From NCBI RefSeq assembly GCF_006345805.1, contig NC_043024.1:6014001-6078000 (forward strand): a stretch of 64,000 nt of DNA, in the 5' to 3' direction. The translations under genes were made by a program, and so were the position numbers. Below are positions 1 through 64,000 of the stretch, piece by piece; position 1 is the first letter of the stretch, and the number at the start of each line of letters is the position of its first letter. The stretch comes from Octopus sinensis. Taxonomy: Eukaryota. The notes beneath the pieces were generated by a model. The model did not search any database. It was not told where the DNA came from and was given only the letters and a program-made list of their open reading frames with translations.

Positions 1-13
1 CACATCATATATC

Positions 14-44
<31 letters not shown>

Positions 45-383
45 GTGTGTGTGTGTGTGTGTGATGTATGTATGTATGTATATATATATATATATATATA
101 TTCACACACGGATACATACATCAGCGTTAACTCTACACTCTGTGTGTGTATGTATATATGTATGTTTATATATATATATATATATATGTTTATGTGTATA
201 TTTATATATATATATATATATGCAGAGAGAGAGAAAAACAAGAAAGAAGCGATGTATAGATAGATAGAAAAATAGATACAAATAGACAAATAGATAGATA
301 GATAGCTAGATAGATAGATAGATTGACAGACGGATAGAGAGAGAGAGAGAGATGGATAGAGAGAGCGGGGTAGAAAGAGATGG

Positions 384-438
<55 letters not shown>

Positions 439-1168
439 CGTATATGTGTATGGATTGTTTATTTACAAATCTGGGGGAGGGGTCTCTCGAAAGTGTGTGC
501 ATGCGTATTTGTTTGTATATGCGTGTATATACTAACTAATTAATCGACGAATATACGTGTGGTAGTGAGTATCTATGAATGTATATATATGTGTATATAT
601 TTGTTATATATATATATTTCACAAACATGAACGCTATTTATTTCTGCGTGCATGTATGTATATATGCATTGACGCTCACACACACACACACACACATACA
701 CACACGTGTGTGTGTGTGTGTATCCCCTTATGATGTGATATGTGTGTGTGATGTGTGAAATGAGGCGGGGCAGTTAAGAATAAGAGGGTGAACAAGAGAG
801 GCGGAGGAGGAGGAGGAGGACGGGAAGAAAGAAAGAGTGGAAAAGAGAAGGTGCGGTGTGACGTAGCGTATACGCTTATATATTTGTGTGTGTGTCTGTG
901 TGTGTCTGTGTGTGTGTGTCTGTGTGTGTGTCTGTGTCTGTGTGTCTGTGTCTGTGTGTCTGTGTGTGTGTGTCTGTATGTCTGTGTGTGTGTGTGTTTG
1001 TGTGTGTTTGTGTTGGGTAGACGAGTTTGTTTCGGGAGTTGTTAGTGTCTCGTCTGTGTGTGTGTGTTGTGTACAAGTGAAAGGGAGAGAGAGAGAGAGA
1101 AAGAAAATGTAGATTCGACATCAAGTGTCTGTCTAGCAGTGTGCATACACACACATACACACATACAC

Positions 1169-1201
<33 letters not shown>

Positions 1202-1431
1202 TGTATGTATGTATGTATGTATGTATGTATGTATATATTTGTGTATGTGTGTGTATATGGTTTTAAATATATCCTACACACATTTACGTAAATTCGTGTG
1301 TGTTAACACACACACACATACACGCACACAGACAAACACACATACAAATACGCGCGCGCGCGAGAGAGAAAGATAGCTTTGTATGCATACACAACGGAGA
1401 TAGTATACCAATATAAGTTGTGTGCGCGCGG

Positions 1432-1470
<39 letters not shown>
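1..1470. repeat. Compound microsatellite field (TA, TG, AG, TATG, GATA)
   Basis: Visible di/tetranucleotide arrays; the ORFs here are HT/YI/CV low-complexity artefacts. Confidence 0.95.
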
Positions 1471-1474
<4 letters not shown>

Positions 1475-1555
1475 CATTAGTACATACACCCCCTCGCTTT
1501 GCCCGCACACACATGCATTGATACGGACAACTAAATGTAGAGATAGATGAATAGT

Positions 1556-1972
1556 CACAGATAGTGGCTGCATGGTAAGTAACTTGCTTACCTACCACAT
1601 GGTTCCAGGTTCAGTCCCACTGCGTGGCACCTTGGGCAAGTGTCTTCTGCTATAGCCCCGGGCTGACCAATGCCTTGTGAGTGGATTTGGTAGACGGAAA
1701 CTGAAAGACGCCCATCGTATATATGCATATGTATATATGTATGTGTGTGTGTATATATGTTTGTGTGTCTGTGTTTATCCCCCCCAACATCGCTTGGCAA
1801 CCGATGCTGTTGTGTTTACGTCCTTGTACTCAGTGGTTCGGCAAAAGAGATCGATTGAATAAGTACTAACTAGGCTTACAAAGAATAAGTCCTGGGGTCG
1901 ATTTGCTCGACTAAAGGCGGTGCCCCAGCATGGCCACAGCCAAATGACTGAAACAAGTAAAAGAGTAAAAGA
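1556..1972 (+). mobile_element. SINE family B, full-length copy (about 20 copies or fragments in window)
   Basis: tRNA-like head (gtggctg..tggtaag..ggttcagtcccac), internal TA/TG tract, tail gactgaaacaagtaaaagagtaaaag; recurs at 4085, 5931, 12317, 12761, 21511, 30284, 42395, 44381, 46400. Confidence 0.85.
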
Positions 1973-2011
1973 TTATATACACATACACACACACACACAC
2001 ATATATATATG

Positions 2012-2216
2012 CATATAAAGTTAATCCAAACAAGAAAGCACAAAAAGACACAACAACGCGAGGACGTGGAACAAATAAAGTATTATTGGACGCTCAGGAA
2101 GGAAGGGAAGAAGGGTTTAACGTTTCGAGCGGAGCTCTTCGTCGGAAACATAAGAGAAGAAAAGATCCAGAGAAGGGAAGACAGAGGAAAAAAAATCGCC
2201 AACGATACACACGCAG
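2012..2216 (-). mobile_element. Short Penelope-like (pLTR-derived) element carrying an HHR motif
   Basis: Reverse complement is clearly homologous to 9420-9601; pyrimidine-rich body around the HHR motif. Confidence 0.6.
2115..2149 (-). ncRNA. Minimal hammerhead motif with mutated core (CCGACGA)
   Basis: Minus strand GTTT-CCGACGA-A-GAGC-TCC-GCTC-GAAAC-GTT-AAAC; stems I and II pair; U4 changed to C. Confidence 0.55.
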
Positions 2217-2293
2217 TCACATTTTGAAAAAAAAAATATGTATATACACACACACACACACACATATATATGTTATAATTTCTAAATTTTTCG

Positions 2294-2331
<38 letters not shown>

Positions 2332-2390
2332 TTTATATATTGTTTGTACTCCACCTGCCTTCGTCTTTTGTTATTTTCGTAAACCTTCCG

Positions 2391-2429
<39 letters not shown>

Positions 2430-4084
2430 GCACATACATATATATATGAATATTTGTCTAACTCTGAGAGAGAGAAAGAGAAGAAGAAAGATACGAGACA
2501 CGTGTTTATTAATTATTTGGTAGTGATGCTTATGATGGTGACGGTCGTAGCGGGAGCCGTGGTGTTGGTGGTGCTGGTGTTGGGGGGGGGGGTGACTGTT
2601 GCTGATAATGAAACGAGGGATGCTGGTTATGATACAAAGTTGATGATGATGATGGCGATGAGGATGACGATGATGCTAATGATGATGATGATGATGATGA
2701 TGATGACGACGACGATGTCGATGACGATGATGATGTTGGTGATGATAAATATAGATTGTCTTTAATGGAGACGGTGAGTAGGCTTCAAAACCGGTTTTTT
2801 TTAAAACCCACCTCTTGGGTTCGCGAGTACCTTTAACGGAGTTCACTCTTTTGTAAGCCTCCACTGCAGGCGTCCCGCAAGGGGATGTTATAGCGATCTC
2901 CCGGTACACCACCATCCACTCACCCACCCACCCACCCCCAACCTCGCTACACTTCCCTCTCGATGCCCAAAGCAATATCTAAATTCGTTGAATAATTCTC
3001 TCTCATCATTTCCTACATCCGCCAACACCGATCGATCCTTGATTTCCCCGACACAGCATTCTTAACGGAGTGAGACGATTGGGCGCTGGCGTTTGGGCGC
3101 TGGCGATTGGGCACTGGCGTGTGGACGTTGATCAGTTGGCACTGCTGACTGGGCTGGATTGGACTGGATTGAAATGGAATGGAATGGAGTGGACAGGAAA
3201 TTCAGCCTGTTTTGGCGATTGTACGTTTTGACACTGGAGGAAGACACGCACATGCGCGGTAGAAGTATATTCATACATGTAGGAAGAGAAAGAGAGAGAC
3301 ATACGAACATAGTAACATAAACGGAGAGGTGCAAAAGGGGATGGGAAGGAGGAGAGAAAGAGAGAGAACAGGAGAAGAAGGGGAGGAGCAATTAGAAGAA
3401 GAGAGACGAGGAGATAGCGGAGAAGCGAGAGGACGAAAGAGAAGGAGAGAGAAAGGAAGAGAGAACAGATGGAGATGGAGGAGAGAGGAATAGAGAATAG
3501 GAGGAGGAGGAGGGGACGAGGAATTAGGAGAGAGACGAGGAGACAGGGGAGGAGAGAGAGGGGGAAAGAGAAGGAGAGAGAGGAAGTGGAGGAGAGTGGC
3601 GAGGAAACAGAGAGAGGCAAGGAAACAGTGGAAGATAGAGAGAGGAGGAGGAGGAAAGACAAGAGAACAAGAACAATATTAAAACGTCGGATGTCAAATA
3701 AGTCTGCGTCGAATGATCAACGCCGAATTGAAACGGTCGTACCAGAACGTCTTTTAGCCAACACACATGACAACTCTTCCGGGCCCCTCACTCCTCACCT
3801 GACGCTCAATCCTGATCCAATTCCACCGATCCGAGAAACAAGAACCCCAACCATTCCCGACCCTCCACTCCCTGCATCACCCAATCCAAACCCATTCACA
3901 CAGCCGGACCTTGACCCTTGGCCTTTGGCAAGGTGGCTTTCTGTCCGATCCAACCATCGCTGCATTTGCTGTTGGATCTCTTCCTCTCCCTTTCTCCCCC
4001 CTCTCTCTCTCAGTTTTCCAAGATTACATTTCGTTTCTCTATCACGTAGACTCTTACTATCACCCTTAGCAATAGCTACCCCTA

Positions 4085-4460
4085 CAGACGTGCGGCTGTA
4101 TGGTTGAGAAGCTTGCTTCCCAGCCAAGGGATCTTAAGTTCAGCCCCACTGCATGGTACCATGGGCAAGTGTCTTCTACTATAGACTCGGGCTGACCTAA
4201 ATCTTGTGAATGGATTTAGAATACAGAAACCGAAAATAAGCCAGATGTGTGTGTGAGTGTGTGTGTGTGCGAGAGAGACCACTGCTTAACAACCGGTGTT
4301 GGTGTGTTTACGTCCCTGTAACTCGTTTGGCAAAAGAGAGCGACAGAATAAGTATCAGTTTAAAAGAAAACAACGTACTGGAGTCGATTTGTTCGACTAA
4401 ACCCTTTGAAGGTGGTGCCCCAGCATGGCCGTAGTCCAATGACTAAAAGAAGTAAAAGAT
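4085..4460 (+). mobile_element. SINE family B copy
   Basis: Homologous to 1556-1972. Confidence 0.8.
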
Positions 4461-4502
4461 ACACACATACACACACATATGTAAATACTCGCCATTACAT
4501 TT

Positions 4503-5035
4503 TCAATCAACCAAATATGAACCATTTTGTTGCACAATGTGTCTCCATCTTTCCTTTAACTTGAAATTACCCTCTTCCCTGAATTGAGGTGATTTCATGG
4601 CAAAGAATTCATCAAGATATCTTTTTACGTCATCCAAGGAATTGAAATTTTTACCATTAAGACTATTCTGCAGAGACCTGAATAAGTGGAAATCCGAAGG
4701 AGCAATATCTGGTGAATATGGAGGGTGGGGTATCACATCCCAGCCGAGCTGCAGCAATTTTTGTCTGGTTCCCAAAGAAACGTGCGGTCTTGCATTATCA
4801 TGTTGGGAAGAAAAAACACACCCTTCCTGTTGGCCAATTCTGGACGTTTCTCTTGAATTGCTGCTTTTAACTCGTCCAGTTGCGTGCAGTATTTCTCAGA
4901 ATTAATTATCAGGTTACTTGGGAGAAGTCCATAGTACAGAATTCCTTTCCAATCCCACCAGACTCAACCATGTTCTGAAATAAGTCGAAAGGTAAGCTAC
5001 TATAAATCGGCACGAACTTTCCGAACAACCCAATA
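4503..5035 (-). mobile_element. Internally deleted mariner transposon (one TIR plus C-terminal transposase)
   Basis: ORF 4503-4775 LGWDVIPHPPYSPDIAPSDFHLFRSL; upstream frame WWDWKGILYYGLLP..HDNARPH; mariner-type TIR tattgggttgttcggaaagttcgtgcc ending near 5035. Confidence 0.9.
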
Positions 5036-5232
5036 TATCTGCATTGATATACGTGTGTGCATGTATATATAAATCTATAGCTATATGCGTGTGTGTGTGT
5101 GTGTGTGTGTGCGTGTGTGTGTGTGTGTTTTGCTACCCATTTCAAAGATAGTTGTTGGAATTGGCTGACTGAAAGCTTCACGTAAATGCTCTTTCCAGCG
5201 TGATGCTTGTCCGTCTTCTGTTGTTAGCTCAG

Positions 5233-5452
5233 GGCGGCGAGCTGGCAGAATCGTTAGCACACCGGGCGAAACGCGTAGCGGTATTTCGTTTGCCGCTACG
5301 TTGTGAGTTCAAATTCCGCCGAGGTCGACTTTGCCTTTCATCCTTTCAGGGGTTGATAAATTAAGTACCAGTTATGCACTGGGGTCGATATAATCGACTT
5401 TATCCCTTTGTCTGTCCTTGTTTGTCCTCTCTGTGTTTAGCCCCTTGTGGGT
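5233..5452 (+). mobile_element. SINE family A, full-length copy (about 15 copies in window)
   Basis: ggcggcgagctggcagaa..gagttcaaattccgccgaggtcgac..agccccttgtggg; recurs at 6870, 8321, 19275, 21907-22790, 45840-46210, 47000, 47585, 57905, 62894. Confidence 0.85.
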
Positions 5453-5930
5453 TGTTGGAATTACTCTTCCCACTTGCTAACTCGAACACGATTTTATACA
5501 TGGAGTTCGTGAGTTATGCAGCTTCCATACCTTTCTTCTTCCGCCACAGCTGCTTGTCTCTTCTGCACATTTTCTTCACTTCCTGACCAATTCTCTGATA
5601 GACTTCATCGTAAAGCTGCCACTGGTCGGTTAGACTTGCTTCATATGGCCTTGCTCATCAGACAAACATAACGAAAGTGAGAAAGGAAACTTACCAAACT
5701 CTCGACGAGGGTATGCTAACCCTACTTTCCAAACAAAATTAGGTACCCTGAAAAGCCTTTCTAAATATCTGTTGTTTAATATAACGATGTGTATGGATGT
5801 CAATGCATGTCCGAGTGGTATTTCGTACTGGCAAATTGTTGGGTAAGAAAGTTCCCTGTTAGTAATCCTGGTAAACCATGGTATTAGTTCCCCGCTGCTC
5901 CTGATAGTTCTCTAAGGTGGTGGCTGCCAG

Positions 5931-6340
5931 CTTTACTCTTTTACTCTCTTTTACTTGGTTCAGTCATTTTTGACTGTGGCCATGCTGGAGCACCGCCTTT
6001 AGTCGAGCAAATTGACTTCAGGACTTATGCTTTGTAAGCCTAGTACTTATTCTATTGGTCTCTTTTGCCGAACCGCTAAGTTATGGGGACGTAAACACAC
6101 CAGCATAGATTGTCAAGCGATGTTGGGGGGACAAACACAGACACATACATACATACATACATACATACATAGCCACTACACACATTTTTTCTCTCCTTGT
6201 TTTTTTTCTGTGTCCCTTTCTGTAGAAGAGCGTATGCTCGAAACGTAAAAGACTTTTCTATTCCTGGGCGTTATACTAATACATCTGTTTGTTTTGTACA
6301 CGACCTGTCTTCCTTTTTTTTTTTTTCGTGAACTCTCTAT

Positions 6341-6427
<87 letters not shown>

Positions 6428-6586
6428 CGACGGGCTTCCTTCAGTTTCCGTCTACCAAATCCACTCACAAGGCTTTGGTCGGCTCGAGGCTATAGTAGAA
6501 GACACTTTCCCAAGGTGCCTCGCAGTGGGACTGAACCCGGAACCATGTGGTTCGTAATCAAGCTACTTACCACACAGCCACTCCTA
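5931..6586 (-). mobile_element. SINE family B copy interrupted by an HHR-bearing insert
   Basis: 3' half 5931-6150 and 5' half 6425-6586 separated by microsatellites and the 6172-6340 insert. Confidence 0.8.
6216..6251 (+). ncRNA. Degenerate minimal hammerhead motif (core CTGTAGA)
   Basis: CTTT-CTGTAGA-A-GAGC-GTAT-GCTC-GAAAC-GTA-AAAG; stems I and II pair; A6 replaced by T. Confidence 0.5.
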
Positions 6587-6869
6587 CTTTAGCAAGTGTT
6601 TACATGTGGTGGTGTTTTTTAGATGTGTTAGTGTTCGGTGCAGTAGAGTAAATCATTTAAATCGGTTTTTGTCACCAACCACTGTTTACCAGCGTGAACT
6701 CTGAATACATTCAACATTATACAAAACATCACCATTTTATGGCAGAACCTGAATTTGTAACAGCAAGGTAGCCTGATCAAGTACACTCCGAGCCCAGCCC
6801 CCGTTTTCTTTTCTTTTTTTTTCAAGAAGATTTCAGCAATAAGCTGAATTTGATTTGACCTGCTTCCTT

Positions 6870-7102
6870 TCTATTTCTTTACTACCCATAAGGGGCTAAA
6901 CACAGAGAGGACAAACAAGGACAGACAAAGGGATTAAGTCGATTATATCGACCCCAGTGCGTAACAGGTACTTATTTAATCGACCCCGAAAGGATGAAAG
7001 GCAAAGTCGACCTCGGCGGAATTTGAACTCAGACAGTAGCGGCAGACGAAATACTGTTATGCATTTTGCCCGGCTTGCTAACGATTCTGCCAGCTCGCCG
7101 CC
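6870..7102 (-). mobile_element. SINE family A copy
   Basis: Reverse-complement homologue of 5233-5452. Confidence 0.85.
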
Positions 7103-7427
7103 TTTTGGCCTGCTTCCTTTCATTGACACAAGTCTGCCACTGCTGTAATCCACCAATCTTTATTGTAACCTCTTGTCTTACCTAAGGTGACACAGTAGAT
7201 TAGCGCTGAAAACACCAAAGCCATAGCAACTTGTGGTACCCCGGCATAACTTGTCAATCTCGGACAAGATCCAATAGGGCAGTGCTTCTCAAACTATCTG
7301 ATGTGGCATACCGGCAGTTTTTTTTTCCAATGTGCCACGGACCAGAAATTATAATCTATTTGCTATGTATGTATGTATGTATGTATGTATGTATGTATGT
7401 ATGTATGTATGTCATAAAGCGAGAGAG

Positions 7428-7713
7428 ATGAGTGACAACCTGGCCACTGGTGGTGGTGTAACACACCATACTAATCATATCTGTCGGGCATGTGGAAGAG
7501 AGTGTAATTCGGCAAGAGGACTTAAACGACATGCAAAGATACATGAAGCCCAGTTACAACTACAGCCAGTTATTACCGGTAAAGGTTTTAGCTGCCAATT
7601 CTGTACAAGACATTGTAGATCTTTAGCTGGGCTAAAAAGTCACATCCGATCACAGCACCAGTAACAGTTAAGCTTCGTGCAATGGCCATACCCGATAACA
7701 AGGGGGCAGCTAT
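7428..7713 (+). mobile_element. Probable LINE 3' fragment: 78-aa ORF with two C2H2 zinc fingers, short 3' UTR, then (ATGT)n
   Basis: ORF 7428-7664 CRAC-x12-H-x3-H and CQFC-x12-H-x4-H; no TGEKP linker; (TATG)n on both sides. Confidence 0.5.
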
Positions 7714-8320
7714 CATGTATGTATGTATGTATGTATGTATGTATGTATGTATGTATGTATGTATGTATGTATGTATGTATGTATGTATGTATGCATGCAT
7801 GGGGAGTAAAGCAGATTTCATAGCCACCAGTGCTGGTGGTCTGCGCTGTCATAAATTGTCTTTTATTGGTAAAACATAAATTCTTGAAGTTCATACGGTG
7901 CTGGGTGAAGAATTGCCTGGCATTTCAGACGGATTCTCTGTGTGAGGAAAGAGAAAAGATATTCTTTTTATGTCTTTAGTTCACAGGAATGTGGAATTGG
8001 CGGAGAATTATTGAGTTTCTGGGAATGTCTGAGAGGAATTGGTGCGAGAAGGGAAGGAAAAGAAATATGAAGTGTTTGGTAGGGTGTGCAAGGAGAATAA
8101 GGACACATATACACATACATGCGAATGTGTGTGTGTGTGTACGTAGTACACCCCAAGTTGCCATACATTATTTGTATTCTTAAAACAATGCGTACGTACA
8201 TACACATGCCCACCTATTTACCTGCCTGCCTAGATGTGTACACACATGATATATACATGCATATATACATACATACATTTACACATACATCATACATTCA
8301 TGCATATATATATATATATA

Positions 8321-8545
8321 TTTCTTCACTACAAGGAGCTAAACATAGAGGGGACAAACAAGGACAGACAAACGGTTTAAATCGATTACATCGACCCCAG
8401 TGCGTAACTGGTACTTAATTTATCGACCCCGAAAGGATGACAGGCAAAGTCGACCTCGGCGGAATTTAAACTGAGAACGTAACGGCAGACGAAATACGGC
8501 TACGCATTTCGCCCGGTGTGCTAACGTTTCTGCCAGCTCGCCGCC
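8321..8545 (-). mobile_element. SINE family A copy
   Basis: Reverse-complement homologue of 5233-5452. Confidence 0.85.
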
Positions 8546-8581
8546 CTATATATATATATTATGTATATATAAAATATATAT

Positions 8582-8633
<52 letters not shown>

Positions 8634-8941
8634 ATATGTATGTATGTATAAAACATGATAAAGGATTCTGGGGAGAATCGGGTACTTAGATGGTATGCGC
8701 CAGGTTGGGTTGATTTAACTTGTAGCACCACCTTTAGTCGGATCTATATACCGGGTACTGAAGTAATTCCAGTGAGATATTTAAGCTGTGCACACAGGGA
8801 AAATCCACCGTTAGGAGTATTTAACGCCCAGGGATTGGTCCAAATCGCGCGTTGTGTGGATGACAGGTCTGTTATTTTTTCTTTGCTACGCACACACACA
8901 TTTATTTATAAGCGCGCACACTCACACACATACATCCGTGT

Positions 8942-9266
8942 GTGCATAGCTGAGTGGTTAGTGCGCCGGGCTCACAATCATGAGATAGTGAGTTCGATTC
9001 CTGTATCGGCCTGTGTCTTGTGTTCTTGAGCAAGACACTATTTCACGTTGCTCCAGTTCACTCAGCTGTAGAAATGAGTTGTGACATCACTGGTGCCAAG
9101 CTGTATCGGCCCCTTTGCCTTTCCCTTGGATAACATCAGTGACGTGGAGAGAGGAGGCTTGTATGCATGAGCGACTGTTGGTATTTCATAAACAACCTTG
9201 CCTGGACTTGTGCCTCAGAAGGAAACTTTCTAGATTATTCATGACCGAAGTGTGTCTTTACCTTTT
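8942..9266 (+). mobile_element. SINE family D (tRNA-derived head)
   Basis: A-box-like tagctgagtggt and B-box-like gttcgattcc; reverse homologue at about 18525-18880, partial copies near 51285 and 55215. Confidence 0.75.
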
Positions 9267-9337
9267 ATGTGTGTGTGTGTGTGTGTGTGTGTTTGTGTGT
9301 GTTTGTGTGCGCGTGTGTGTGTACATACATGCATACA

Positions 9338-9373
<36 letters not shown>

Positions 9374-9419
9374 TGTATGTATGTATGTATGTATAAACGC
9401 ACGTTCAATACGTGACCGC

Positions 9420-9601
9420 GTGTGTATCGTTGGCGATATATTCCCTCCCTCTTCCCTTCTTTGGATCTTTCCTTTTCCTATGTTTCTGACGAAGAGCTCC
9501 GCTCGAAACGTTAAATCCTCCTTCTTTCGTTCCTTTCCTGAGCATCCAATAATACTATACTTGTTCCACGTCCACGCGTTGTTGTGTTTTTCTCTTTGTG
9601 T
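9420..9601 (+). mobile_element. Short Penelope-like element carrying an HHR motif, cut off by the assembly gap
   Basis: Homologous to 2012-2216 (reverse strand). Confidence 0.6.
9482..9516 (+). ncRNA. Minimal type I hammerhead motif with intact core
   Basis: GTTT-CTGACGA(9486-9492)-A-GAGC-TCC-GCTC-GAAAC(9505-9509)-GTT-AAAT; palindromic AACGTT replaces helix III. Confidence 0.65.
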
Positions 9602-9701
9602 NNNNNNNNNNNNNNNNNNNNNNNNNNNNNNNNNNNNNNNNNNNNNNNNNNNNNNNNNNNNNNNNNNNNNNNNNNNNNNNNNNNNNNNNNNNNNNNNNNN
9701 N
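9602..9701. other. Assembly gap (100 N)
   Basis: Run of N. Confidence 1.
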
Positions 9702-9956
9702 GTATGTGTGAGTGTGTATATGTGTGTGTGTATGTGTGTGTGTATATACTGTCTTGAGTTAATCTCGTTTCTATTTATGTGTATACGTATGTGTATATGT
9801 GTGCGTGTAACTATATTTCTGTGTGTGTGTACAGCTTAGTGTGTGCGCTTGTGCATGAGTAAAAGTGTGTATATGTGTATGCATGTACGTACACATGTGT
9901 GTGTGTGTGTGCAATGGTATGCGCACAAGCTTGTATTTACATTTGCATATACGTGA

Positions 9957-9987
<31 letters not shown>

Positions 9988-11025
9988 TAAAATTACGGTT
10001 TAGTGTGTGTATGTGTGTTTAAGTTTACATGTGTGTGTGTGTGTGTGTTAATGTGCAAATTGTGTATCTGTGTGTGTTATGCATGTTCTGTTTCTAAGCA
10101 TGTGTAATTAAGTATTTAAGTCTGTGTGTGTGTGTATATATATATGGGAGGGGGTGATTGTGTGTGTGTGATTGTGTATGCTTCTGTGTGTGTATCTGTG
10201 TGCCTAAGGCGATGTATGTGACACATACATACACACACATATCCATTTATGCATACACACACATGAATGCACCCTTATACATACACGCAAATATACATAC
10301 GTTTACACACGCGTATATGCATATATATATATATAAATACACACAAATGTATAAAGAGTGCGTGTGATACAGAGAGAAAGAGAGAGAGAGAGAGTGCGTA
10401 TTTATATCTGTGGTTATGTGTGGTTATGTGTGTGTATGTGCGTGTTTATGTAAGAGTGTGTATTAGCTTGCATAATTATGTGCCTGTGTGTGTGTGTTGT
10501 TTGTGAGCATGTGTAGTTAAGGACTTAAGTCTGTGTATCCATTTATGTATACTTGCGTGTATGTGTGTGTGTGTGTGACTGAGTGCTTGAGGCAATGTGT
10601 GTATGCTTGTGTGTGTGTGTGTGTGTGGGGGAGAGAGATTGTGCGTGTGTGTGTGTAAGTATGCGGTTAAGTATGTGATGCTTATAAACGGATGAGTGCG
10701 TTATTGTGTTTAAAAGTATGTTTTTTTGTATGTGTGTGCGGATGTATTTAGGCGAGTGTATGTATTTGCATATGAAAGTGTCTGGAATTATTTGGTTGTG
10801 GAGTGAATGTTTGTGTACGTGTATAGATGTATATGTGTTTGTGCATATGTGTATGCTTGTGTGTGGCGTGTGAAAGAGTGTGTGAGTGAAGGTATGTGTA
10901 ATTCACTTCACTGTGTATGTGTGCGTGTACAAGCGTATGTATTTTTATGTATATGTATTTGTGTGTCAGTGTGAATTAACATATACATATAATATATATA
11001 TATATACATATATATATATATTATG

Positions 11026-11060
<35 letters not shown>

Positions 11061-11086
11061 ATATATTATATATATATATATATATA

Positions 11087-11125
<39 letters not shown>

Positions 11126-11471
11126 GTGTGTAGATATGTGTTATATAAATATTAATATATATATATATATGTATATGTACATATATTTATATATATATGT
11201 ATGTATATGTATGTATATATATATGTATAGTTGTGACTGTGTGTGTATGTGATGTAGGGTGTGAGTAGTATACGTAGGGGTACCTGCTTAAATCAATGAA
11301 TGGTATGTGTAAATATGCATGGATTTCTGCGTGTGAATGTGTGTGTAAATATATAAGCGTGTGTGTGTGAGTATGTTTGTATGTGTATGAATGTATGAGT
11401 AAATGTGTGTGTGTGTGTGTGTACGGGATTATATCTGTTTTTTGTAAAGTGAGGCATGTCCGTGTGTGTAC

Positions 11472-11503
<32 letters not shown>

Positions 11504-11640
11504 AAGTCCGTGTGTCAGAGTTAGGTATGCCAGCCGTTATGTGATGAATGAGTACATGCATCTGTGTTACTATATATGCATTTGTATGTGTGTATACTTG
11601 TATGTGTGTGTGTGTCTGTTTAAAGTGTGTGTGTGTATTT
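9702..11640. repeat. Degenerate (TG)n/(TA)n low-complexity field
   Basis: Visible TG/TA arrays throughout. Confidence 0.9.
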
Positions 11641-12043
11641 CTCCTTCAATGATGTAAATATAAAAAACATGAAAAAGGGAGAAAAAAAACATCAAGGGAA
11701 GTAACTCTTACTTAATTCGCTGACTATATCGTTTAGCCCTGGGCCAGTCCTCACCGTCCTCATCAAGGAGACCTACTATTAAACGGTGTTCCATCCGTGG
11801 CCAATACTTCTTTGTTGTCCCCCAATCATCTTTGTATTTAGAACTAGATTATCTGAGGCAGCCTTAAGTTTTAATGAGACACGAGTGTGATTTGAATAAT
11901 ATTTCGCAGGTATTTCTAGCAATCCGAACGTCCCTGTCGTTGGCTTATCCTATTGGTATTGTTGTTTAGTCCCAGGTCATTTCTGATCCAGTAGACCTAT
12001 AATCAAAGAGTTTCCAACCATGACCAGCACGTCATTTTAGCAG

Positions 12044-12092
<49 letters not shown>

Positions 12093-12229
12093 CAAAATGA
12101 GAAAATGGAGAAATATATCTAAATCAATCATCAACCATCAGATAATACCCAATCAATACTTTATTAAACCATTACACAATAGCAATGATATTATACATTA
12201 ATATATATATGTATATATATATATATTTA

Positions 12230-12976
12230 GGCTCACTTATGCAAGTGTTCCCATCCGACTTTGTTTCCTCATAACTTAAAAAAAAATGGATATTTTTTAA
12301 TGAAATTTTCTTTACAGGCACAAGCGTGACTGTGTAGTAAGAAGCTTGCTTCCCAACCACATGATTCCGGGTTCAGTCCCACTGTGCGGCACCTTGGGCA
12401 TGTGTTTTCTACTGCTATGGCCTCTGGCCGGCCGAAGCCTTGAGAGTCGATTTGGTAGACGGAAACTGAAAGAAGCCCGTCACACACACACATACACACT
12501 TATATACGTGCGTGTGTGTACGTGTTTTTGTGTGTGTGTGTCTTTGCATTTGCATTTGTCCCCTACACTGCTTGACAACCGGCGTTGGTGTGTTTACGTT
12601 GCAGTAATTTAGTGGTTCGTCAATAAAAGACCGATCAAATAAGTACCAGACTAAAATTCTTAAAGGTTGTGCCCCAGCAGGGCCACAGGCGAAATAACTG
12701 AAACAAGCAAAAGATGAAAGATAAAAGATATACATTTCAGATGGTGTAGATTACGAATATTCTTTTGTTTGTTTCAGTCATTTGACTGCGGCCATCCTGG
12801 AGCACCGCCTTTAGTGAACACATAGACCCCAGGACTTAATCTTTTGTAAGCCTTGTACTTATTTTTATCAGTCTCTTTTGCCAAACCGCTAAGTTATGGG
12901 GATGTAAAACACCAACATCAGTTGTCAAGTGATGGAAGGAGGGCAAACACAGACACACAAACATATACATACATAC

Positions 12977-13009
<33 letters not shown>

Positions 13010-13360
13010 ACAGGCTTCTTTCAGTTTCCGTCTACCAAATCCACGGCCTGAGGCTATAGTAGAAGACACTTGCTCAAGGTGCCACACAGTGGGACTGAAC
13101 ACAGAACCCTGTGGTTGGTAAGCAAGCTACTTACCACACAGTCACTCCTGCACCTATATATCAGAATTTAATGTGGTAGAAAACGTGCATGTGTGTGCGT
13201 GTGCGCATACACACACACACACACAATTTTTTTTTTATTCTAATAAAATCTTAATCTGCACCACGTGAAAGGTATTTGTAGAAAATTTCATTTAAAAAAT
13301 ACATTTCTCAAAGTTATGAGGAAACAAAGTCGATGGGGGCACACTTGTGCAGGCATGCCT
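12230..13360. mobile_element. Long-TIR MITE-like element with two nested, oppositely oriented SINE B copies
   Basis: 12241-12316 is the reverse complement of about 13276-13350; SINE B + at 12317-12728 and - at 12761-13154. Confidence 0.7.
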
Positions 13361-13374
13361 ATATATATATATAT

Positions 13375-13565
13375 GGTGGCACGTAAAAAGCACCCACTAC
13401 ACTCACGGAGTGGTTGGCATTAGGAAGGGCATCCAGCCATAGAAACATTGCCAGATCAAGGTTGGAGCCTGGTGCAGCCTTCTGGCTTCCCAGAACCCCC
13501 GTCGAACCGTCCAACCCATGCTAGCATGGAGAACAGACGTTAAACGATGATGATGATGATGATGA
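13375..13565 (+). mobile_element. SINE family C (RTE-type tail ending in (GAT)n)
   Basis: ggttggc.ttaggaagggcatccagc..ccatgctagcatgga..gttaaacgatgatgat; recurs near 17040, 17865, 23225, 24300, 37320, 43385, 55430, 58140. Confidence 0.8.
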
Positions 13566-13584
13566 TAGTTATGTAATGTAAATA

Positions 13585-13662
<78 letters not shown>

Positions 13663-14528
13663 GAGAGAGAGAGAGAGAGAGATACACACACACATATATG
13701 TATACATATGTATATATAAATACACAGATATATATATATATATGTGTGTGTATGTATATATACACATCCACCCACACACACATTTATATACATACATACA
13801 TACATACATACATACACGCATGCATGCATGCATACATACATACATACATACATACATACATACATACATACATACATACATGCATGCATGCATTCATGCA
13901 TACCATATATACATACATAACTATATTAACCATATAATTGGGCGGCAAGCCTGCTGCTATTTCTAGCAAATCCAGAGCACCCATGTGGGCTCTTTCCCAC
14001 TTTTAGCTGTTGTTGCTTACCCCAGTTTTACTAATGGTTATTAAAGATTCCCTTTTACTTCAAGATGGAAGTTCTAATTGATGACTAATTTTGTATTTCT
14101 GAAAGGGAAGGGAGCTACGAGAGCAGAAAAGGGAATTCATTCAAATTGCCGTCTTTGGTAAAGTTAGGATAGCTTCCAACTTTTCTCAAAAGCTGTTTTA
14201 CTATTAAGGGTGGTTTTGGGTGGTCGAGGAGCAGATTTGCATTTGAAAAATATGGGCAATATGTGGGAAGTAGCTTGCTTATGAACCTCATGGTTTCGGG
14301 TTCAGTCCCACTGTGTGGCACCTTGGGCAAGTGTCTTCTACTATAGTGTTGGGCTGACCAAAGCCTTGTGAGGGGATTTGGTAGATGGAAACTGAAAGAA
14401 GCCCATCGTATATATATGTATATGTATATATATATGTATGATGTGTGTGTATCTATGTTTGTCCCCACAACATCGCTTGACAACCGATGTTGGCGTGTTC
14501 ATGTCCCTGTAACTTAGCGGTTTGGCAA

Positions 14529-14653
14529 GGGGCCTCGTGGAGCTTTTAGAGGTTTTCGCTCAATAAACACACACAACGCCCGGTCTGGGAATTGAAACCG
14601 CGATCCTCCAACCGCAAGGCCGCTGCCCTAACCATTGGGCCATTGCGATTCCA
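14529..14653 (-). mobile_element. tRNA-derived SINE head, separate family
   Basis: Minus strand tggcccaatggttagggcagcgg..ggtttcaattcccagacc with A/B-box-like motifs. Confidence 0.55.
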
Positions 14654-15506
14654 CTGCTGGTGCTGGTAGGGATGCCAGGAGTATCAGCTATAGTGGTGGT
14701 GCTGTGGTGGTGGCTGTGGTGGTAGTGATAGTGGGGGCAGCGGTTGTGGTGGTGGTGGTTGTAGTGGTAGTAGTAGTAGTGGTAGTGGTGATTGTTGTGG
14801 TGGTGGTGATGGGTAGTGGCAGTGGATGTTGCTGTGTTGGTGGTGGTTGTGATGGTGGTGGTGGTTGTAGTAGTAGTGGTGGTTGTGGTGATACTTGTGA
14901 TGGTGGTGGCAGTACAATGCTAAAACCAGGCAATGTTTGAATTAATTCTACCACCCAGGGGCTGCAACACCAACTCAACTCAAAAACAAACACTACATCA
15001 TCATCCTCCTCCTCCTCCTCCTCCTCATCATCATCATCATCATCATCAACCACATCAATCCCACATGCAGTAGAGTGCCTCAAAGGTCACGGACAGACAG
15101 ACAGACACTGTTCTCTCATGGCAAATATTTTACAACAAATAAAAAAAAAACAATAACAAACCAAAACAAACGAAGGTAAAGAGGATCCAGAGAGGGGAGG
15201 GGAGGGGTGGGGATTAAAATAAATACCAGTTCATTTATAAATATCTTAAAATCAATTAAATCTATTATAGTCATCCCTTGTAATTAGCAAAAAAAAAAAA
15301 ACAGCAAAAATAAACAAGAAGGAAAATAAAATGTAATATAAAATACAAAAAACAAATAGAATTGGTTTTCTTCTTTGTCAAAGAAATTCTTTGGGTTTCA
15401 TTTTTGTTATTTCTGGTTTTTGTTTTGGATTTTGGTAAAAAAAAACCTTCCTGTTTTTGTCGCTTTATTTTGTTGTTGTGTGTGTGTGTATGTGGATATG
15501 TGTTTG

Positions 15507-15537
<31 letters not shown>

Positions 15538-15584
15538 TTGGCCATCCAACTGTGTGTGTAAAAAATGTTATGCTGTTTTATATC

Positions 15585-15629
<45 letters not shown>

Positions 15630-16053
15630 AATATATATATATATATGTATTTATGTATGTGTGTGTGTGTGTGTTAATAAATTAATTATATATGTTTATG
15701 TTTTATACACACACACACATAACTACATACATGTACAGTTATATGTGTGTATGTATGTGTGTGTTTATGTGTGTGTGAAAGTATGCATCTGTATGTGTGT
15801 GTATGTGTGCATCTATGTGTATGTGCGTGTGTGTGTGTGTTTGCCTCTCTCTTTATGCCCCCCCCCCCTGCTGCGGATTAGCGAACACATGACAACCGAA
15901 GTGGATTAAGGTTAACTCAAGCCTTATCAACAGAGTCAACCTCTTGTAGCAATGTCCTAATATCATCATCATCATCATCACCCACTTAAACACCTGTATG
16001 CGGGTGTGTGCATAAAGACACATACACACACACACACATACATACATACATAC

Positions 16054-16192
<139 letters not shown>

Positions 16193-16238
16193 CACACATA
16201 CATATATACATATATGAATATATATATACACACACATA

Positions 16239-16274
<36 letters not shown>

Positions 16275-16789
16275 TGTATGTGTGTGTGTATGTATGTATA
16301 TATATATATACACACACACGTATTTGTGTGTGTGTCTGTGTATACCTTAGTGCATTTCTTCCTAGTTTTCTTCATCATGCTAAGGGAAATAACTCAAATA
16401 ATAAATAGTGGTGTTGTTGTTGGTGGTGGTGGTGGTGGTGGTGGTGTTGATAATGTTGAAAAGAAAAAGACACAGTGTGTGGAGAGAGAGAGAAAGAGAG
16501 AGAGAGTGAGTAAAACGTAGGGAAAACAGAAATTAGAGATGATAATAGTAGATGGTGGTAATGTTTGTGATGGTAGCAGTGGTAGTAGTGGCAGTGGTGA
16601 AGTTTATACTGGAACTGCAGAGAGTAGGAGGGAAAAGAGAGAAAGATAAAGCCAGCTCAGAGTGATGGGAGATGGACTGAGAGAGAGAGGGTGAGGGTGA
16701 GAGAGAGAGAGAAAGGGAGAGAAGGTGAGAGAGAGAGGGAGAGAGGGTGAGAGAGAGAGAAAGAGAGATAGATAGAGAGAGAGAGAGAT

Positions 16790-16825
<36 letters not shown>

Positions 16826-17006
16826 GAGTGAGTGTAAGAAATGAAAGGCTGAGTAAGTGGGAGAGAATGTAAACATACAAAGAGAAAGAGCAAAAAGGTG
16901 AGAGGGCGAAAATGTTGTGAGATGGAAGGGAGTAGGAAGAATATGTAATACATTTTGTGACATCACTAAGTCTTTTGCTCTCTCTTTCTCTCATTCACAC
17001 CACTTG

Positions 17007-17038
<32 letters not shown>

Positions 17039-17196
17039 GGATCATCGTCATCATTTAGCATCCTCTTTCCAAGCTGGTATGAGTTGGATGCTTTGACATG
17101 AAGGTAGCTAGCAGGGAGCAGGACAGACTCCAGTTGCCTGTTGTGGCCATGGTTTTTATGGCTGGATGCCCTTCCTAACGCCAACCACTCTACAGA

Positions 17197-17445
17197 GTGA
17201 AAGGTAGGAGAGTCCAGTTTGCTGGACATTGTTGTAGAGCTGAAAAAGAAGTAATTTCTACTCTTCTCCTCTGGAAGCCATCTACTCGCAATACCAGAGG
17301 GCGCACACTCTCCTACCCTGATGTAATCTCCAGGGATACAGGCATCCAGCAACAGGACCTCTGTAATGCCATGATGGACCGTGAAGTCTGGCATAGCATG
17401 GTAAGTTCCATTGTCTCGACCACCGTCGAACAATGATGATGATGA
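17197..17445 (+). mobile_element. LINE (RTE-like) ORF2 C-terminus with (GAT)n tail
   Basis: RRVQFAGHCCRAEKEVISTLLLWKP..RGRTLSYPDVISRDTG..NAMMDREVW then tgatgatgat. Confidence 0.65.
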
Positions 17446-19936
17446 TGTGCTGGGTGCTTTTTACATGATACCGGCATGGGTGCATTTATGTACCACCAGC
17501 ATGGGTGCTTTTTAAGTGGTGCCAACAGGTAAAGGACAAGGCTTTATATGTGGAAGAATATGATCAAGTCCAGCAAATGGCCACATCGTCCATTCCTTTG
17601 TCATTTCCTCAGAGAGGCCCAGTCTATATCTTTTTCTCTTTTACTTGTTTCAGTCATTTGACTGTGGCCATACTGGAACACTGCCTTTAGTTGAGCAAAT
17701 CGACCCCAGGACTTATTCTTTGTAAGCTTAGTACTTATTCTATCAGTCTCTTTTGCCGAACCGCTAAGTTACGGGGATGTAAACACACCAGCATCGGTTG
17801 TCAAGCGATGTTGGGGAGACAAACACAGACACACAAACACATACACATATATATATCATCATCATCATCATCATCATTTAACGTCCGTTTTCCATGCTAG
17901 CATGGGTTGGACAGTTCTACTGGGGTCTGGTAAGCCATGGAGGCTGCACCAGGCTCCAGTCTGATTTGGCAGTGTTTCTACAGCTGGATGCCCTTCCTAA
18001 CGCCAACCACTCCATACGTGTAGTGGGTATTTTTTTACGTGCCACTGGCACAGGGGCCAGATGAGGCTGGCAAACAGCCATGATCGATTGGTGCTTTTAT
18101 GTGTCACTGACATGGACACCAGTCAGGCGACGCTGGCATCTGCCACGTTCGGATGGTGTGTTTTACGTGTCACCAGCATGGGTGTCTTAACTACAATTTA
18201 TATATATATATGCATATATACAACGAGCTTCTTTCAGTTTCCGTCTACCAAATCCACTTACAAGGCTTTGGTAGGTCCGAGGCTATAGTAGAAGATACTT
18301 GCCCAAGGTGCCGCGCAGTGGGACTGAACCCGGAACCATGTGATTGGTAAGCAAACTACTTACCACACAAGTGTTAAAATAATGGTTAGCTGAAAGTGCA
18401 CCACATAATTATTTCTAGTTAACTTTTTAATACTCTCCTCGTTAAATATATTAACTTAAAAATACTAATTTGTTACAATGAGACCATGATACAATTATGT
18501 AAGGCAAGTATACAGGGATTTCATTAACCCAAGTATATAACTGGTGGAGCGGAGACCCCTTCGGTCATGACTGACCTTGGGATTGCACCGAGAAAGTTCC
18601 TCTCTGAGGCACAAGTCTGGGCAAGGTTGTTTATGGAAGACCAGTAGTCGCCCATGCATACCGGCCTCCCCTCAGTGTTATCCAAGGGAAAGGCAAAGGG
18701 GCCGATACAACTTGGCACCAATGACATCACAACTCATTTCTACAGCTGAGTGAACTGGAGCAAGGTGAAATAAAGTGCCTTGCTCAAGAACACAACACGC
18801 AGCCTGGTCAGGGAATCGAACTTGCTACCTCACGATCGTAAGCTTGACGCTCTAACTACTGAGCCATGTGCCTTCACATATATATAACTGGTACTTAGCT
18901 TTTTTGATGCCACATCATTTATAAAGAAAATAAAAGAGGTTCTAGAATGGAACCTTGAGAAATACCAATGGAGAGAAGCAGGTAACATTTTAACTCTTGT
19001 ATGCAGAAAACTGCTCTTAATTAGGGAAGTAGCTGTGGAATGTAAGATGTGTTTAATTATATCTTACACACTAATGATGTAATTTAGAAAACAGAATATC
19101 CTATTTCAGGGTAATGTAAATGTCTGAAAGAACTAAGATTCGAAGTAAGGGAGGGAAAGAAAGAGAGTCTACAATGAAATAAAAGAGAGGGTGAAGTTTC
19201 CCTTTAAGAGGAGAGAACCACTCAGGGTGCCTACTTTTTATTATTATTATTATTATTATTATGGGAGGTCTTTAAGGCAGTGAGCAGGCAGAATTGTCAG
19301 CACACAGGGCAAAATGCTTAGCAGTATTTCACCCATTGCTAAGTTCTCAGTTCAAATTCCACCAAGGTCAACTTTTCCTTTCATCCTTTCAGGGTCAATA
19401 AATTAAGTACCAGTTGGATACTGGGGTTGATGTAATTGACCAGCCCCCTTCACCCAAATTTCAGGCCTTGTGCCTATCATAGAAAAAATTATTGTTAAGG
19501 AGAAAGGGGCTCTCTACTCCCCTTTTGACCAGGATCCCGTGGCTTTTATGGGTTTTTCCACCAGGAACCTTTCGTAATGCCTCCACCTACTGGGAGTTTT
19601 TCGTTGCTTTAATTTTTCGTTGTTACACTGTTTTTACACGGTTTTTTACAAACGGACAAAACCCTTTGTAACCTTTCATCCTTTTTTTTTTGTCCCTTTA
19701 TGTTATAATTAATTTTTGTCAGCCCTTGTGGCCAATAAAAAAATTTATTATTATTATTATTATCATGAGAGGTCTTTTTCTAATGAGTGACAGAGTATAT
19801 GAAATGATATTTCCCTGACATCCAGTTTTCTTTTTCTCAATTTTAAGGGTCCCAATAGTTGGAGACAACATTATTTGACCCTTCTTATGAGCTCCTTAAT
19901 ACAACACAACTTGGGATCACAAAGTTGATTGGTTAA

Positions 19937-20158
19937 CCCTTTCGTTACCAACCCGGCTGAAACCGCCTCTGGCTCTGTAGTACAAATGTCTTGTTTTCAA
20001 AAGTTATGAATTAAAATCTTCCACCAAACTTTAGTCACAATTTATGTTCCCAACACCAGCTTAACGATAGCTAAGTTATTTTACTAAATTCTTAGTTATA
20101 TTTAAAATTAATTGAAAGAAACACAGAACATCTCAACAGAAATATGGTAATGAATGGG
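19937..20158. mobile_element. piggyBac-type MITE
   Basis: TTAA on both sides, CCCT...GGG termini; same family at 50099, 50342, 52447. Confidence 0.8.
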
Positions 20159-21084
20159 TTAAACAGAATAAGGTTTCAAACCCCTCATCAATTCATAATA
20201 CTGTGAGGCTTTCAACCTCTTATCCATATTCCTCCCCAGCATCGCTTGTGACCATATACTCCGCCATCACCCATGCCTCATTCAAGCACAAAGCGGGTGA
20301 CGTGTCGGCGTCGCCTGGCCACAAGCGATATTCCTCACTCTTAACAGTTTACAAAAGTTGTGAAGAGACAGAAGCCAGGAAATGAAAGCCACAGAGTCAT
20401 TTACAATGAAAATAAAAGATAAAAGGGTGGAAAATAGTGAAATAAGTTGATAGTTCCAAAAGAAAAAAAACAAGAAAAACAGGATTTTTTAAGAGGTCAG
20501 GAAAAAAGATCCACGAGTTTACAAGGACAGGTTAATCAACAAACAAAAGGGTTTATGAATCTCAAGGACTGAGAAATACAAACAGAGGTGTTAATATAAC
20601 TGGAACACAGCTTCGGCTTGAAATCGGTCAGTTTTCATTAAGAAAATACAAATATACTCTAATAAGAGAGAAAACTATTTCAAATATTCTAAATGTTCTG
20701 GGAACTAGAACTGGACAGGAATTAGTTGAAGGTGCAAAACAATTATTCTGGTTTTTATTTTTATTATTTTTCGTTATTTATTGACTTATTTATTTACTTG
20801 GTATAAAATAACTGGAATAACAAGATTTTTAATAGGTCATACAGCAAGTTTGGGAGAATTGATTGATTTAGAAGACAAACTGTTTACAACTGAATACCAA
20901 TCTGCATCTAATATTATTATTATTATTATTATATTATTATTATTATTATTATCATTATCATCACCATCATCATCATCACCACCATCATCATCATCATCAC
21001 TATCATCATCATCATCATCATCATCATATCATCATCATCATCATCGTCGTCGTTGTTGTTGTTGTTGTTGTTATTATTATTGTC

Positions 21085-21407
21085 TTTGCACAGCTTCTAA
21101 TGCTGGAGGTGTACTACAGTGCCAGCTGTTTACTATTCAAGCGGTTCCAAGCAGTGCTTGTTTTCTGCAAGTGCTCCACCCTTATTGCAGCCCCTATTTG
21201 TTCCATGTACTTCTCAAGAATTTTGCTCACTGTTCCCAGGGCTCCAACAATTATTGGTACTACTGCCACCATTTTCAGTGACCACAACTACTTAACCTCC
21301 CAAGCTAACCTGTTATATCTTTCGACTTTTCTTTCTTCCTTAAGGCATACCTTGTTGTCAGCTGGGCATGCTATATCTATCATCCAGCATAGTTCGCTTT
21401 CTACTGT
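21085..21407 (-). mobile_element. R4/Dong-like non-LTR fragment (restriction-like endonuclease C-terminus)
   Basis: Minus frame CWMIDIACPADNKV..VVPIIVGALGTVSKILEKYMEQIG..HLQKT, with a stop and frameshift. Confidence 0.75.
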
Positions 21408-21449
21408 TATTATTATTATCCTTTTCTATTGTTGTTGTTGTTGTTGTTG

Positions 21450-21487
<38 letters not shown>

Positions 21488-21510
21488 TTCATCATTATTA
21501 TTATTATTAA

Positions 21511-21900
21511 GGCACAGGAGTGGCTGTGTGGTAAGTAGCTTGCTTCCCAACCACATGGTTCTGGGTTCATTCCCACTGTGTGGCACTTGGGCAAGTGTCT
21601 TCTACTATAGCTTCGGGCCGACCAAAGCCTTGTGAGTGGATTTGGTAGATGGAAACTGAAAGAAGCCCGTCGTATATATATATATATATATGCATGTGTG
21701 TGTTTGTGTGTCTGTGTTTGTCCCCCCAAAATTGCTTGACAACCGATGCTGGTGTGTTTATGTCCCCGTCACTTAGCAGTTTGGCAAGAGAGACTGATAG
21801 AATAAGTACTAAGCTTACAAAGCATAAGTCCTGGGGTCGATTTGCTCGACTAAAGGTGGTGCACCAGCATGGCCACAGTCAAATGACTGAAACACATAAA
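21511..21900 (+). mobile_element. SINE family B copy
   Basis: Homologous to 1556-1972. Confidence 0.85.
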
Positions 21901-21906
21901 AAAAAA

Positions 21907-22790
21907 GGTGGTGAGCTGGCAGAGTCAGTAGCACGCTGGGCAAAATGCTTACCAACATTTTGTCTGTCTGAACAATCCGAGTTCAAATTCTGTCAAGGTC
22001 AACTTTGCCTTTCATTCTTTCTGGGTCGATAAGTTAAGTACCAGTGAAATACTGGGGTCAATGCAATCAACTAGTCCCCTTCCCCCAAAACTTTCAGGTT
22101 TGTGCCTATAGTAGAAAGGATTATTGTTATTATTAAAGCCAACAAGGTGGCAGAATCGTTAGCATGGTGGGCAAAATGCTTTGTGGTACTTTGTCCGTCC
22201 TTACATTCTGAGTTCAAATCCTGCTAATCAGGATTGATGAAACAAGTACCAGTGTTACACTGGGGTCGATGCAATCGACTATTCTCCTACCCCCAAATTT
22301 CAGGCCTTGTGCCTATAGTAGAAATGATTATTATTATTATTATTATTATTATCTTTATTATTAAGGTGGTGAGCTGGCAGAGTCAGTAGCACACTGAACG
22401 AAATGCTTAATGGCATTTTGTCTGTCGCCACTTTCTGAGTTCAAATTCCATTGAGGTTGACTTTGCCTTTCATCCTTTCAGGGTCGATAAATTAAGTACC
22501 AGTTGAGTACTGGAGTAGATGTAATCGACAACCCCTCCCCACAATTTCAGGCCTTGTGCCTGTAGTAGAAACAATCATCATCATCATTATTCTTAAGGCA
22601 TTGAGACGTCAGAATCATTATGACGCCAAGCAAAATGCTTGGCGGCATTTGTCCACTTTTACATTTTGAGTTCAAATTCCACCAAGGTCAACTTTGCTTT
22701 TCATCTTTTTGGGGTCAGTAAAATAAGTACCAATTGAACACTGGGGTCGATGTAATCAACTAGTGCCCTCCCCGAAATTTCGTAGAAAGA
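21907..22790 (+). mobile_element. Four tandem SINE A-related copies
   Basis: Heads at about 21907, 22140, 22365, 22590, separated by (ATT)n/(ATC)n. Confidence 0.8.
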
Positions 22791-22805
22791 GTTATTATTA
22801 TTATT

Positions 22806-23030
22806 TCACATATACACAGCAGATTAGACTGTTGGAAAAGAAAAAATCCTAAGATCGGGCTACAACAAATACCTTAGATCCCAAAAGCCCTCCTAAGTAT
22901 TCTAACTGACCCTTATAACACTGTTTTCTGGAGATGTACTAAATTGAGTTTTATGCCTATTTCCTCTATCCATCTGTTCAAATTTTTAGGGATAGTTCCC
23001 AATGCCCCTATAACTACAGGGATACCATGA
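22806..23030 (-). mobile_element. R4/Dong-like LINE 3' end
   Basis: IPVVIGALGTIPKNLNRWIEEIGIKLNLVHLQKTVL*GSVRILRR, short 3' UTR, (TAA)n tail. Confidence 0.7.
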
Positions 23031-24034
23031 TTTATACGTTTATGTGTGTGTGAATATGTTTTTATGCAGGTGTGTACATATGTATATATATGTGTATGTG
23101 TGTGTGCATCTATGTAGAGTACAGGTATGTGGTTGAGATGTCTAGGTCCAAACCTCATGCCAGATGAAGCAGCAGCAACATAAGTGAACCGGGGTGGGGC
23201 ACGTGAGTTCAGTTTTAGTCACCATCCAAACGTGGCCGATGCCAGCACCGCCTTGACTGGCATTCGTGCCGGTGACACGTAAAATGCACCAACTGATCGT
23301 GGCCATTTGCCAGCCTCCTCTGGCCCCTGTGCCAGTGGCACATAAAAAGCACCCACTACACTCACAGAGTGGTTGGCGTCAGGAAGGGCATCCAGCTGTA
23401 GAAACTCTGCCAGATCAGATTGAAGCCTGGTGCAACCTCCTGGATTGCAAGTCCTCAGTCAAACCGTCCAACCCATGCTAGCATGGAAAACGGACGTTAA
23501 ACGATGATGATAATGATGATGATGTGTGGCACCTTGAGCAATAGCCCCAGGACTAATCTTTTCCACTCTAGGCACAAAGCCCGAAATTTTGGGGCAGGAG
23601 GCCAGTCGATTAGGTCGACCACAGTACACAACTGGTACTTAATTTATTGACCTGGAAAGGCTGAAAGGCAAAGGCAACCTTGGCGGGATTTGAACTCAGG
23701 ATGTAAAGACCCCAGGACAACTAATGTTATGTGAATGAATTCGGTAGAAGGAAACTGAAAGAAGCCTGGTGTGTTTATAGACTTTTACTTTTACTTACTT
23801 TTACTCATTTCAGTCATTTGACTGTGGTCATGCTGGAGCATTACCTTGAAGGACTTTTTTTTTTATAAAGTCTAGTACTTATTCTGTTGATCTCTTTTTA
23901 CTGAACTACTAAGTTATGGGGACATAGACACACTAATACCAGTTGTCAAGAGGTGATAGGGGGACAAACACTGACACACATAGATATACACACACATATA
24001 GATATATAAATAAATATATATGTATATGTATATG

Positions 24035-24091
<57 letters not shown>

Positions 24092-24122
24092 CTGTGTGTA
24101 TGTGTATATATATATATGTATG

Positions 24123-24168
<46 letters not shown>

Positions 24169-24200
24169 ATATTATGTGTGTGTGTGTGTGTGTATATATG

Positions 24201-24232
<32 letters not shown>

Positions 24233-25189
24233 TATATACATATATACACACACATACACACACACACACATATATTTATATATACATATGTATGGTACTG
24301 GTGCACACTCTGTAGAGTTGTTGGTGTCAGGAAGTGCATCCAGCCATAGAAACTATGCCAAAGCAAGCATTAGAGCTTGGCACAGTCCTCTGGCTTGTCA
24401 CTTACTGTCAAACCACCCAACCCATGCCAGCATGGAAGAGGGGCGTTAAATATTGATGATGATGATGATGACGACAATGATGATGATGGTGATGGTGATG
24501 GTGATAATGATCCATGCACTGGGATGGAACCCCGAACTACATGGTTAAGAAACGAAACATGTAGACCACACAGCTATCCCTGCACCTAATTTATAATTAA
24601 CCAATTTTGTTCCCTCCCCCTCTAGCTTACATGACCTTGGTGGAAAGACAAATTACAGGAGAACTGGTGTTTCTTTTCAGAAAATATCTTTAGTCACATA
24701 ATACTCGTTAAGTTAATTAACGACATTAGAGCACTGACTCACACAAACACAGGGACACATATACATACATACATATATACATACATGCATGCATACATAC
24801 ATACATACATACATACGTACGTATGTACGCACATTCATACATACATACCCACACATACATACATACGTACATACATACATAAATATACACATACATACAA
24901 ACATGCTCCCATACATTAATACTTACATTAATGCTTAGATACATACATACATACAACATACATACATGCCTACATACGTACATCCATTCATACATACAAA
25001 CATACATACATATGTACATTCATACATATATACATAAATACATACATACATACATACATACATACATACATACATACATAAATATGTACATTAATACTTA
25101 CATTCATGCTTAGATACACGCATCCATCCATCCATCCATTCATAAATACATACATGCATGCATGCATGTATACATACATATATAAAAAA

Positions 25190-25570
25190 AGGGAATACCA
25201 ACAAACGAAGTTGACCATATTGAGAGACGGACAGGTGAGAAGAATATTGGTGGAACTTGAAGATTAAAAGAGATACCAAGTTCAAACACAACTGGCCAGA
25301 TATCGTTGTGGGACTACAAGGAGAAAATATGTTCTGTTGTAGAATTCAGCTGCCCTCTAGACAGGAATGTGGTTAGAAAAATACAAGAGAAAGAGGACAT
25401 CTTTGGACCATTGATGAGGAGTTTGCAAATCCAGTCCCCAAGATACCCAAGATACACTTTCAGTTTCATATCCATTATTATTGGAGCAACAGGATACATA
25501 CCGACCAGTCTGGAGCAAAGTATGGCTGAACTTGGGATCTTGAGGAGAGAATGCAAATCCTTAATTCATA
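25190..25570 (+). mobile_element. RLE-type non-LTR fragment
   Basis: WWNLKIKRDTKFKHNWPDIV, frameshift, WDYKEKICSVVEFSCPLDRNVVRKIQEK..IIIGATG (PD..E motif). Confidence 0.7.
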
Positions 25571-25865
25571 TGGTGCTTTCAAAGAATAAGTCCTGGGGTC
25601 GAGTTGTTCGACTAAAGGCAGTGCTCCAGTATGGCCACAGTCAAGTAAAAGTAAAAGAAAAGGTGTTGCAGATTTTTATAAAAACTGTGGCCATGCTGGA
25701 GCACTGCCTTTAGTCGAACAAATCGACCCCAGGAATGATTCTTTGAAAGCCTAGTACTTATTCTATCGGTCTCTCTTGCCAAACTGATAAGTGACAGGAC
25801 ATAAACACACCAGCATCAGTTGTCAAGCGATGTTGGGGGGGACAAACACACACACACAAACATAT

Positions 25866-25904
<39 letters not shown>

Positions 25905-26031
25905 AATACACACATATATGCGACAGGCTATAACTTATTCTATCGGTCTCTTTTGCCGAACCGCTAGGTTACGGGGACGTAAACAGACCAACACCTGTTG
26001 TCAAGCGATGGTTGGGGAATAGGCACAAACG

Positions 26032-26111
<80 letters not shown>

Positions 26112-26835
26112 TCTGAAGTAATGGGGGTCGATTCATTCAACTAAAAATTCTTCAAGGCGGTGCCCCAGCATGGCCGCAGTCTAGTGACGGAAACAAGTAA
26201 AAAAAAAAAGTAAAAGATAACAGCTTAGGGTATTTATTCAACACGTCCACCTTGACATTGTAGAACGGAGTCACCGTCTTGGCAGTTAGTTTGTGATTAC
26301 AGAACTGTCAAAGACCGACTTTTATTTCAAAGAAAAGACAAACACTTGAAGTCATGGAGAGGCAATTAGCGAGGAACGGAGAGAGAGCAGGGAGGAAGAA
26401 AGGCAAGAGAAATGGGGGAGACGGTGAGAGAAAGGAAGGGAGGAAGAGAATGGAAGAGTGAGAGAGGGAAAGAGATAGAGTTAAGGGAAGAAAGGAAAGT
26501 GGGAAGAAAGAAAGGAAGACGAAGAGGGAGAGACGGATGGCATTATACCAGCATTACTTAAACATTTTTTCTTCTTTACGCGTGAACTCCTTTGATTTCT
26601 GTCTTACACGGATGATCCCTCATAAAGCATCCTGTTATATTTTTATGATTAAATATTATTAGGAATTGTATAGAAAAAATTGGTAAAATATTAAGTGTAT
26701 AGTAGAAATATAAGTAATTTTTATTGAAGATAAATTGTAACAACAAAATCTTATATGGAGTTCCGACGGTCAGATGAACCCAAGCGGTGAATCATTGGAT
26801 TATAGGAAGGGAAGAAAGAAGTGTGTGAATGAATG

Positions 26836-26888
<53 letters not shown>

Positions 26889-27559
26889 GACAGAGTAAGA
26901 GACAGAGAGATAGGCAGAGACAAATGTAAACACATTCTAGCGTAATTAAGATTAAAAGATAGCGAGATGAAAGGGGGAGAGAGTGAGAAAGAGAACAGAT
27001 AGATAGACAGACAGATAGATAGATAGATAGATAGATAGAGAGGGGGGGGAATGTAATTATACGAAGAGAAAGCGATTTCGTGTATGAATGAATGAATAGA
27101 GAGACAGAGACAGACATCCACATACACACACACGTCTTTCAGCACCTTCGTTTACTGGATTGAGATCACGCACTTCGCCCTGGACTACATATTTCCACGT
27201 ATGCACGTATGTGTGCATGTATGTGTATATATGCATGTATGTATATATTTACGTGTGTGTGTGTGTGTTAATACAAACATCTGTTGTATATTCGTTATAC
27301 TTACCATTCATTGTTTCCCTGAGACTTTAAACGTACAAATAGTCAAATGAATAGCCAAATAGCCAAATAGCCAAAGTGTCAAATAATCAAATAGATGATG
27401 GACATGTCTTGATGATGATGATGATGTTGACGATGATAATGATGATGATGATGAGGCGGAAGCGGATGACGATAACAAGGATTTAGATCTTGTTATTGTT
27501 ATCGTAGTTATTCCATCCAGCAGATTCGTGTACAAAGACACTCCACACGTGACTATCCT

Positions 27560-28240
27560 GTCAATAATACCATCCTAAAGTTCCTCCTTTAAAACGGGAG
27601 GACGACGTTGTTGTTGTTGTGTGATCCGAGAGATATGTAGCTGCTATTTCTAGCGTTCACTGGTTCTCTCAGTGGTTCGTTGCTGTTGTCGTTGTTGTTG
27701 TATCCATGTCACAGACATAAACAAGCAGACATACATTGAGAAGCGTTCCGGCCGCGACCATCCTGTAGTTTTATCAGACATAGTGTAAATCTAAGACAGC
27801 AATATCTAATCAATGTGTCCTTCTTTTATTCTGACCGTATGTGTAATTCCAGAGAGATTTGGCTGCTATTTCTAGCGTGCACACGTTTCTTTACTGGTTC
27901 GGTAGTATCGTTGTTGTTTTTGTTGTTATTGTTCAGTCCAGGTCATATATTCGTCGAAAGGCTTTCTAACCATGACCACCCTCTCATTTAATGGTATAGA
28001 TCGATTTAACCAACGTGTCCTTCCGTTTCCTTCGTACCGAATGTGTAATTCGACAGAGATTTGGCTTCTGTTTCTAGCCCCTTCGCTGGCACGTCGTCTC
28101 GTTCTTGTTGTTGTTTAGCCCCCGGCTCAAGACTGATCCAGCTGACCTATGGTCAAAGACATTCCACTCGTGATCCTCCCGCCTTTTTCCCTTTCTTCCT
28201 TCAGACGTAACATATATCTAGGACTACGCTAGCAAATGTT
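27560..28240 (+). repeat. Degenerate tandem array of a dispersed repeat (about 200-230 bp units)
   Basis: Motif gagatttggctgctatttctagc recurs near 27630, 27855, 28057; related sequence near 11700-12040. Confidence 0.55.
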
Positions 28241-28540
28241 GTTACTCTCTCTCTCTCTCTCCCTCCTTATGATAGTAGGTTGAGTGTGATTTGAGTGAGA
28301 CTCAACTGCTACTTCTAGGAGGAGGAGTGACCAGTTATGAGGCTCCTCCACCCCCGTTGAATCTTGACGACGACGACGACGATGATGATGATGGTGATAG
28401 TGGCGGTGGTGGTTATTATGATGATGATGGTGTGGTGGATGATGATGATGATGATGATGGAAACAAAGGTTGAACTGTAAACAAAGTCAGTTATTTTGGG
28501 CAAAGTCACAGCCAATGCAACAGAAGAAAGAGAGAGCGAG

Positions 28541-28581
<41 letters not shown>

Positions 28582-29092
28582 GGACCGAGGAAAAAAGACA
28601 TACAAAGAGAGAGAGAGAGAGCGAGAGAGAGAGAAGAGAGAGCGTGCGAGAAGAGAGGAGAGAGAGAGGGAAACGAGGAAAAGACATACAAAGAGCGAGA
28701 GAGAGAGAGAGGGAGAAATATGGAAAAGAAAGCTAAAGTCAATTCCAGATAAGTTGCAGTTTATGCACACACAGACACACACACACACACACACACACAC
28801 ATAATATGTCTGTATGTATGTGTGCACATATATTATGCATGTGTATGTATATATATATATATATATATATACATACACACATACATATATATATATACAT
28901 ATATACACGCATATATATATACAATGGGCTTCTTTCAGTTTTTGTCTACCAAATCCACTCACAAGGCTTTTGTCAGCCTGAGGCTCTAATAGAAGACACT
29001 TGCCCAAGGTGCCATGCAGTGGGATTGAACCTGGAACCATGTAACCATGTGGTTGGTAAGCAAGCTACGTACCACACAGCCACTCCTCTACC

Positions 29093-29127
<35 letters not shown>

Positions 29128-30283
29128 GTAGGTAGGTAGGTATGTATGTATATGTATGTCGACTGATACTAAAGCACAAAGTAAAAAGAAGGCATGAACG
29201 AAAAAAAGATTTACACACATACATACATACATATATACATACATACATGCAGATAGACAGACCGAGACTGTCTCAAGAAAACCAGCCACACCTTAGTCTG
29301 CAATTATCTATGTTGTTATCTATTTCTGTCTTCTGTCTGTTTGTCTCTCTCTCTCTCCCCTCTCTCTCTATCACTATCTCTTTATCTCTTTTTTTTTTTT
29401 CTCTTTAAGAAAACCTACACAATGCACAAACATAGCTTTTGTATTCTCCTGCATATGCTTGCTTGTTTATTACTATACATTTCAACTTCTAAATATATAT
29501 ATATATGCATATATATATACATATACATACCTACATATATATGTATATATACATGCAGATATGGGTACAGAATATCAAACAGATGTGAATGAAATAAAAA
29601 ATGAGAACATAAAAAAACAAAAACATGGAAAACGAACGTGTTTTCGAACAAAGAAAGAAACAAATAGAAATGAGACAGACAACATAAAGAACAATCCCTT
29701 CATCAGTTGTCCCCTGTTTTATCTACTCCGCGTTTTGAACGTTGGGACAAGATGTGACTTCGTTAAAACAGTCCTTCCCGCAAAGCAAATTAAATAAAAT
29801 TTGGGATTTGCAGAGGGTTAAAGCAGTAACAAAAACAGGACAGTAAGAGCAAAACAGTAAAAACAAATGGTAAGGGCTGTTAAGCCATCACGAGGTGAAG
29901 TGGTGAATGTTGGAGAAATGAGCTTTGACAGGAGACAGGCAAAAGTGTGTTTTATCTCTTGTAAAGCAAGTGGAAAAAAAGAAAGATAGCTGCTGGTCAC
30001 GTGTGAGCAATGAGAGTGTCAAGGAGGAAGAGTGAGGGAGAGAGAAGGAAAGAAAGAGAATGGTGAATGGGGGAGGAGAAGAGAAACAGAAAAGAATAAT
30101 AATAATAGAGGGAGAATAGAGATAGTTGTAGAGTGTGCATCAGAATTATTAAGATAAAACTTACTTGGAAATGGATGTGTATATATACATGCATATATGG
30201 GTATAGGATGTCAAAAAAATGTGAACAAAATGAAAAATGAGAACAGACATATATATATATATATATATTTATTTATATTACTC

Positions 30284-30670
30284 TTTTACTCTTTTACTTG
30301 TTTCAGTCATTTGACTGTGGCCATGCTGGAGTACCGCCTTTAGTCGAGCAAATCGACTCCAGGACTTATTCTTTGTAAGCCTAGTACTTAGTCTATCGGT
30401 CTTTTTTGCTGAACCGCTAAGTTATGGGGACGCAAACAAACCAGCATCAGTTGTCAAGCAATGTTGGGGGGGACAAACACAGACATACAAACACACATAC
30501 ATATATACAACGGGCTTCTTTCAGTTTCCGTCTACCAAATCCACTCACAAGGCTTTGCTTGGCCCGAGGCTATAGTAGAAAATGCTTGCCCAAGGTGTCA
30601 TGCAGTGGGACTGAACCCGGAACCATGTGGTTGGTAAGCAAGCTACTTACCACACAGCCACTCCTACACC
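30284..30670 (-). mobile_element. SINE family B copy
   Basis: Reverse homologue of 1556-1972. Confidence 0.85.
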
Positions 30671-32477
30671 TATATATATATATATATATAAAGTAACAAA
30701 CTGAGGAAAAGAAATCCTTTAAAGGGGTGTGCTAAACATCCAATTCACTCATACGTCAGTTGGATACCACATAAATATTCATATAATTCAATAATAAAGC
30801 TAAATTATATATAGAGATATTCTATTGACAATCCAATAATTTATTTATACTACAATATTACATTAAATACTATGAATATAATATAAAAAATAAAAATAAC
30901 ATAATATTATATAAATAATTATAAAAATAATTATAAATAATTATAAATTGTTTCGGCTTATATAACTGTGTTTTCTGATATACATAATCACAGTTCCACT
31001 TCAGGGTAAATCAGTTCAGGAAGCCTTGTAATGCACTCTTTAAAAGTCTCTATGCTTCTTGCTGTTGGCTACCACATGTTAATTCTATCTCCTGGGATAA
31101 TCTAATACCATGGACACACATGTGGAACTCCTTTTCGCTTAGGATACATAAACTAAAGTCTATGAATTTCCATCCTCGTATTATTATTGATTGTTATTGT
31201 AGTGTATATATGAGGGTGAGTCAAAAAGTAATGCCATTTTGTTTAGGACAGGTATAATTAGCAATACAGGAACATGTATCATACATCAAAATGAAGCTGG
31301 TCCTCGGTGGATCACATCCCTACTTCTCAACATAGTCACCGTTTCTCTCAGATAGTCCAAATGGTGATCGTGCTTTAATTGACATACTAATAGACATATA
31401 CCCAAAGTCCAAGAGGTTACATACATATGTCTGTGTGTGTGTGTGTATATATGTGTGTGTGTGTGTATGAGTGAGTGTATATATGTATATGTATATATAT
31501 ATATATACATATATACACTCAGTCATACTCATGCACATATATAATGTGTATGTATATATATATGGCCTGCTCACTTAGCCAGTGGGGTGGCATCATTTAA
31601 AGGGTAAAACAATGCGAAACGCATTGTGACCAGTGATGTGTAGCAACATCTGATAGCCTGGTTGGTCACAGTGATATATATATATATTTTATTTTATTTG
31701 TTAGGGAATAGAAATTCTGGCATAACAGGGGTTCAAATTATTCTCAATGAGAAAATATATACATTTTTTTTTATTCAGAGAATTTTAATTTAATTTAATA
31801 CTTACTAATTATATCTTGGCTACACTTGTTTCTTGAGGTTCATTTTCCGGTTCCTTAAGCATGCAGTGTTTTGCAGGACCCTTTCTTAAAATGTACCCCA
31901 ATCATCAGTCCTCTAAATACCTTTATCATAGTTCGATACCAAATACTATATTTTAATTTTAAACATCTAAGTATGTGTGTGTGTGTAAATAGGTTCACCG
32001 GGACTTACTGTGCAAGCCATAATTTAATTCGAATAAAAATAACAAATAAAAATAAAAATAAAAAATATAAATAAAAAGTAAAAATTTGCAAAAAACTATG
32101 TTCACACATAACTTATGTCTATAAACATTCATATAAAATTAATAATATATAGGGATAAAAATAAAATAAAATAAAATAAAATAAAATAAAATATATACTT
32201 GTGATGATATAAAATGAAAGCAATGGCAAATAAATATTTTCGAATAAAAACTATAGTACGAATGACAAAATGCAAAAAGAAAATTTACAAATGATATGAA
32301 TGATAAAAATTATAAAATTACAAAGTAAAAATAACTTAAGGGTAACGTAAAAGAATATGTACAAATTACCGTTGACTACATTGTGTAGCCGAGATATGAG
32401 TAGTAAGTATTAAATTAAATGAAAAATTCTTTTATATGGTGGGGTGAAGGGGACTACTATCTCTAAATAACATATAT

Positions 32478-35400
32478 ATCATCATCATCATCATCATCAT
32501 CATCATTTAGCGTCCGTTTTCCATGCTAGCATGGGTTGGACGGTTCAACTGGGGTCTGGGGAGCCCGAAGGCTGCACCAGGCCAGTCAGATCTGGCAGTG
32601 TTTCTACAGCTGGATGCCCTTCCTAACGCCAACCACTCCGAGAGTGTAGTGGGTGATTTTATGTGCCACCGACACAGGTGCCAGACGAGGCTGGCGAACG
32701 GCCACGCTCGGATGGTGTTTTTATGTGCCACCGACACAGGTGCCAGACGAGGCTGGCAGACGGCCACGCTCGGATGGTGTTTTTTTGTGCCACCGACACA
32801 GGTGCCAGATGAGGCTGGCGGACGGCCACGATCGGATGGTGTTTGTTACGTCCCCAAAGCACGGAGGCCAGTCTATGCGGTACTGGCTACGGCCACGTTC
32901 GGATGATTTTCTTGTGTGCCACCGGCACTGGTACCACAAAGATACAAATTCCATTTATGTTCATCTATTTTGATTTGTTTTGATTTGATTTGATTTGATT
33001 TGATTTGATTTTCACTTGCCTCAACAGGTCTTCACAAGTGTCACAAAGGGAAGGTATGCATAGGTGGACTGTCTACGTCGCCGGGTCTTCGGATGGTGTC
33101 TTTATGTGCCACCGACACAGGTGCCAGATGTGCTGGCGAACGGCCACGATCGGATGGTTTTCTTGTGTGCCACCGGTACTGGAACCACAAAGATACAAAT
33201 TCCATTGATGTTCATCTATTTTGATTTGGTTTGATTTTCACTTGCCTCAACAGGTCTTCACAAGTGTCACGCGTGTCACACACTTGCCTCAACAGGTCTC
33301 CACAAGTGTCACACACTTGCCTCTGCCTCAACAGGTCTTCACAAGTGTCACACACTTGCCTCTGCCTCAACAGGTCTTCACAAGTGTCATAAGAGGAAGG
33401 TAAGCACAGGTGGACTGACTACGTCGCCGGGTCTTGGGATGGTGGTGGTGTTTTTATGTGCCACCGACACAGGTGCCAGGTGAGGCTGGCGAACGGCCAC
33501 GATCAGATGGGTTTGTTGTGCCCACAGCACGGAGGCCAGTCGACGGCCACGTTCGGATGGTTTTCTTGTGTGCCACCGGTACTGGAACCACAAAGATACA
33601 AATTCCATTGATATTCATCTATTTTGATTTGGTTTGATTTTCACTTGCCTCAACAGGTCTTCACAAGGGTCACACACTTGCCTCAACAGGTCTCCACAAG
33701 TGTCACACACTTGCCTCTGCCTCAACAGGTCTTCACAAGTGTCACACACTTGCCTCAACAGGTCTTCACAAGTGTCATAAGAGGGAAGGTATGCACAGGT
33801 GGACTGACTACGTCGCCGGGTCTTCGGATGGTGTCTTTATGTGCCCACCAGGCACAGGTGGCCAGATGAGGCGAACGGCCACGATCGGATGGTGTGTGTG
33901 GCGTAGCTGCAGGCACGGAGGCCAGGCGATGCGGTACTGGTTACGGCCACGTTTGGGTGGTTTTCTTGTGTGCCACCGGCACTGGTACCACGAAGAATAC
34001 AATTCCACTGATGTTCATCTATTTTGATTTGTTTTGATTTGATTTGATTTTCACTTTGCCATCAACAGGTCTTCATAAGTGTCACAAGAAGGAAGGTATG
34101 CACAGGACTGACTACGTCCCCGGTCGGGGCCACGGGTTATGGCCTGACTAGTCTTGCCGGGTCTTCTCATGCACAGCATACTTCCATAGGTCTCGGTCTC
34201 TAGACTTTCCTTAGTGAGACCTAAAGTTCGAAGGTCGTGCTTCACCACCTCGTCCCAGGTTTTCCTGGGTCTACCTCTTCCACAGGTTCCCCCCACTGCT
34301 AGGGTGTAGCACTTTTGCACACAACTATCTTCAGCCTTTCTTGTCACATGACCATACCAGCGCAGCCGTCTCTCTTGCACGCCACAACTGACGCTTCTTA
34401 GGTTCAACTTTTCTCTCAAGGAACTTACACTCTGACGATTATGAACACTGACATTACACATCCATCGGAGCATACTGGCTTCATTTCTTGCGAGCTTACG
34501 CATATCCTCAGCAGTCACGGCCCATGTTTCACTACCATGTAGCATGGCTGTACGTACACATGCATCATACAGTCTGCCTTTTACTCTGAGCGAGAGGCCT
34601 TTTGTCACCAGCAGGGGTAAGAGCTCTCTAAACTTTGCCCAGGCTATTCTTACTCTAGCAGTTACAACACTTTCAGCACACCCACCCCCGCTACTGACTT
34701 GGTCTCCTAGGTAGCGGAAGCTATCAACTACTTCTAGTTTGTCTCCCTGGAACGTGGCAGAAGTTGGTCTCCTGCATATTTCCAGTTTTTATTGCTCCTG
34801 AGCATTTGCACAGACAAAACTATTTTCCTAGTTAGCCTTCCTTTGACATTGCTGCACCTCTTATGTGTCCATAGCTTACACTTGGTGCATCTTATAGAGT
34901 TTCTACCTACACCTTTTTTACAGATCGAGCAGGGCCATCTACCTGAAGGCGTTTGTGATTGATCTACCTTCCTACTTATTAGAACTTTGGTTTTGGCTAG
35001 GTTGATTCTAAGGCCCTTCGATTCTAATCCTTGTTTCCCACACTGAAACTTCTCCTCCAGTTCTGATAGTGACTCAGCAATTAGAGCAAGGTCATCAGCA
35101 TAGAGGAGCTCCCAGGGGCAACCTGTCTTGAATTCCTCCGTTATTGCCTGGAGGACTATGATAAATAGGAGGGGACTGAGGACTGAACCTTGGTGGACCC
35201 CAACCTCTACCCGGATTCTTCACTGTACTCGTTGCCAACCTCACCTTGCTAGCAGCGTCTCTGTACATGGCTTGAACAGCTCTCACCAACCATTCTTCTA
35301 TCCCTAGTTTCCTCATTGACCACCAGATAAGGGACCGGGGGACCCTGTCAAAGGCTTTCTCCAAGTCAACAAAAGCCAGGTACAAGGGCTTATCTTTGGC

Positions 35401-35490
35401 TAGGTATTTCTCCTGCAGCTGTCTTACCAGGAATATAGCATCAGTAGTACTTTTCCCTGGCACGAACCCAAACTGCATATCATCTAAGGT
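32478..35490 (-). mobile_element. 5'-truncated RTE-clade LINE: RT and C-terminal region plus tandemly amplified 3' region and (GAT)n tail
   Basis: QFGFVPGKSTTDAIF, AFVDLEKAFDRVP, GVHQGSVLSP, LLYADD and RRLRWYGHV motifs over 34051-35487 with frameshifts. Confidence 0.92.
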
Positions 35491-35937
35491 AATATATATA
35501 TATACACTCACTCATACACATATATATATGTGTATGTATGTGTGTGTGTATATATATATGTGTGTGTGTATATATATATGTGTGTGTACATATATACACT
35601 CACTCATACTCATACACATATATGTGTATGTATGTATGTGTGTATATATATATATATATAAATAAGACTATTCTATTGTAATTTGCAATGTGTGTGAATG
35701 ACATAGATTTTTGAAATAATAAGAACCTTTCAGCAGTACAGTTGAGAAAGTAGTTAAAAAATGTAAGTCAATGTTAATGAATGAAACATAGAGAAAACAT
35801 AGTATTACTTCATATAGGTTGTTTAATGATTCTATAATATTTCGGGTAAGATTTCACTTTTCAAATATAATAAAGAAAATAACCAAAAAACTCAGAGAAA
35901 TGTTTTGCAATTGGCAGGCCACCAAGTAACAGCACAT

Positions 35938-36375
35938 GATGAGGGTGGTTTAAAAAAATCAAAGGCTGACTATGAAGGAGTGAAATCTTGCAGGCATTAA
36001 ATTCAACACTTCTTATTAATAACTGTATTGTTTCTATCTAAGTAAACTGACGTCTGATTGCTCAAAGGAAACTTCAGATGCAACTAGTAGCGACTTCTCT
36101 TGAAAATTGACAAAATTTGGCATCGTGCTCTTATCAAGTTTTTGCAGAAAAAGGTTTTAACCCTCAAGGGCATTCATGCTGACATGCTTGCTGTATGAGG
36201 GGACAATGGTCCAGCTTTATTAACAGTGTAACAGTAGGCAGCTGGATTTAGGAGAGGAAGGGTGAGTCTTGAAGAAAACCCAAGGTGTGAATGCCCAGCA
36301 ACTGCTACCACAAAGGAAAACATTGCTCGTGTTCACCTCATGCTGATGGATGACAGGCGACTGACTATAAATCTA
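35938..36375 (+). pseudogene. Mariner transposase N-terminal remnant
   Basis: [50 protein letters not shown] with stops; TIR-like gagggtggtttaaaaaa at start. Confidence 0.75.
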
Positions 36376-36457
36376 TATATGTATTTATGTATAAGTGTGC
36401 GTGTATATTTATGTATATATATGTGTGTGTGTATATGTATATATATATATATATGTG

Positions 36458-36501
<44 letters not shown>

Positions 36502-36667
36502 CAAAATTTAGATTCAGATGAATATGGTACTTAAGTTAGAGGCACCAGACTTTTGTATGATATTATCCATATAAATCAAATGGGGTGATTATAATCAAAA
36601 TAAGCAACAAGAATATCTGAGGTAGAGTAACATCTCTCTATCTCTCTCTTCATATATATATATATTT

Positions 36668-36816
36668 AATCAAAATAAGCAACAAGTATATCTGAGGTAA
36701 TGTGGTACAATCGTTTCATGCTACTTCATTTTATTAAACAATGTAAGTATTACATCAGTTTTAAAATGTCGAGCATCTACTGATGTAATACTTACAGTGT
36801 TTAATAAAATGAAGTC
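36668..36816. repeat. Palindromic element related to 61803-62264, right arm truncated by a SINE
   Basis: Shared terminus taatcaaaataagcaaca; inner inverted repeat 36722-36816. Confidence 0.6.
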
Positions 36817-37091
36817 AGCCCGAGACTATAGTAAAACATACTTGCCCAAGGTGCTATGCAGTGAGACTGAACCCAGAACTGTGTGGTTTGGAAGCAAGCT
36901 TCTTACCACACATCCACAGGGATTACCCCAAAATGATTACCAGTTCACTCTGAGTTAGGAATTAAAAATAGATTATTCATCAGTTAACATATGAATCCAG
37001 TAAAGTTTTTATTATTAATGTTGTTGATATATCTATGCATATATATATATGAGTGGATTTGGTGAACAGAAACTGAAAGAAGCCCACCATA

Positions 37092-37128
<37 letters not shown>

Positions 37129-38286
37129 TTGTCCCCTTCCCCCATCGCTTGACAACCGATGTTGGTGTGTTTGCATCCCTGTAACTTAGTGGTTCGGCAC
37201 TAAGCTTACAAAGAATAAGTCCTGTGGTTGATTTGTTCAACTAAAGCCAGTGCTCCAGCATGACCACCGTCAAATAACTGAAACAAGTAAAAGAATAAAA
37301 GAAAGAACAAAACAATATCATCATCATCGTTTAACGTCTGCTTTCCATGCTAGCATGGGTTGGACAGTTTGACTGAGGACTGTTGAACCAGATGGCTGCA
37401 CCAGGCTCCAATCTTGATCTGGCAAAGTTTCTACAGCTGAATGCCTTTCCTAATGCCAACCACTGCCTTGAAGAATTTTTAGTTGAATGAGGCGACTCCA
37501 GTACATATTTATTTTTAAGCCTAGTACTTATTCTACCGGTCTCTTTTGCCAAACTGCTTAGTTACAGGGACATAAGCACACCATCACCGGTTGTCAAGTG
37601 TCACAAAGACACACATCATCATCACAATCATCATCCTCATCTTCATTTAATGTCCATTTTCCATGCTGGCATGGTTGGACAGCTTGATAGGAGCCGGTCA
37701 GCTAAAGAGCTGCCTGGGTTCCATGTCTATTTTGGCTTGGTTTCTATAGCTGGATGCCAACCACATTAGAGTGCACTGGGTCCTTTTTATGTGGTACCAG
37801 CACCTACATAGGACAGGCTTCTTTCAGTTTCCATCAACCAAATCCCACTCACATGCTTTTGTTTGGTCCAATGCTATAGGAGAAGACACTTGTTCAAAGT
37901 GCTGTGCAGTGGGACTGAACCCAGAACCATGTGGTTGGGAAGCAAGCTTCTTAGCACACAGTCACATGTGTTTTTTTTCTTTTACTTGTTTCAGTCATTT
38001 GACTGTGGCCATCCTGGAGCACCAGCTTAAGTCAAACACATCGACCCCAGGACTTATTCTTTGCGAGCCTAGTACTTATTCTATTGGACACTTTTGCTGA
38101 ACTGCTAAGTGACAGGGATGTAAACACACCAACATCAGTTGTCAAGCGATGGTGTTGGGGGGACAAATACAGACACAGATATATATACATACATACACAT
38201 GCATACATACATATACACACACACACACATATATATTCACACATATATATATGTATGTATGTGTATATATATATATATATATATTA

Positions 38287-38407
<121 letters not shown>

Positions 38408-38674
38408 TAATATATATATATATATGATATATATATTATATATATAGTCACAACGAGGATATTCCAACTTCTTATAGGGATATTTATCCAAGATACACTG
38501 GCTTAATATATGAAATTTTGAAAAGATAATTCTTCAATGAATATATCATATAGAATATCATAAGTTATCAAACAGTTTTATCAAGTTAGAAAACAGAGAG
38601 ATCTAATGGATACAAATTAATTAATAAATTAAGTTGTATCCATTAGGTCTCTCTCTGTTTTCTAACTTGATATA

Positions 38675-38706
<32 letters not shown>

Positions 38707-39379
38707 CATATATATATACACACATATATATATGTATATATATGACGGGGTTCCCGTCAACCAAATCCACTAACAAAGTTTTGGTCAACTTGAGGCAATA
38801 GTCGAAAACACTTGCCCAAGTTGCCACACAGTGGGACTGAACCTGGAACAATGTGGTTGAGAAGCAAGCTTCGTGCCACATAGCAACGCCTACACCTATA
38901 TACTGTTTCAGTCATTTGACTGTGGCCATGCTGGAGCACCGCCTTTAGTTGAGCAAATCGACCCCTGGACTTATTCTTTGTAAGCTTAGTACTTATTCTA
39001 TCGGTCACTATTTGCCGAACCGCTAAGTCACGGGGACGTAAACACACCAGCATCGGTTGTCAAGCGATGTTTGGGGGTTAAACACAGACATACAAACACA
39101 CACATATATACATATATACGACGGGCTTCTTTCAGTTTCCGTCTACCAGATCCCACTCACAAGGCTTTGGTCGGTCCAAAGCCATAGTAGAGAACACTTG
39201 CCATAGGTGCCACTCAGTGGGACTGAACCCAGAACCATGTGGTCAGTAAGCAAGCTACTTACCACAGCCACATAGTGCATATGAGCACAGTATACAATAA
39301 ATTCGTTTTATATATATATGCGTGTGTTTGTGTATACACATATATACACACACACAAACATGTAAGGTAGATATACCTA

Positions 39380-40163
39380 CATGGTTCTCGTTCACCCGTA
39401 TATATTAGAAGCAATTCGATTACATAACCTTCCAATACATGAACTACCAGCTCGAAGAATGATTCCAAGAAAATTAATTATTTCATTGTTTTCGGAAGTT
39501 CTCCAAATCTTATCTCGAATACCTTTAATTAAATTCTCGCCCTACCTACCACTGACTTATTTCCCTTTGCACATCTGCTTTTCTTCTTGCAATTTATTCA
39601 GCGAATCTTCTGCTTCATCTTATTTTAATCCATCAATCCATCGCCAAACCGCGCCGAACCGACAAAGGTGTCGTCACACCTTGCCGCTGCGAGAAACAAC
39701 AGCTAACACATCCCTGAAATCTCATATATAAGATAAACATCTTAGAATTTAAAAAGAAGAATACATTGGATGAAGTAATCTTAGATTCACTGCGTCAAGA
39801 AAATAAAAAAAAAGCGAGGGAAAAGAAAACGAAAGAAAAAATAAGGTGTGATCCCGGTTGGTGCATCTTTCGTCATAGAACGGCATCAACGAGACCTGAC
39901 CTAGGGTTAAAAACCAACCGACCACTTGGCAATTACGACGTAGACCCCCACGTGGTCGCGCGAGTAACTAGAAATAGCAGTCAAATCTCGCACTTCACCG
40001 TCGGCCCTGAGAAGGAGGGAAGTACTTCTTGGGTTACGAAATTGAACACTGATTAACGAGTATTTACAGATTATCTTTATTGTTATTATTATTGCTGTTT
40101 TTATTCCTCTGTTAATCGGATTACGGCCATAAGATCGTCAGCTCTCTTTCACACCCCGGCAAG
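39380..40163. promoter_or_regulatory. Putative promoter/5' region of the NDPK gene
   Basis: About 780 bp of repeat-free, relatively CpG-rich sequence directly upstream of the ATG. Confidence 0.45.
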
Positions 40164-40340
40164 ATGTTATCTACGTTGTTATCAGTGTTCGCTAATATGT
40201 TCTCAGTGATTGGGGGTCAGGTACCCGAGAGGAGTTTTGTTGCTGTCAAACCCGACGGAGTACAAAGAGCCCTTTGCGGCCCAATTCTTCAGCGATTCGA
40301 AAAGAAAGGATTCAAATTAGTAGCCTGTAAATTTATCTAC
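40164..40340 (+). CDS. Nucleoside diphosphate kinase (NME3-like), coding exon 1, aa 1-59
   Basis: [37 protein letters not shown]; donor TAC|GTAAGT, phase 0. Confidence 0.95.
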
Positions 40341-40588
40341 GTAAGTAAGATGCTCGAGTCATTTAATTTAATTTAATTTATTATTATTTCTGTTGTTGTT
40401 GTTGGTATTGTTATTAATTGTTGAGATTGATAAGTTTCTTTTTCCATGTCCCACTGGGAGATGTTCTAAAAGCCGGTTTCTTCTTTTCACTCAAGGACAA
40501 AGCTTTATATACATCACTCCATCTTTTCCCTAACTTATGGACTTTTAGACGACTTATGCGCCTATATATATATGTGTGTGTGTATGAG

Positions 40589-40599
<11 letters not shown>

Positions 40600-40629
<30 letters not shown>

Positions 40630-41290
40630 ATGAGTATATGTGTGTGTGTGTGTGTATGAGTATATGTGTGTGTGTGTGTGTGTGTATGAGTATATATATG
40701 TGTGTGTGTGTATGAGTATATATATGTGTGTGTGTATGAGTATATATATGTGTGTGTGTGTGTGTGTATGAATATATATATATGTGTGTGTGTATGAATA
40801 TATGTGTGTGTATGAATATATGTGTGTGTGTGTATGAATATATGTGTGTGTGTGTGTGTGTGTGTATGAATATATGTGTGTGTGTGTGTGTGTATATGAA
40901 TATATATGTGTGTGTGTGTGTATATGAATATATATGTGTGTGTGTGTGTGTGTGTATATGAATATATATGTGTGTGTGTGTGTGTATATGAATATATATG
41001 TGTGTGTGTATATGAATATATATGTGTGTGTGTGTGTATGAATATATATATACGTGTGTGTGTATGAATATGTGTGTGTGTGTATGAATATATGTGTGTG
41101 TGTGTATGAATATATGTGTGTGTGTGTATATGAATATATATGTGTGTGTGTGTGTGTATATGAATATATGTGTGTGTATATGAATATATATGTGTGTGTG
41201 TGTGTGTATATGAATATATATGTGTGTGTGTATATGAATATATATGTGTGTGTGTATGAATATATATATATATGTGTGTGTGTGAATATA
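40600..41290. repeat. Compound minisatellite (TG)n-TATGA(G/A)TA-(TA)n in intron 1
   Basis: Roughly 25-30 variable-length units. Confidence 0.9.
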
Positions 41291-41712
41291 AGTGGGTATA
41301 TAGGTGTGTATATATGGGTATGTATGGAGGTGTATATTGTGTATATACCGTATTCATTCGTGTAGAAGTCGAACTGTTTTATACTTGATTACTTAAGAAT
41401 AACTGAAAAGAAAAAAAAATCCCTGGGGTACCACGGATACCCAAGGCAAAGGTCGACACTATCCGACTCGTGTGAATGTTTCGAAACTCTTCTCCCCATT
41501 CCTCCCCTCCCCACCAAAAAAGAAAAAAAAATTGTTTTTCTCAAAGGATTCTGATATAATCGAAACCTACACCATCTGAAGTGTATTTGTGGAAAATTTC
41601 GTAGATAAATATCCATTTTTCTGTAAGTTATGAGGCAACAAAGTCAGATGAGGCGGGGAGGGGGTCACACTTGTAAAGGTATGCCTATATACATACATAT
41701 ATATACATATAC

Positions 41713-41744
<32 letters not shown>

Positions 41745-42776
41745 ATATATACCCTTAATTTAGTGGTCTTAAAGGTGATACGTGCAAGGTGTCTTAGTTA
41801 ATGCTGGAGTCGGCTAAAGAGTATAAATGGATAATTTTACTCCTTGTAAAATATTTTTAATGTAAAAAAAAATTCTTTAAGATAATCTTAAAATTAAATA
41901 TCTTCTTTGACATTAATTCATAGTATAAAATATTTGTCGAGCTTTTGGAATAATCTATATAGGCCAGTTTCTTAAATTATAAGGAGGATATATGATTTTT
42001 ACCCTTACCAAAATGTAACAATTTATTCGGTCCATTAAATCCTAATTTCGTTAAATTGGGGTGGGTGGGTATTACATTCTGTGTATTTGTGTGTACGTAC
42101 ATACATAATAATACATACGTACGTACGTACATATCGTAAGAGCTTGTATAGGTCGCGTCAGATACGTTTTCGCCAAAACAATTCCGCATTTTGTACATTT
42201 TCGTGTCACCTTAACACCTTTGTATGATATCTATAACATTGAGGTAACAGGAAACTCGAAGTAAAATAATTTTAGAGTAAGAGATATTAATGACGACGGA
42301 GGTTTCCCAGCAGAGAAAATGTACCACCAAATATGATTGATATTAATCAAATTAATATCAATTTTTTTACCTTTATTTAAATTTATATATATACTCTTTT
42401 ATTTGTTTGTTATTTGACTGCGACCATGTTGGGGCACTGCCTTTAGTTGAGCAAATCGACCCCGGGACTTATTCTTTGTAAGCCTAGTACTTATTCTATC
42501 GGTCTCTTTTGCCGAACCGCTAAGTTACGGGGACGTAAACACACCAGCATCGGTTGTCAAGCGATGTTAGGGGACAAACACAGGCACACAAACATATACA
42601 CACATATACATACATATATATATATACACATACAGTTATACGACGGGCTTCTTTCAGTTTCCGTCTACCAAATCCACTCACAAGGCTTTGGTCGGCCCAA
42701 GGCTATAGTAGAAGACACTTGCCCAGAACCATGCTACTGGTAAGCAAGCTACTTACCACACAGCCACTCGTGCGCC

Positions 42777-42825
<49 letters not shown>

Positions 42826-42848
42826 GCATACATATATATATATACATA

Positions 42849-43381
42849 CAGGGTGGGCCAAAATTAGTGCACCAACTTTATGTGTCCCAATTATATATGT
42901 CTGTTAGTTCTACAGTTTCTTGATGTCATTGATTATTCGACCTGTTGAATTCTGTGAGAGAATGCTGCCAGAAGCCAGAGATTCCAGATTTTTCGATCGA
43001 CTCATTTTCTCCGATGAAGCAACCATCCATTATTTCCGTTCACATCAATGGCTATAACTGCTTCTATTATTCAGAAAATGACCCTAAAATGGTTTGGGAA
43101 AAGCATGTCAACTCACCTTTTTTTGTCATTTGGGTGGTGATATTATCTTCAGGAATTTGTGCATTCCATATTCAACAAGAGACGATGAATGGTGATCGTT
43201 ACCTGGTGTTGTGTGAGAACATCATCTGGCAGTATTTTCGAAACCATCATTTCAAAATCTTTGTGCAAGATGGAACATCTCCTTATTATGACAAATGTGT
43301 AAGAAACTTCCTTGATCGACACCTACGAAATTGTTGGATTTTCAAAGACTCAAGTTGGGACACTAATTTTGGCTCACCCTG
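42849..43381 (+). mobile_element. Tc1/mariner-superfamily deletion derivative with both TIRs
   Basis: 30-bp TIRs CAGGGTGGGCCAAAATTAGTGCACCAACTT / CAGGGTGAGCCAAAATTAGTGTCCCAACTT, TA flanks; FSDEA and FVQDG catalytic remnants. Confidence 0.88.
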
Positions 43382-44380
43382 TATACGCGGAGTGGTTGGC
43401 GTTAGGAAGGGCATCCAGCTGTAGAAACACTGCCAGATCAGACTGGAGCCTGGTGCAGCCCCTGGCTTCCCAGACCCCGGTCGAACCGTTCAACCCATGC
43501 TAGCACAGAAAACGGATGTTAAACGATGATGATGATGATATGTGAAAAATTAAAAGGTTTATCTCAAGCCAAGAACTTGGTTTTCTGGATTCTGTGGCAT
43601 ATGCATTGCACTCAGGGCCGGTTTTAAACCAATTAGACAGACTTGTTGAAATTGGGCCCCACACACACGCATGAGCAGAGGATGTTATGATGCATTTTTA
43701 GTATGTCATTGTGGTTGACAGTGGAACCCCAAGCCCTCAACACTTTTTTGGTTGGGACTGGAATACTACACGAAGCATAAAACATCAGTCTTCAGCTTTT
43801 GCAGAGTAGAAGGACCCCACTGACGATTCTCTAACTGAGCCCTACTCTTTCTAGTGCTGGCCTTGATTGCACCTACCCCACTGGACGCAACTGGTCTGTC
43901 GCAGCTAAGTGGATGGGAGGAACATGAAATGATGAAGTGTTTTGCTCAAGAAAATAATGCATCATGAATGCAACACCCTAACCACTAAGCTACACACACA
44001 CACAGACACACACACACACAGAGGATACCCTTAGTTCTTTAAAGTTCAATTTTTCTCAACTGATGGAATAAACCAATCAATGAATGAACGTATAATGACT
44101 CTCAGAAATGGCTGTCAGTTGAATTTACTACAATAAAGAAATATGTAATGGCCATTATTTATACCTTGTCATATTGCTTCCCAACCATACGACTGCATGG
44201 CACCTTGGGCAAATGTCTTTTGCTATAGCCCAAAGCTCTGCAAGTGGATTTGGTAGATGGAAACTGGGAGAAGCCTGTCGTACATGTGTGTGTGTGTGTT
44301 TGTCTGTCCCCCACTACTGCGTGACAACCGGTGTTGGTGTATTTACACACCGTCATAACTTAGTAGTTTGGCAAAAGCAT

Positions 44381-44535
44381 CCAGGAGTGGCTATGTGGTA
44401 AGTAGATTGCTTATGAACCACATGCTTCCGGGTTCAGTCCCACTGCGTGGCACCTTGGGCAAGTGTCTTCTACTGTAGCCTCAGGCAGACCAAAGCCTTG
44501 TGAGTGGATTTGGTAGAAGGAAACTGAAAGAAGCC

Positions 44536-44586
<51 letters not shown>

Positions 44587-44812
44587 TATATGTATGTGTG
44601 TATACATTTGTGTGTCTGTGTTTATACTCCAACATTGCTTGACAACCGATGCTGGTGTGTTTACGTCCCCGTAACTTAGCGGTTCAGCAAAAGAGACTGA
44701 TAGAATAAGTACTAGGCTTACAAAGAATAAGTCCTGGGGGTGATTTGCTCAACTAAAGGCAGTGCTCCAGCATGGCCACAGTCAAATGACTGAAACAAGT
44801 AAAAGAGTAAAG
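44381..44812 (+). mobile_element. SINE family B copy in intron 1
   Basis: Homologous to 1556-1972; opposite-strand copies at 42395-42775 and 46400-46775. Confidence 0.85.
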
Positions 44813-45611
44813 AGATAGAATAAGTACTGTGGTTGATATATTTGACTAAAAATTCTTCAAAGTGATGCCCCAGTATGACCGCAGTCTAATGACCGAAACA
44901 AGTAAAAGATGAAAGGTATATATATATGATATGTATTACAAGGTCACAGAGTATAGAAGAAAAACACAAAGAACAGAGAATTCTTTGATCTGTTCAGTGC
45001 ATTTCAGATAGATTGGCTCTTCAAAATTATACAATGCAGTGATTGTGCATATTAATTAATTCTGTATTTGGTTAAGTAAGATTCTACAGAGAGAGAGAAA
45101 TTTGACACCTTCCTATCTTTATCAAAGCTATACCCCACTGCTTAGAATAGATGATACGTTAAGGGGAGACAGATGGTAGTAAAACTAACAGTATTTAACT
45201 AGTACAAACTGCAAGGGAGCTATTTCAGCAGACCTATTTAGGAATGGTATTTATAAAATCGTATTGGAATTGCAATTCAATCTCACCCATCAACTTCAAT
45301 GTCTATGGCAAAGTTCCTACCCCATTTAAACTGTTGCTGACCAATTTGAATAGACAGAGGCTATTCAGCAGGTAATTATTTTGGTCACAATGGGAATGTC
45401 GTTCTATACTTTGTGACCTTGTACTAAAATTATTCAGTGTTTGAACTTTGGATTTACAAATTGGACAGACAGTGGAAAGTAATTTTGTAGCTGACATGGA
45501 TCACAGTGGCTTTCACTGGACAGTTTAGTTAGCCAAGTTTGATCCCTACAAAGTGCTTATAAAGTATTTACTTGGGTTTTTAATTTCCTTTTTCCATGTG
45601 TGTGTGTATGT

Positions 45612-45736
45612 CAGTGTTTCTCAACCTTTTTACTCTTGTGTAACCCTTAAAATAGATTAGATGGCTCAAGGAACCCCTGCACAAAAAAGTTATATACCAT
45701 ATCTTTCTCATATTTTTTTCATTGTAGTTCACATGG

Positions 45737-45768
<32 letters not shown>

Positions 45769-46371
45769 ATGGTTGTTATAATTTTTGATAACATTATAGG
45801 TTAGATAGGATGATATCTATATAACAATATTCGTTTCTACTCTAGGCACAAGGCCTGAATTTTTTGGGGAGGGGCCCAGTCGATAAGATCAACTCCTGTA
45901 CGCAACTGGTACTTAATTTATTGACCCCGAAAGGATGAAAGGCAAAGTCTACCTCGGCAGAATTTGAACTCAGAATGTAAAGATAGATGAAATACCTATT
46001 TCTTTACTACCCACAAGGGGCTAAACACAGAGGGGAGAAACATGGACAAATGGATTAAGTCGATTGCATCGACCCCAGTGCGTAACTGGTACTTAATATA
46101 TCGACCCCGAAAGGATGAAAGGCAAAGACGACCTTGGCGGAATTTGAACTCAGAACATAAAGATAGATGAAATAGGGCTACACATTTCGCCTGGCGTACT
46201 TACGATTCACCAACTTGCCATCTATATTACAATAACCAGTAGTATGTTGTGCATGTGTAATAATATTACAATCATGAAATTAGCATTAGCTTATCTCACT
46301 CTTTTCGGGGAACCCCTAGGAAACTTTTGCAGGACCCTAGGGTTCCGGGGAACACTAGTTGAGAAGCGCTG
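45612..46371. mobile_element. hAT-type MITE with nested SINE A copies
   Basis: TIRs CAGTGTTTCTCAAC / GTTGAGAAGCGCTG; no clear TSD. Confidence 0.6.
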
Positions 46372-46569
46372 CTCTATATCATCATTCTTTAATGTATCTT
46401 TTACTCCTTTCAGTCATTTGACTATGGCCATGCTGGAGCACCGGCTTTAGTTGAGGAAATCGACCCCAGGACTTATCGGTATCTTTTGCCACACCGCTAA
46501 GTTATGGGGATGTAAACACACCAGCATCAGCTGTCAAGCGAGGTTGGGGGGGGACAAACACAGACATAC

Positions 46570-46614
<45 letters not shown>

Positions 46615-47843
46615 CGACGGGCTTCTTTCAGTTTCTGTCTACCAAATCCACTCACAAGGCTTTGGTCAGCCCGAGGCTATAGTAGAAGACACTTGCCCAA
46701 GGTGCCACGCAGTGGGAATGAATCCCGGACAATGTGGTTGGTAAACAAGCTACTTACCGCACAGCCGCTCCTACGCCTCATGTACACTTACATGATGCAT
46801 CCAACAGAAACACCACCATCATACAAATGACATTGCTCATTTGCAATCTTCTGCAAAAACATGTCCAACCACTGTGCGGTTTATGGTTGAAGGACCATGA
46901 TACAAGGGGGGAAATACCATTGGATTGCCCCATGCAGTCCACTGGTATGGCAAACAACCAGTCTGTAGTAGTTAAGTAGATGATAATAATCTTTGCTACT
47001 AGAATCACAAGGCCTCAAATTTGGGAAAGGGATTAAGTTGATTACATAGACCCCAGTGCGTGACTGGTACTTATTTAATTGACCCTGAAAGGATGAAAGG
47101 CAACGTCCACCTCGGCAGAACTTGAACTCAGAATGTGAAGACAGATGAAATACTGCAAAGCATGTTGCTCTACATGCTAACAATTCTTATTTCTTTACTG
47201 CCCACAAGGGGCTACACAGACAAGGGGCTACTTACACATGCTAACAATCCTGCCATCTTGCCTCCCTCCAAGCAGATGATAATGATGATGATGATTATGA
47301 TTGCTTGTTTAGTTATGTCAGCATTATTGATTGTGGCAGGAATCAATAGCAATGTCGTAATGCACTTATGTTTTTAATTATTGATTAGGGTCTGTATCTG
47401 TATATCATTGATTAAAGGACTGTGCGGAAGATGTGGGCATGGCTGTGTGGTAAAAAGTTTGCTTCCCAACCTTGTGTTTTCAGGTTCAGTCCCAGTGTGG
47501 CACCTTGGATGAGTGTTTCCTGCTATAGCCCCCTTGGCTGACCAAAGCCTTGTGAGTGGATTTGGCAGACAGAAACTGAAAGAAGCGAGCTGTCAGAAAC
47601 GTTAGCACGCTGGGCAAAATGCTTAGCGGTATTTCGTCTGCTGCTACATTCTGAGTTCAAATTCCGCTGAGGTCGACTTTGCTTTTCATCCTTTTGGGGT
47701 CGATTTATTAAGTACCAGTTACGCACTAGGGTCAATAAAATTGACTTAATCCATTTGTTTGTCCCCTCTGTGTGTAGCCCCTTGTGGGCAGTAAAGAAAT
47801 AAGAAACTGAAAGAAGCCTGTCTTGGGTGTGTGTGTGTGTATA

Positions 47844-49414
47844 CAGGCATACCTCACCCGGTGTCCTTAATTGGTTCCAGGAGACACGACTTAAGTGTCA
47901 GTATGTGTTAAGGTGAACAAATGTGATAGGCATGTGGATGCCTTTGAAGTAAACAAATAAATGACATCGATTCATAGTTAAAATAATTTATTTACTGTAC
48001 TTGCATTTGTCTTTGGTATACAATATTCTTTACTACATGTAATTGTTGACAACTGCTACGAGTTGCTAGAAATAGAAGCGGGGCACATCTGTGGAGGTGA
48101 TATGTCAGAACTGAATATGTTTTCGTGTGTGAGTGCATGTCATTCATCTGAGAAAGTAGTCTGCCATGAATCCTTCTCTCTGCCAGTGTGCCACGAACCT
48201 TTCAGTTTGTCTACCAAAGCCTTTCTTGTCTGTGTCCTAAGCCTTTCTGTCCGTCTCTCTGTTGACCACAGTATTTTATAACCGCTGTGGCAGCTAGAAG
48301 GACAGACATACTGCAGCAGAGATTGTGTCTAAATAGGTCAGCTCCTGTCCATTTGAACTTTACCTGACATGGCTGAGGTCGTAGGTCAAAGGGAGATGAT
48401 TTATCATTTTTTGACTGGACAGAGAAAACCTTTTTTTGCTCCTGTTGATCGTGGTTGTTTGGATGACCAAAAATCCTTAGATTTGGTTTCAGATCTAAGC
48501 TTGGAGAACGAAGTGTTAATTTTTACACACTTTCACCTTGCTTCATAATGGAGAGATAACTTCTTCACTCTTTAAATCTCATGAACCATCCTTGACTTGC
48601 CTTGAACTCTACATCTTTCTCGTCTGGATATTTTTTTCTTCAGGTCCTCAGACAAAGACAAAGCTTTCTCTTGAATAATTTCTTGACTAATAGTAGCACA
48701 CTGACACTTCAACCTAACAATCCAAAGAGAAAGAAGATTTTCCATTTCTTCAAAGATTTTGCCTCTTTCTTTATTGATGACAGTGTTCTTCATCTGTGGG
48801 GGTTTCAGATTTGATAAAATCTTGTCGTTATTATGTAGTCATTGATACAGTTGTTGGACTAATCCCCAAAGGCCATGCAATTGTACCACTTTTTCACCTT
48901 TTCCATAACACTTTATCATAACCAGTTTATCTTCAAGCATTATAGCATGACGCTTAGCACTTTCACTATGAATATTCATAGGAACCGATAAACAGACATA
49001 ACCAAATCTGAATTCAAAACAGTCGCAGAAATCACGAGTAACAATGACACCTAACAGTAGATATTGGAACTGCAGTGCAATATGAGCTCTGAAAGACCGA
49101 TAAATAAGACAACACAACTGATTTCATGATTTTGCTCACTAAGCTACATTACTTTATGGTGTGTATCTTAACATTTACTGTACATATTTTAATATGATTT
49201 TATATGCTTTTATTCTTATTTATTGTACAGTAACCTGATTTGATGTGCTTTTAATGGTTTTCTAGTGATTTTATGATACCAATATTTGTGGCATACAGAT
49301 ATAGTCGAGTAAAATGACTCAACTTGATTTTAATTTTTCCATATATTATTTTTGAAAATTGACCTATTATTGAGAATGACTTAAATCAAAATGACTTAAG
49401 CCAAAGTATACCTG
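47844..49414 (-). mobile_element. Tigger/pogo transposon remnant
   Basis: Psq-type HTH KRHAIMLEDKLVMIKCYGKGEK and CENP-B-type MENLLSLWI..ISQEIIQEKALSL; CAGG(C/T)ATAC termini flanked by TA. Confidence 0.75.
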
Positions 49415-50098
49415 TATATATATATATGTGCAAAGTTTAGTTTAGTTAAAATATGTTTGTGTCATATTTTAACTGCGCAAATTCACTGCAGTTACCATGG
49501 AGATAAATTCTCTCTTATGGTAAAAAAGTGTAAAAACACCATGATTTATACATATAGGAAATAAAGGTTTTGTTCAGAGATCCCAAGTTGTCCTGAGCAT
49601 TGCAGATGGCCATTGGGGCCATACTTTTGTGGTCCCAACAGATTCTTTGATTGATTTTTCCAGTATTCAAATTCACAACCTTAGAATCACTAGCAAAATA
49701 CACTAACCACCAAGCCATGCATCTTCCTCAGTTGTTAGATGACACACAAATCAAACACTAATATTTGTTTTCCCTGTTTACATTGAATGTTGGATGGATG
49801 AAGGCCACATAATGTTTGTCCGAGATAGAGGGAGGGTTGAAAAAAGTAAGATTTATGTTTGCTGGGCCTCAAAAATGTGATGGTATGAGATCTAGTAGAG
49901 TGACAATACACTGCACAGTCGACTTGTCCAATATTTGCTAGCAAGTTGATTTTTAATTAGGTAACAAGTCTGTTTGGTGATGTAATTAGGCAACAGATTG
50001 TTGATAATTGATTATCTGCCAAACTGAGTTTCATGCAGTAAAATCACATTTAACTGCATGAGAATCAATTGTTACTTTATAATGTTGACATATTTTAA

Positions 50099-50562
50099 CC
50101 CTTTCGTTACCGTATTTCTTTTGAGATGCTCTGTGTTTCCTTCAAATAATTTTAAATACAACAAAGAATAACTTGCTTATCATTAAGCTAGTGTTAGGAA
50201 CATAAATTGTGACTAAGGTTTGGTGGAAGATTTTAATTCAGAACTTATGAAAACAAGACATTTGTACTACAGAGCCAGAGGCAGTTTCAGGTAGGTTGGT
50301 ATCAAAAGGGTTAAGAATTGTTTCTCTATTATATATTTTAACCCTTTTGATACCATATTTCTGTTGAGATGCTCTGTGTTTCTTTCAATTACTTTAAATA
50401 TAACAAAGAATTTAATAAAATAACCTAGTTATCATGAAGCTAGTGTTAGGAACATAAATTGCGACTAAGGTTTGGTGGAAGATTTTAATTCAAAACTGTT
50501 GAAAACAAGACATTTGTACTAAAGAGCCAGAGATGGTTTCAGCTGTGTTGGCATCAAAAAGG
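50099..50562. mobile_element. Two adjacent piggyBac-type MITEs (50099-50310, 50342-50562)
   Basis: Each flanked by TTAA; same family as 19937 but opposite orientation. Confidence 0.8.
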
Positions 50563-50996
50563 TTAATGTAGGGAGTATTAAAAAGTTAACTACAGTTACG
50601 TTAGTGTTAACAGATTTAATGTTGAGAGTATTAAAAAAAATCTTTGAACAATTTTTTTATACAATACCTAATGACATTTAATTATAAAAATATAATGGGA
50701 TCTTTTTAAACATGACAAGTTATGGGGATCCAGTAGAGCAAAATAAGGATCAAAGGGGTCCATAGGCGAAAAATGGCTGAGAACCACTGGTATAAACAAA
50801 GCCAGCAGGTTGGTTTAGGCTCAAAGGTCCAGGTGCTTCTGATAAGGCACAAAATGTTGAAACACCAGTGTTTCAGAATCTTCTTCGCTATTGAGTGTGT
50901 TGAACTCCCTATCATCATAAAAGAGAAAAGTTTTTCTCCTTTCACACACACTACAATGACTAGCATACTTTGTGTCTGAACCTTTCTAGACATGCT

Positions 50997-51214
50997 GAGG
51001 GGTGGGGAGCTGAAAAGTTCCTGGCTTTGGGTAACAGAAAATACAGGAGGATCACTTAATTATGATTTTATGCAACATATTCCCCTCTCAGATTCACACA
51101 CCTATTGTAATGGTCCTTCAGTTATTCTAAGTCCTGTTAAAGAACTTGGAAGGTTGGGCCCCCAACCAGGTCTTTCATGATACCCCTAAAGCCAGGAACT
51201 TTCCAGGACCCCTC
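50997..51214. mobile_element. Mariner-type MITE, uninterrupted reference copy
   Basis: TIRs gaggggt..ctg(a/g)aaagttcctggcttt; reverse homologue of 59656-60389. Confidence 0.75.
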
Positions 51215-52045
51215 ATATTAAGAGTAAATATGCAAATAGTATTAAAAAGTTTAATTGGAAATAGTTATGTGGTGAGGCATGAAATTGCATGGCCTAGTGC
51301 GTAGGCTATTGGACTCATGATCGCTAGATCGTGGGTTCAGTCCCCAGACCAGGCGTTGTGTTGTGTTTTTGACGAAAACCTTTCATTTCACATTGCTCCA
51401 GCCCCTCTTTTGATTGGTGGGGAATGTCGGCCTGCTTACCCAGCCAGTGGGATGGTGTCATTTTAAGGCTAAAATGATGCAAAGTGCATTGTGACCAGCG
51501 ATGTGTAACAGCATCTGATAGTCTGGTTGATCACATGATCATGTGATGTGGTGAGACAGACAGTTAAGTTAGTATTAACATAATGAGTGGACATCAGAGA
51601 TAGGTGGCACCAACAAGTTGGAACTTCTCCGTTTTTAAGGGGATATTTCAGATTTTTTTTTTTCACAGTGCTCTTGGAAATACTCTTTTTAGCCAAAAAA
51701 ATTGTGAAAATTTACCATCTGAAAATGTTTACTTTTTTTTTTTCCTTTTTTTCTTGACAAAAAAGGCTTCTCAACCAAAATCAGTCTGGAGAGGGGAAGA
51801 TGATAGGGGTGGGGTTAAAAGAAACTATTTTTTAGAAAAAAATTTTTTTGTTAAAAAGATGCTCCAGATCATTTACAAAGGCACCGTGAAAAAAAAAAAA
51901 GAAACTTGAAAACTGTCAAAACAGAAATTCCAACCTGTTGGTGCTAACCATTTCCAACATCCACCATTTCAAGTAAGGAGTATTAAAATGTTAATTAGAA
52001 ATACTTAAGACAAGGAGATAATTAAGTTAGTGTTGATATATTTAA

Positions 52046-52265
52046 CCCTTTGGTATTCAAATTATTTCATTGAAAGTAATGCTTATGTATTCACGTTGCT
52101 TTGAATTAATCATGGATTATCTCTTGGCTTTGAGATTTTGATGAGGTAACTGTTAATTATTAGAATGTTATTGTAGAGTAGGTATGAGGGGCTGGATTTG
52201 GCCCGTTTGAACATAAAACAGGTGGAATATTTGGGTTGGACATGGCTGGCTTAAATGCTAAAGGG
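52046..52265. mobile_element. piggyBac-type MITE, second subfamily
   Basis: TTAA flanks; reverse homologue at 58775-58995. Confidence 0.7.
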
Positions 52266-52446
52266 TTAATGTAGGAAATATCAAAAAGGGGAGATGAGAC
52301 TAAGGGACATAGTAAAGTTAGTGTTAACTCACTTTAGGGAGTTATTTTGTGAAACACCACACCATATTTTTTTGATCAATTTCGAAATTTTTTGAAGCAA
52401 CTTGTGCAATGTTATTCATTTGAAGAAGGGTTCCATAAGGGTTTAA

Positions 52447-52666
52447 CCCTTTCATTACCAACCTGGCTGAAACCGCCTCTGGCTCTGAATACAAATGTCT
52501 TGTTTTCATAAGTTTTGAATTAAAATCTTCCATCAAACCTTAGTCACAGTTTATGTTCCTAACATTAGCTTAATGATAACTAAGTTATTTTACTAAATTC
52601 TTTGTTATATTTAAAGTAATTGAAAGAAACACAGAACATCTCAAAATAAATACAGTAACAAAAGGG
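52447..52666. mobile_element. piggyBac-type MITE ending 57 nt before exon 2
   Basis: TTAA|CCCT start, AGGG end; homologous to 19937. Confidence 0.8.
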
Positions 52667-52723
52667 TTTAATATGAAATGAAATTCTTTTCTTAATTGTG
52701 TATTTCTTATTTCTCCTTTGCAG

Positions 52724-52825
52724 CCAACCAAGGAACTTTTAGAAGCCCATTATGCTGAACATAAAGGGAAAAGTTTCTTTGATAAGCTTGTGGCATATAT
52801 GTCATCTGGACCCGTCTTTGCCATG
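52724..52825 (+). CDS. NDPK coding exon 2, aa 60-93 (102 nt)
   Basis: Acceptor ttctcctttgcag; [34 protein letters not shown]; donor ATG|GTGAGT. Confidence 0.96.
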
Positions 52826-53254
52826 GTGAGTACATATTGGAATCGGTCAATGTTTTCCATGTTTTTTTTCTTTATTTTGTCTTTAGATCCATTGATAGGA
52901 GAAAGGAGATGGCCAATATGCTGTACATACAGAGCTTTGTCTTCTGGGAGATAAGATCAGTGGGTCTTCTTGAAGACCCTAACAAAAAGTATCAATGGCT
53001 TTGATAGATCCCTGAGAACACTTGAGAATATCAGATGGTACCATCACGTTTCCAACAAAGAACTGCATGCCCATATCAGCTTGCAGTCTCCCACCCCATA
53101 GCTATCCATTGCATGCGCTGCTAAAAACATGTACTCCATATCCCACTAGATCATCCTATGAGTTGCAGGTTGGAAGGGGTCCTGTACCAGGCCCTATGCC
53201 AGATGGCTGAATGGGATTAAGGAAGATCACCAGAGGCTCAACGTTACCTTGGAG

Positions 53255-53455
53255 CAGTGGTTTTCAACCAGGGTTCCGCCAGTACAGTCCAGGGGTTCTG
53301 CAAGAAGTTACAAAACTGCTAAATTTGGCAGTAATTTTTTATTCTCCTGTGCAGATACGTGTGCATAAGACTATTAAATTATTGCACAGGGGTTCCTCGA
53401 GCCAGTGGAATGTTTCCTTGGGGTTCTGCTCCAGCAAAAGGTTTGAAAAGCACTG
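53255..53455. mobile_element. hAT-type MITE with intact 8-bp TSD
   Basis: TIRs CAGTGGTTTTCAA / TTGAAAAGCACTG; CCTTGGAG at 53247-53254 and 53456-53463. Confidence 0.88.
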
Positions 53456-53754
53456 CCTTGGAGGATGCGCAGGGGCTGGCACAGGACTGCCAGCAATGGC
53501 AGGCACCGGTAGACTTGGTTGTCTCTTTGCATGATGATGTCTCTGGGACCACAAACCTGAGATGACCCCAGCCCCATCAAACAAGAGTAGGTAAACCTAC
53601 ATATTCCTAGTCACTGTGTGTGTGTGTGATGCTGATTCGGCTATGTTAAGGGCACATGTGTCTCTGGAATACTCAGCCACTTATGTATGAATTCAGGAGC
53701 TGGTAATTCAGATCAAACGAGTGAATCTCCATCATTGAAACTAACGGAGAATCA

Positions 53755-54012
53755 TTTGTGTGTGTGTGTCTGTGTGTGTCTGTGTGTGTGTCTCTGTGTG
53801 TGTGTGTGTCTGTGTGTGTGTGTCTGTCTCTGTGTGTGTCTGTGTGTGTGTGTATCTGTGTGTGTGTGTCTGTGTGTGTGTCTGTGTGTGTGTGTCTGTG
53901 TGTGTGTTTGTTTGTCTGTGTGTGTGTGTCTGTATGTCTGTGTGTGTGTGTTTGTTTGTTTGTTTGTCTGTACGTGTGTGTGTGCCTGCGTGTGTGTGTG
54001 TGTGTGTGTGTG
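53755..54012. repeat. Long (TG)n/(TGTC)n tract in intron 2
   Basis: Visible array ending about 45 nt before exon 3. Confidence 0.95.
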
Positions 54013-54056
54013 TTTCTTTGGGTTGCTTATTAATCATATTTTAATCCCTTGTTTAG

Positions 54057-54169
54057 GTGCTGGAGGGGGAAGGTGTTGTACAGATGTGCCGTCAAATGAT
54101 TGGTGCCACCAAACCACAGGAGTCGATGCTTCGTACCATCCGAGGAGACTATGCTATTGAAATGGGGAG
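54057..54169 (+). CDS. NDPK coding exon 3, aa 94-131 (113 nt)
   Basis: Acceptor ttgtttag; [37 protein letters not shown](R); donor AG|GTATGG, phase 2. Confidence 0.96.
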
Positions 54170-55967
54170 GTATGGCTCACTTATTCTTACTATTTCTTGC
54201 TTTAAATGTTTCTTTTACTGGTTTCAGTCATTAGACTGCAGCCATACTGGAGCACAACCACGAAAAGATTTAGCCAAATGAATCAACCCCAGTACTCTTT
54301 TTTTATTTTTTATATATAAACCTGCTACTTATATCAATCTCCTTTACTGAATTGCTAAGTTACAGGGATGTAAACAAACCAACACCAGTTGTCAAGCAGT
54401 AATGGAAGTGAAATACACACACACACACACATACATTTATGACAAGCTTTTTTTTTCGGTTTCTGTCTACCACACTCGCTGCCAAAGCTTTGGTTGGCCC
54501 AAGACTACCATAGAAGACACTTACTCAAGGTGCCATACAGTGGGACTGAACCCGAAACCATGTGGTTGGGCAGCAAGCTTCTTAGCACACAGCAACACTT
54601 GTGCCTTGTGTACCTTTAATAAAGTGTTCCCTGATGATCCATTGTGGTCGAGTATTTGGAACACTCTGTGTGTATGTTTGTCTCCCATCATTACTTGATA
54701 ACCGGTGTTGGTGTGTTTACATCCTGGTAACTTAGCAGTTCAGCAACAGAGACCAATAAAATAAGTACCAGGCTTTAAAAAGAAACTAAGTGCTGGCGTC
54801 GATTCATTTGACTAAAATCTCTTCGAGGTGGTGCCCCAGCATGGCCGTCGTACAAGATAAGATATATATGTAGGTGCATGCATGGCTGTATGGTGGAAAA
54901 GTTCATTTCCCACCAACATGGTTTCAAGTTCCACCACATGGCACCATGGACAAGTGTCTTTAAGAGTGAATCTGGTTGATGAGAACTGTACAGAAGTCCA
55001 TTTGTGTGTGTGTATTGGTGTTGGTTTGTTTATGTCCCTTTAACTTGGCAGTTCAGTGAGGAAAAGACTGACAGAATAACTATCAGACATGCAAAATAAG
55101 CATTGGGGTACACCGAGTGAGTTGTATTATAGCTGGAAGCTTAGTGGTTAAGGTGGTTCATTCAGGATCATAAAATTGTGGTTTCAATTCCTGGTCCAGG
55201 TAATGCATTTTGTGTGTGTGTGTGAAGGCACATGGCTTAGTGGTTAAAGTGTCGGGCTCACAATCATGAGGTAATGAGTTTGGTTCTCGGCCTGGGCTGC
55301 ATGTTGTGTTCTTCAGCAAGACACTTTATTTCACATTGCTCCAGTCCAGTCAGTTGTAGAAATGACTTGTGACAAGAGAAGCAAGTAAAAGGGAGAAAAA
55401 AAATGTGTAGACACACCCACACACACATCATCATTTAATGTCCATCTTCCATGCTAGCATGGGTTAGATGTTTTGCACAGAGCTAGTAAGGCTAGGGACC
55501 ATGCCAGGCCCCATTGTCTGTTTTGGCATGGTTTCTATAGCAGGATATTTTTCCTAATGCCAACCACTCCACAGAGTGTACTGGGAGCTTTTTATATGGC
55601 ACCAGTGCTTTTTATGTGGCATCCGCACTGGTACCAATTCTGCTGTGGTTGGCAAGTGTTCTTCAGCACACATACCTTTACACATTTGCTATGGACACAT
55701 GGACGGATAGAACACTATTTTATGGCATTATGTGGAGTTTGGGTCTGGCTTGGAACAGATCACTCCTGTTGATATGTATTTCAATTACACATGTAAGAAA
55801 TAACTTGGTTAACAAACAGGGCTTTTGAACAGAATATGCTCATATACAGTGACACCACTCTGTTTGTGTATGTTTGTGAGAGTGTCTATTTATTTTTTAT
55901 TGTAACAGAGTACTGATTCTCATAACTGTCTTGGTTCACTAATTGTATTTCTTGATCATCATTTCAG

Positions 55968-56085
55968 AAATATTGTTCATGGCAGTGACTCTGTGACATC
56001 AGCCAACCATGAAATAAGTCTTTGGTTTTCTTCTGATGAACTCATCTCTTGGGAATCGGCAACGGAACACTTGCGATACGAATGA
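55968..56085 (+). CDS. NDPK coding exon 4, aa 131-169 plus stop (118 nt), with catalytic His
   Basis: Acceptor catttcag; (R)NIVHGSDSVTSANHEISLWFSSDELISWESATEHLRYE*; frame continuous across all four exons, 510 nt total. Confidence 0.96.
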
Positions 56086-56189
56086 TTTTGGTGTAGTTAC
56101 AGACTTCAGCTTGAAATGATGATATTTCATCAAGGAATTCCTCCATCTTGCCTCATCACATCCGACTTGTCATTATTTGTTTAGGGATC

Positions 56190-57100
56190 TTTATTACAGG
56201 GACCTGTACACCCCAAGGTATCTTAACACCACAAGATATTACTACTTCACTGGGATCTCTACTTCAGCTTTACTACAGGAACCACCAATGCAAAGACTTC
56301 TGCCCCTCAAGGATCTCTAGCCAAAGACCTCTACAACACAGGACCTTTACCACAAAGACATATACACTACAGGAGTTGCTATCACAGTGTCATCTACCAC
56401 TGGGGCTACTACAATAAGGGTTTTTCCACAGGGGTCTCTTGCCCAAATATCTCTGTATTGCATCTTTGTCACAAGAACTTCTATCCCAATAAAAATATTT
56501 CCCACTAACACCTTTATCCCACAATGGCCTTTACCCCACAATGGCCTTTACCCCACAATAACCTTTCCCACAAACACCTCAATGCCATAATGGTCTTTCC
56601 CACAAACACCTCAATGACACAGTGGTCTTTCCCACAGGCATCTCAATGCCACAGTGGCCTTTCCCACAGACACTTCAATCTCACAAAGATATTTCCCACA
56701 AAGATCTCTTTTCTACATGTCTTTCCCACAAACACCTGCACTACATGAATGTTTCCCACAAACATATCTATGCAACATGAATCTTTCACACAGACACTTA
56801 TATACTTTGCGAATCTTTCCCATAAACACCTCTATGCTATATGAATGTTTCCCACAAACAGCTCTACACAACATGAATCTTTCCCACAAGAATCTTTACT
56901 TGAGCAATTTCTACCTAACAAGGATCTCTAATGCGAGCAGTTCTACACAATATGAATCCCTACCACAATGACCTCTGCACCAAAAGGACTTCTCAGTCAC
57001 AGAGACATCTACCACAGATTCTCTACCATAGGGTCCTCTACCCTACACAGATCTCAGACAGAAACCTCTACACTACAAGAATCTCTCCCACAGGGACTGT
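56190..57100. repeat. Old C/A-rich minisatellite in the putative 3' UTR; 32-bp-period core 56597-56888
   Basis: TTCCCACA at 56597, 56629, 56661, 56693, 56723, 56753, 56849, 56881; variants at 56785 and 56817. Confidence 0.85.
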
Positions 57101-57150
57101 TACATTACTGTGTTATATTTCAGAAACTTGTGTAATGAAATTTGTTAAAT

Positions 57151-57156
57151 AATAAA
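57151..57156 (+). terminator. Probable polyadenylation signal of the NDPK gene
   Basis: AATAAA about 1.07 kb after the stop, followed by T/TG-rich sequence. Confidence 0.6.
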
Positions 57157-58774
57157 AGCTATATCGACAATTGCATCTCTTGATTGATTTAATTAATTGA
57201 TTATTAAAAAATTGATTTGCTTGATTGATTTAATTAACTGATTATTAAAAAAAATCAATAGGATGATGGAACTGGGGGTGATCTTTGCTTTGTCATAGCA
57301 AGGGTTCTCAGTGCCTCTGGGAAAGAGGTGGTGATGAACCACCTACCAAAAAGTTAATTGATTAATTAATTACAAAACTTGATTTACCAGTGCTTAATAC
57401 AATTTACATTTTGATGGAGGGAACCTGTGGAAGAGGTGGACATGGGATGAGGTGGTGAAATATGATCTTCGAATGTTCGGCCTCGTGGAGGCAGTGACAA
57501 GTGACAGACCTTTGGCAATGTGTCACGCTTGAGGAGACCCATCAAGCACAGTGAGATTGTAGTCGTAGCTGATGCCAGTGCTGTGTAAGTAGCACCCGTG
57601 CCAGTGGCACATAAAAAGTAACCCTTTGAACGTTGGGCAATATGCCATGCTTGAGAAGTCCTGTCAAGCCAAGTGAGATTGTTGTGATGGCCAATACCAG
57701 TGTCGTGTGGCACGTAAAGAGCCTCCTTTAAATGTTGGGTGGTGACAAGTGACTGAAACCCTTAACGATATGCCATGCTTGAAAAAACCTGTGAAGCCAA
57801 GTGAGATCGTAGTCATGATCAGTGCCAGTGTTACGTAACTGGCACTCATGTTGGTGACATGTAAAAAAGCACCCACTACACTCTTGGAATAATTGGTATT
57901 AGGACGGCGGCGAGCTGGCAGAATCATTAGCATGCCAGGCGAAATGCGTAGCCGTATTTCGTCTGCTGTTACATTCTGAGTTCAAATTTCGCTGAGGTCA
58001 ACTTTGCCTTTTATCCTTTCGGGGTCAATTAAATAAGTACCAGTTACACACTGGGGTCAATATAATCGGCTTAATCTGTTTTTCTGTCCTTGTTTGTCCT
58101 CTCTGTCTTTAGCCCCTTGTGGGTAGTAAAGAAATAGGTATTAGGAAAAGCATCCAGGTGTGGAAACCATGCCAAATCAGATTGGAACATGGTGCAGCTT
58201 ACCTGTTTTCAGTCAAACCATCCAACCCATGCCAGCATGGAAAATGGACGTTAAATAGTGATGAGGGTGATGTATTAATTTGAATCACTTTAAAATGGGA
58301 AACTTGTATCGTAGAATCAGATGCAGGAGGGTTTGGTATCAGGTTAAAAAGATGCATTAGTTTTTATAATTTACTGATTCTTCTTATCATCCTCGTTTTA
58401 ACATCCATCTTTATTTTTTTTTCATGCTTGCATTAGTCGGACAATTAATTGTAGCAGATTTTCTGTGGAAGGATTTTCTTTGTTGCCAACTCTCACCTGT
58501 TTTCCCATGGTCAGACATCCCTTTTTTTTCTTTTTATAGAATTTTGGAAATGAATGTAACTGCTTGTTTGACAGTGACATTCATTTTACAATTACCATAA
58601 AAACCTGAATTACAATTTTATTTTTGTTTTTTTTGTTGCTTAAATCCCAGTAATGAACCACCCTTGATGTGGTTTGGGGGAAAAAATATTGAAACACATC
58701 AATATGTCAGACAGGCAAAAAACGAGATAGGTGATTATAGGATGTGCTAGAAACAACAGCCAAATCTCCCTTAA

Positions 58775-58995
58775 CCCCTTAGCATTTAAACCGGCCATAT
58801 CCGGCCAAAGGTATTCTGCCTGTTTTATGTTCAAACTGGCCAGATCTGGTCTCTCACACCAATCCTACAATATCATCTTAAAAATTAACAGCTACCTCAT
58901 CAAAATCTCATAGTACCAAGATAATGCCTGATTAGTTCAAGGCAATGTGGATAAAAAGGGATTAATTTTGGCAGAATAATGCGAACACTAAAGGG
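58775..58995. mobile_element. piggyBac-type MITE, second subfamily
   Basis: TTAA at 58771-58774 and 58996-58999. Confidence 0.75.
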
Positions 58996-59993
58996 TTAAA
59001 CCACATTTTGATCTGAAAATATTTTCAAGTTTCTTTTCCCTTTCTTTTTTTTTCTTTTAATATATATATATATATATATATATTACCGAAAAGGCATCTC
59101 CCATCGTTTCTAAGTGCGTAGTGCCAAAGAAATTGGCCAAAATTGGTCTGGATGGAGGAGGAGTGAAAAATAAAATCATGAATTTTCCAAAAATTTTATT
59201 CATAAAAAGTCTCTCGTAATTTTCCAAGGCTGTGGTGAGAAAAAAAGAAATTAAGGAAAATCCCCGTCAAAATACACTACGGTATATCTAGAATAATAAG
59301 CGCAAAAATAAACTTACATAATTATGTGAATGTGTCGGTAGAGAGAAACATATATTTGTACACATACTTAAAATCCACAATGAAAGTTTTTTTTAGCTTT
59401 AACGTCAATAATTACGGGTAGTTAGGCAAGGGACGTAACTCTTGCTATTGTTGGTCACACGCAAATTATCTCCCGTGAAAAAGTACTGCGCTTGGTTGTA
59501 ACGACAAATTACACGCCAGTGAAGGCGTGAGCACACACACACACACACTGGTTCAGTTAGTTTTCATAAGCGAGATATTAAGTATAAAGTGGGTATTTGT
59601 ACAGTATTACAAATATATGTGTATTTAAAGACATACATGCATGTGTGTATGTATACGAAGGAGTACTGAAAAATTCCTAGCTTTAAGGGTGTCACGTAAG
59701 GCCTGGTTGGAGGCTCAACCTTCCCAGTTGTTTTACTGAGCTTAGAAAAACTGAAGGACTGCTGCAATGAGTGTGTGAATCTGAGAGGGGAATATGTCGA
59801 ATAAAATGATAACTAATTGTTCTTCAATGTGAGGTATATCTGCCATCTCAATATGGCTAACCACTAAGGGTGGGTGTTACTGTAGCTTGTAGCCCCAGGA
59901 GAACATCTCCTCCAGCTGGCTTTAGGCACACTTTCTGTGCCCTATCGGTATTTGCAAAGGGAGGTCACCCTTCTCTCGTCAACCTAAGTGATA

Positions 59994-60038
59994 TGCACGG
60001 ACTGCAGTTTCTGGGTATTGACCCGTCATCAGCGTACG
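59994..60038 (-). ncRNA. Minimal type I hammerhead, left-arm copy
   Basis: Reverse complement of 60076-60120 with one substitution in stem I. Confidence 0.7.
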
Positions 60039-60075
60039 ACAATCACTGGTTTTCGATGAAAGGAGTCCCAATTGT

Positions 60076-60120
60076 CGTACGCTGATGACGGGTCAATACC
60101 CAGAAACTGCAGTCCGTGCG
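60076..60120 (+). ncRNA. Minimal type I hammerhead, right-arm copy
   Basis: CGTACG-CTGATGA(60082-88)-C-GGGT-CAAT-ACCC-A-GAAAC(60103-07)-TGCA-GTC^-CGTGCG. Confidence 0.75.
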
Positions 60121-61000
60121 TATCACTTAGGTTGACGAGAGAAGGGTGACCTCCCTTTGCAAATACCGATAGGGCACAGAAAGTGTGCCTAAAGCCAGCT
60201 GGAGGAGATGTTCTCCTGGGGCTACAAGCTACAGTAACACCCACCCTTAGTGGATAACCATATTGAGATGGCAGATATACCTCACATTTACGTGCAGTTA
60301 CTGTTTATACCTCGTTCAGAGATTTATTATTAATTGTTCTTCCTGTATTTTCTTTTACGCCAAGCCAGGAACTTTCCAGCGCCTTCTCGCGCGCGCGCGT
60401 GGAAAACGCTTACTGAAACAGATTCGTAAGCCAACAAAATATTCTTTGGGAATCAACGACGGTTATCTATCCTGATCGAACAATCTAGAATATTCCAGAA
60501 CATTCTAGGCGAACATGGTTAGTTACCCCTTCGCTAATTTACCAGAGGCATAAACTCATGATCAATACGCAGGTGATCACTAGTGGCACATCGCCTATTT
60601 AAGCGTGAACACCCATTCGAACAACCTCTCTTCTCTAACTGCTTCTACGAGACGCGACAAGGTCCACCGCGACCACGAGAGAGCCAGGCACATGAATTCG
60701 ATATCTAATTTCCTACCAGTAGCTCGCCATGGTATTCTACGTCTAGTGCCCGTGAAAAGTAGATCTCGTAGCTTCATTTACTTCTACTTACTCAAAGTTA
60801 TCACGGAACATGACAAGTTGTTCAAACCCTTTCTTCTTCCCAGAAATCTTTATTGAACAGTGGATACTCGCGTGTCTGAATAAAACATTGAACGTGAAGT
60901 TATTCGCATAGAAGTATTTCATGGTTACTTGATTAATGATTCAGTCCAATTATTAAAGTGTTCACGTTTTTATCAGCGACCTAAATATTTAGCGACTCGC

Positions 61001-61040
<40 letters not shown>

Positions 61041-61045
61041 ATATA

Positions 61046-61081
<36 letters not shown>

Positions 61082-61085
<4 letters not shown>

Positions 61086-61690
61086 CTTATAAAACAAAGG
61101 CAAAAGAAAAAATTCTAATGCCGAAAATAGACAAATTGTCAATAACCATTATAATTTATCACTATTAACATGCGTCTCGAAACAAGCCGATAGAAATTTC
61201 TAAAAAATTCCGTTATTACTATATTGGTCCCAATTTCAGAGTTAATTCATAAGAATTTTCTCCTCCTCAGCGATAAATACGTAAGACATAAATGAAATAC
61301 TTACTCATACCCACGGAAAAAGCAAGCACTAAGTCCTGAGCAGACCTAAGGACCCGAAATATATCCAAAATAGATGTGCTGATGATTTTCTATTTTGGAT
61401 ATATTTGGGGTACTTAGGTCTGCTCAGGACTTAGTGCTTGCTTTTTCCGTGGGTATGAGTAAGTATTTCATTTATGTCTTACGTATTTATCGCTGAGGAA
61501 GGGAAAATTCTTATGAATTAACTCTAAAATTGGGACCAATACGGTATTAACGGAATTTTTCAGAAATTTCTGTCGGCTTGTTTCGAGACGCAAGTTAATA
61601 GTGATAAATTATAATGGTTATTGACAATTTGTCTATTTTCGGCATATTTGGCATTAGAATTTTTTCTTTTGCCCTTGTTTTATAAGTTAT
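61082..61690. repeat. About 610-bp foldback (arms 293/302 bp, 14-nt loop)
   Basis: Arms 61082-61374 and 61389-61690; about 12 mismatches and a 9-nt insertion in the right arm. Confidence 0.9.
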
Positions 61691-61769
61691 CTATAAATTT
61701 AACCTTTAAAGGTATTTTTTAATATGCTGGCCATTGATATAATTTTTTCGAAAAATTTTTTCCTATATT

Positions 61770-61806
<37 letters not shown>

Positions 61807-61835
61807 CAAAATAAGGAACAGGATATCAAGAAGTG

Positions 61836-61923
61836 ATTCAGTACGACTGTTTCAAGCGACTCCATTTAACTGAACAATACAATCATTATATCAATTTAAA
61901 TGCAGTGCTATCATCAGCTGCAC
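61836..61923 (-). ncRNA. Type I hammerhead motif, left arm
   Basis: GTGCAG-CTGATGA(61917-61911)-long stem II-GAAAC-AGTC-GTA^-CTGAAT; one mismatch in stem I. Confidence 0.55.
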
Positions 61924-62143
61924 AAATAAATAGAATTTTAATCGGTTGGACACATTAATATAATTTTTCTCAAATACTTTAACAGAGCAAAAGGATGGAA
62001 GAAATCGATATTTTCGCTATTGTAACTAAAAACAGACTTAGCTATAATAGCGACAACATGGATTTCTTCCATTTTCTTGGTCTGTTAAAGTTTTTGAGAA
62101 AAATTATATTAATGTGTCCAACCGATTAAAATTCTATTTATTT

Positions 62144-62231
62144 GTGCAGCTGAGGATAGTCCTGCTTTTAAATTGCTGTAATGATTGCACTGTTCAATTA
62201 AATGGAGTCGCTTGAAACGGTCGTACTGCAT
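62144..62231 (+). ncRNA. Type I hammerhead motif, right arm
   Basis: GTGCAG-CTGAGGA(62150-56)-57-nt imperfect stem II-GAAAC(62214-18)-GGTC-GTA^-CTGCAT. Confidence 0.6.
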
Positions 62232-62529
62232 CACTTTTTGATATCCTGTTGCTTATTTTGATTACATATATATCACGTGACCAACCAGGCTATCAGATGT
62301 TACACATCGCTGGTCCCAATGCGATTCTGCATTGCTTTAGCCTTCAAATGACGTCACCCCACTGGCTAGGTCAGCGGGTCAAATTATCCCCCCTGATCGA
62401 AAGCGGGGACTGGAGCAACGTGAAATGAAATGTTTTGCTCAAGAACACAACGCGCCGCCCAGTCAGGGAATCGAACCGACGAGCTAGCAATCGTGAGTGC
62501 AATAGCTTAACCACCAGGCCATACATATA

Positions 62530-63290
62530 TATTGACCAAAAGTTCATTTTTTAAAAAGCGAAAATGACACAAGTTTGAAACACAAAGCGATTTATTCAAC
62601 TGTCTCGTTCCAGTATCTTCTGCCATCTTGTGGACAGATCCATTATTCCCTGCCCAAAGAATTTCATATCTTTACTGGCAAAAAACTTTTCCTAACGAAT
62701 TTTTACGTCCTCTTAAGATTTGAAGATCTGTCGTTCCAACAAATTTTGAAGAGTCCATAAACAAGTGGAATTCTGAAGGTTCAAGGTCGGGCGAATACGG
62801 AGGATACGACAAAAGTTCCCAACCAAGCCCCAGTAACTTCTAACACGTCTGCAAAGAAGTGTGCGGTCTGACATTGTTGTGATAAAAGTCAATACCTATT
62901 TCTTTACTGCCCACTAGGAGCAAACAGAGGGGACAAACAAGGACAGACAAACGGATTAAGTCGATTATATCGACCCCAGTGCGTAACTGGTACTTAATTT
63001 ATCGACCCCGAAAGGATGAAAGGCAAAGTCGACCTCGGCGGAATTTGAACTCAGAATGTAACGGCAGACGAAATACGGCTACACATTTCGCCCGGCGTGC
63101 TAACGATTCTGCCAGCTCTGAAAGTCAATGCCTTTACGATTAAGAGGTGTTGGATGGTTCTGGTGGATCGCTGCATTTAATTTGTCCAGCTGCTAACATC
63201 ACACACCCGAATTGATGGTCTTGTCTGTGAGAAGCTTGGTAAAAGACAACATCCTTCTAATTCCATCAAATTAAAAGCATAACCTTTGTT
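62530..63290 (-). pseudogene. Mariner transposase remnant split by a SINE
   Basis: KTINSGV*C*QLDKLNAAI..NRKGIDFYHNNVRPHTS..LGWELLSYPPYSPDLEPSEFHLF; frame rejoins after removing 62894-63120 and one TSD copy. Confidence 0.85.
62894..63120 (-). mobile_element. Young SINE A copy with 9-bp TSD
   Basis: AAAGTCAAT at 62885-62893 and 63121-63129. Confidence 0.9.
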
Positions 63291-64000
63291 TATGGTGGTT
63301 CGCGACGCTTCCTCCACGACCGTTTACACTTTACATATAAAAGATATATAACGTCGGAGAACGCTGAAGCCAGCGCAAGCATGGTCATATCAACAGAGCT
63401 TAACGAAAACTAAAATTCCAACTCCTTCGTCCAAGGCAGGTGTCTACTGTGTAGAAAGTCGGCCAGAAGAACGATCCACATCGAGCGAGTATGGGAGCAG
63501 AAAAGTGCAGAAACACAATTAGGCTTAAAAAGTATATCTTTATGGATTACAAACTACAGATTACGAAATAAAGACTAAAAAATAAACAAAAGGAATTCTG
63601 TAATAGTCTTATCTCGACTCATCTGTTTTTCTTTAGAATCTACTTATCCATTCTACTGACATTTACCACCTACCGTTTTGCATTCCTTGTTATTGTCTGT
63701 ACTTTGACAGACTTCCCTGCTGTCTTCGTTACTTCCTTTTCTTATAATCTGTTTTATCTATTCTTTTCTTTGGTTATCATCAACTGAGTCTTCATTGTAT
63801 GAATTCCTCTTTCGTCACCCTACCTTTCTTCTCCTTCCTTTTCTCCCCCCTAATATTAAATTCTTATTTTTCCTAAACCCTTTCCACACCCCTTGTAAAT
63901 CTCTGTATTTGTAAATACTGCAAACAAATACGTCTTTTGCCACATTCTTCCGATGAGGAGGACCTGGCCTCACCTAACAGAAACTCATTTTATTTCATAC

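What the first reader, a model, noticed from the sequence alone, without database searches (positions are those of the whole stretch)
59814..60342. Recent palindromic insertion carrying two back-to-back hammerhead ribozymes, with a 12-bp TSD
Seen: 218-bp arms differ at only 3 positions around a 27-nt loop. A 42-nt tail ends in TTATTAT. TAATTGTTCTTC is duplicated on both sides, and the uninterrupted host MITE at 50997-51214 has that site once. Each arm reads stem I, CTGATGA, short stem II, GAAAC, palindromic TGCA, GTC, stem I. Established: this minimal type I HHR with a palindromic loop in place of helix III is the Penelope-like element type, which cleaves as a dimer, and Penelope elements often carry an inverted partial pLTR. 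Inference: a young non-autonomous Penelope derivative (retrozyme-like). Either strand yields a long hairpin in which the ribozyme is masked by its own antisense arm. Caveat: the 10.1-11.1 position is a C-A mismatch.
Basis: partly seen in the sequence, partly recalled or inferred. Interest (0 to 1): 0.88.

Follow-up and report, generated by a model that had tools for sequence, protein, structure and literature searches.

The report
Old Penelope-type palindromic insertion with hammerhead relics
This is a 505-bp head-to-head pair of Penelope-like retroelement end fragments in an octopus genome, each carrying a slightly off-consensus hammerhead ribozyme motif; it is a real insertion of a known kind, and it is old rather than recent.

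Summary
The window is Octopus sinensis. The same insertion sits at the same site in an independent O. vulgaris assembly. O. bimaculoides has the orthologous empty site with one copy of the 12-mer. So it is a genuine insertion, not an assembly artefact.

It is not young. It predates the O. sinensis/O. vulgaris split, and the O. vulgaris arms are only 90% alike. The 98.6% arm identity in O. sinensis most likely reflects arm-to-arm gene conversion.

Head-to-head 5'-truncated copies, a tail on one end only and a TSD together form the published signature of Penelope-like element (PLE) insertions.

Each arm carries a type I hammerhead motif with a complete core, a 6-bp helix I, a 4-bp helix II and a palindromic ACUGCAGU helix III. 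Chance expectation is about 5.5e-4 per window, and two copies are predicted to fold as a double hammerhead. Against activity, positions 10.1/11.1 are C·A, no Rfam hammerhead model matches, and the four arm copies show no detectable constraint.

I could not reach any family copy or RT/GIY-YIG partner. "Retrozyme-like" is not supported.

Verdict: a new member of a known kind, of modest interest.

The parts
59814..59825 (.). Left copy of the 12-bp target-site duplication, TAATTGTTCTTC
   Evidence: O. bimaculoides has a single copy at the empty site.
59826..60043 (-). Left arm: an inverted, 5'-truncated copy of the element's 3' region. Its sense strand is the - strand and it has no tail.
   Evidence: 218 nt, 215/218 complementary to the right arm. 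Orthologous in O. vulgaris at L002:29377-29596.
59994..60038 (-). Hammerhead-like motif of the left arm. The predicted cut on the - strand is between 60000 and 59999. Helix I has 5 bp.
   Evidence: Descriptor hit.
60044..60070 (+). 27-nt unique spacer, CACTGGTTTTCGATGAAAGGAGTCCCA. It is probably 27 further 5' nucleotides of the + strand copy.
   Evidence: 26/27 identical in O. vulgaris. The reading as extra 5' sequence is an inference.
60071..60288 (+). Right arm: the sense copy of the element's 3' region.
   Evidence: Orthologous in O. vulgaris.
60076..60120 (+). Hammerhead-like motif: helix I 6 bp, CUGAUGA, C·A at 10.1/11.1, helix II GGGU/ACCC with loop CAAU, GAAA, helix III A-U and C-G capped by UGCA, GUC with the cut after 60114.
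   Evidence: No Rfam hammerhead match.
60289..60330 (+). 42-nt tail, present on one end only.
   Evidence: 39/42 identical in O. vulgaris. It matches the 30-40 bp PLE 'tail' that lies between the two internal RT start sites (PMC11167929, PMC8557442).
60331..60342 (.). Right copy of the target-site duplication, TAATTGTTCTTC
59653..60383 (.). Host MITE, about 215 bp without the insert, interrupted by the insertion.
   Evidence: Gapless alignment of the joined flanks to the paralogue. The uninterrupted orthologue is in O. bimaculoides L003.
51006..51213 (-). Uninterrupted paralogous MITE copy (empty-site comparison).
   Evidence: 82% identity over 208 nt.

Best explanation
The insert is the product of one retrotransposition event by a Penelope-like element (PLE) reverse transcriptase/GIY-YIG endonuclease. 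The event happened in an ancestor of O. sinensis and O. vulgaris, after the O. bimaculoides lineage had split off.

Inferred mechanism:
1. The endonuclease cut both strands of an AT-rich site in a MITE, with a 12-bp stagger.
2. Each 3' end primed reverse transcription on the element's RNA at one of two internal start sites 42 nt apart. This gives a tail on one side only.
3. Both cDNAs ran back to just upstream of the hammerhead and were joined head to head. The result is arms of 218 nt and 218+27 nt.

The insert carries only the 3' (pseudo-LTR-type) region with its hammerhead motif and has no coding capacity. It has since been an inert, fixed relic. In a read-through transcript the two motifs would be locked in a 218-bp hairpin. 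In O. sinensis the arms were later homogenised by arm-to-arm gene conversion, which makes the insertion look young.

Shown: the anatomy, the empty site, the shared ancestry, the motif and its predicted folds.
Inferred: the PLE enzyme, priming on both strands, and any past ribozyme activity.
For: - Anatomy and TSD.
- Empty sites: the paralogous MITE and the O. bimaculoides orthologue.
- The same insert, with the same spacer, tail and TSD, is in an independent O. vulgaris assembly, and two arm differences are shared by both species.
- Published PLE hallmarks match. An inverted 5'-truncated copy lies next to the direct one, and a 30-40 bp tail sits at one end only (PMC8557442). A. vaga Pen2a has an inverted pLTR, a 31-bp tail and a 9-bp TSD (PMC3846280). 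The PAc enzyme cleaves and extends both strands, starts reverse transcription at two internal sites whose spacing equals the tail, and prefers AT-rich/ATT targets (PMC11167929).
- Hammerhead motif: full core, helices I and II, and a palindromic helix III. It gives 2 hits in the window against 5.5e-4 expected. Two copies cofold at -41.9 kcal/mol against 2 x -16.4 for monomers, with an intermolecular 8-bp helix III and swapped helix I.
- Gene conversion: flanks give equal lineage rates (26 against 28 changes in 1052 sites), so about 11 arm-specific changes are expected per lineage. O. sinensis has 1 and O. vulgaris has 19. Another 3-4 sites differ between the species but are identical in both arms within each.
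Against: - No reverse transcriptase or GIY-YIG coding sequence is in the insert, the window or the fetched octopus loci.
- No other copy of the family could be reached. So there is no homology link to an autonomous PLE and no test of core conservation.
- No Rfam hammerhead model matches, even at E<=10 on a 70-nt stretch.
- G10.1-C11.1, described as highly conserved in PLE hammerheads (PMC4209133), is replaced by C·A. The alternative reading is a 5' bulged C plus an extra A before G12.
- The tail is 42 nt, slightly over the quoted 30-40 nt.
- The four arm copies show no more conservation in the motif than elsewhere: 3 variable sites in 46 nt against 23 in 172 nt.
Confidence: 0.72

Rival explanations
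1. One reading: the source was a dedicated short non-autonomous RNA of about 290 nt carrying a hammerhead (retrozyme- or SINE-like), mobilised in trans by a PLE, rather than a 5'-truncated autonomous element.
For: - Both cDNA copies stop within 27 nt of each other, just upstream of helix I. This fits an RNA whose 5' end lay near 60044.
- The sense strand has no open frame beyond 16 codons from the AUG in CUGAUGA.
- Animal retrozymes are argued to derive from PLE pLTRs (bioRxiv 10.64898/2026.07.22.740005), and pLTR sequences alone suffice for trans-mobilisation in A. vaga (PMC3846280).
Against: - There is no tandem head-to-tail arrangement here.
- No family copies are available to define a unit.
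- The copies include 39 nt upstream of the predicted cleavage site, so the template was not a ribozyme-processed monomer.
- Strong 5' truncation is normal for PLEs (PMC8557442).
Confidence: 0.3
2. A non-PLE retroelement fragment (LINE or SINE) inserted by ordinary target-primed reverse transcription with a 5' inversion or snap-back. The hammerhead-like motif is a chance or degenerate resemblance.
For: - A 12-bp TSD and 5' truncation also fit LINEs.
- No Rfam hammerhead match, and 10.1/11.1 is non-canonical.
- A genome of about 2.7 Gb (size from my own knowledge) would hold some 20 chance hits to my loose descriptor (extrapolated).
Against: - Twin priming, as described for L1 from general knowledge, inverts a different and more 5' segment of the RNA. 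Here both arms are the same segment.
- The one-sided 42-nt tail is a PLE-specific signature (PMC11167929).
- There is no poly(A) or simple-repeat 3' end.
- The insert has no similarity to the RTE-type LINE in the window.
- The chance of the motif falling in this particular 260-nt piece is about 1e-6 (scaled).
Confidence: 0.12
3. A foldback or TIR DNA transposon, or a hairpin-RNA/miRNA-type gene, rather than a retroelement.
For: - Long inverted arms with a short loop.
- Weak hairpin-driven Rfam matches to mir-1662 (31 bits, gathering score 85) and MIR1512 (29 bits, gathering score 79).
Against: - The termini are asymmetric: the left end AATGTGAGG and the right end ...ATTTATTAT share no terminal inverted repeat, and the tail separates the right arm from the TSD.
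- From general knowledge, 12 bp is longer than the TSDs of known DDE superfamilies.
- The miRNA scores are far below gathering.
Confidence: 0.03
4. The palindrome is an assembly artefact.
For: Palindromes can be created or homogenised by long-read library chimeras and by polishing. The near-identity of the arms is seen in the O. sinensis assembly only.
Against: The same structure at the same site is present in an independent O. vulgaris assembly, with its own substitutions and two arm differences shared with O. sinensis.
Confidence: 0.01

Closest known systems
PLE insertions with inverted pseudo-LTRs and a one-sided tail (e.g. Pen2a_Av of Adineta vaga, PMC3846280; general description in PMC8557442; mechanism in PMC11167929)
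   Same: Head-to-head inverted copies of the element's 3' region. A short extension on only one end (42 nt here, 31 nt in Pen2a_Av, 30-40 nt in general). A short TSD. An AT-rich target. A hammerhead motif in the repeated region.
   Different: There is no ORF and no direct pLTR: this is a bare inverted pair. The TSD is 12 bp, against 8-10 bp in the rotifer examples. No sequence link to any autonomous PLE could be made with the data at hand.
Metazoan PLE hammerheads with a small palindromic helix III (Cervera and de la Pena 2014, PMC4209133)
   Same: Type I topology. CUGAUGA...GAAA...GUC core. An extra nucleotide after A9. Helix I of 6 bp and helix II of 4 bp. A 2-bp helix III capped by a 4-nt palindromic loop. 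Predicted dimeric (double-hammerhead) fold. Pairs of motifs on opposite strands 100-700 bp apart were also reported in Schistosoma.
   Different: An additional A lies between helix II and G12, so 10.1/11.1 reads C·A instead of the conserved G-C. It is not recognised by any Rfam hammerhead model.
Animal non-LTR retrozymes (PMC7229834; bioRxiv 10.64898/2026.07.22.740005)
   Same: Short non-coding units with a type I hammerhead, thought to derive from PLE pLTRs.
   Different: Retrozymes are head-to-tail tandem arrays processed into circular RNA. Here there is a single inverted pair with a TSD, and the copies retain sequence upstream of the cleavage site.
L1 5' inversions by twin priming
   Same: An inverted 5' part joined to a direct 3' part within a single TSD-flanked insertion.
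   Different: In twin priming the two parts are different segments of the RNA. Here both arms copy the same segment, and they differ only by the tail and the 27-nt spacer.
Arm-to-arm gene conversion in genomic palindromes (known for large sex-chromosome palindromes; from my own knowledge)
   Same: Arms stay nearly identical in one lineage although the structure is old, and some substitutions are fixed in both arms at once.
   Different: The scale is 0.5 kb instead of tens to hundreds of kb. The pattern is patchy: two old arm differences survive.

Membership tests
Penelope-like element (PLE) insertion | Single ORF with a telomerase-like RT and a GIY-YIG endonuclease | tested here: not met
   tblastn with the Poseidon_Ac protein (supplement of PMC11167929) finds nothing in the window or the fetched octopus loci. 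The insert has no long sense ORF. So it is not an autonomous PLE. This does not bear on whether a PLE made it.
Penelope-like element (PLE) insertion | Pseudo-LTR arrangement: 5'-truncated copy with an adjacent inverted 5'-truncated copy, head to head | tested here: met
   Arms 59826-60043 and 60071-60288 with a 27-nt spacer. Feature as defined in PMC8557442 and PMC3846280.
Penelope-like element (PLE) insertion | Optional 30-40 bp tail at one end only | tested here: met
   42 nt at 60289-60330, absent from the left arm and conserved in O. vulgaris. It is 2 nt longer than the quoted range.
Penelope-like element (PLE) insertion | Target-site duplication with a demonstrable empty site | tested here: met
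   12-bp TSD. Empty orthologous site in O. bimaculoides and in a paralogous MITE.
Penelope-like element (PLE) insertion | Sequence homology of the repeat to the pLTR/3' end of an autonomous PLE in the same genome | not testable with these tools
   Only about 110 kb of octopus DNA could be fetched. DNA scans of the viral and metagenome collections and the protein searches found no relative.
Hammerhead ribozyme, type I | Conserved core: C3 U4 G5 A6 N7 G8 A9, G12 A13 A14, A15.1-U16.1, H17 | tested here: met
   CUGAUGA 60082-60088, GAA 60103-60105, A 60106 paired with U 60113, C17 at 60114. Invariant in all four arm copies of the two species, but neutral drift alone would leave these positions unchanged with probability about 0.17.
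Hammerhead ribozyme, type I | Three helices around the core; in PLE/metazoan forms helix III is short and palindromic, which allows a dimer | tested here: met
   Helix I 6 bp, helix II 4 bp, helix III 2 bp plus UGCA. ACUGCAGU is self-complementary. The cofold of two copies gives the double hammerhead, 9 kcal/mol better than two monomers.
Hammerhead ribozyme, type I | G10.1-C11.1 pair closing helix II | tested here: not met
   C 60089 lies opposite A 60102. The alternative reading is a bulged C (typical of PLE hammerheads) with G10.1-C11.1 and an extra A before G12. A descriptor that requires this pair, with or without the 5' bulge, finds nothing.
Hammerhead ribozyme, type I | Match to a curated covariance model (Rfam hammerhead families) | tested here: not met
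   No hammerhead match at gathering score, nor at E<=10 on 751 nt or 70 nt. I could not run a positive control with a known PLE mini-hammerhead. The PLE mini-hammerheads of PMC4209133 were found with a structure-descriptor search (RNAmotif), not with covariance models.
Hammerhead ribozyme, type I | Covariation or conservation across family members; self-cleavage | not testable with these tools
   Only four copies from one event are available. The left arm in O. vulgaris has C11.2 to U (still pairs) and G2.1 to U (breaks helix I). Cleavage needs a bench test.
Animal non-LTR retrozyme | Head-to-tail tandem repeats of a unit of about 170-400 nt, each with a hammerhead | tested here: not met
   No direct or tandem copy of the unit in the window; the two copies are inverted.

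The most novel reading that the evidence does not exclude
The small retroelement palindrome is kept nearly perfect in O. sinensis by hairpin-templated (intrastrand) mismatch correction that also reaches its flanks: both 12-bp TSD copies changed C to G together. Alternatively or in addition, the C·A-containing hammerhead is a functional cephalopod-specific PLE ribozyme variant rather than a dead copy. Either would make this locus a compact natural test case, for concerted evolution of short palindromes or for tolerance at hammerhead position 10.1/11.1.
Probability: 0.15. Interest if true: 0.45.

Novelty: new member of a known kind. Interest (0 to 1): 0.3.

Why it matters
It adds a cleanly delimited cephalopod example of the PLE insertion signature: inverted pLTR pair, one-sided tail, TSD and a proven empty site. 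The geometry fits the recent in vitro finding that a PLE enzyme primes on both target strands from two internal start sites.

It is also a cautionary case for dating repeats from the identity of palindrome arms. The arms are 98.6% identical in one species and 90% in its sister species, for the same old insertion.

The hammerhead motif, with C·A at 10.1/11.1, is a cheap bench test of how much the PLE-type ribozyme tolerates at that position. None of this changes current understanding.

Tried and rejected
**Rfam**
- Searched the whole window, 751 nt and 70 nt. No hammerhead match.
- The weak mir-1662, MIR1512 and snoRNA matches were rejected as generic hairpin or low-score noise.

**Looking for family copies**
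- blastn of the unit against the window and against the fetched octopus loci: only the two arms and their orthologues.
- Exact-pattern scans of viral contigs and metagenome contigs, two patterns: nothing.

**The antisense 74/91-aa ORF in the arms as a handle on other copies**
- No word-sharing homologue and no Pfam domain.
- The full HMMER scan gave only two unrelated tandem-repeat proteins, whose scores are sums of weak repeats. I reject it as a real coding region.

**PLE partner**
- The Poseidon_Ac protein gave no tblastn hit in the window or loci.
- I ran no further search on it. The 120 hits listed would be vertebrate PLEs, and octopus copies would not be reachable.

**Other ideas tested**
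- Reading the arm as the N-terminus of a PLE ORF, as in PAc, where the ORF starts inside the hammerhead: rejected. There is a stop after 16 codons and three stops in 86 codons, as expected by chance.
- Folding of the putative RT start region 60200-60330: not better than shuffles (z = -0.6).
- A literature search on octopus PLEs or hammerheads gave nothing specific.

Full report
**Observation.** The region holds a palindromic insert exactly as described.
- The arms 59826-60043 and 60071-60288 are 218 nt long and differ at three positions (59857/60257, 59860/60254, 59994/60120).
- They enclose a 27-nt spacer (60044-60070).
- A 42-nt tail ending TTATTAT follows on the right side only (60289-60330).
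- The whole is flanked by TAATTGTTCTTC at 59814-59825 and 60331-60342.
- No other copy of the arm exists in the window, and nothing is tandem.
- With the insert and one 12-mer removed, the flanks align without a gap across the junction to a paralogous MITE at 51006-51213 (82% identity). That copy has the site once.

**Where it comes from, and whether it is real.** Exons of a nucleoside diphosphate kinase gene lie at 40227-56082. Its protein identified the source.
- The window is 100% identical to Octopus sinensis GCA_006345805.1, chromosome CM016886.1. The insert lies about 3.7 kb downstream of the stop codon.
- The orthologous locus of an independent O. vulgaris assembly (L002) carries the same insert at the same site. 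It has the same spacer (26/27), the same tail (39/42) and a 12-bp duplication.
- In O. bimaculoides (L003) the two flanks abut with a single TAATTCTTCTTC, which is a clean orthologous empty site.

So the palindrome is not an assembly artefact, and it is a true insertion with a 12-bp TSD.

**Age.** That inference fails.
- Two of the three O. sinensis arm differences (59860/60254 and 59994/60120) are shared with O. vulgaris. The insertion, and some arm divergence, therefore predate the split of the two species.
- In O. vulgaris the arms are only 90.0% identical (198/220). That is about the pairwise divergence between these species and O. bimaculoides in the flanks.
- With O. bimaculoides as outgroup, the flanks evolved at equal rates in the two lineages (26 and 28 lineage-specific changes in 1052 sites). 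About 11 arm-specific changes are therefore expected in each lineage.
- O. vulgaris shows 19 and O. sinensis shows 1 (Poisson P about 2e-4).
- A further 3-4 sites differ between the species but are the same in both arms within each species.

The simplest account is arm-to-arm gene conversion in the O. sinensis lineage. The interleaved direction of the inferred corrections, and the survival of two old differences, suggest short patches rather than one tract. Consensus or polishing effects in the O. sinensis assembly cannot be excluded without the reads.

**What it is.** The architecture matches the published signature of Penelope-like element insertions point by point.
- Strong 5' truncation, an inverted 5'-truncated copy next to the direct one, and a 30-40 bp tail at one end only (PMC8557442).
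- In Adineta vaga, an insert completed by an inverted pLTR, with a 31-bp tail on one of the inverted pLTRs and a 9-bp TSD. That paper also describes solo pLTRs and pLTR-flanked captured sequences flanked by TSDs (PMC3846280).
- The purified Anolis PLE enzyme cleaves and extends both target strands. It starts reverse transcription at two internal sites whose spacing corresponds to the tail, and it prefers AT-rich/ATT targets (PMC11167929).

Applied here (inference):
- The - strand was nicked at the left edge of the 12-mer (5'-...CAATTA^GTTAT) and the + strand at its right edge (5'-...TTCTTC^CTGTA).
- The - strand 3' end primed at the distal start site (60330), and the + strand 3' end primed at the proximal one (equivalent to 60288).
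- Both cDNAs ended within 27 nt of each other, just upstream of the hammerhead, and were joined head to head.

A TIR or foldback DNA transposon is unlikely because the ends are asymmetric. Twin priming of a LINE is unlikely because both arms copy the same RNA segment. The insert also has no similarity to the RTE-type LINE in the window.

**The hammerhead motif.** On the + strand the order is:
- helix I 5' strand 60076-60081
- CUGAUGA 60082-60088
- C 60089
- GGGU/ACCC with loop CAAU (60090-60101)
- A 60102
- GAAA 60103-60106
- C-UGCA-G 60107-60112
- UC 60113-60114
- helix I 3' strand 60115-60120

The mirror copy on the - strand occupies 59994-60038 and has a 5-bp helix I.

Evidence for the motif:
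- This is the metazoan/PLE form with a 2-bp helix III under a palindromic loop. ACUGCAGU is fully self-complementary.
- A descriptor loose enough to admit it finds only these two sites in the window. It gave 2 hits in 3617 shuffles, or 5.5e-4 per window. The motif is therefore not a chance match at the scale of this window.
- The monomer's minimum-energy fold keeps helices I and II but not III.
- Two copies cofold at -41.9 kcal/mol against -32.8 for two monomers. The cofold has an intermolecular 8-bp helix III and swapped helix I strands, which is the classical double hammerhead.

Evidence against an active ribozyme:
- Positions 10.1/11.1 are C·A. The extra C after A9 is typical of PLE hammerheads, but the extra A before G12 is not, and G10.1-C11.1 is described as highly conserved (PMC4209133).
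- A descriptor that demands this pair finds nothing.
- No Rfam hammerhead model matches, even at E<=10 on 70 nt. I could not run a positive control.
- The core is unchanged in all four arm copies of the two species. With about 12% variable columns this is expected by drift with probability about 0.17.
- The left arm in O. vulgaris has lost the innermost helix I pair.
- The copies include 39 nt upstream of the cleavage site, so the template RNA had not been cut there.
- A read-through transcript of the locus would fold into a 218-bp stem of -456.5 kcal/mol. The motifs at this locus are best seen as relics.

**What could not be done.** The tools gave me about 110 kb of it.
- DNA scans of the viral and metagenome collections were empty.
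- Searches with the arm's antisense ORF were empty or spurious.
- tblastn with a PLE protein against the window and loci was empty.

Whether the source was a dedicated short non-autonomous RNA or a truncated autonomous PLE therefore stays open. The absence of any tandem arrangement speaks against calling it retrozyme-like.

**Verdict.** This is a new member of a known kind. The most unusual aspects are secondary: the lineage-specific homogenisation of a 0.5-kb palindrome, and the simultaneous C-to-G change in both TSD copies in O. sinensis.

Noticed in passing
window 59819 and 60336; L002:29370 and 29889; L003:34676: The sixth base of the 12-bp TSD is C at the O. bimaculoides empty site and in both O. 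vulgaris copies, but G in both O. sinensis copies. Two direct repeats 517 bp apart changed together. Two independent identical transversions are very unlikely, and conversion between such short direct repeats is unusual. In O. sinensis, G59819 would pair with C60295 if the hairpin is extended into the tail, but that does not explain the right copy.
   Followed up: partly
window 9479-9519 (+), within repeat 9400-9601; second copy 2044-2228 (-): A second hammerhead-like motif of more canonical PLE mini type: helix I uauguuu, then CUGACGA, a bulged A, helix II GAGC/GCUC with loop ucc, GAAA, CG, UU, and cut site before aaauccu. It has the bulged A after A9, G10.1-C11.1 and an ACGU palindrome. It sits in a repeat of about 190 bp that abuts (TG)n/(TATG)n microsatellites. 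The other copy (86% identical) has CCGACGA, i.e. U4 changed to C. It may be another PLE-derived family. With only two copies there is no test of conservation.
   Followed up: partly
window 60275-60282 and 60306-60313; 60231-60238 with 60297-60304: The octamer TATACCTC occurs twice, 31 nt apart, shortly upstream of each of the two inferred reverse-transcription start sites (60288 and 60330). Both copies are kept in O. vulgaris. An 8-bp stem (CAGUAACA with AGUUACUG) bridges the arm end and the tail. The fold of the region is not better than shuffles.
   Followed up: partly
L002:29377-29841 compared with window 59826-60288: Of the substitutions private to the O. vulgaris arms, nine are G to A on the + strand and one is C to T, counted over both arms. 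This is a strand asymmetry (binomial P about 0.02). It assumes the O. vulgaris state is derived, and the numbers are small.
   Followed up: no
window 60032-60304 (-) and 59861-60082 (+): An open frame of 74-91 codons runs antisense to the hammerhead through each arm. It has no Pfam domain and no credible homologue among 1.8 billion representative proteins, so it is probably open by chance.
   Followed up: yes
window 40227-40349, 52718-52828, 54057-54170, 55966-56082 (+): Four coding exons of nucleoside diphosphate kinase 3, 99% identical to the Octopus protein. The palindromic insert lies about 3.7 kb downstream of the stop codon. Whether it lies in the 3' UTR is unknown.
   Followed up: partly
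window 34054-35511 (-); 4506-4895 (-); 9603-9702: An RTE-type LINE remnant with RVT_1 and a PHD-like zinc finger, broken across frames. A mariner-like transposase remnant, recognised by eye with no Pfam hit at E<=0.01. An assembly gap of 100 N. The window is very rich in (TG)n/(TA)n microsatellites and tRNA-derived SINE copies.
   Followed up: partly
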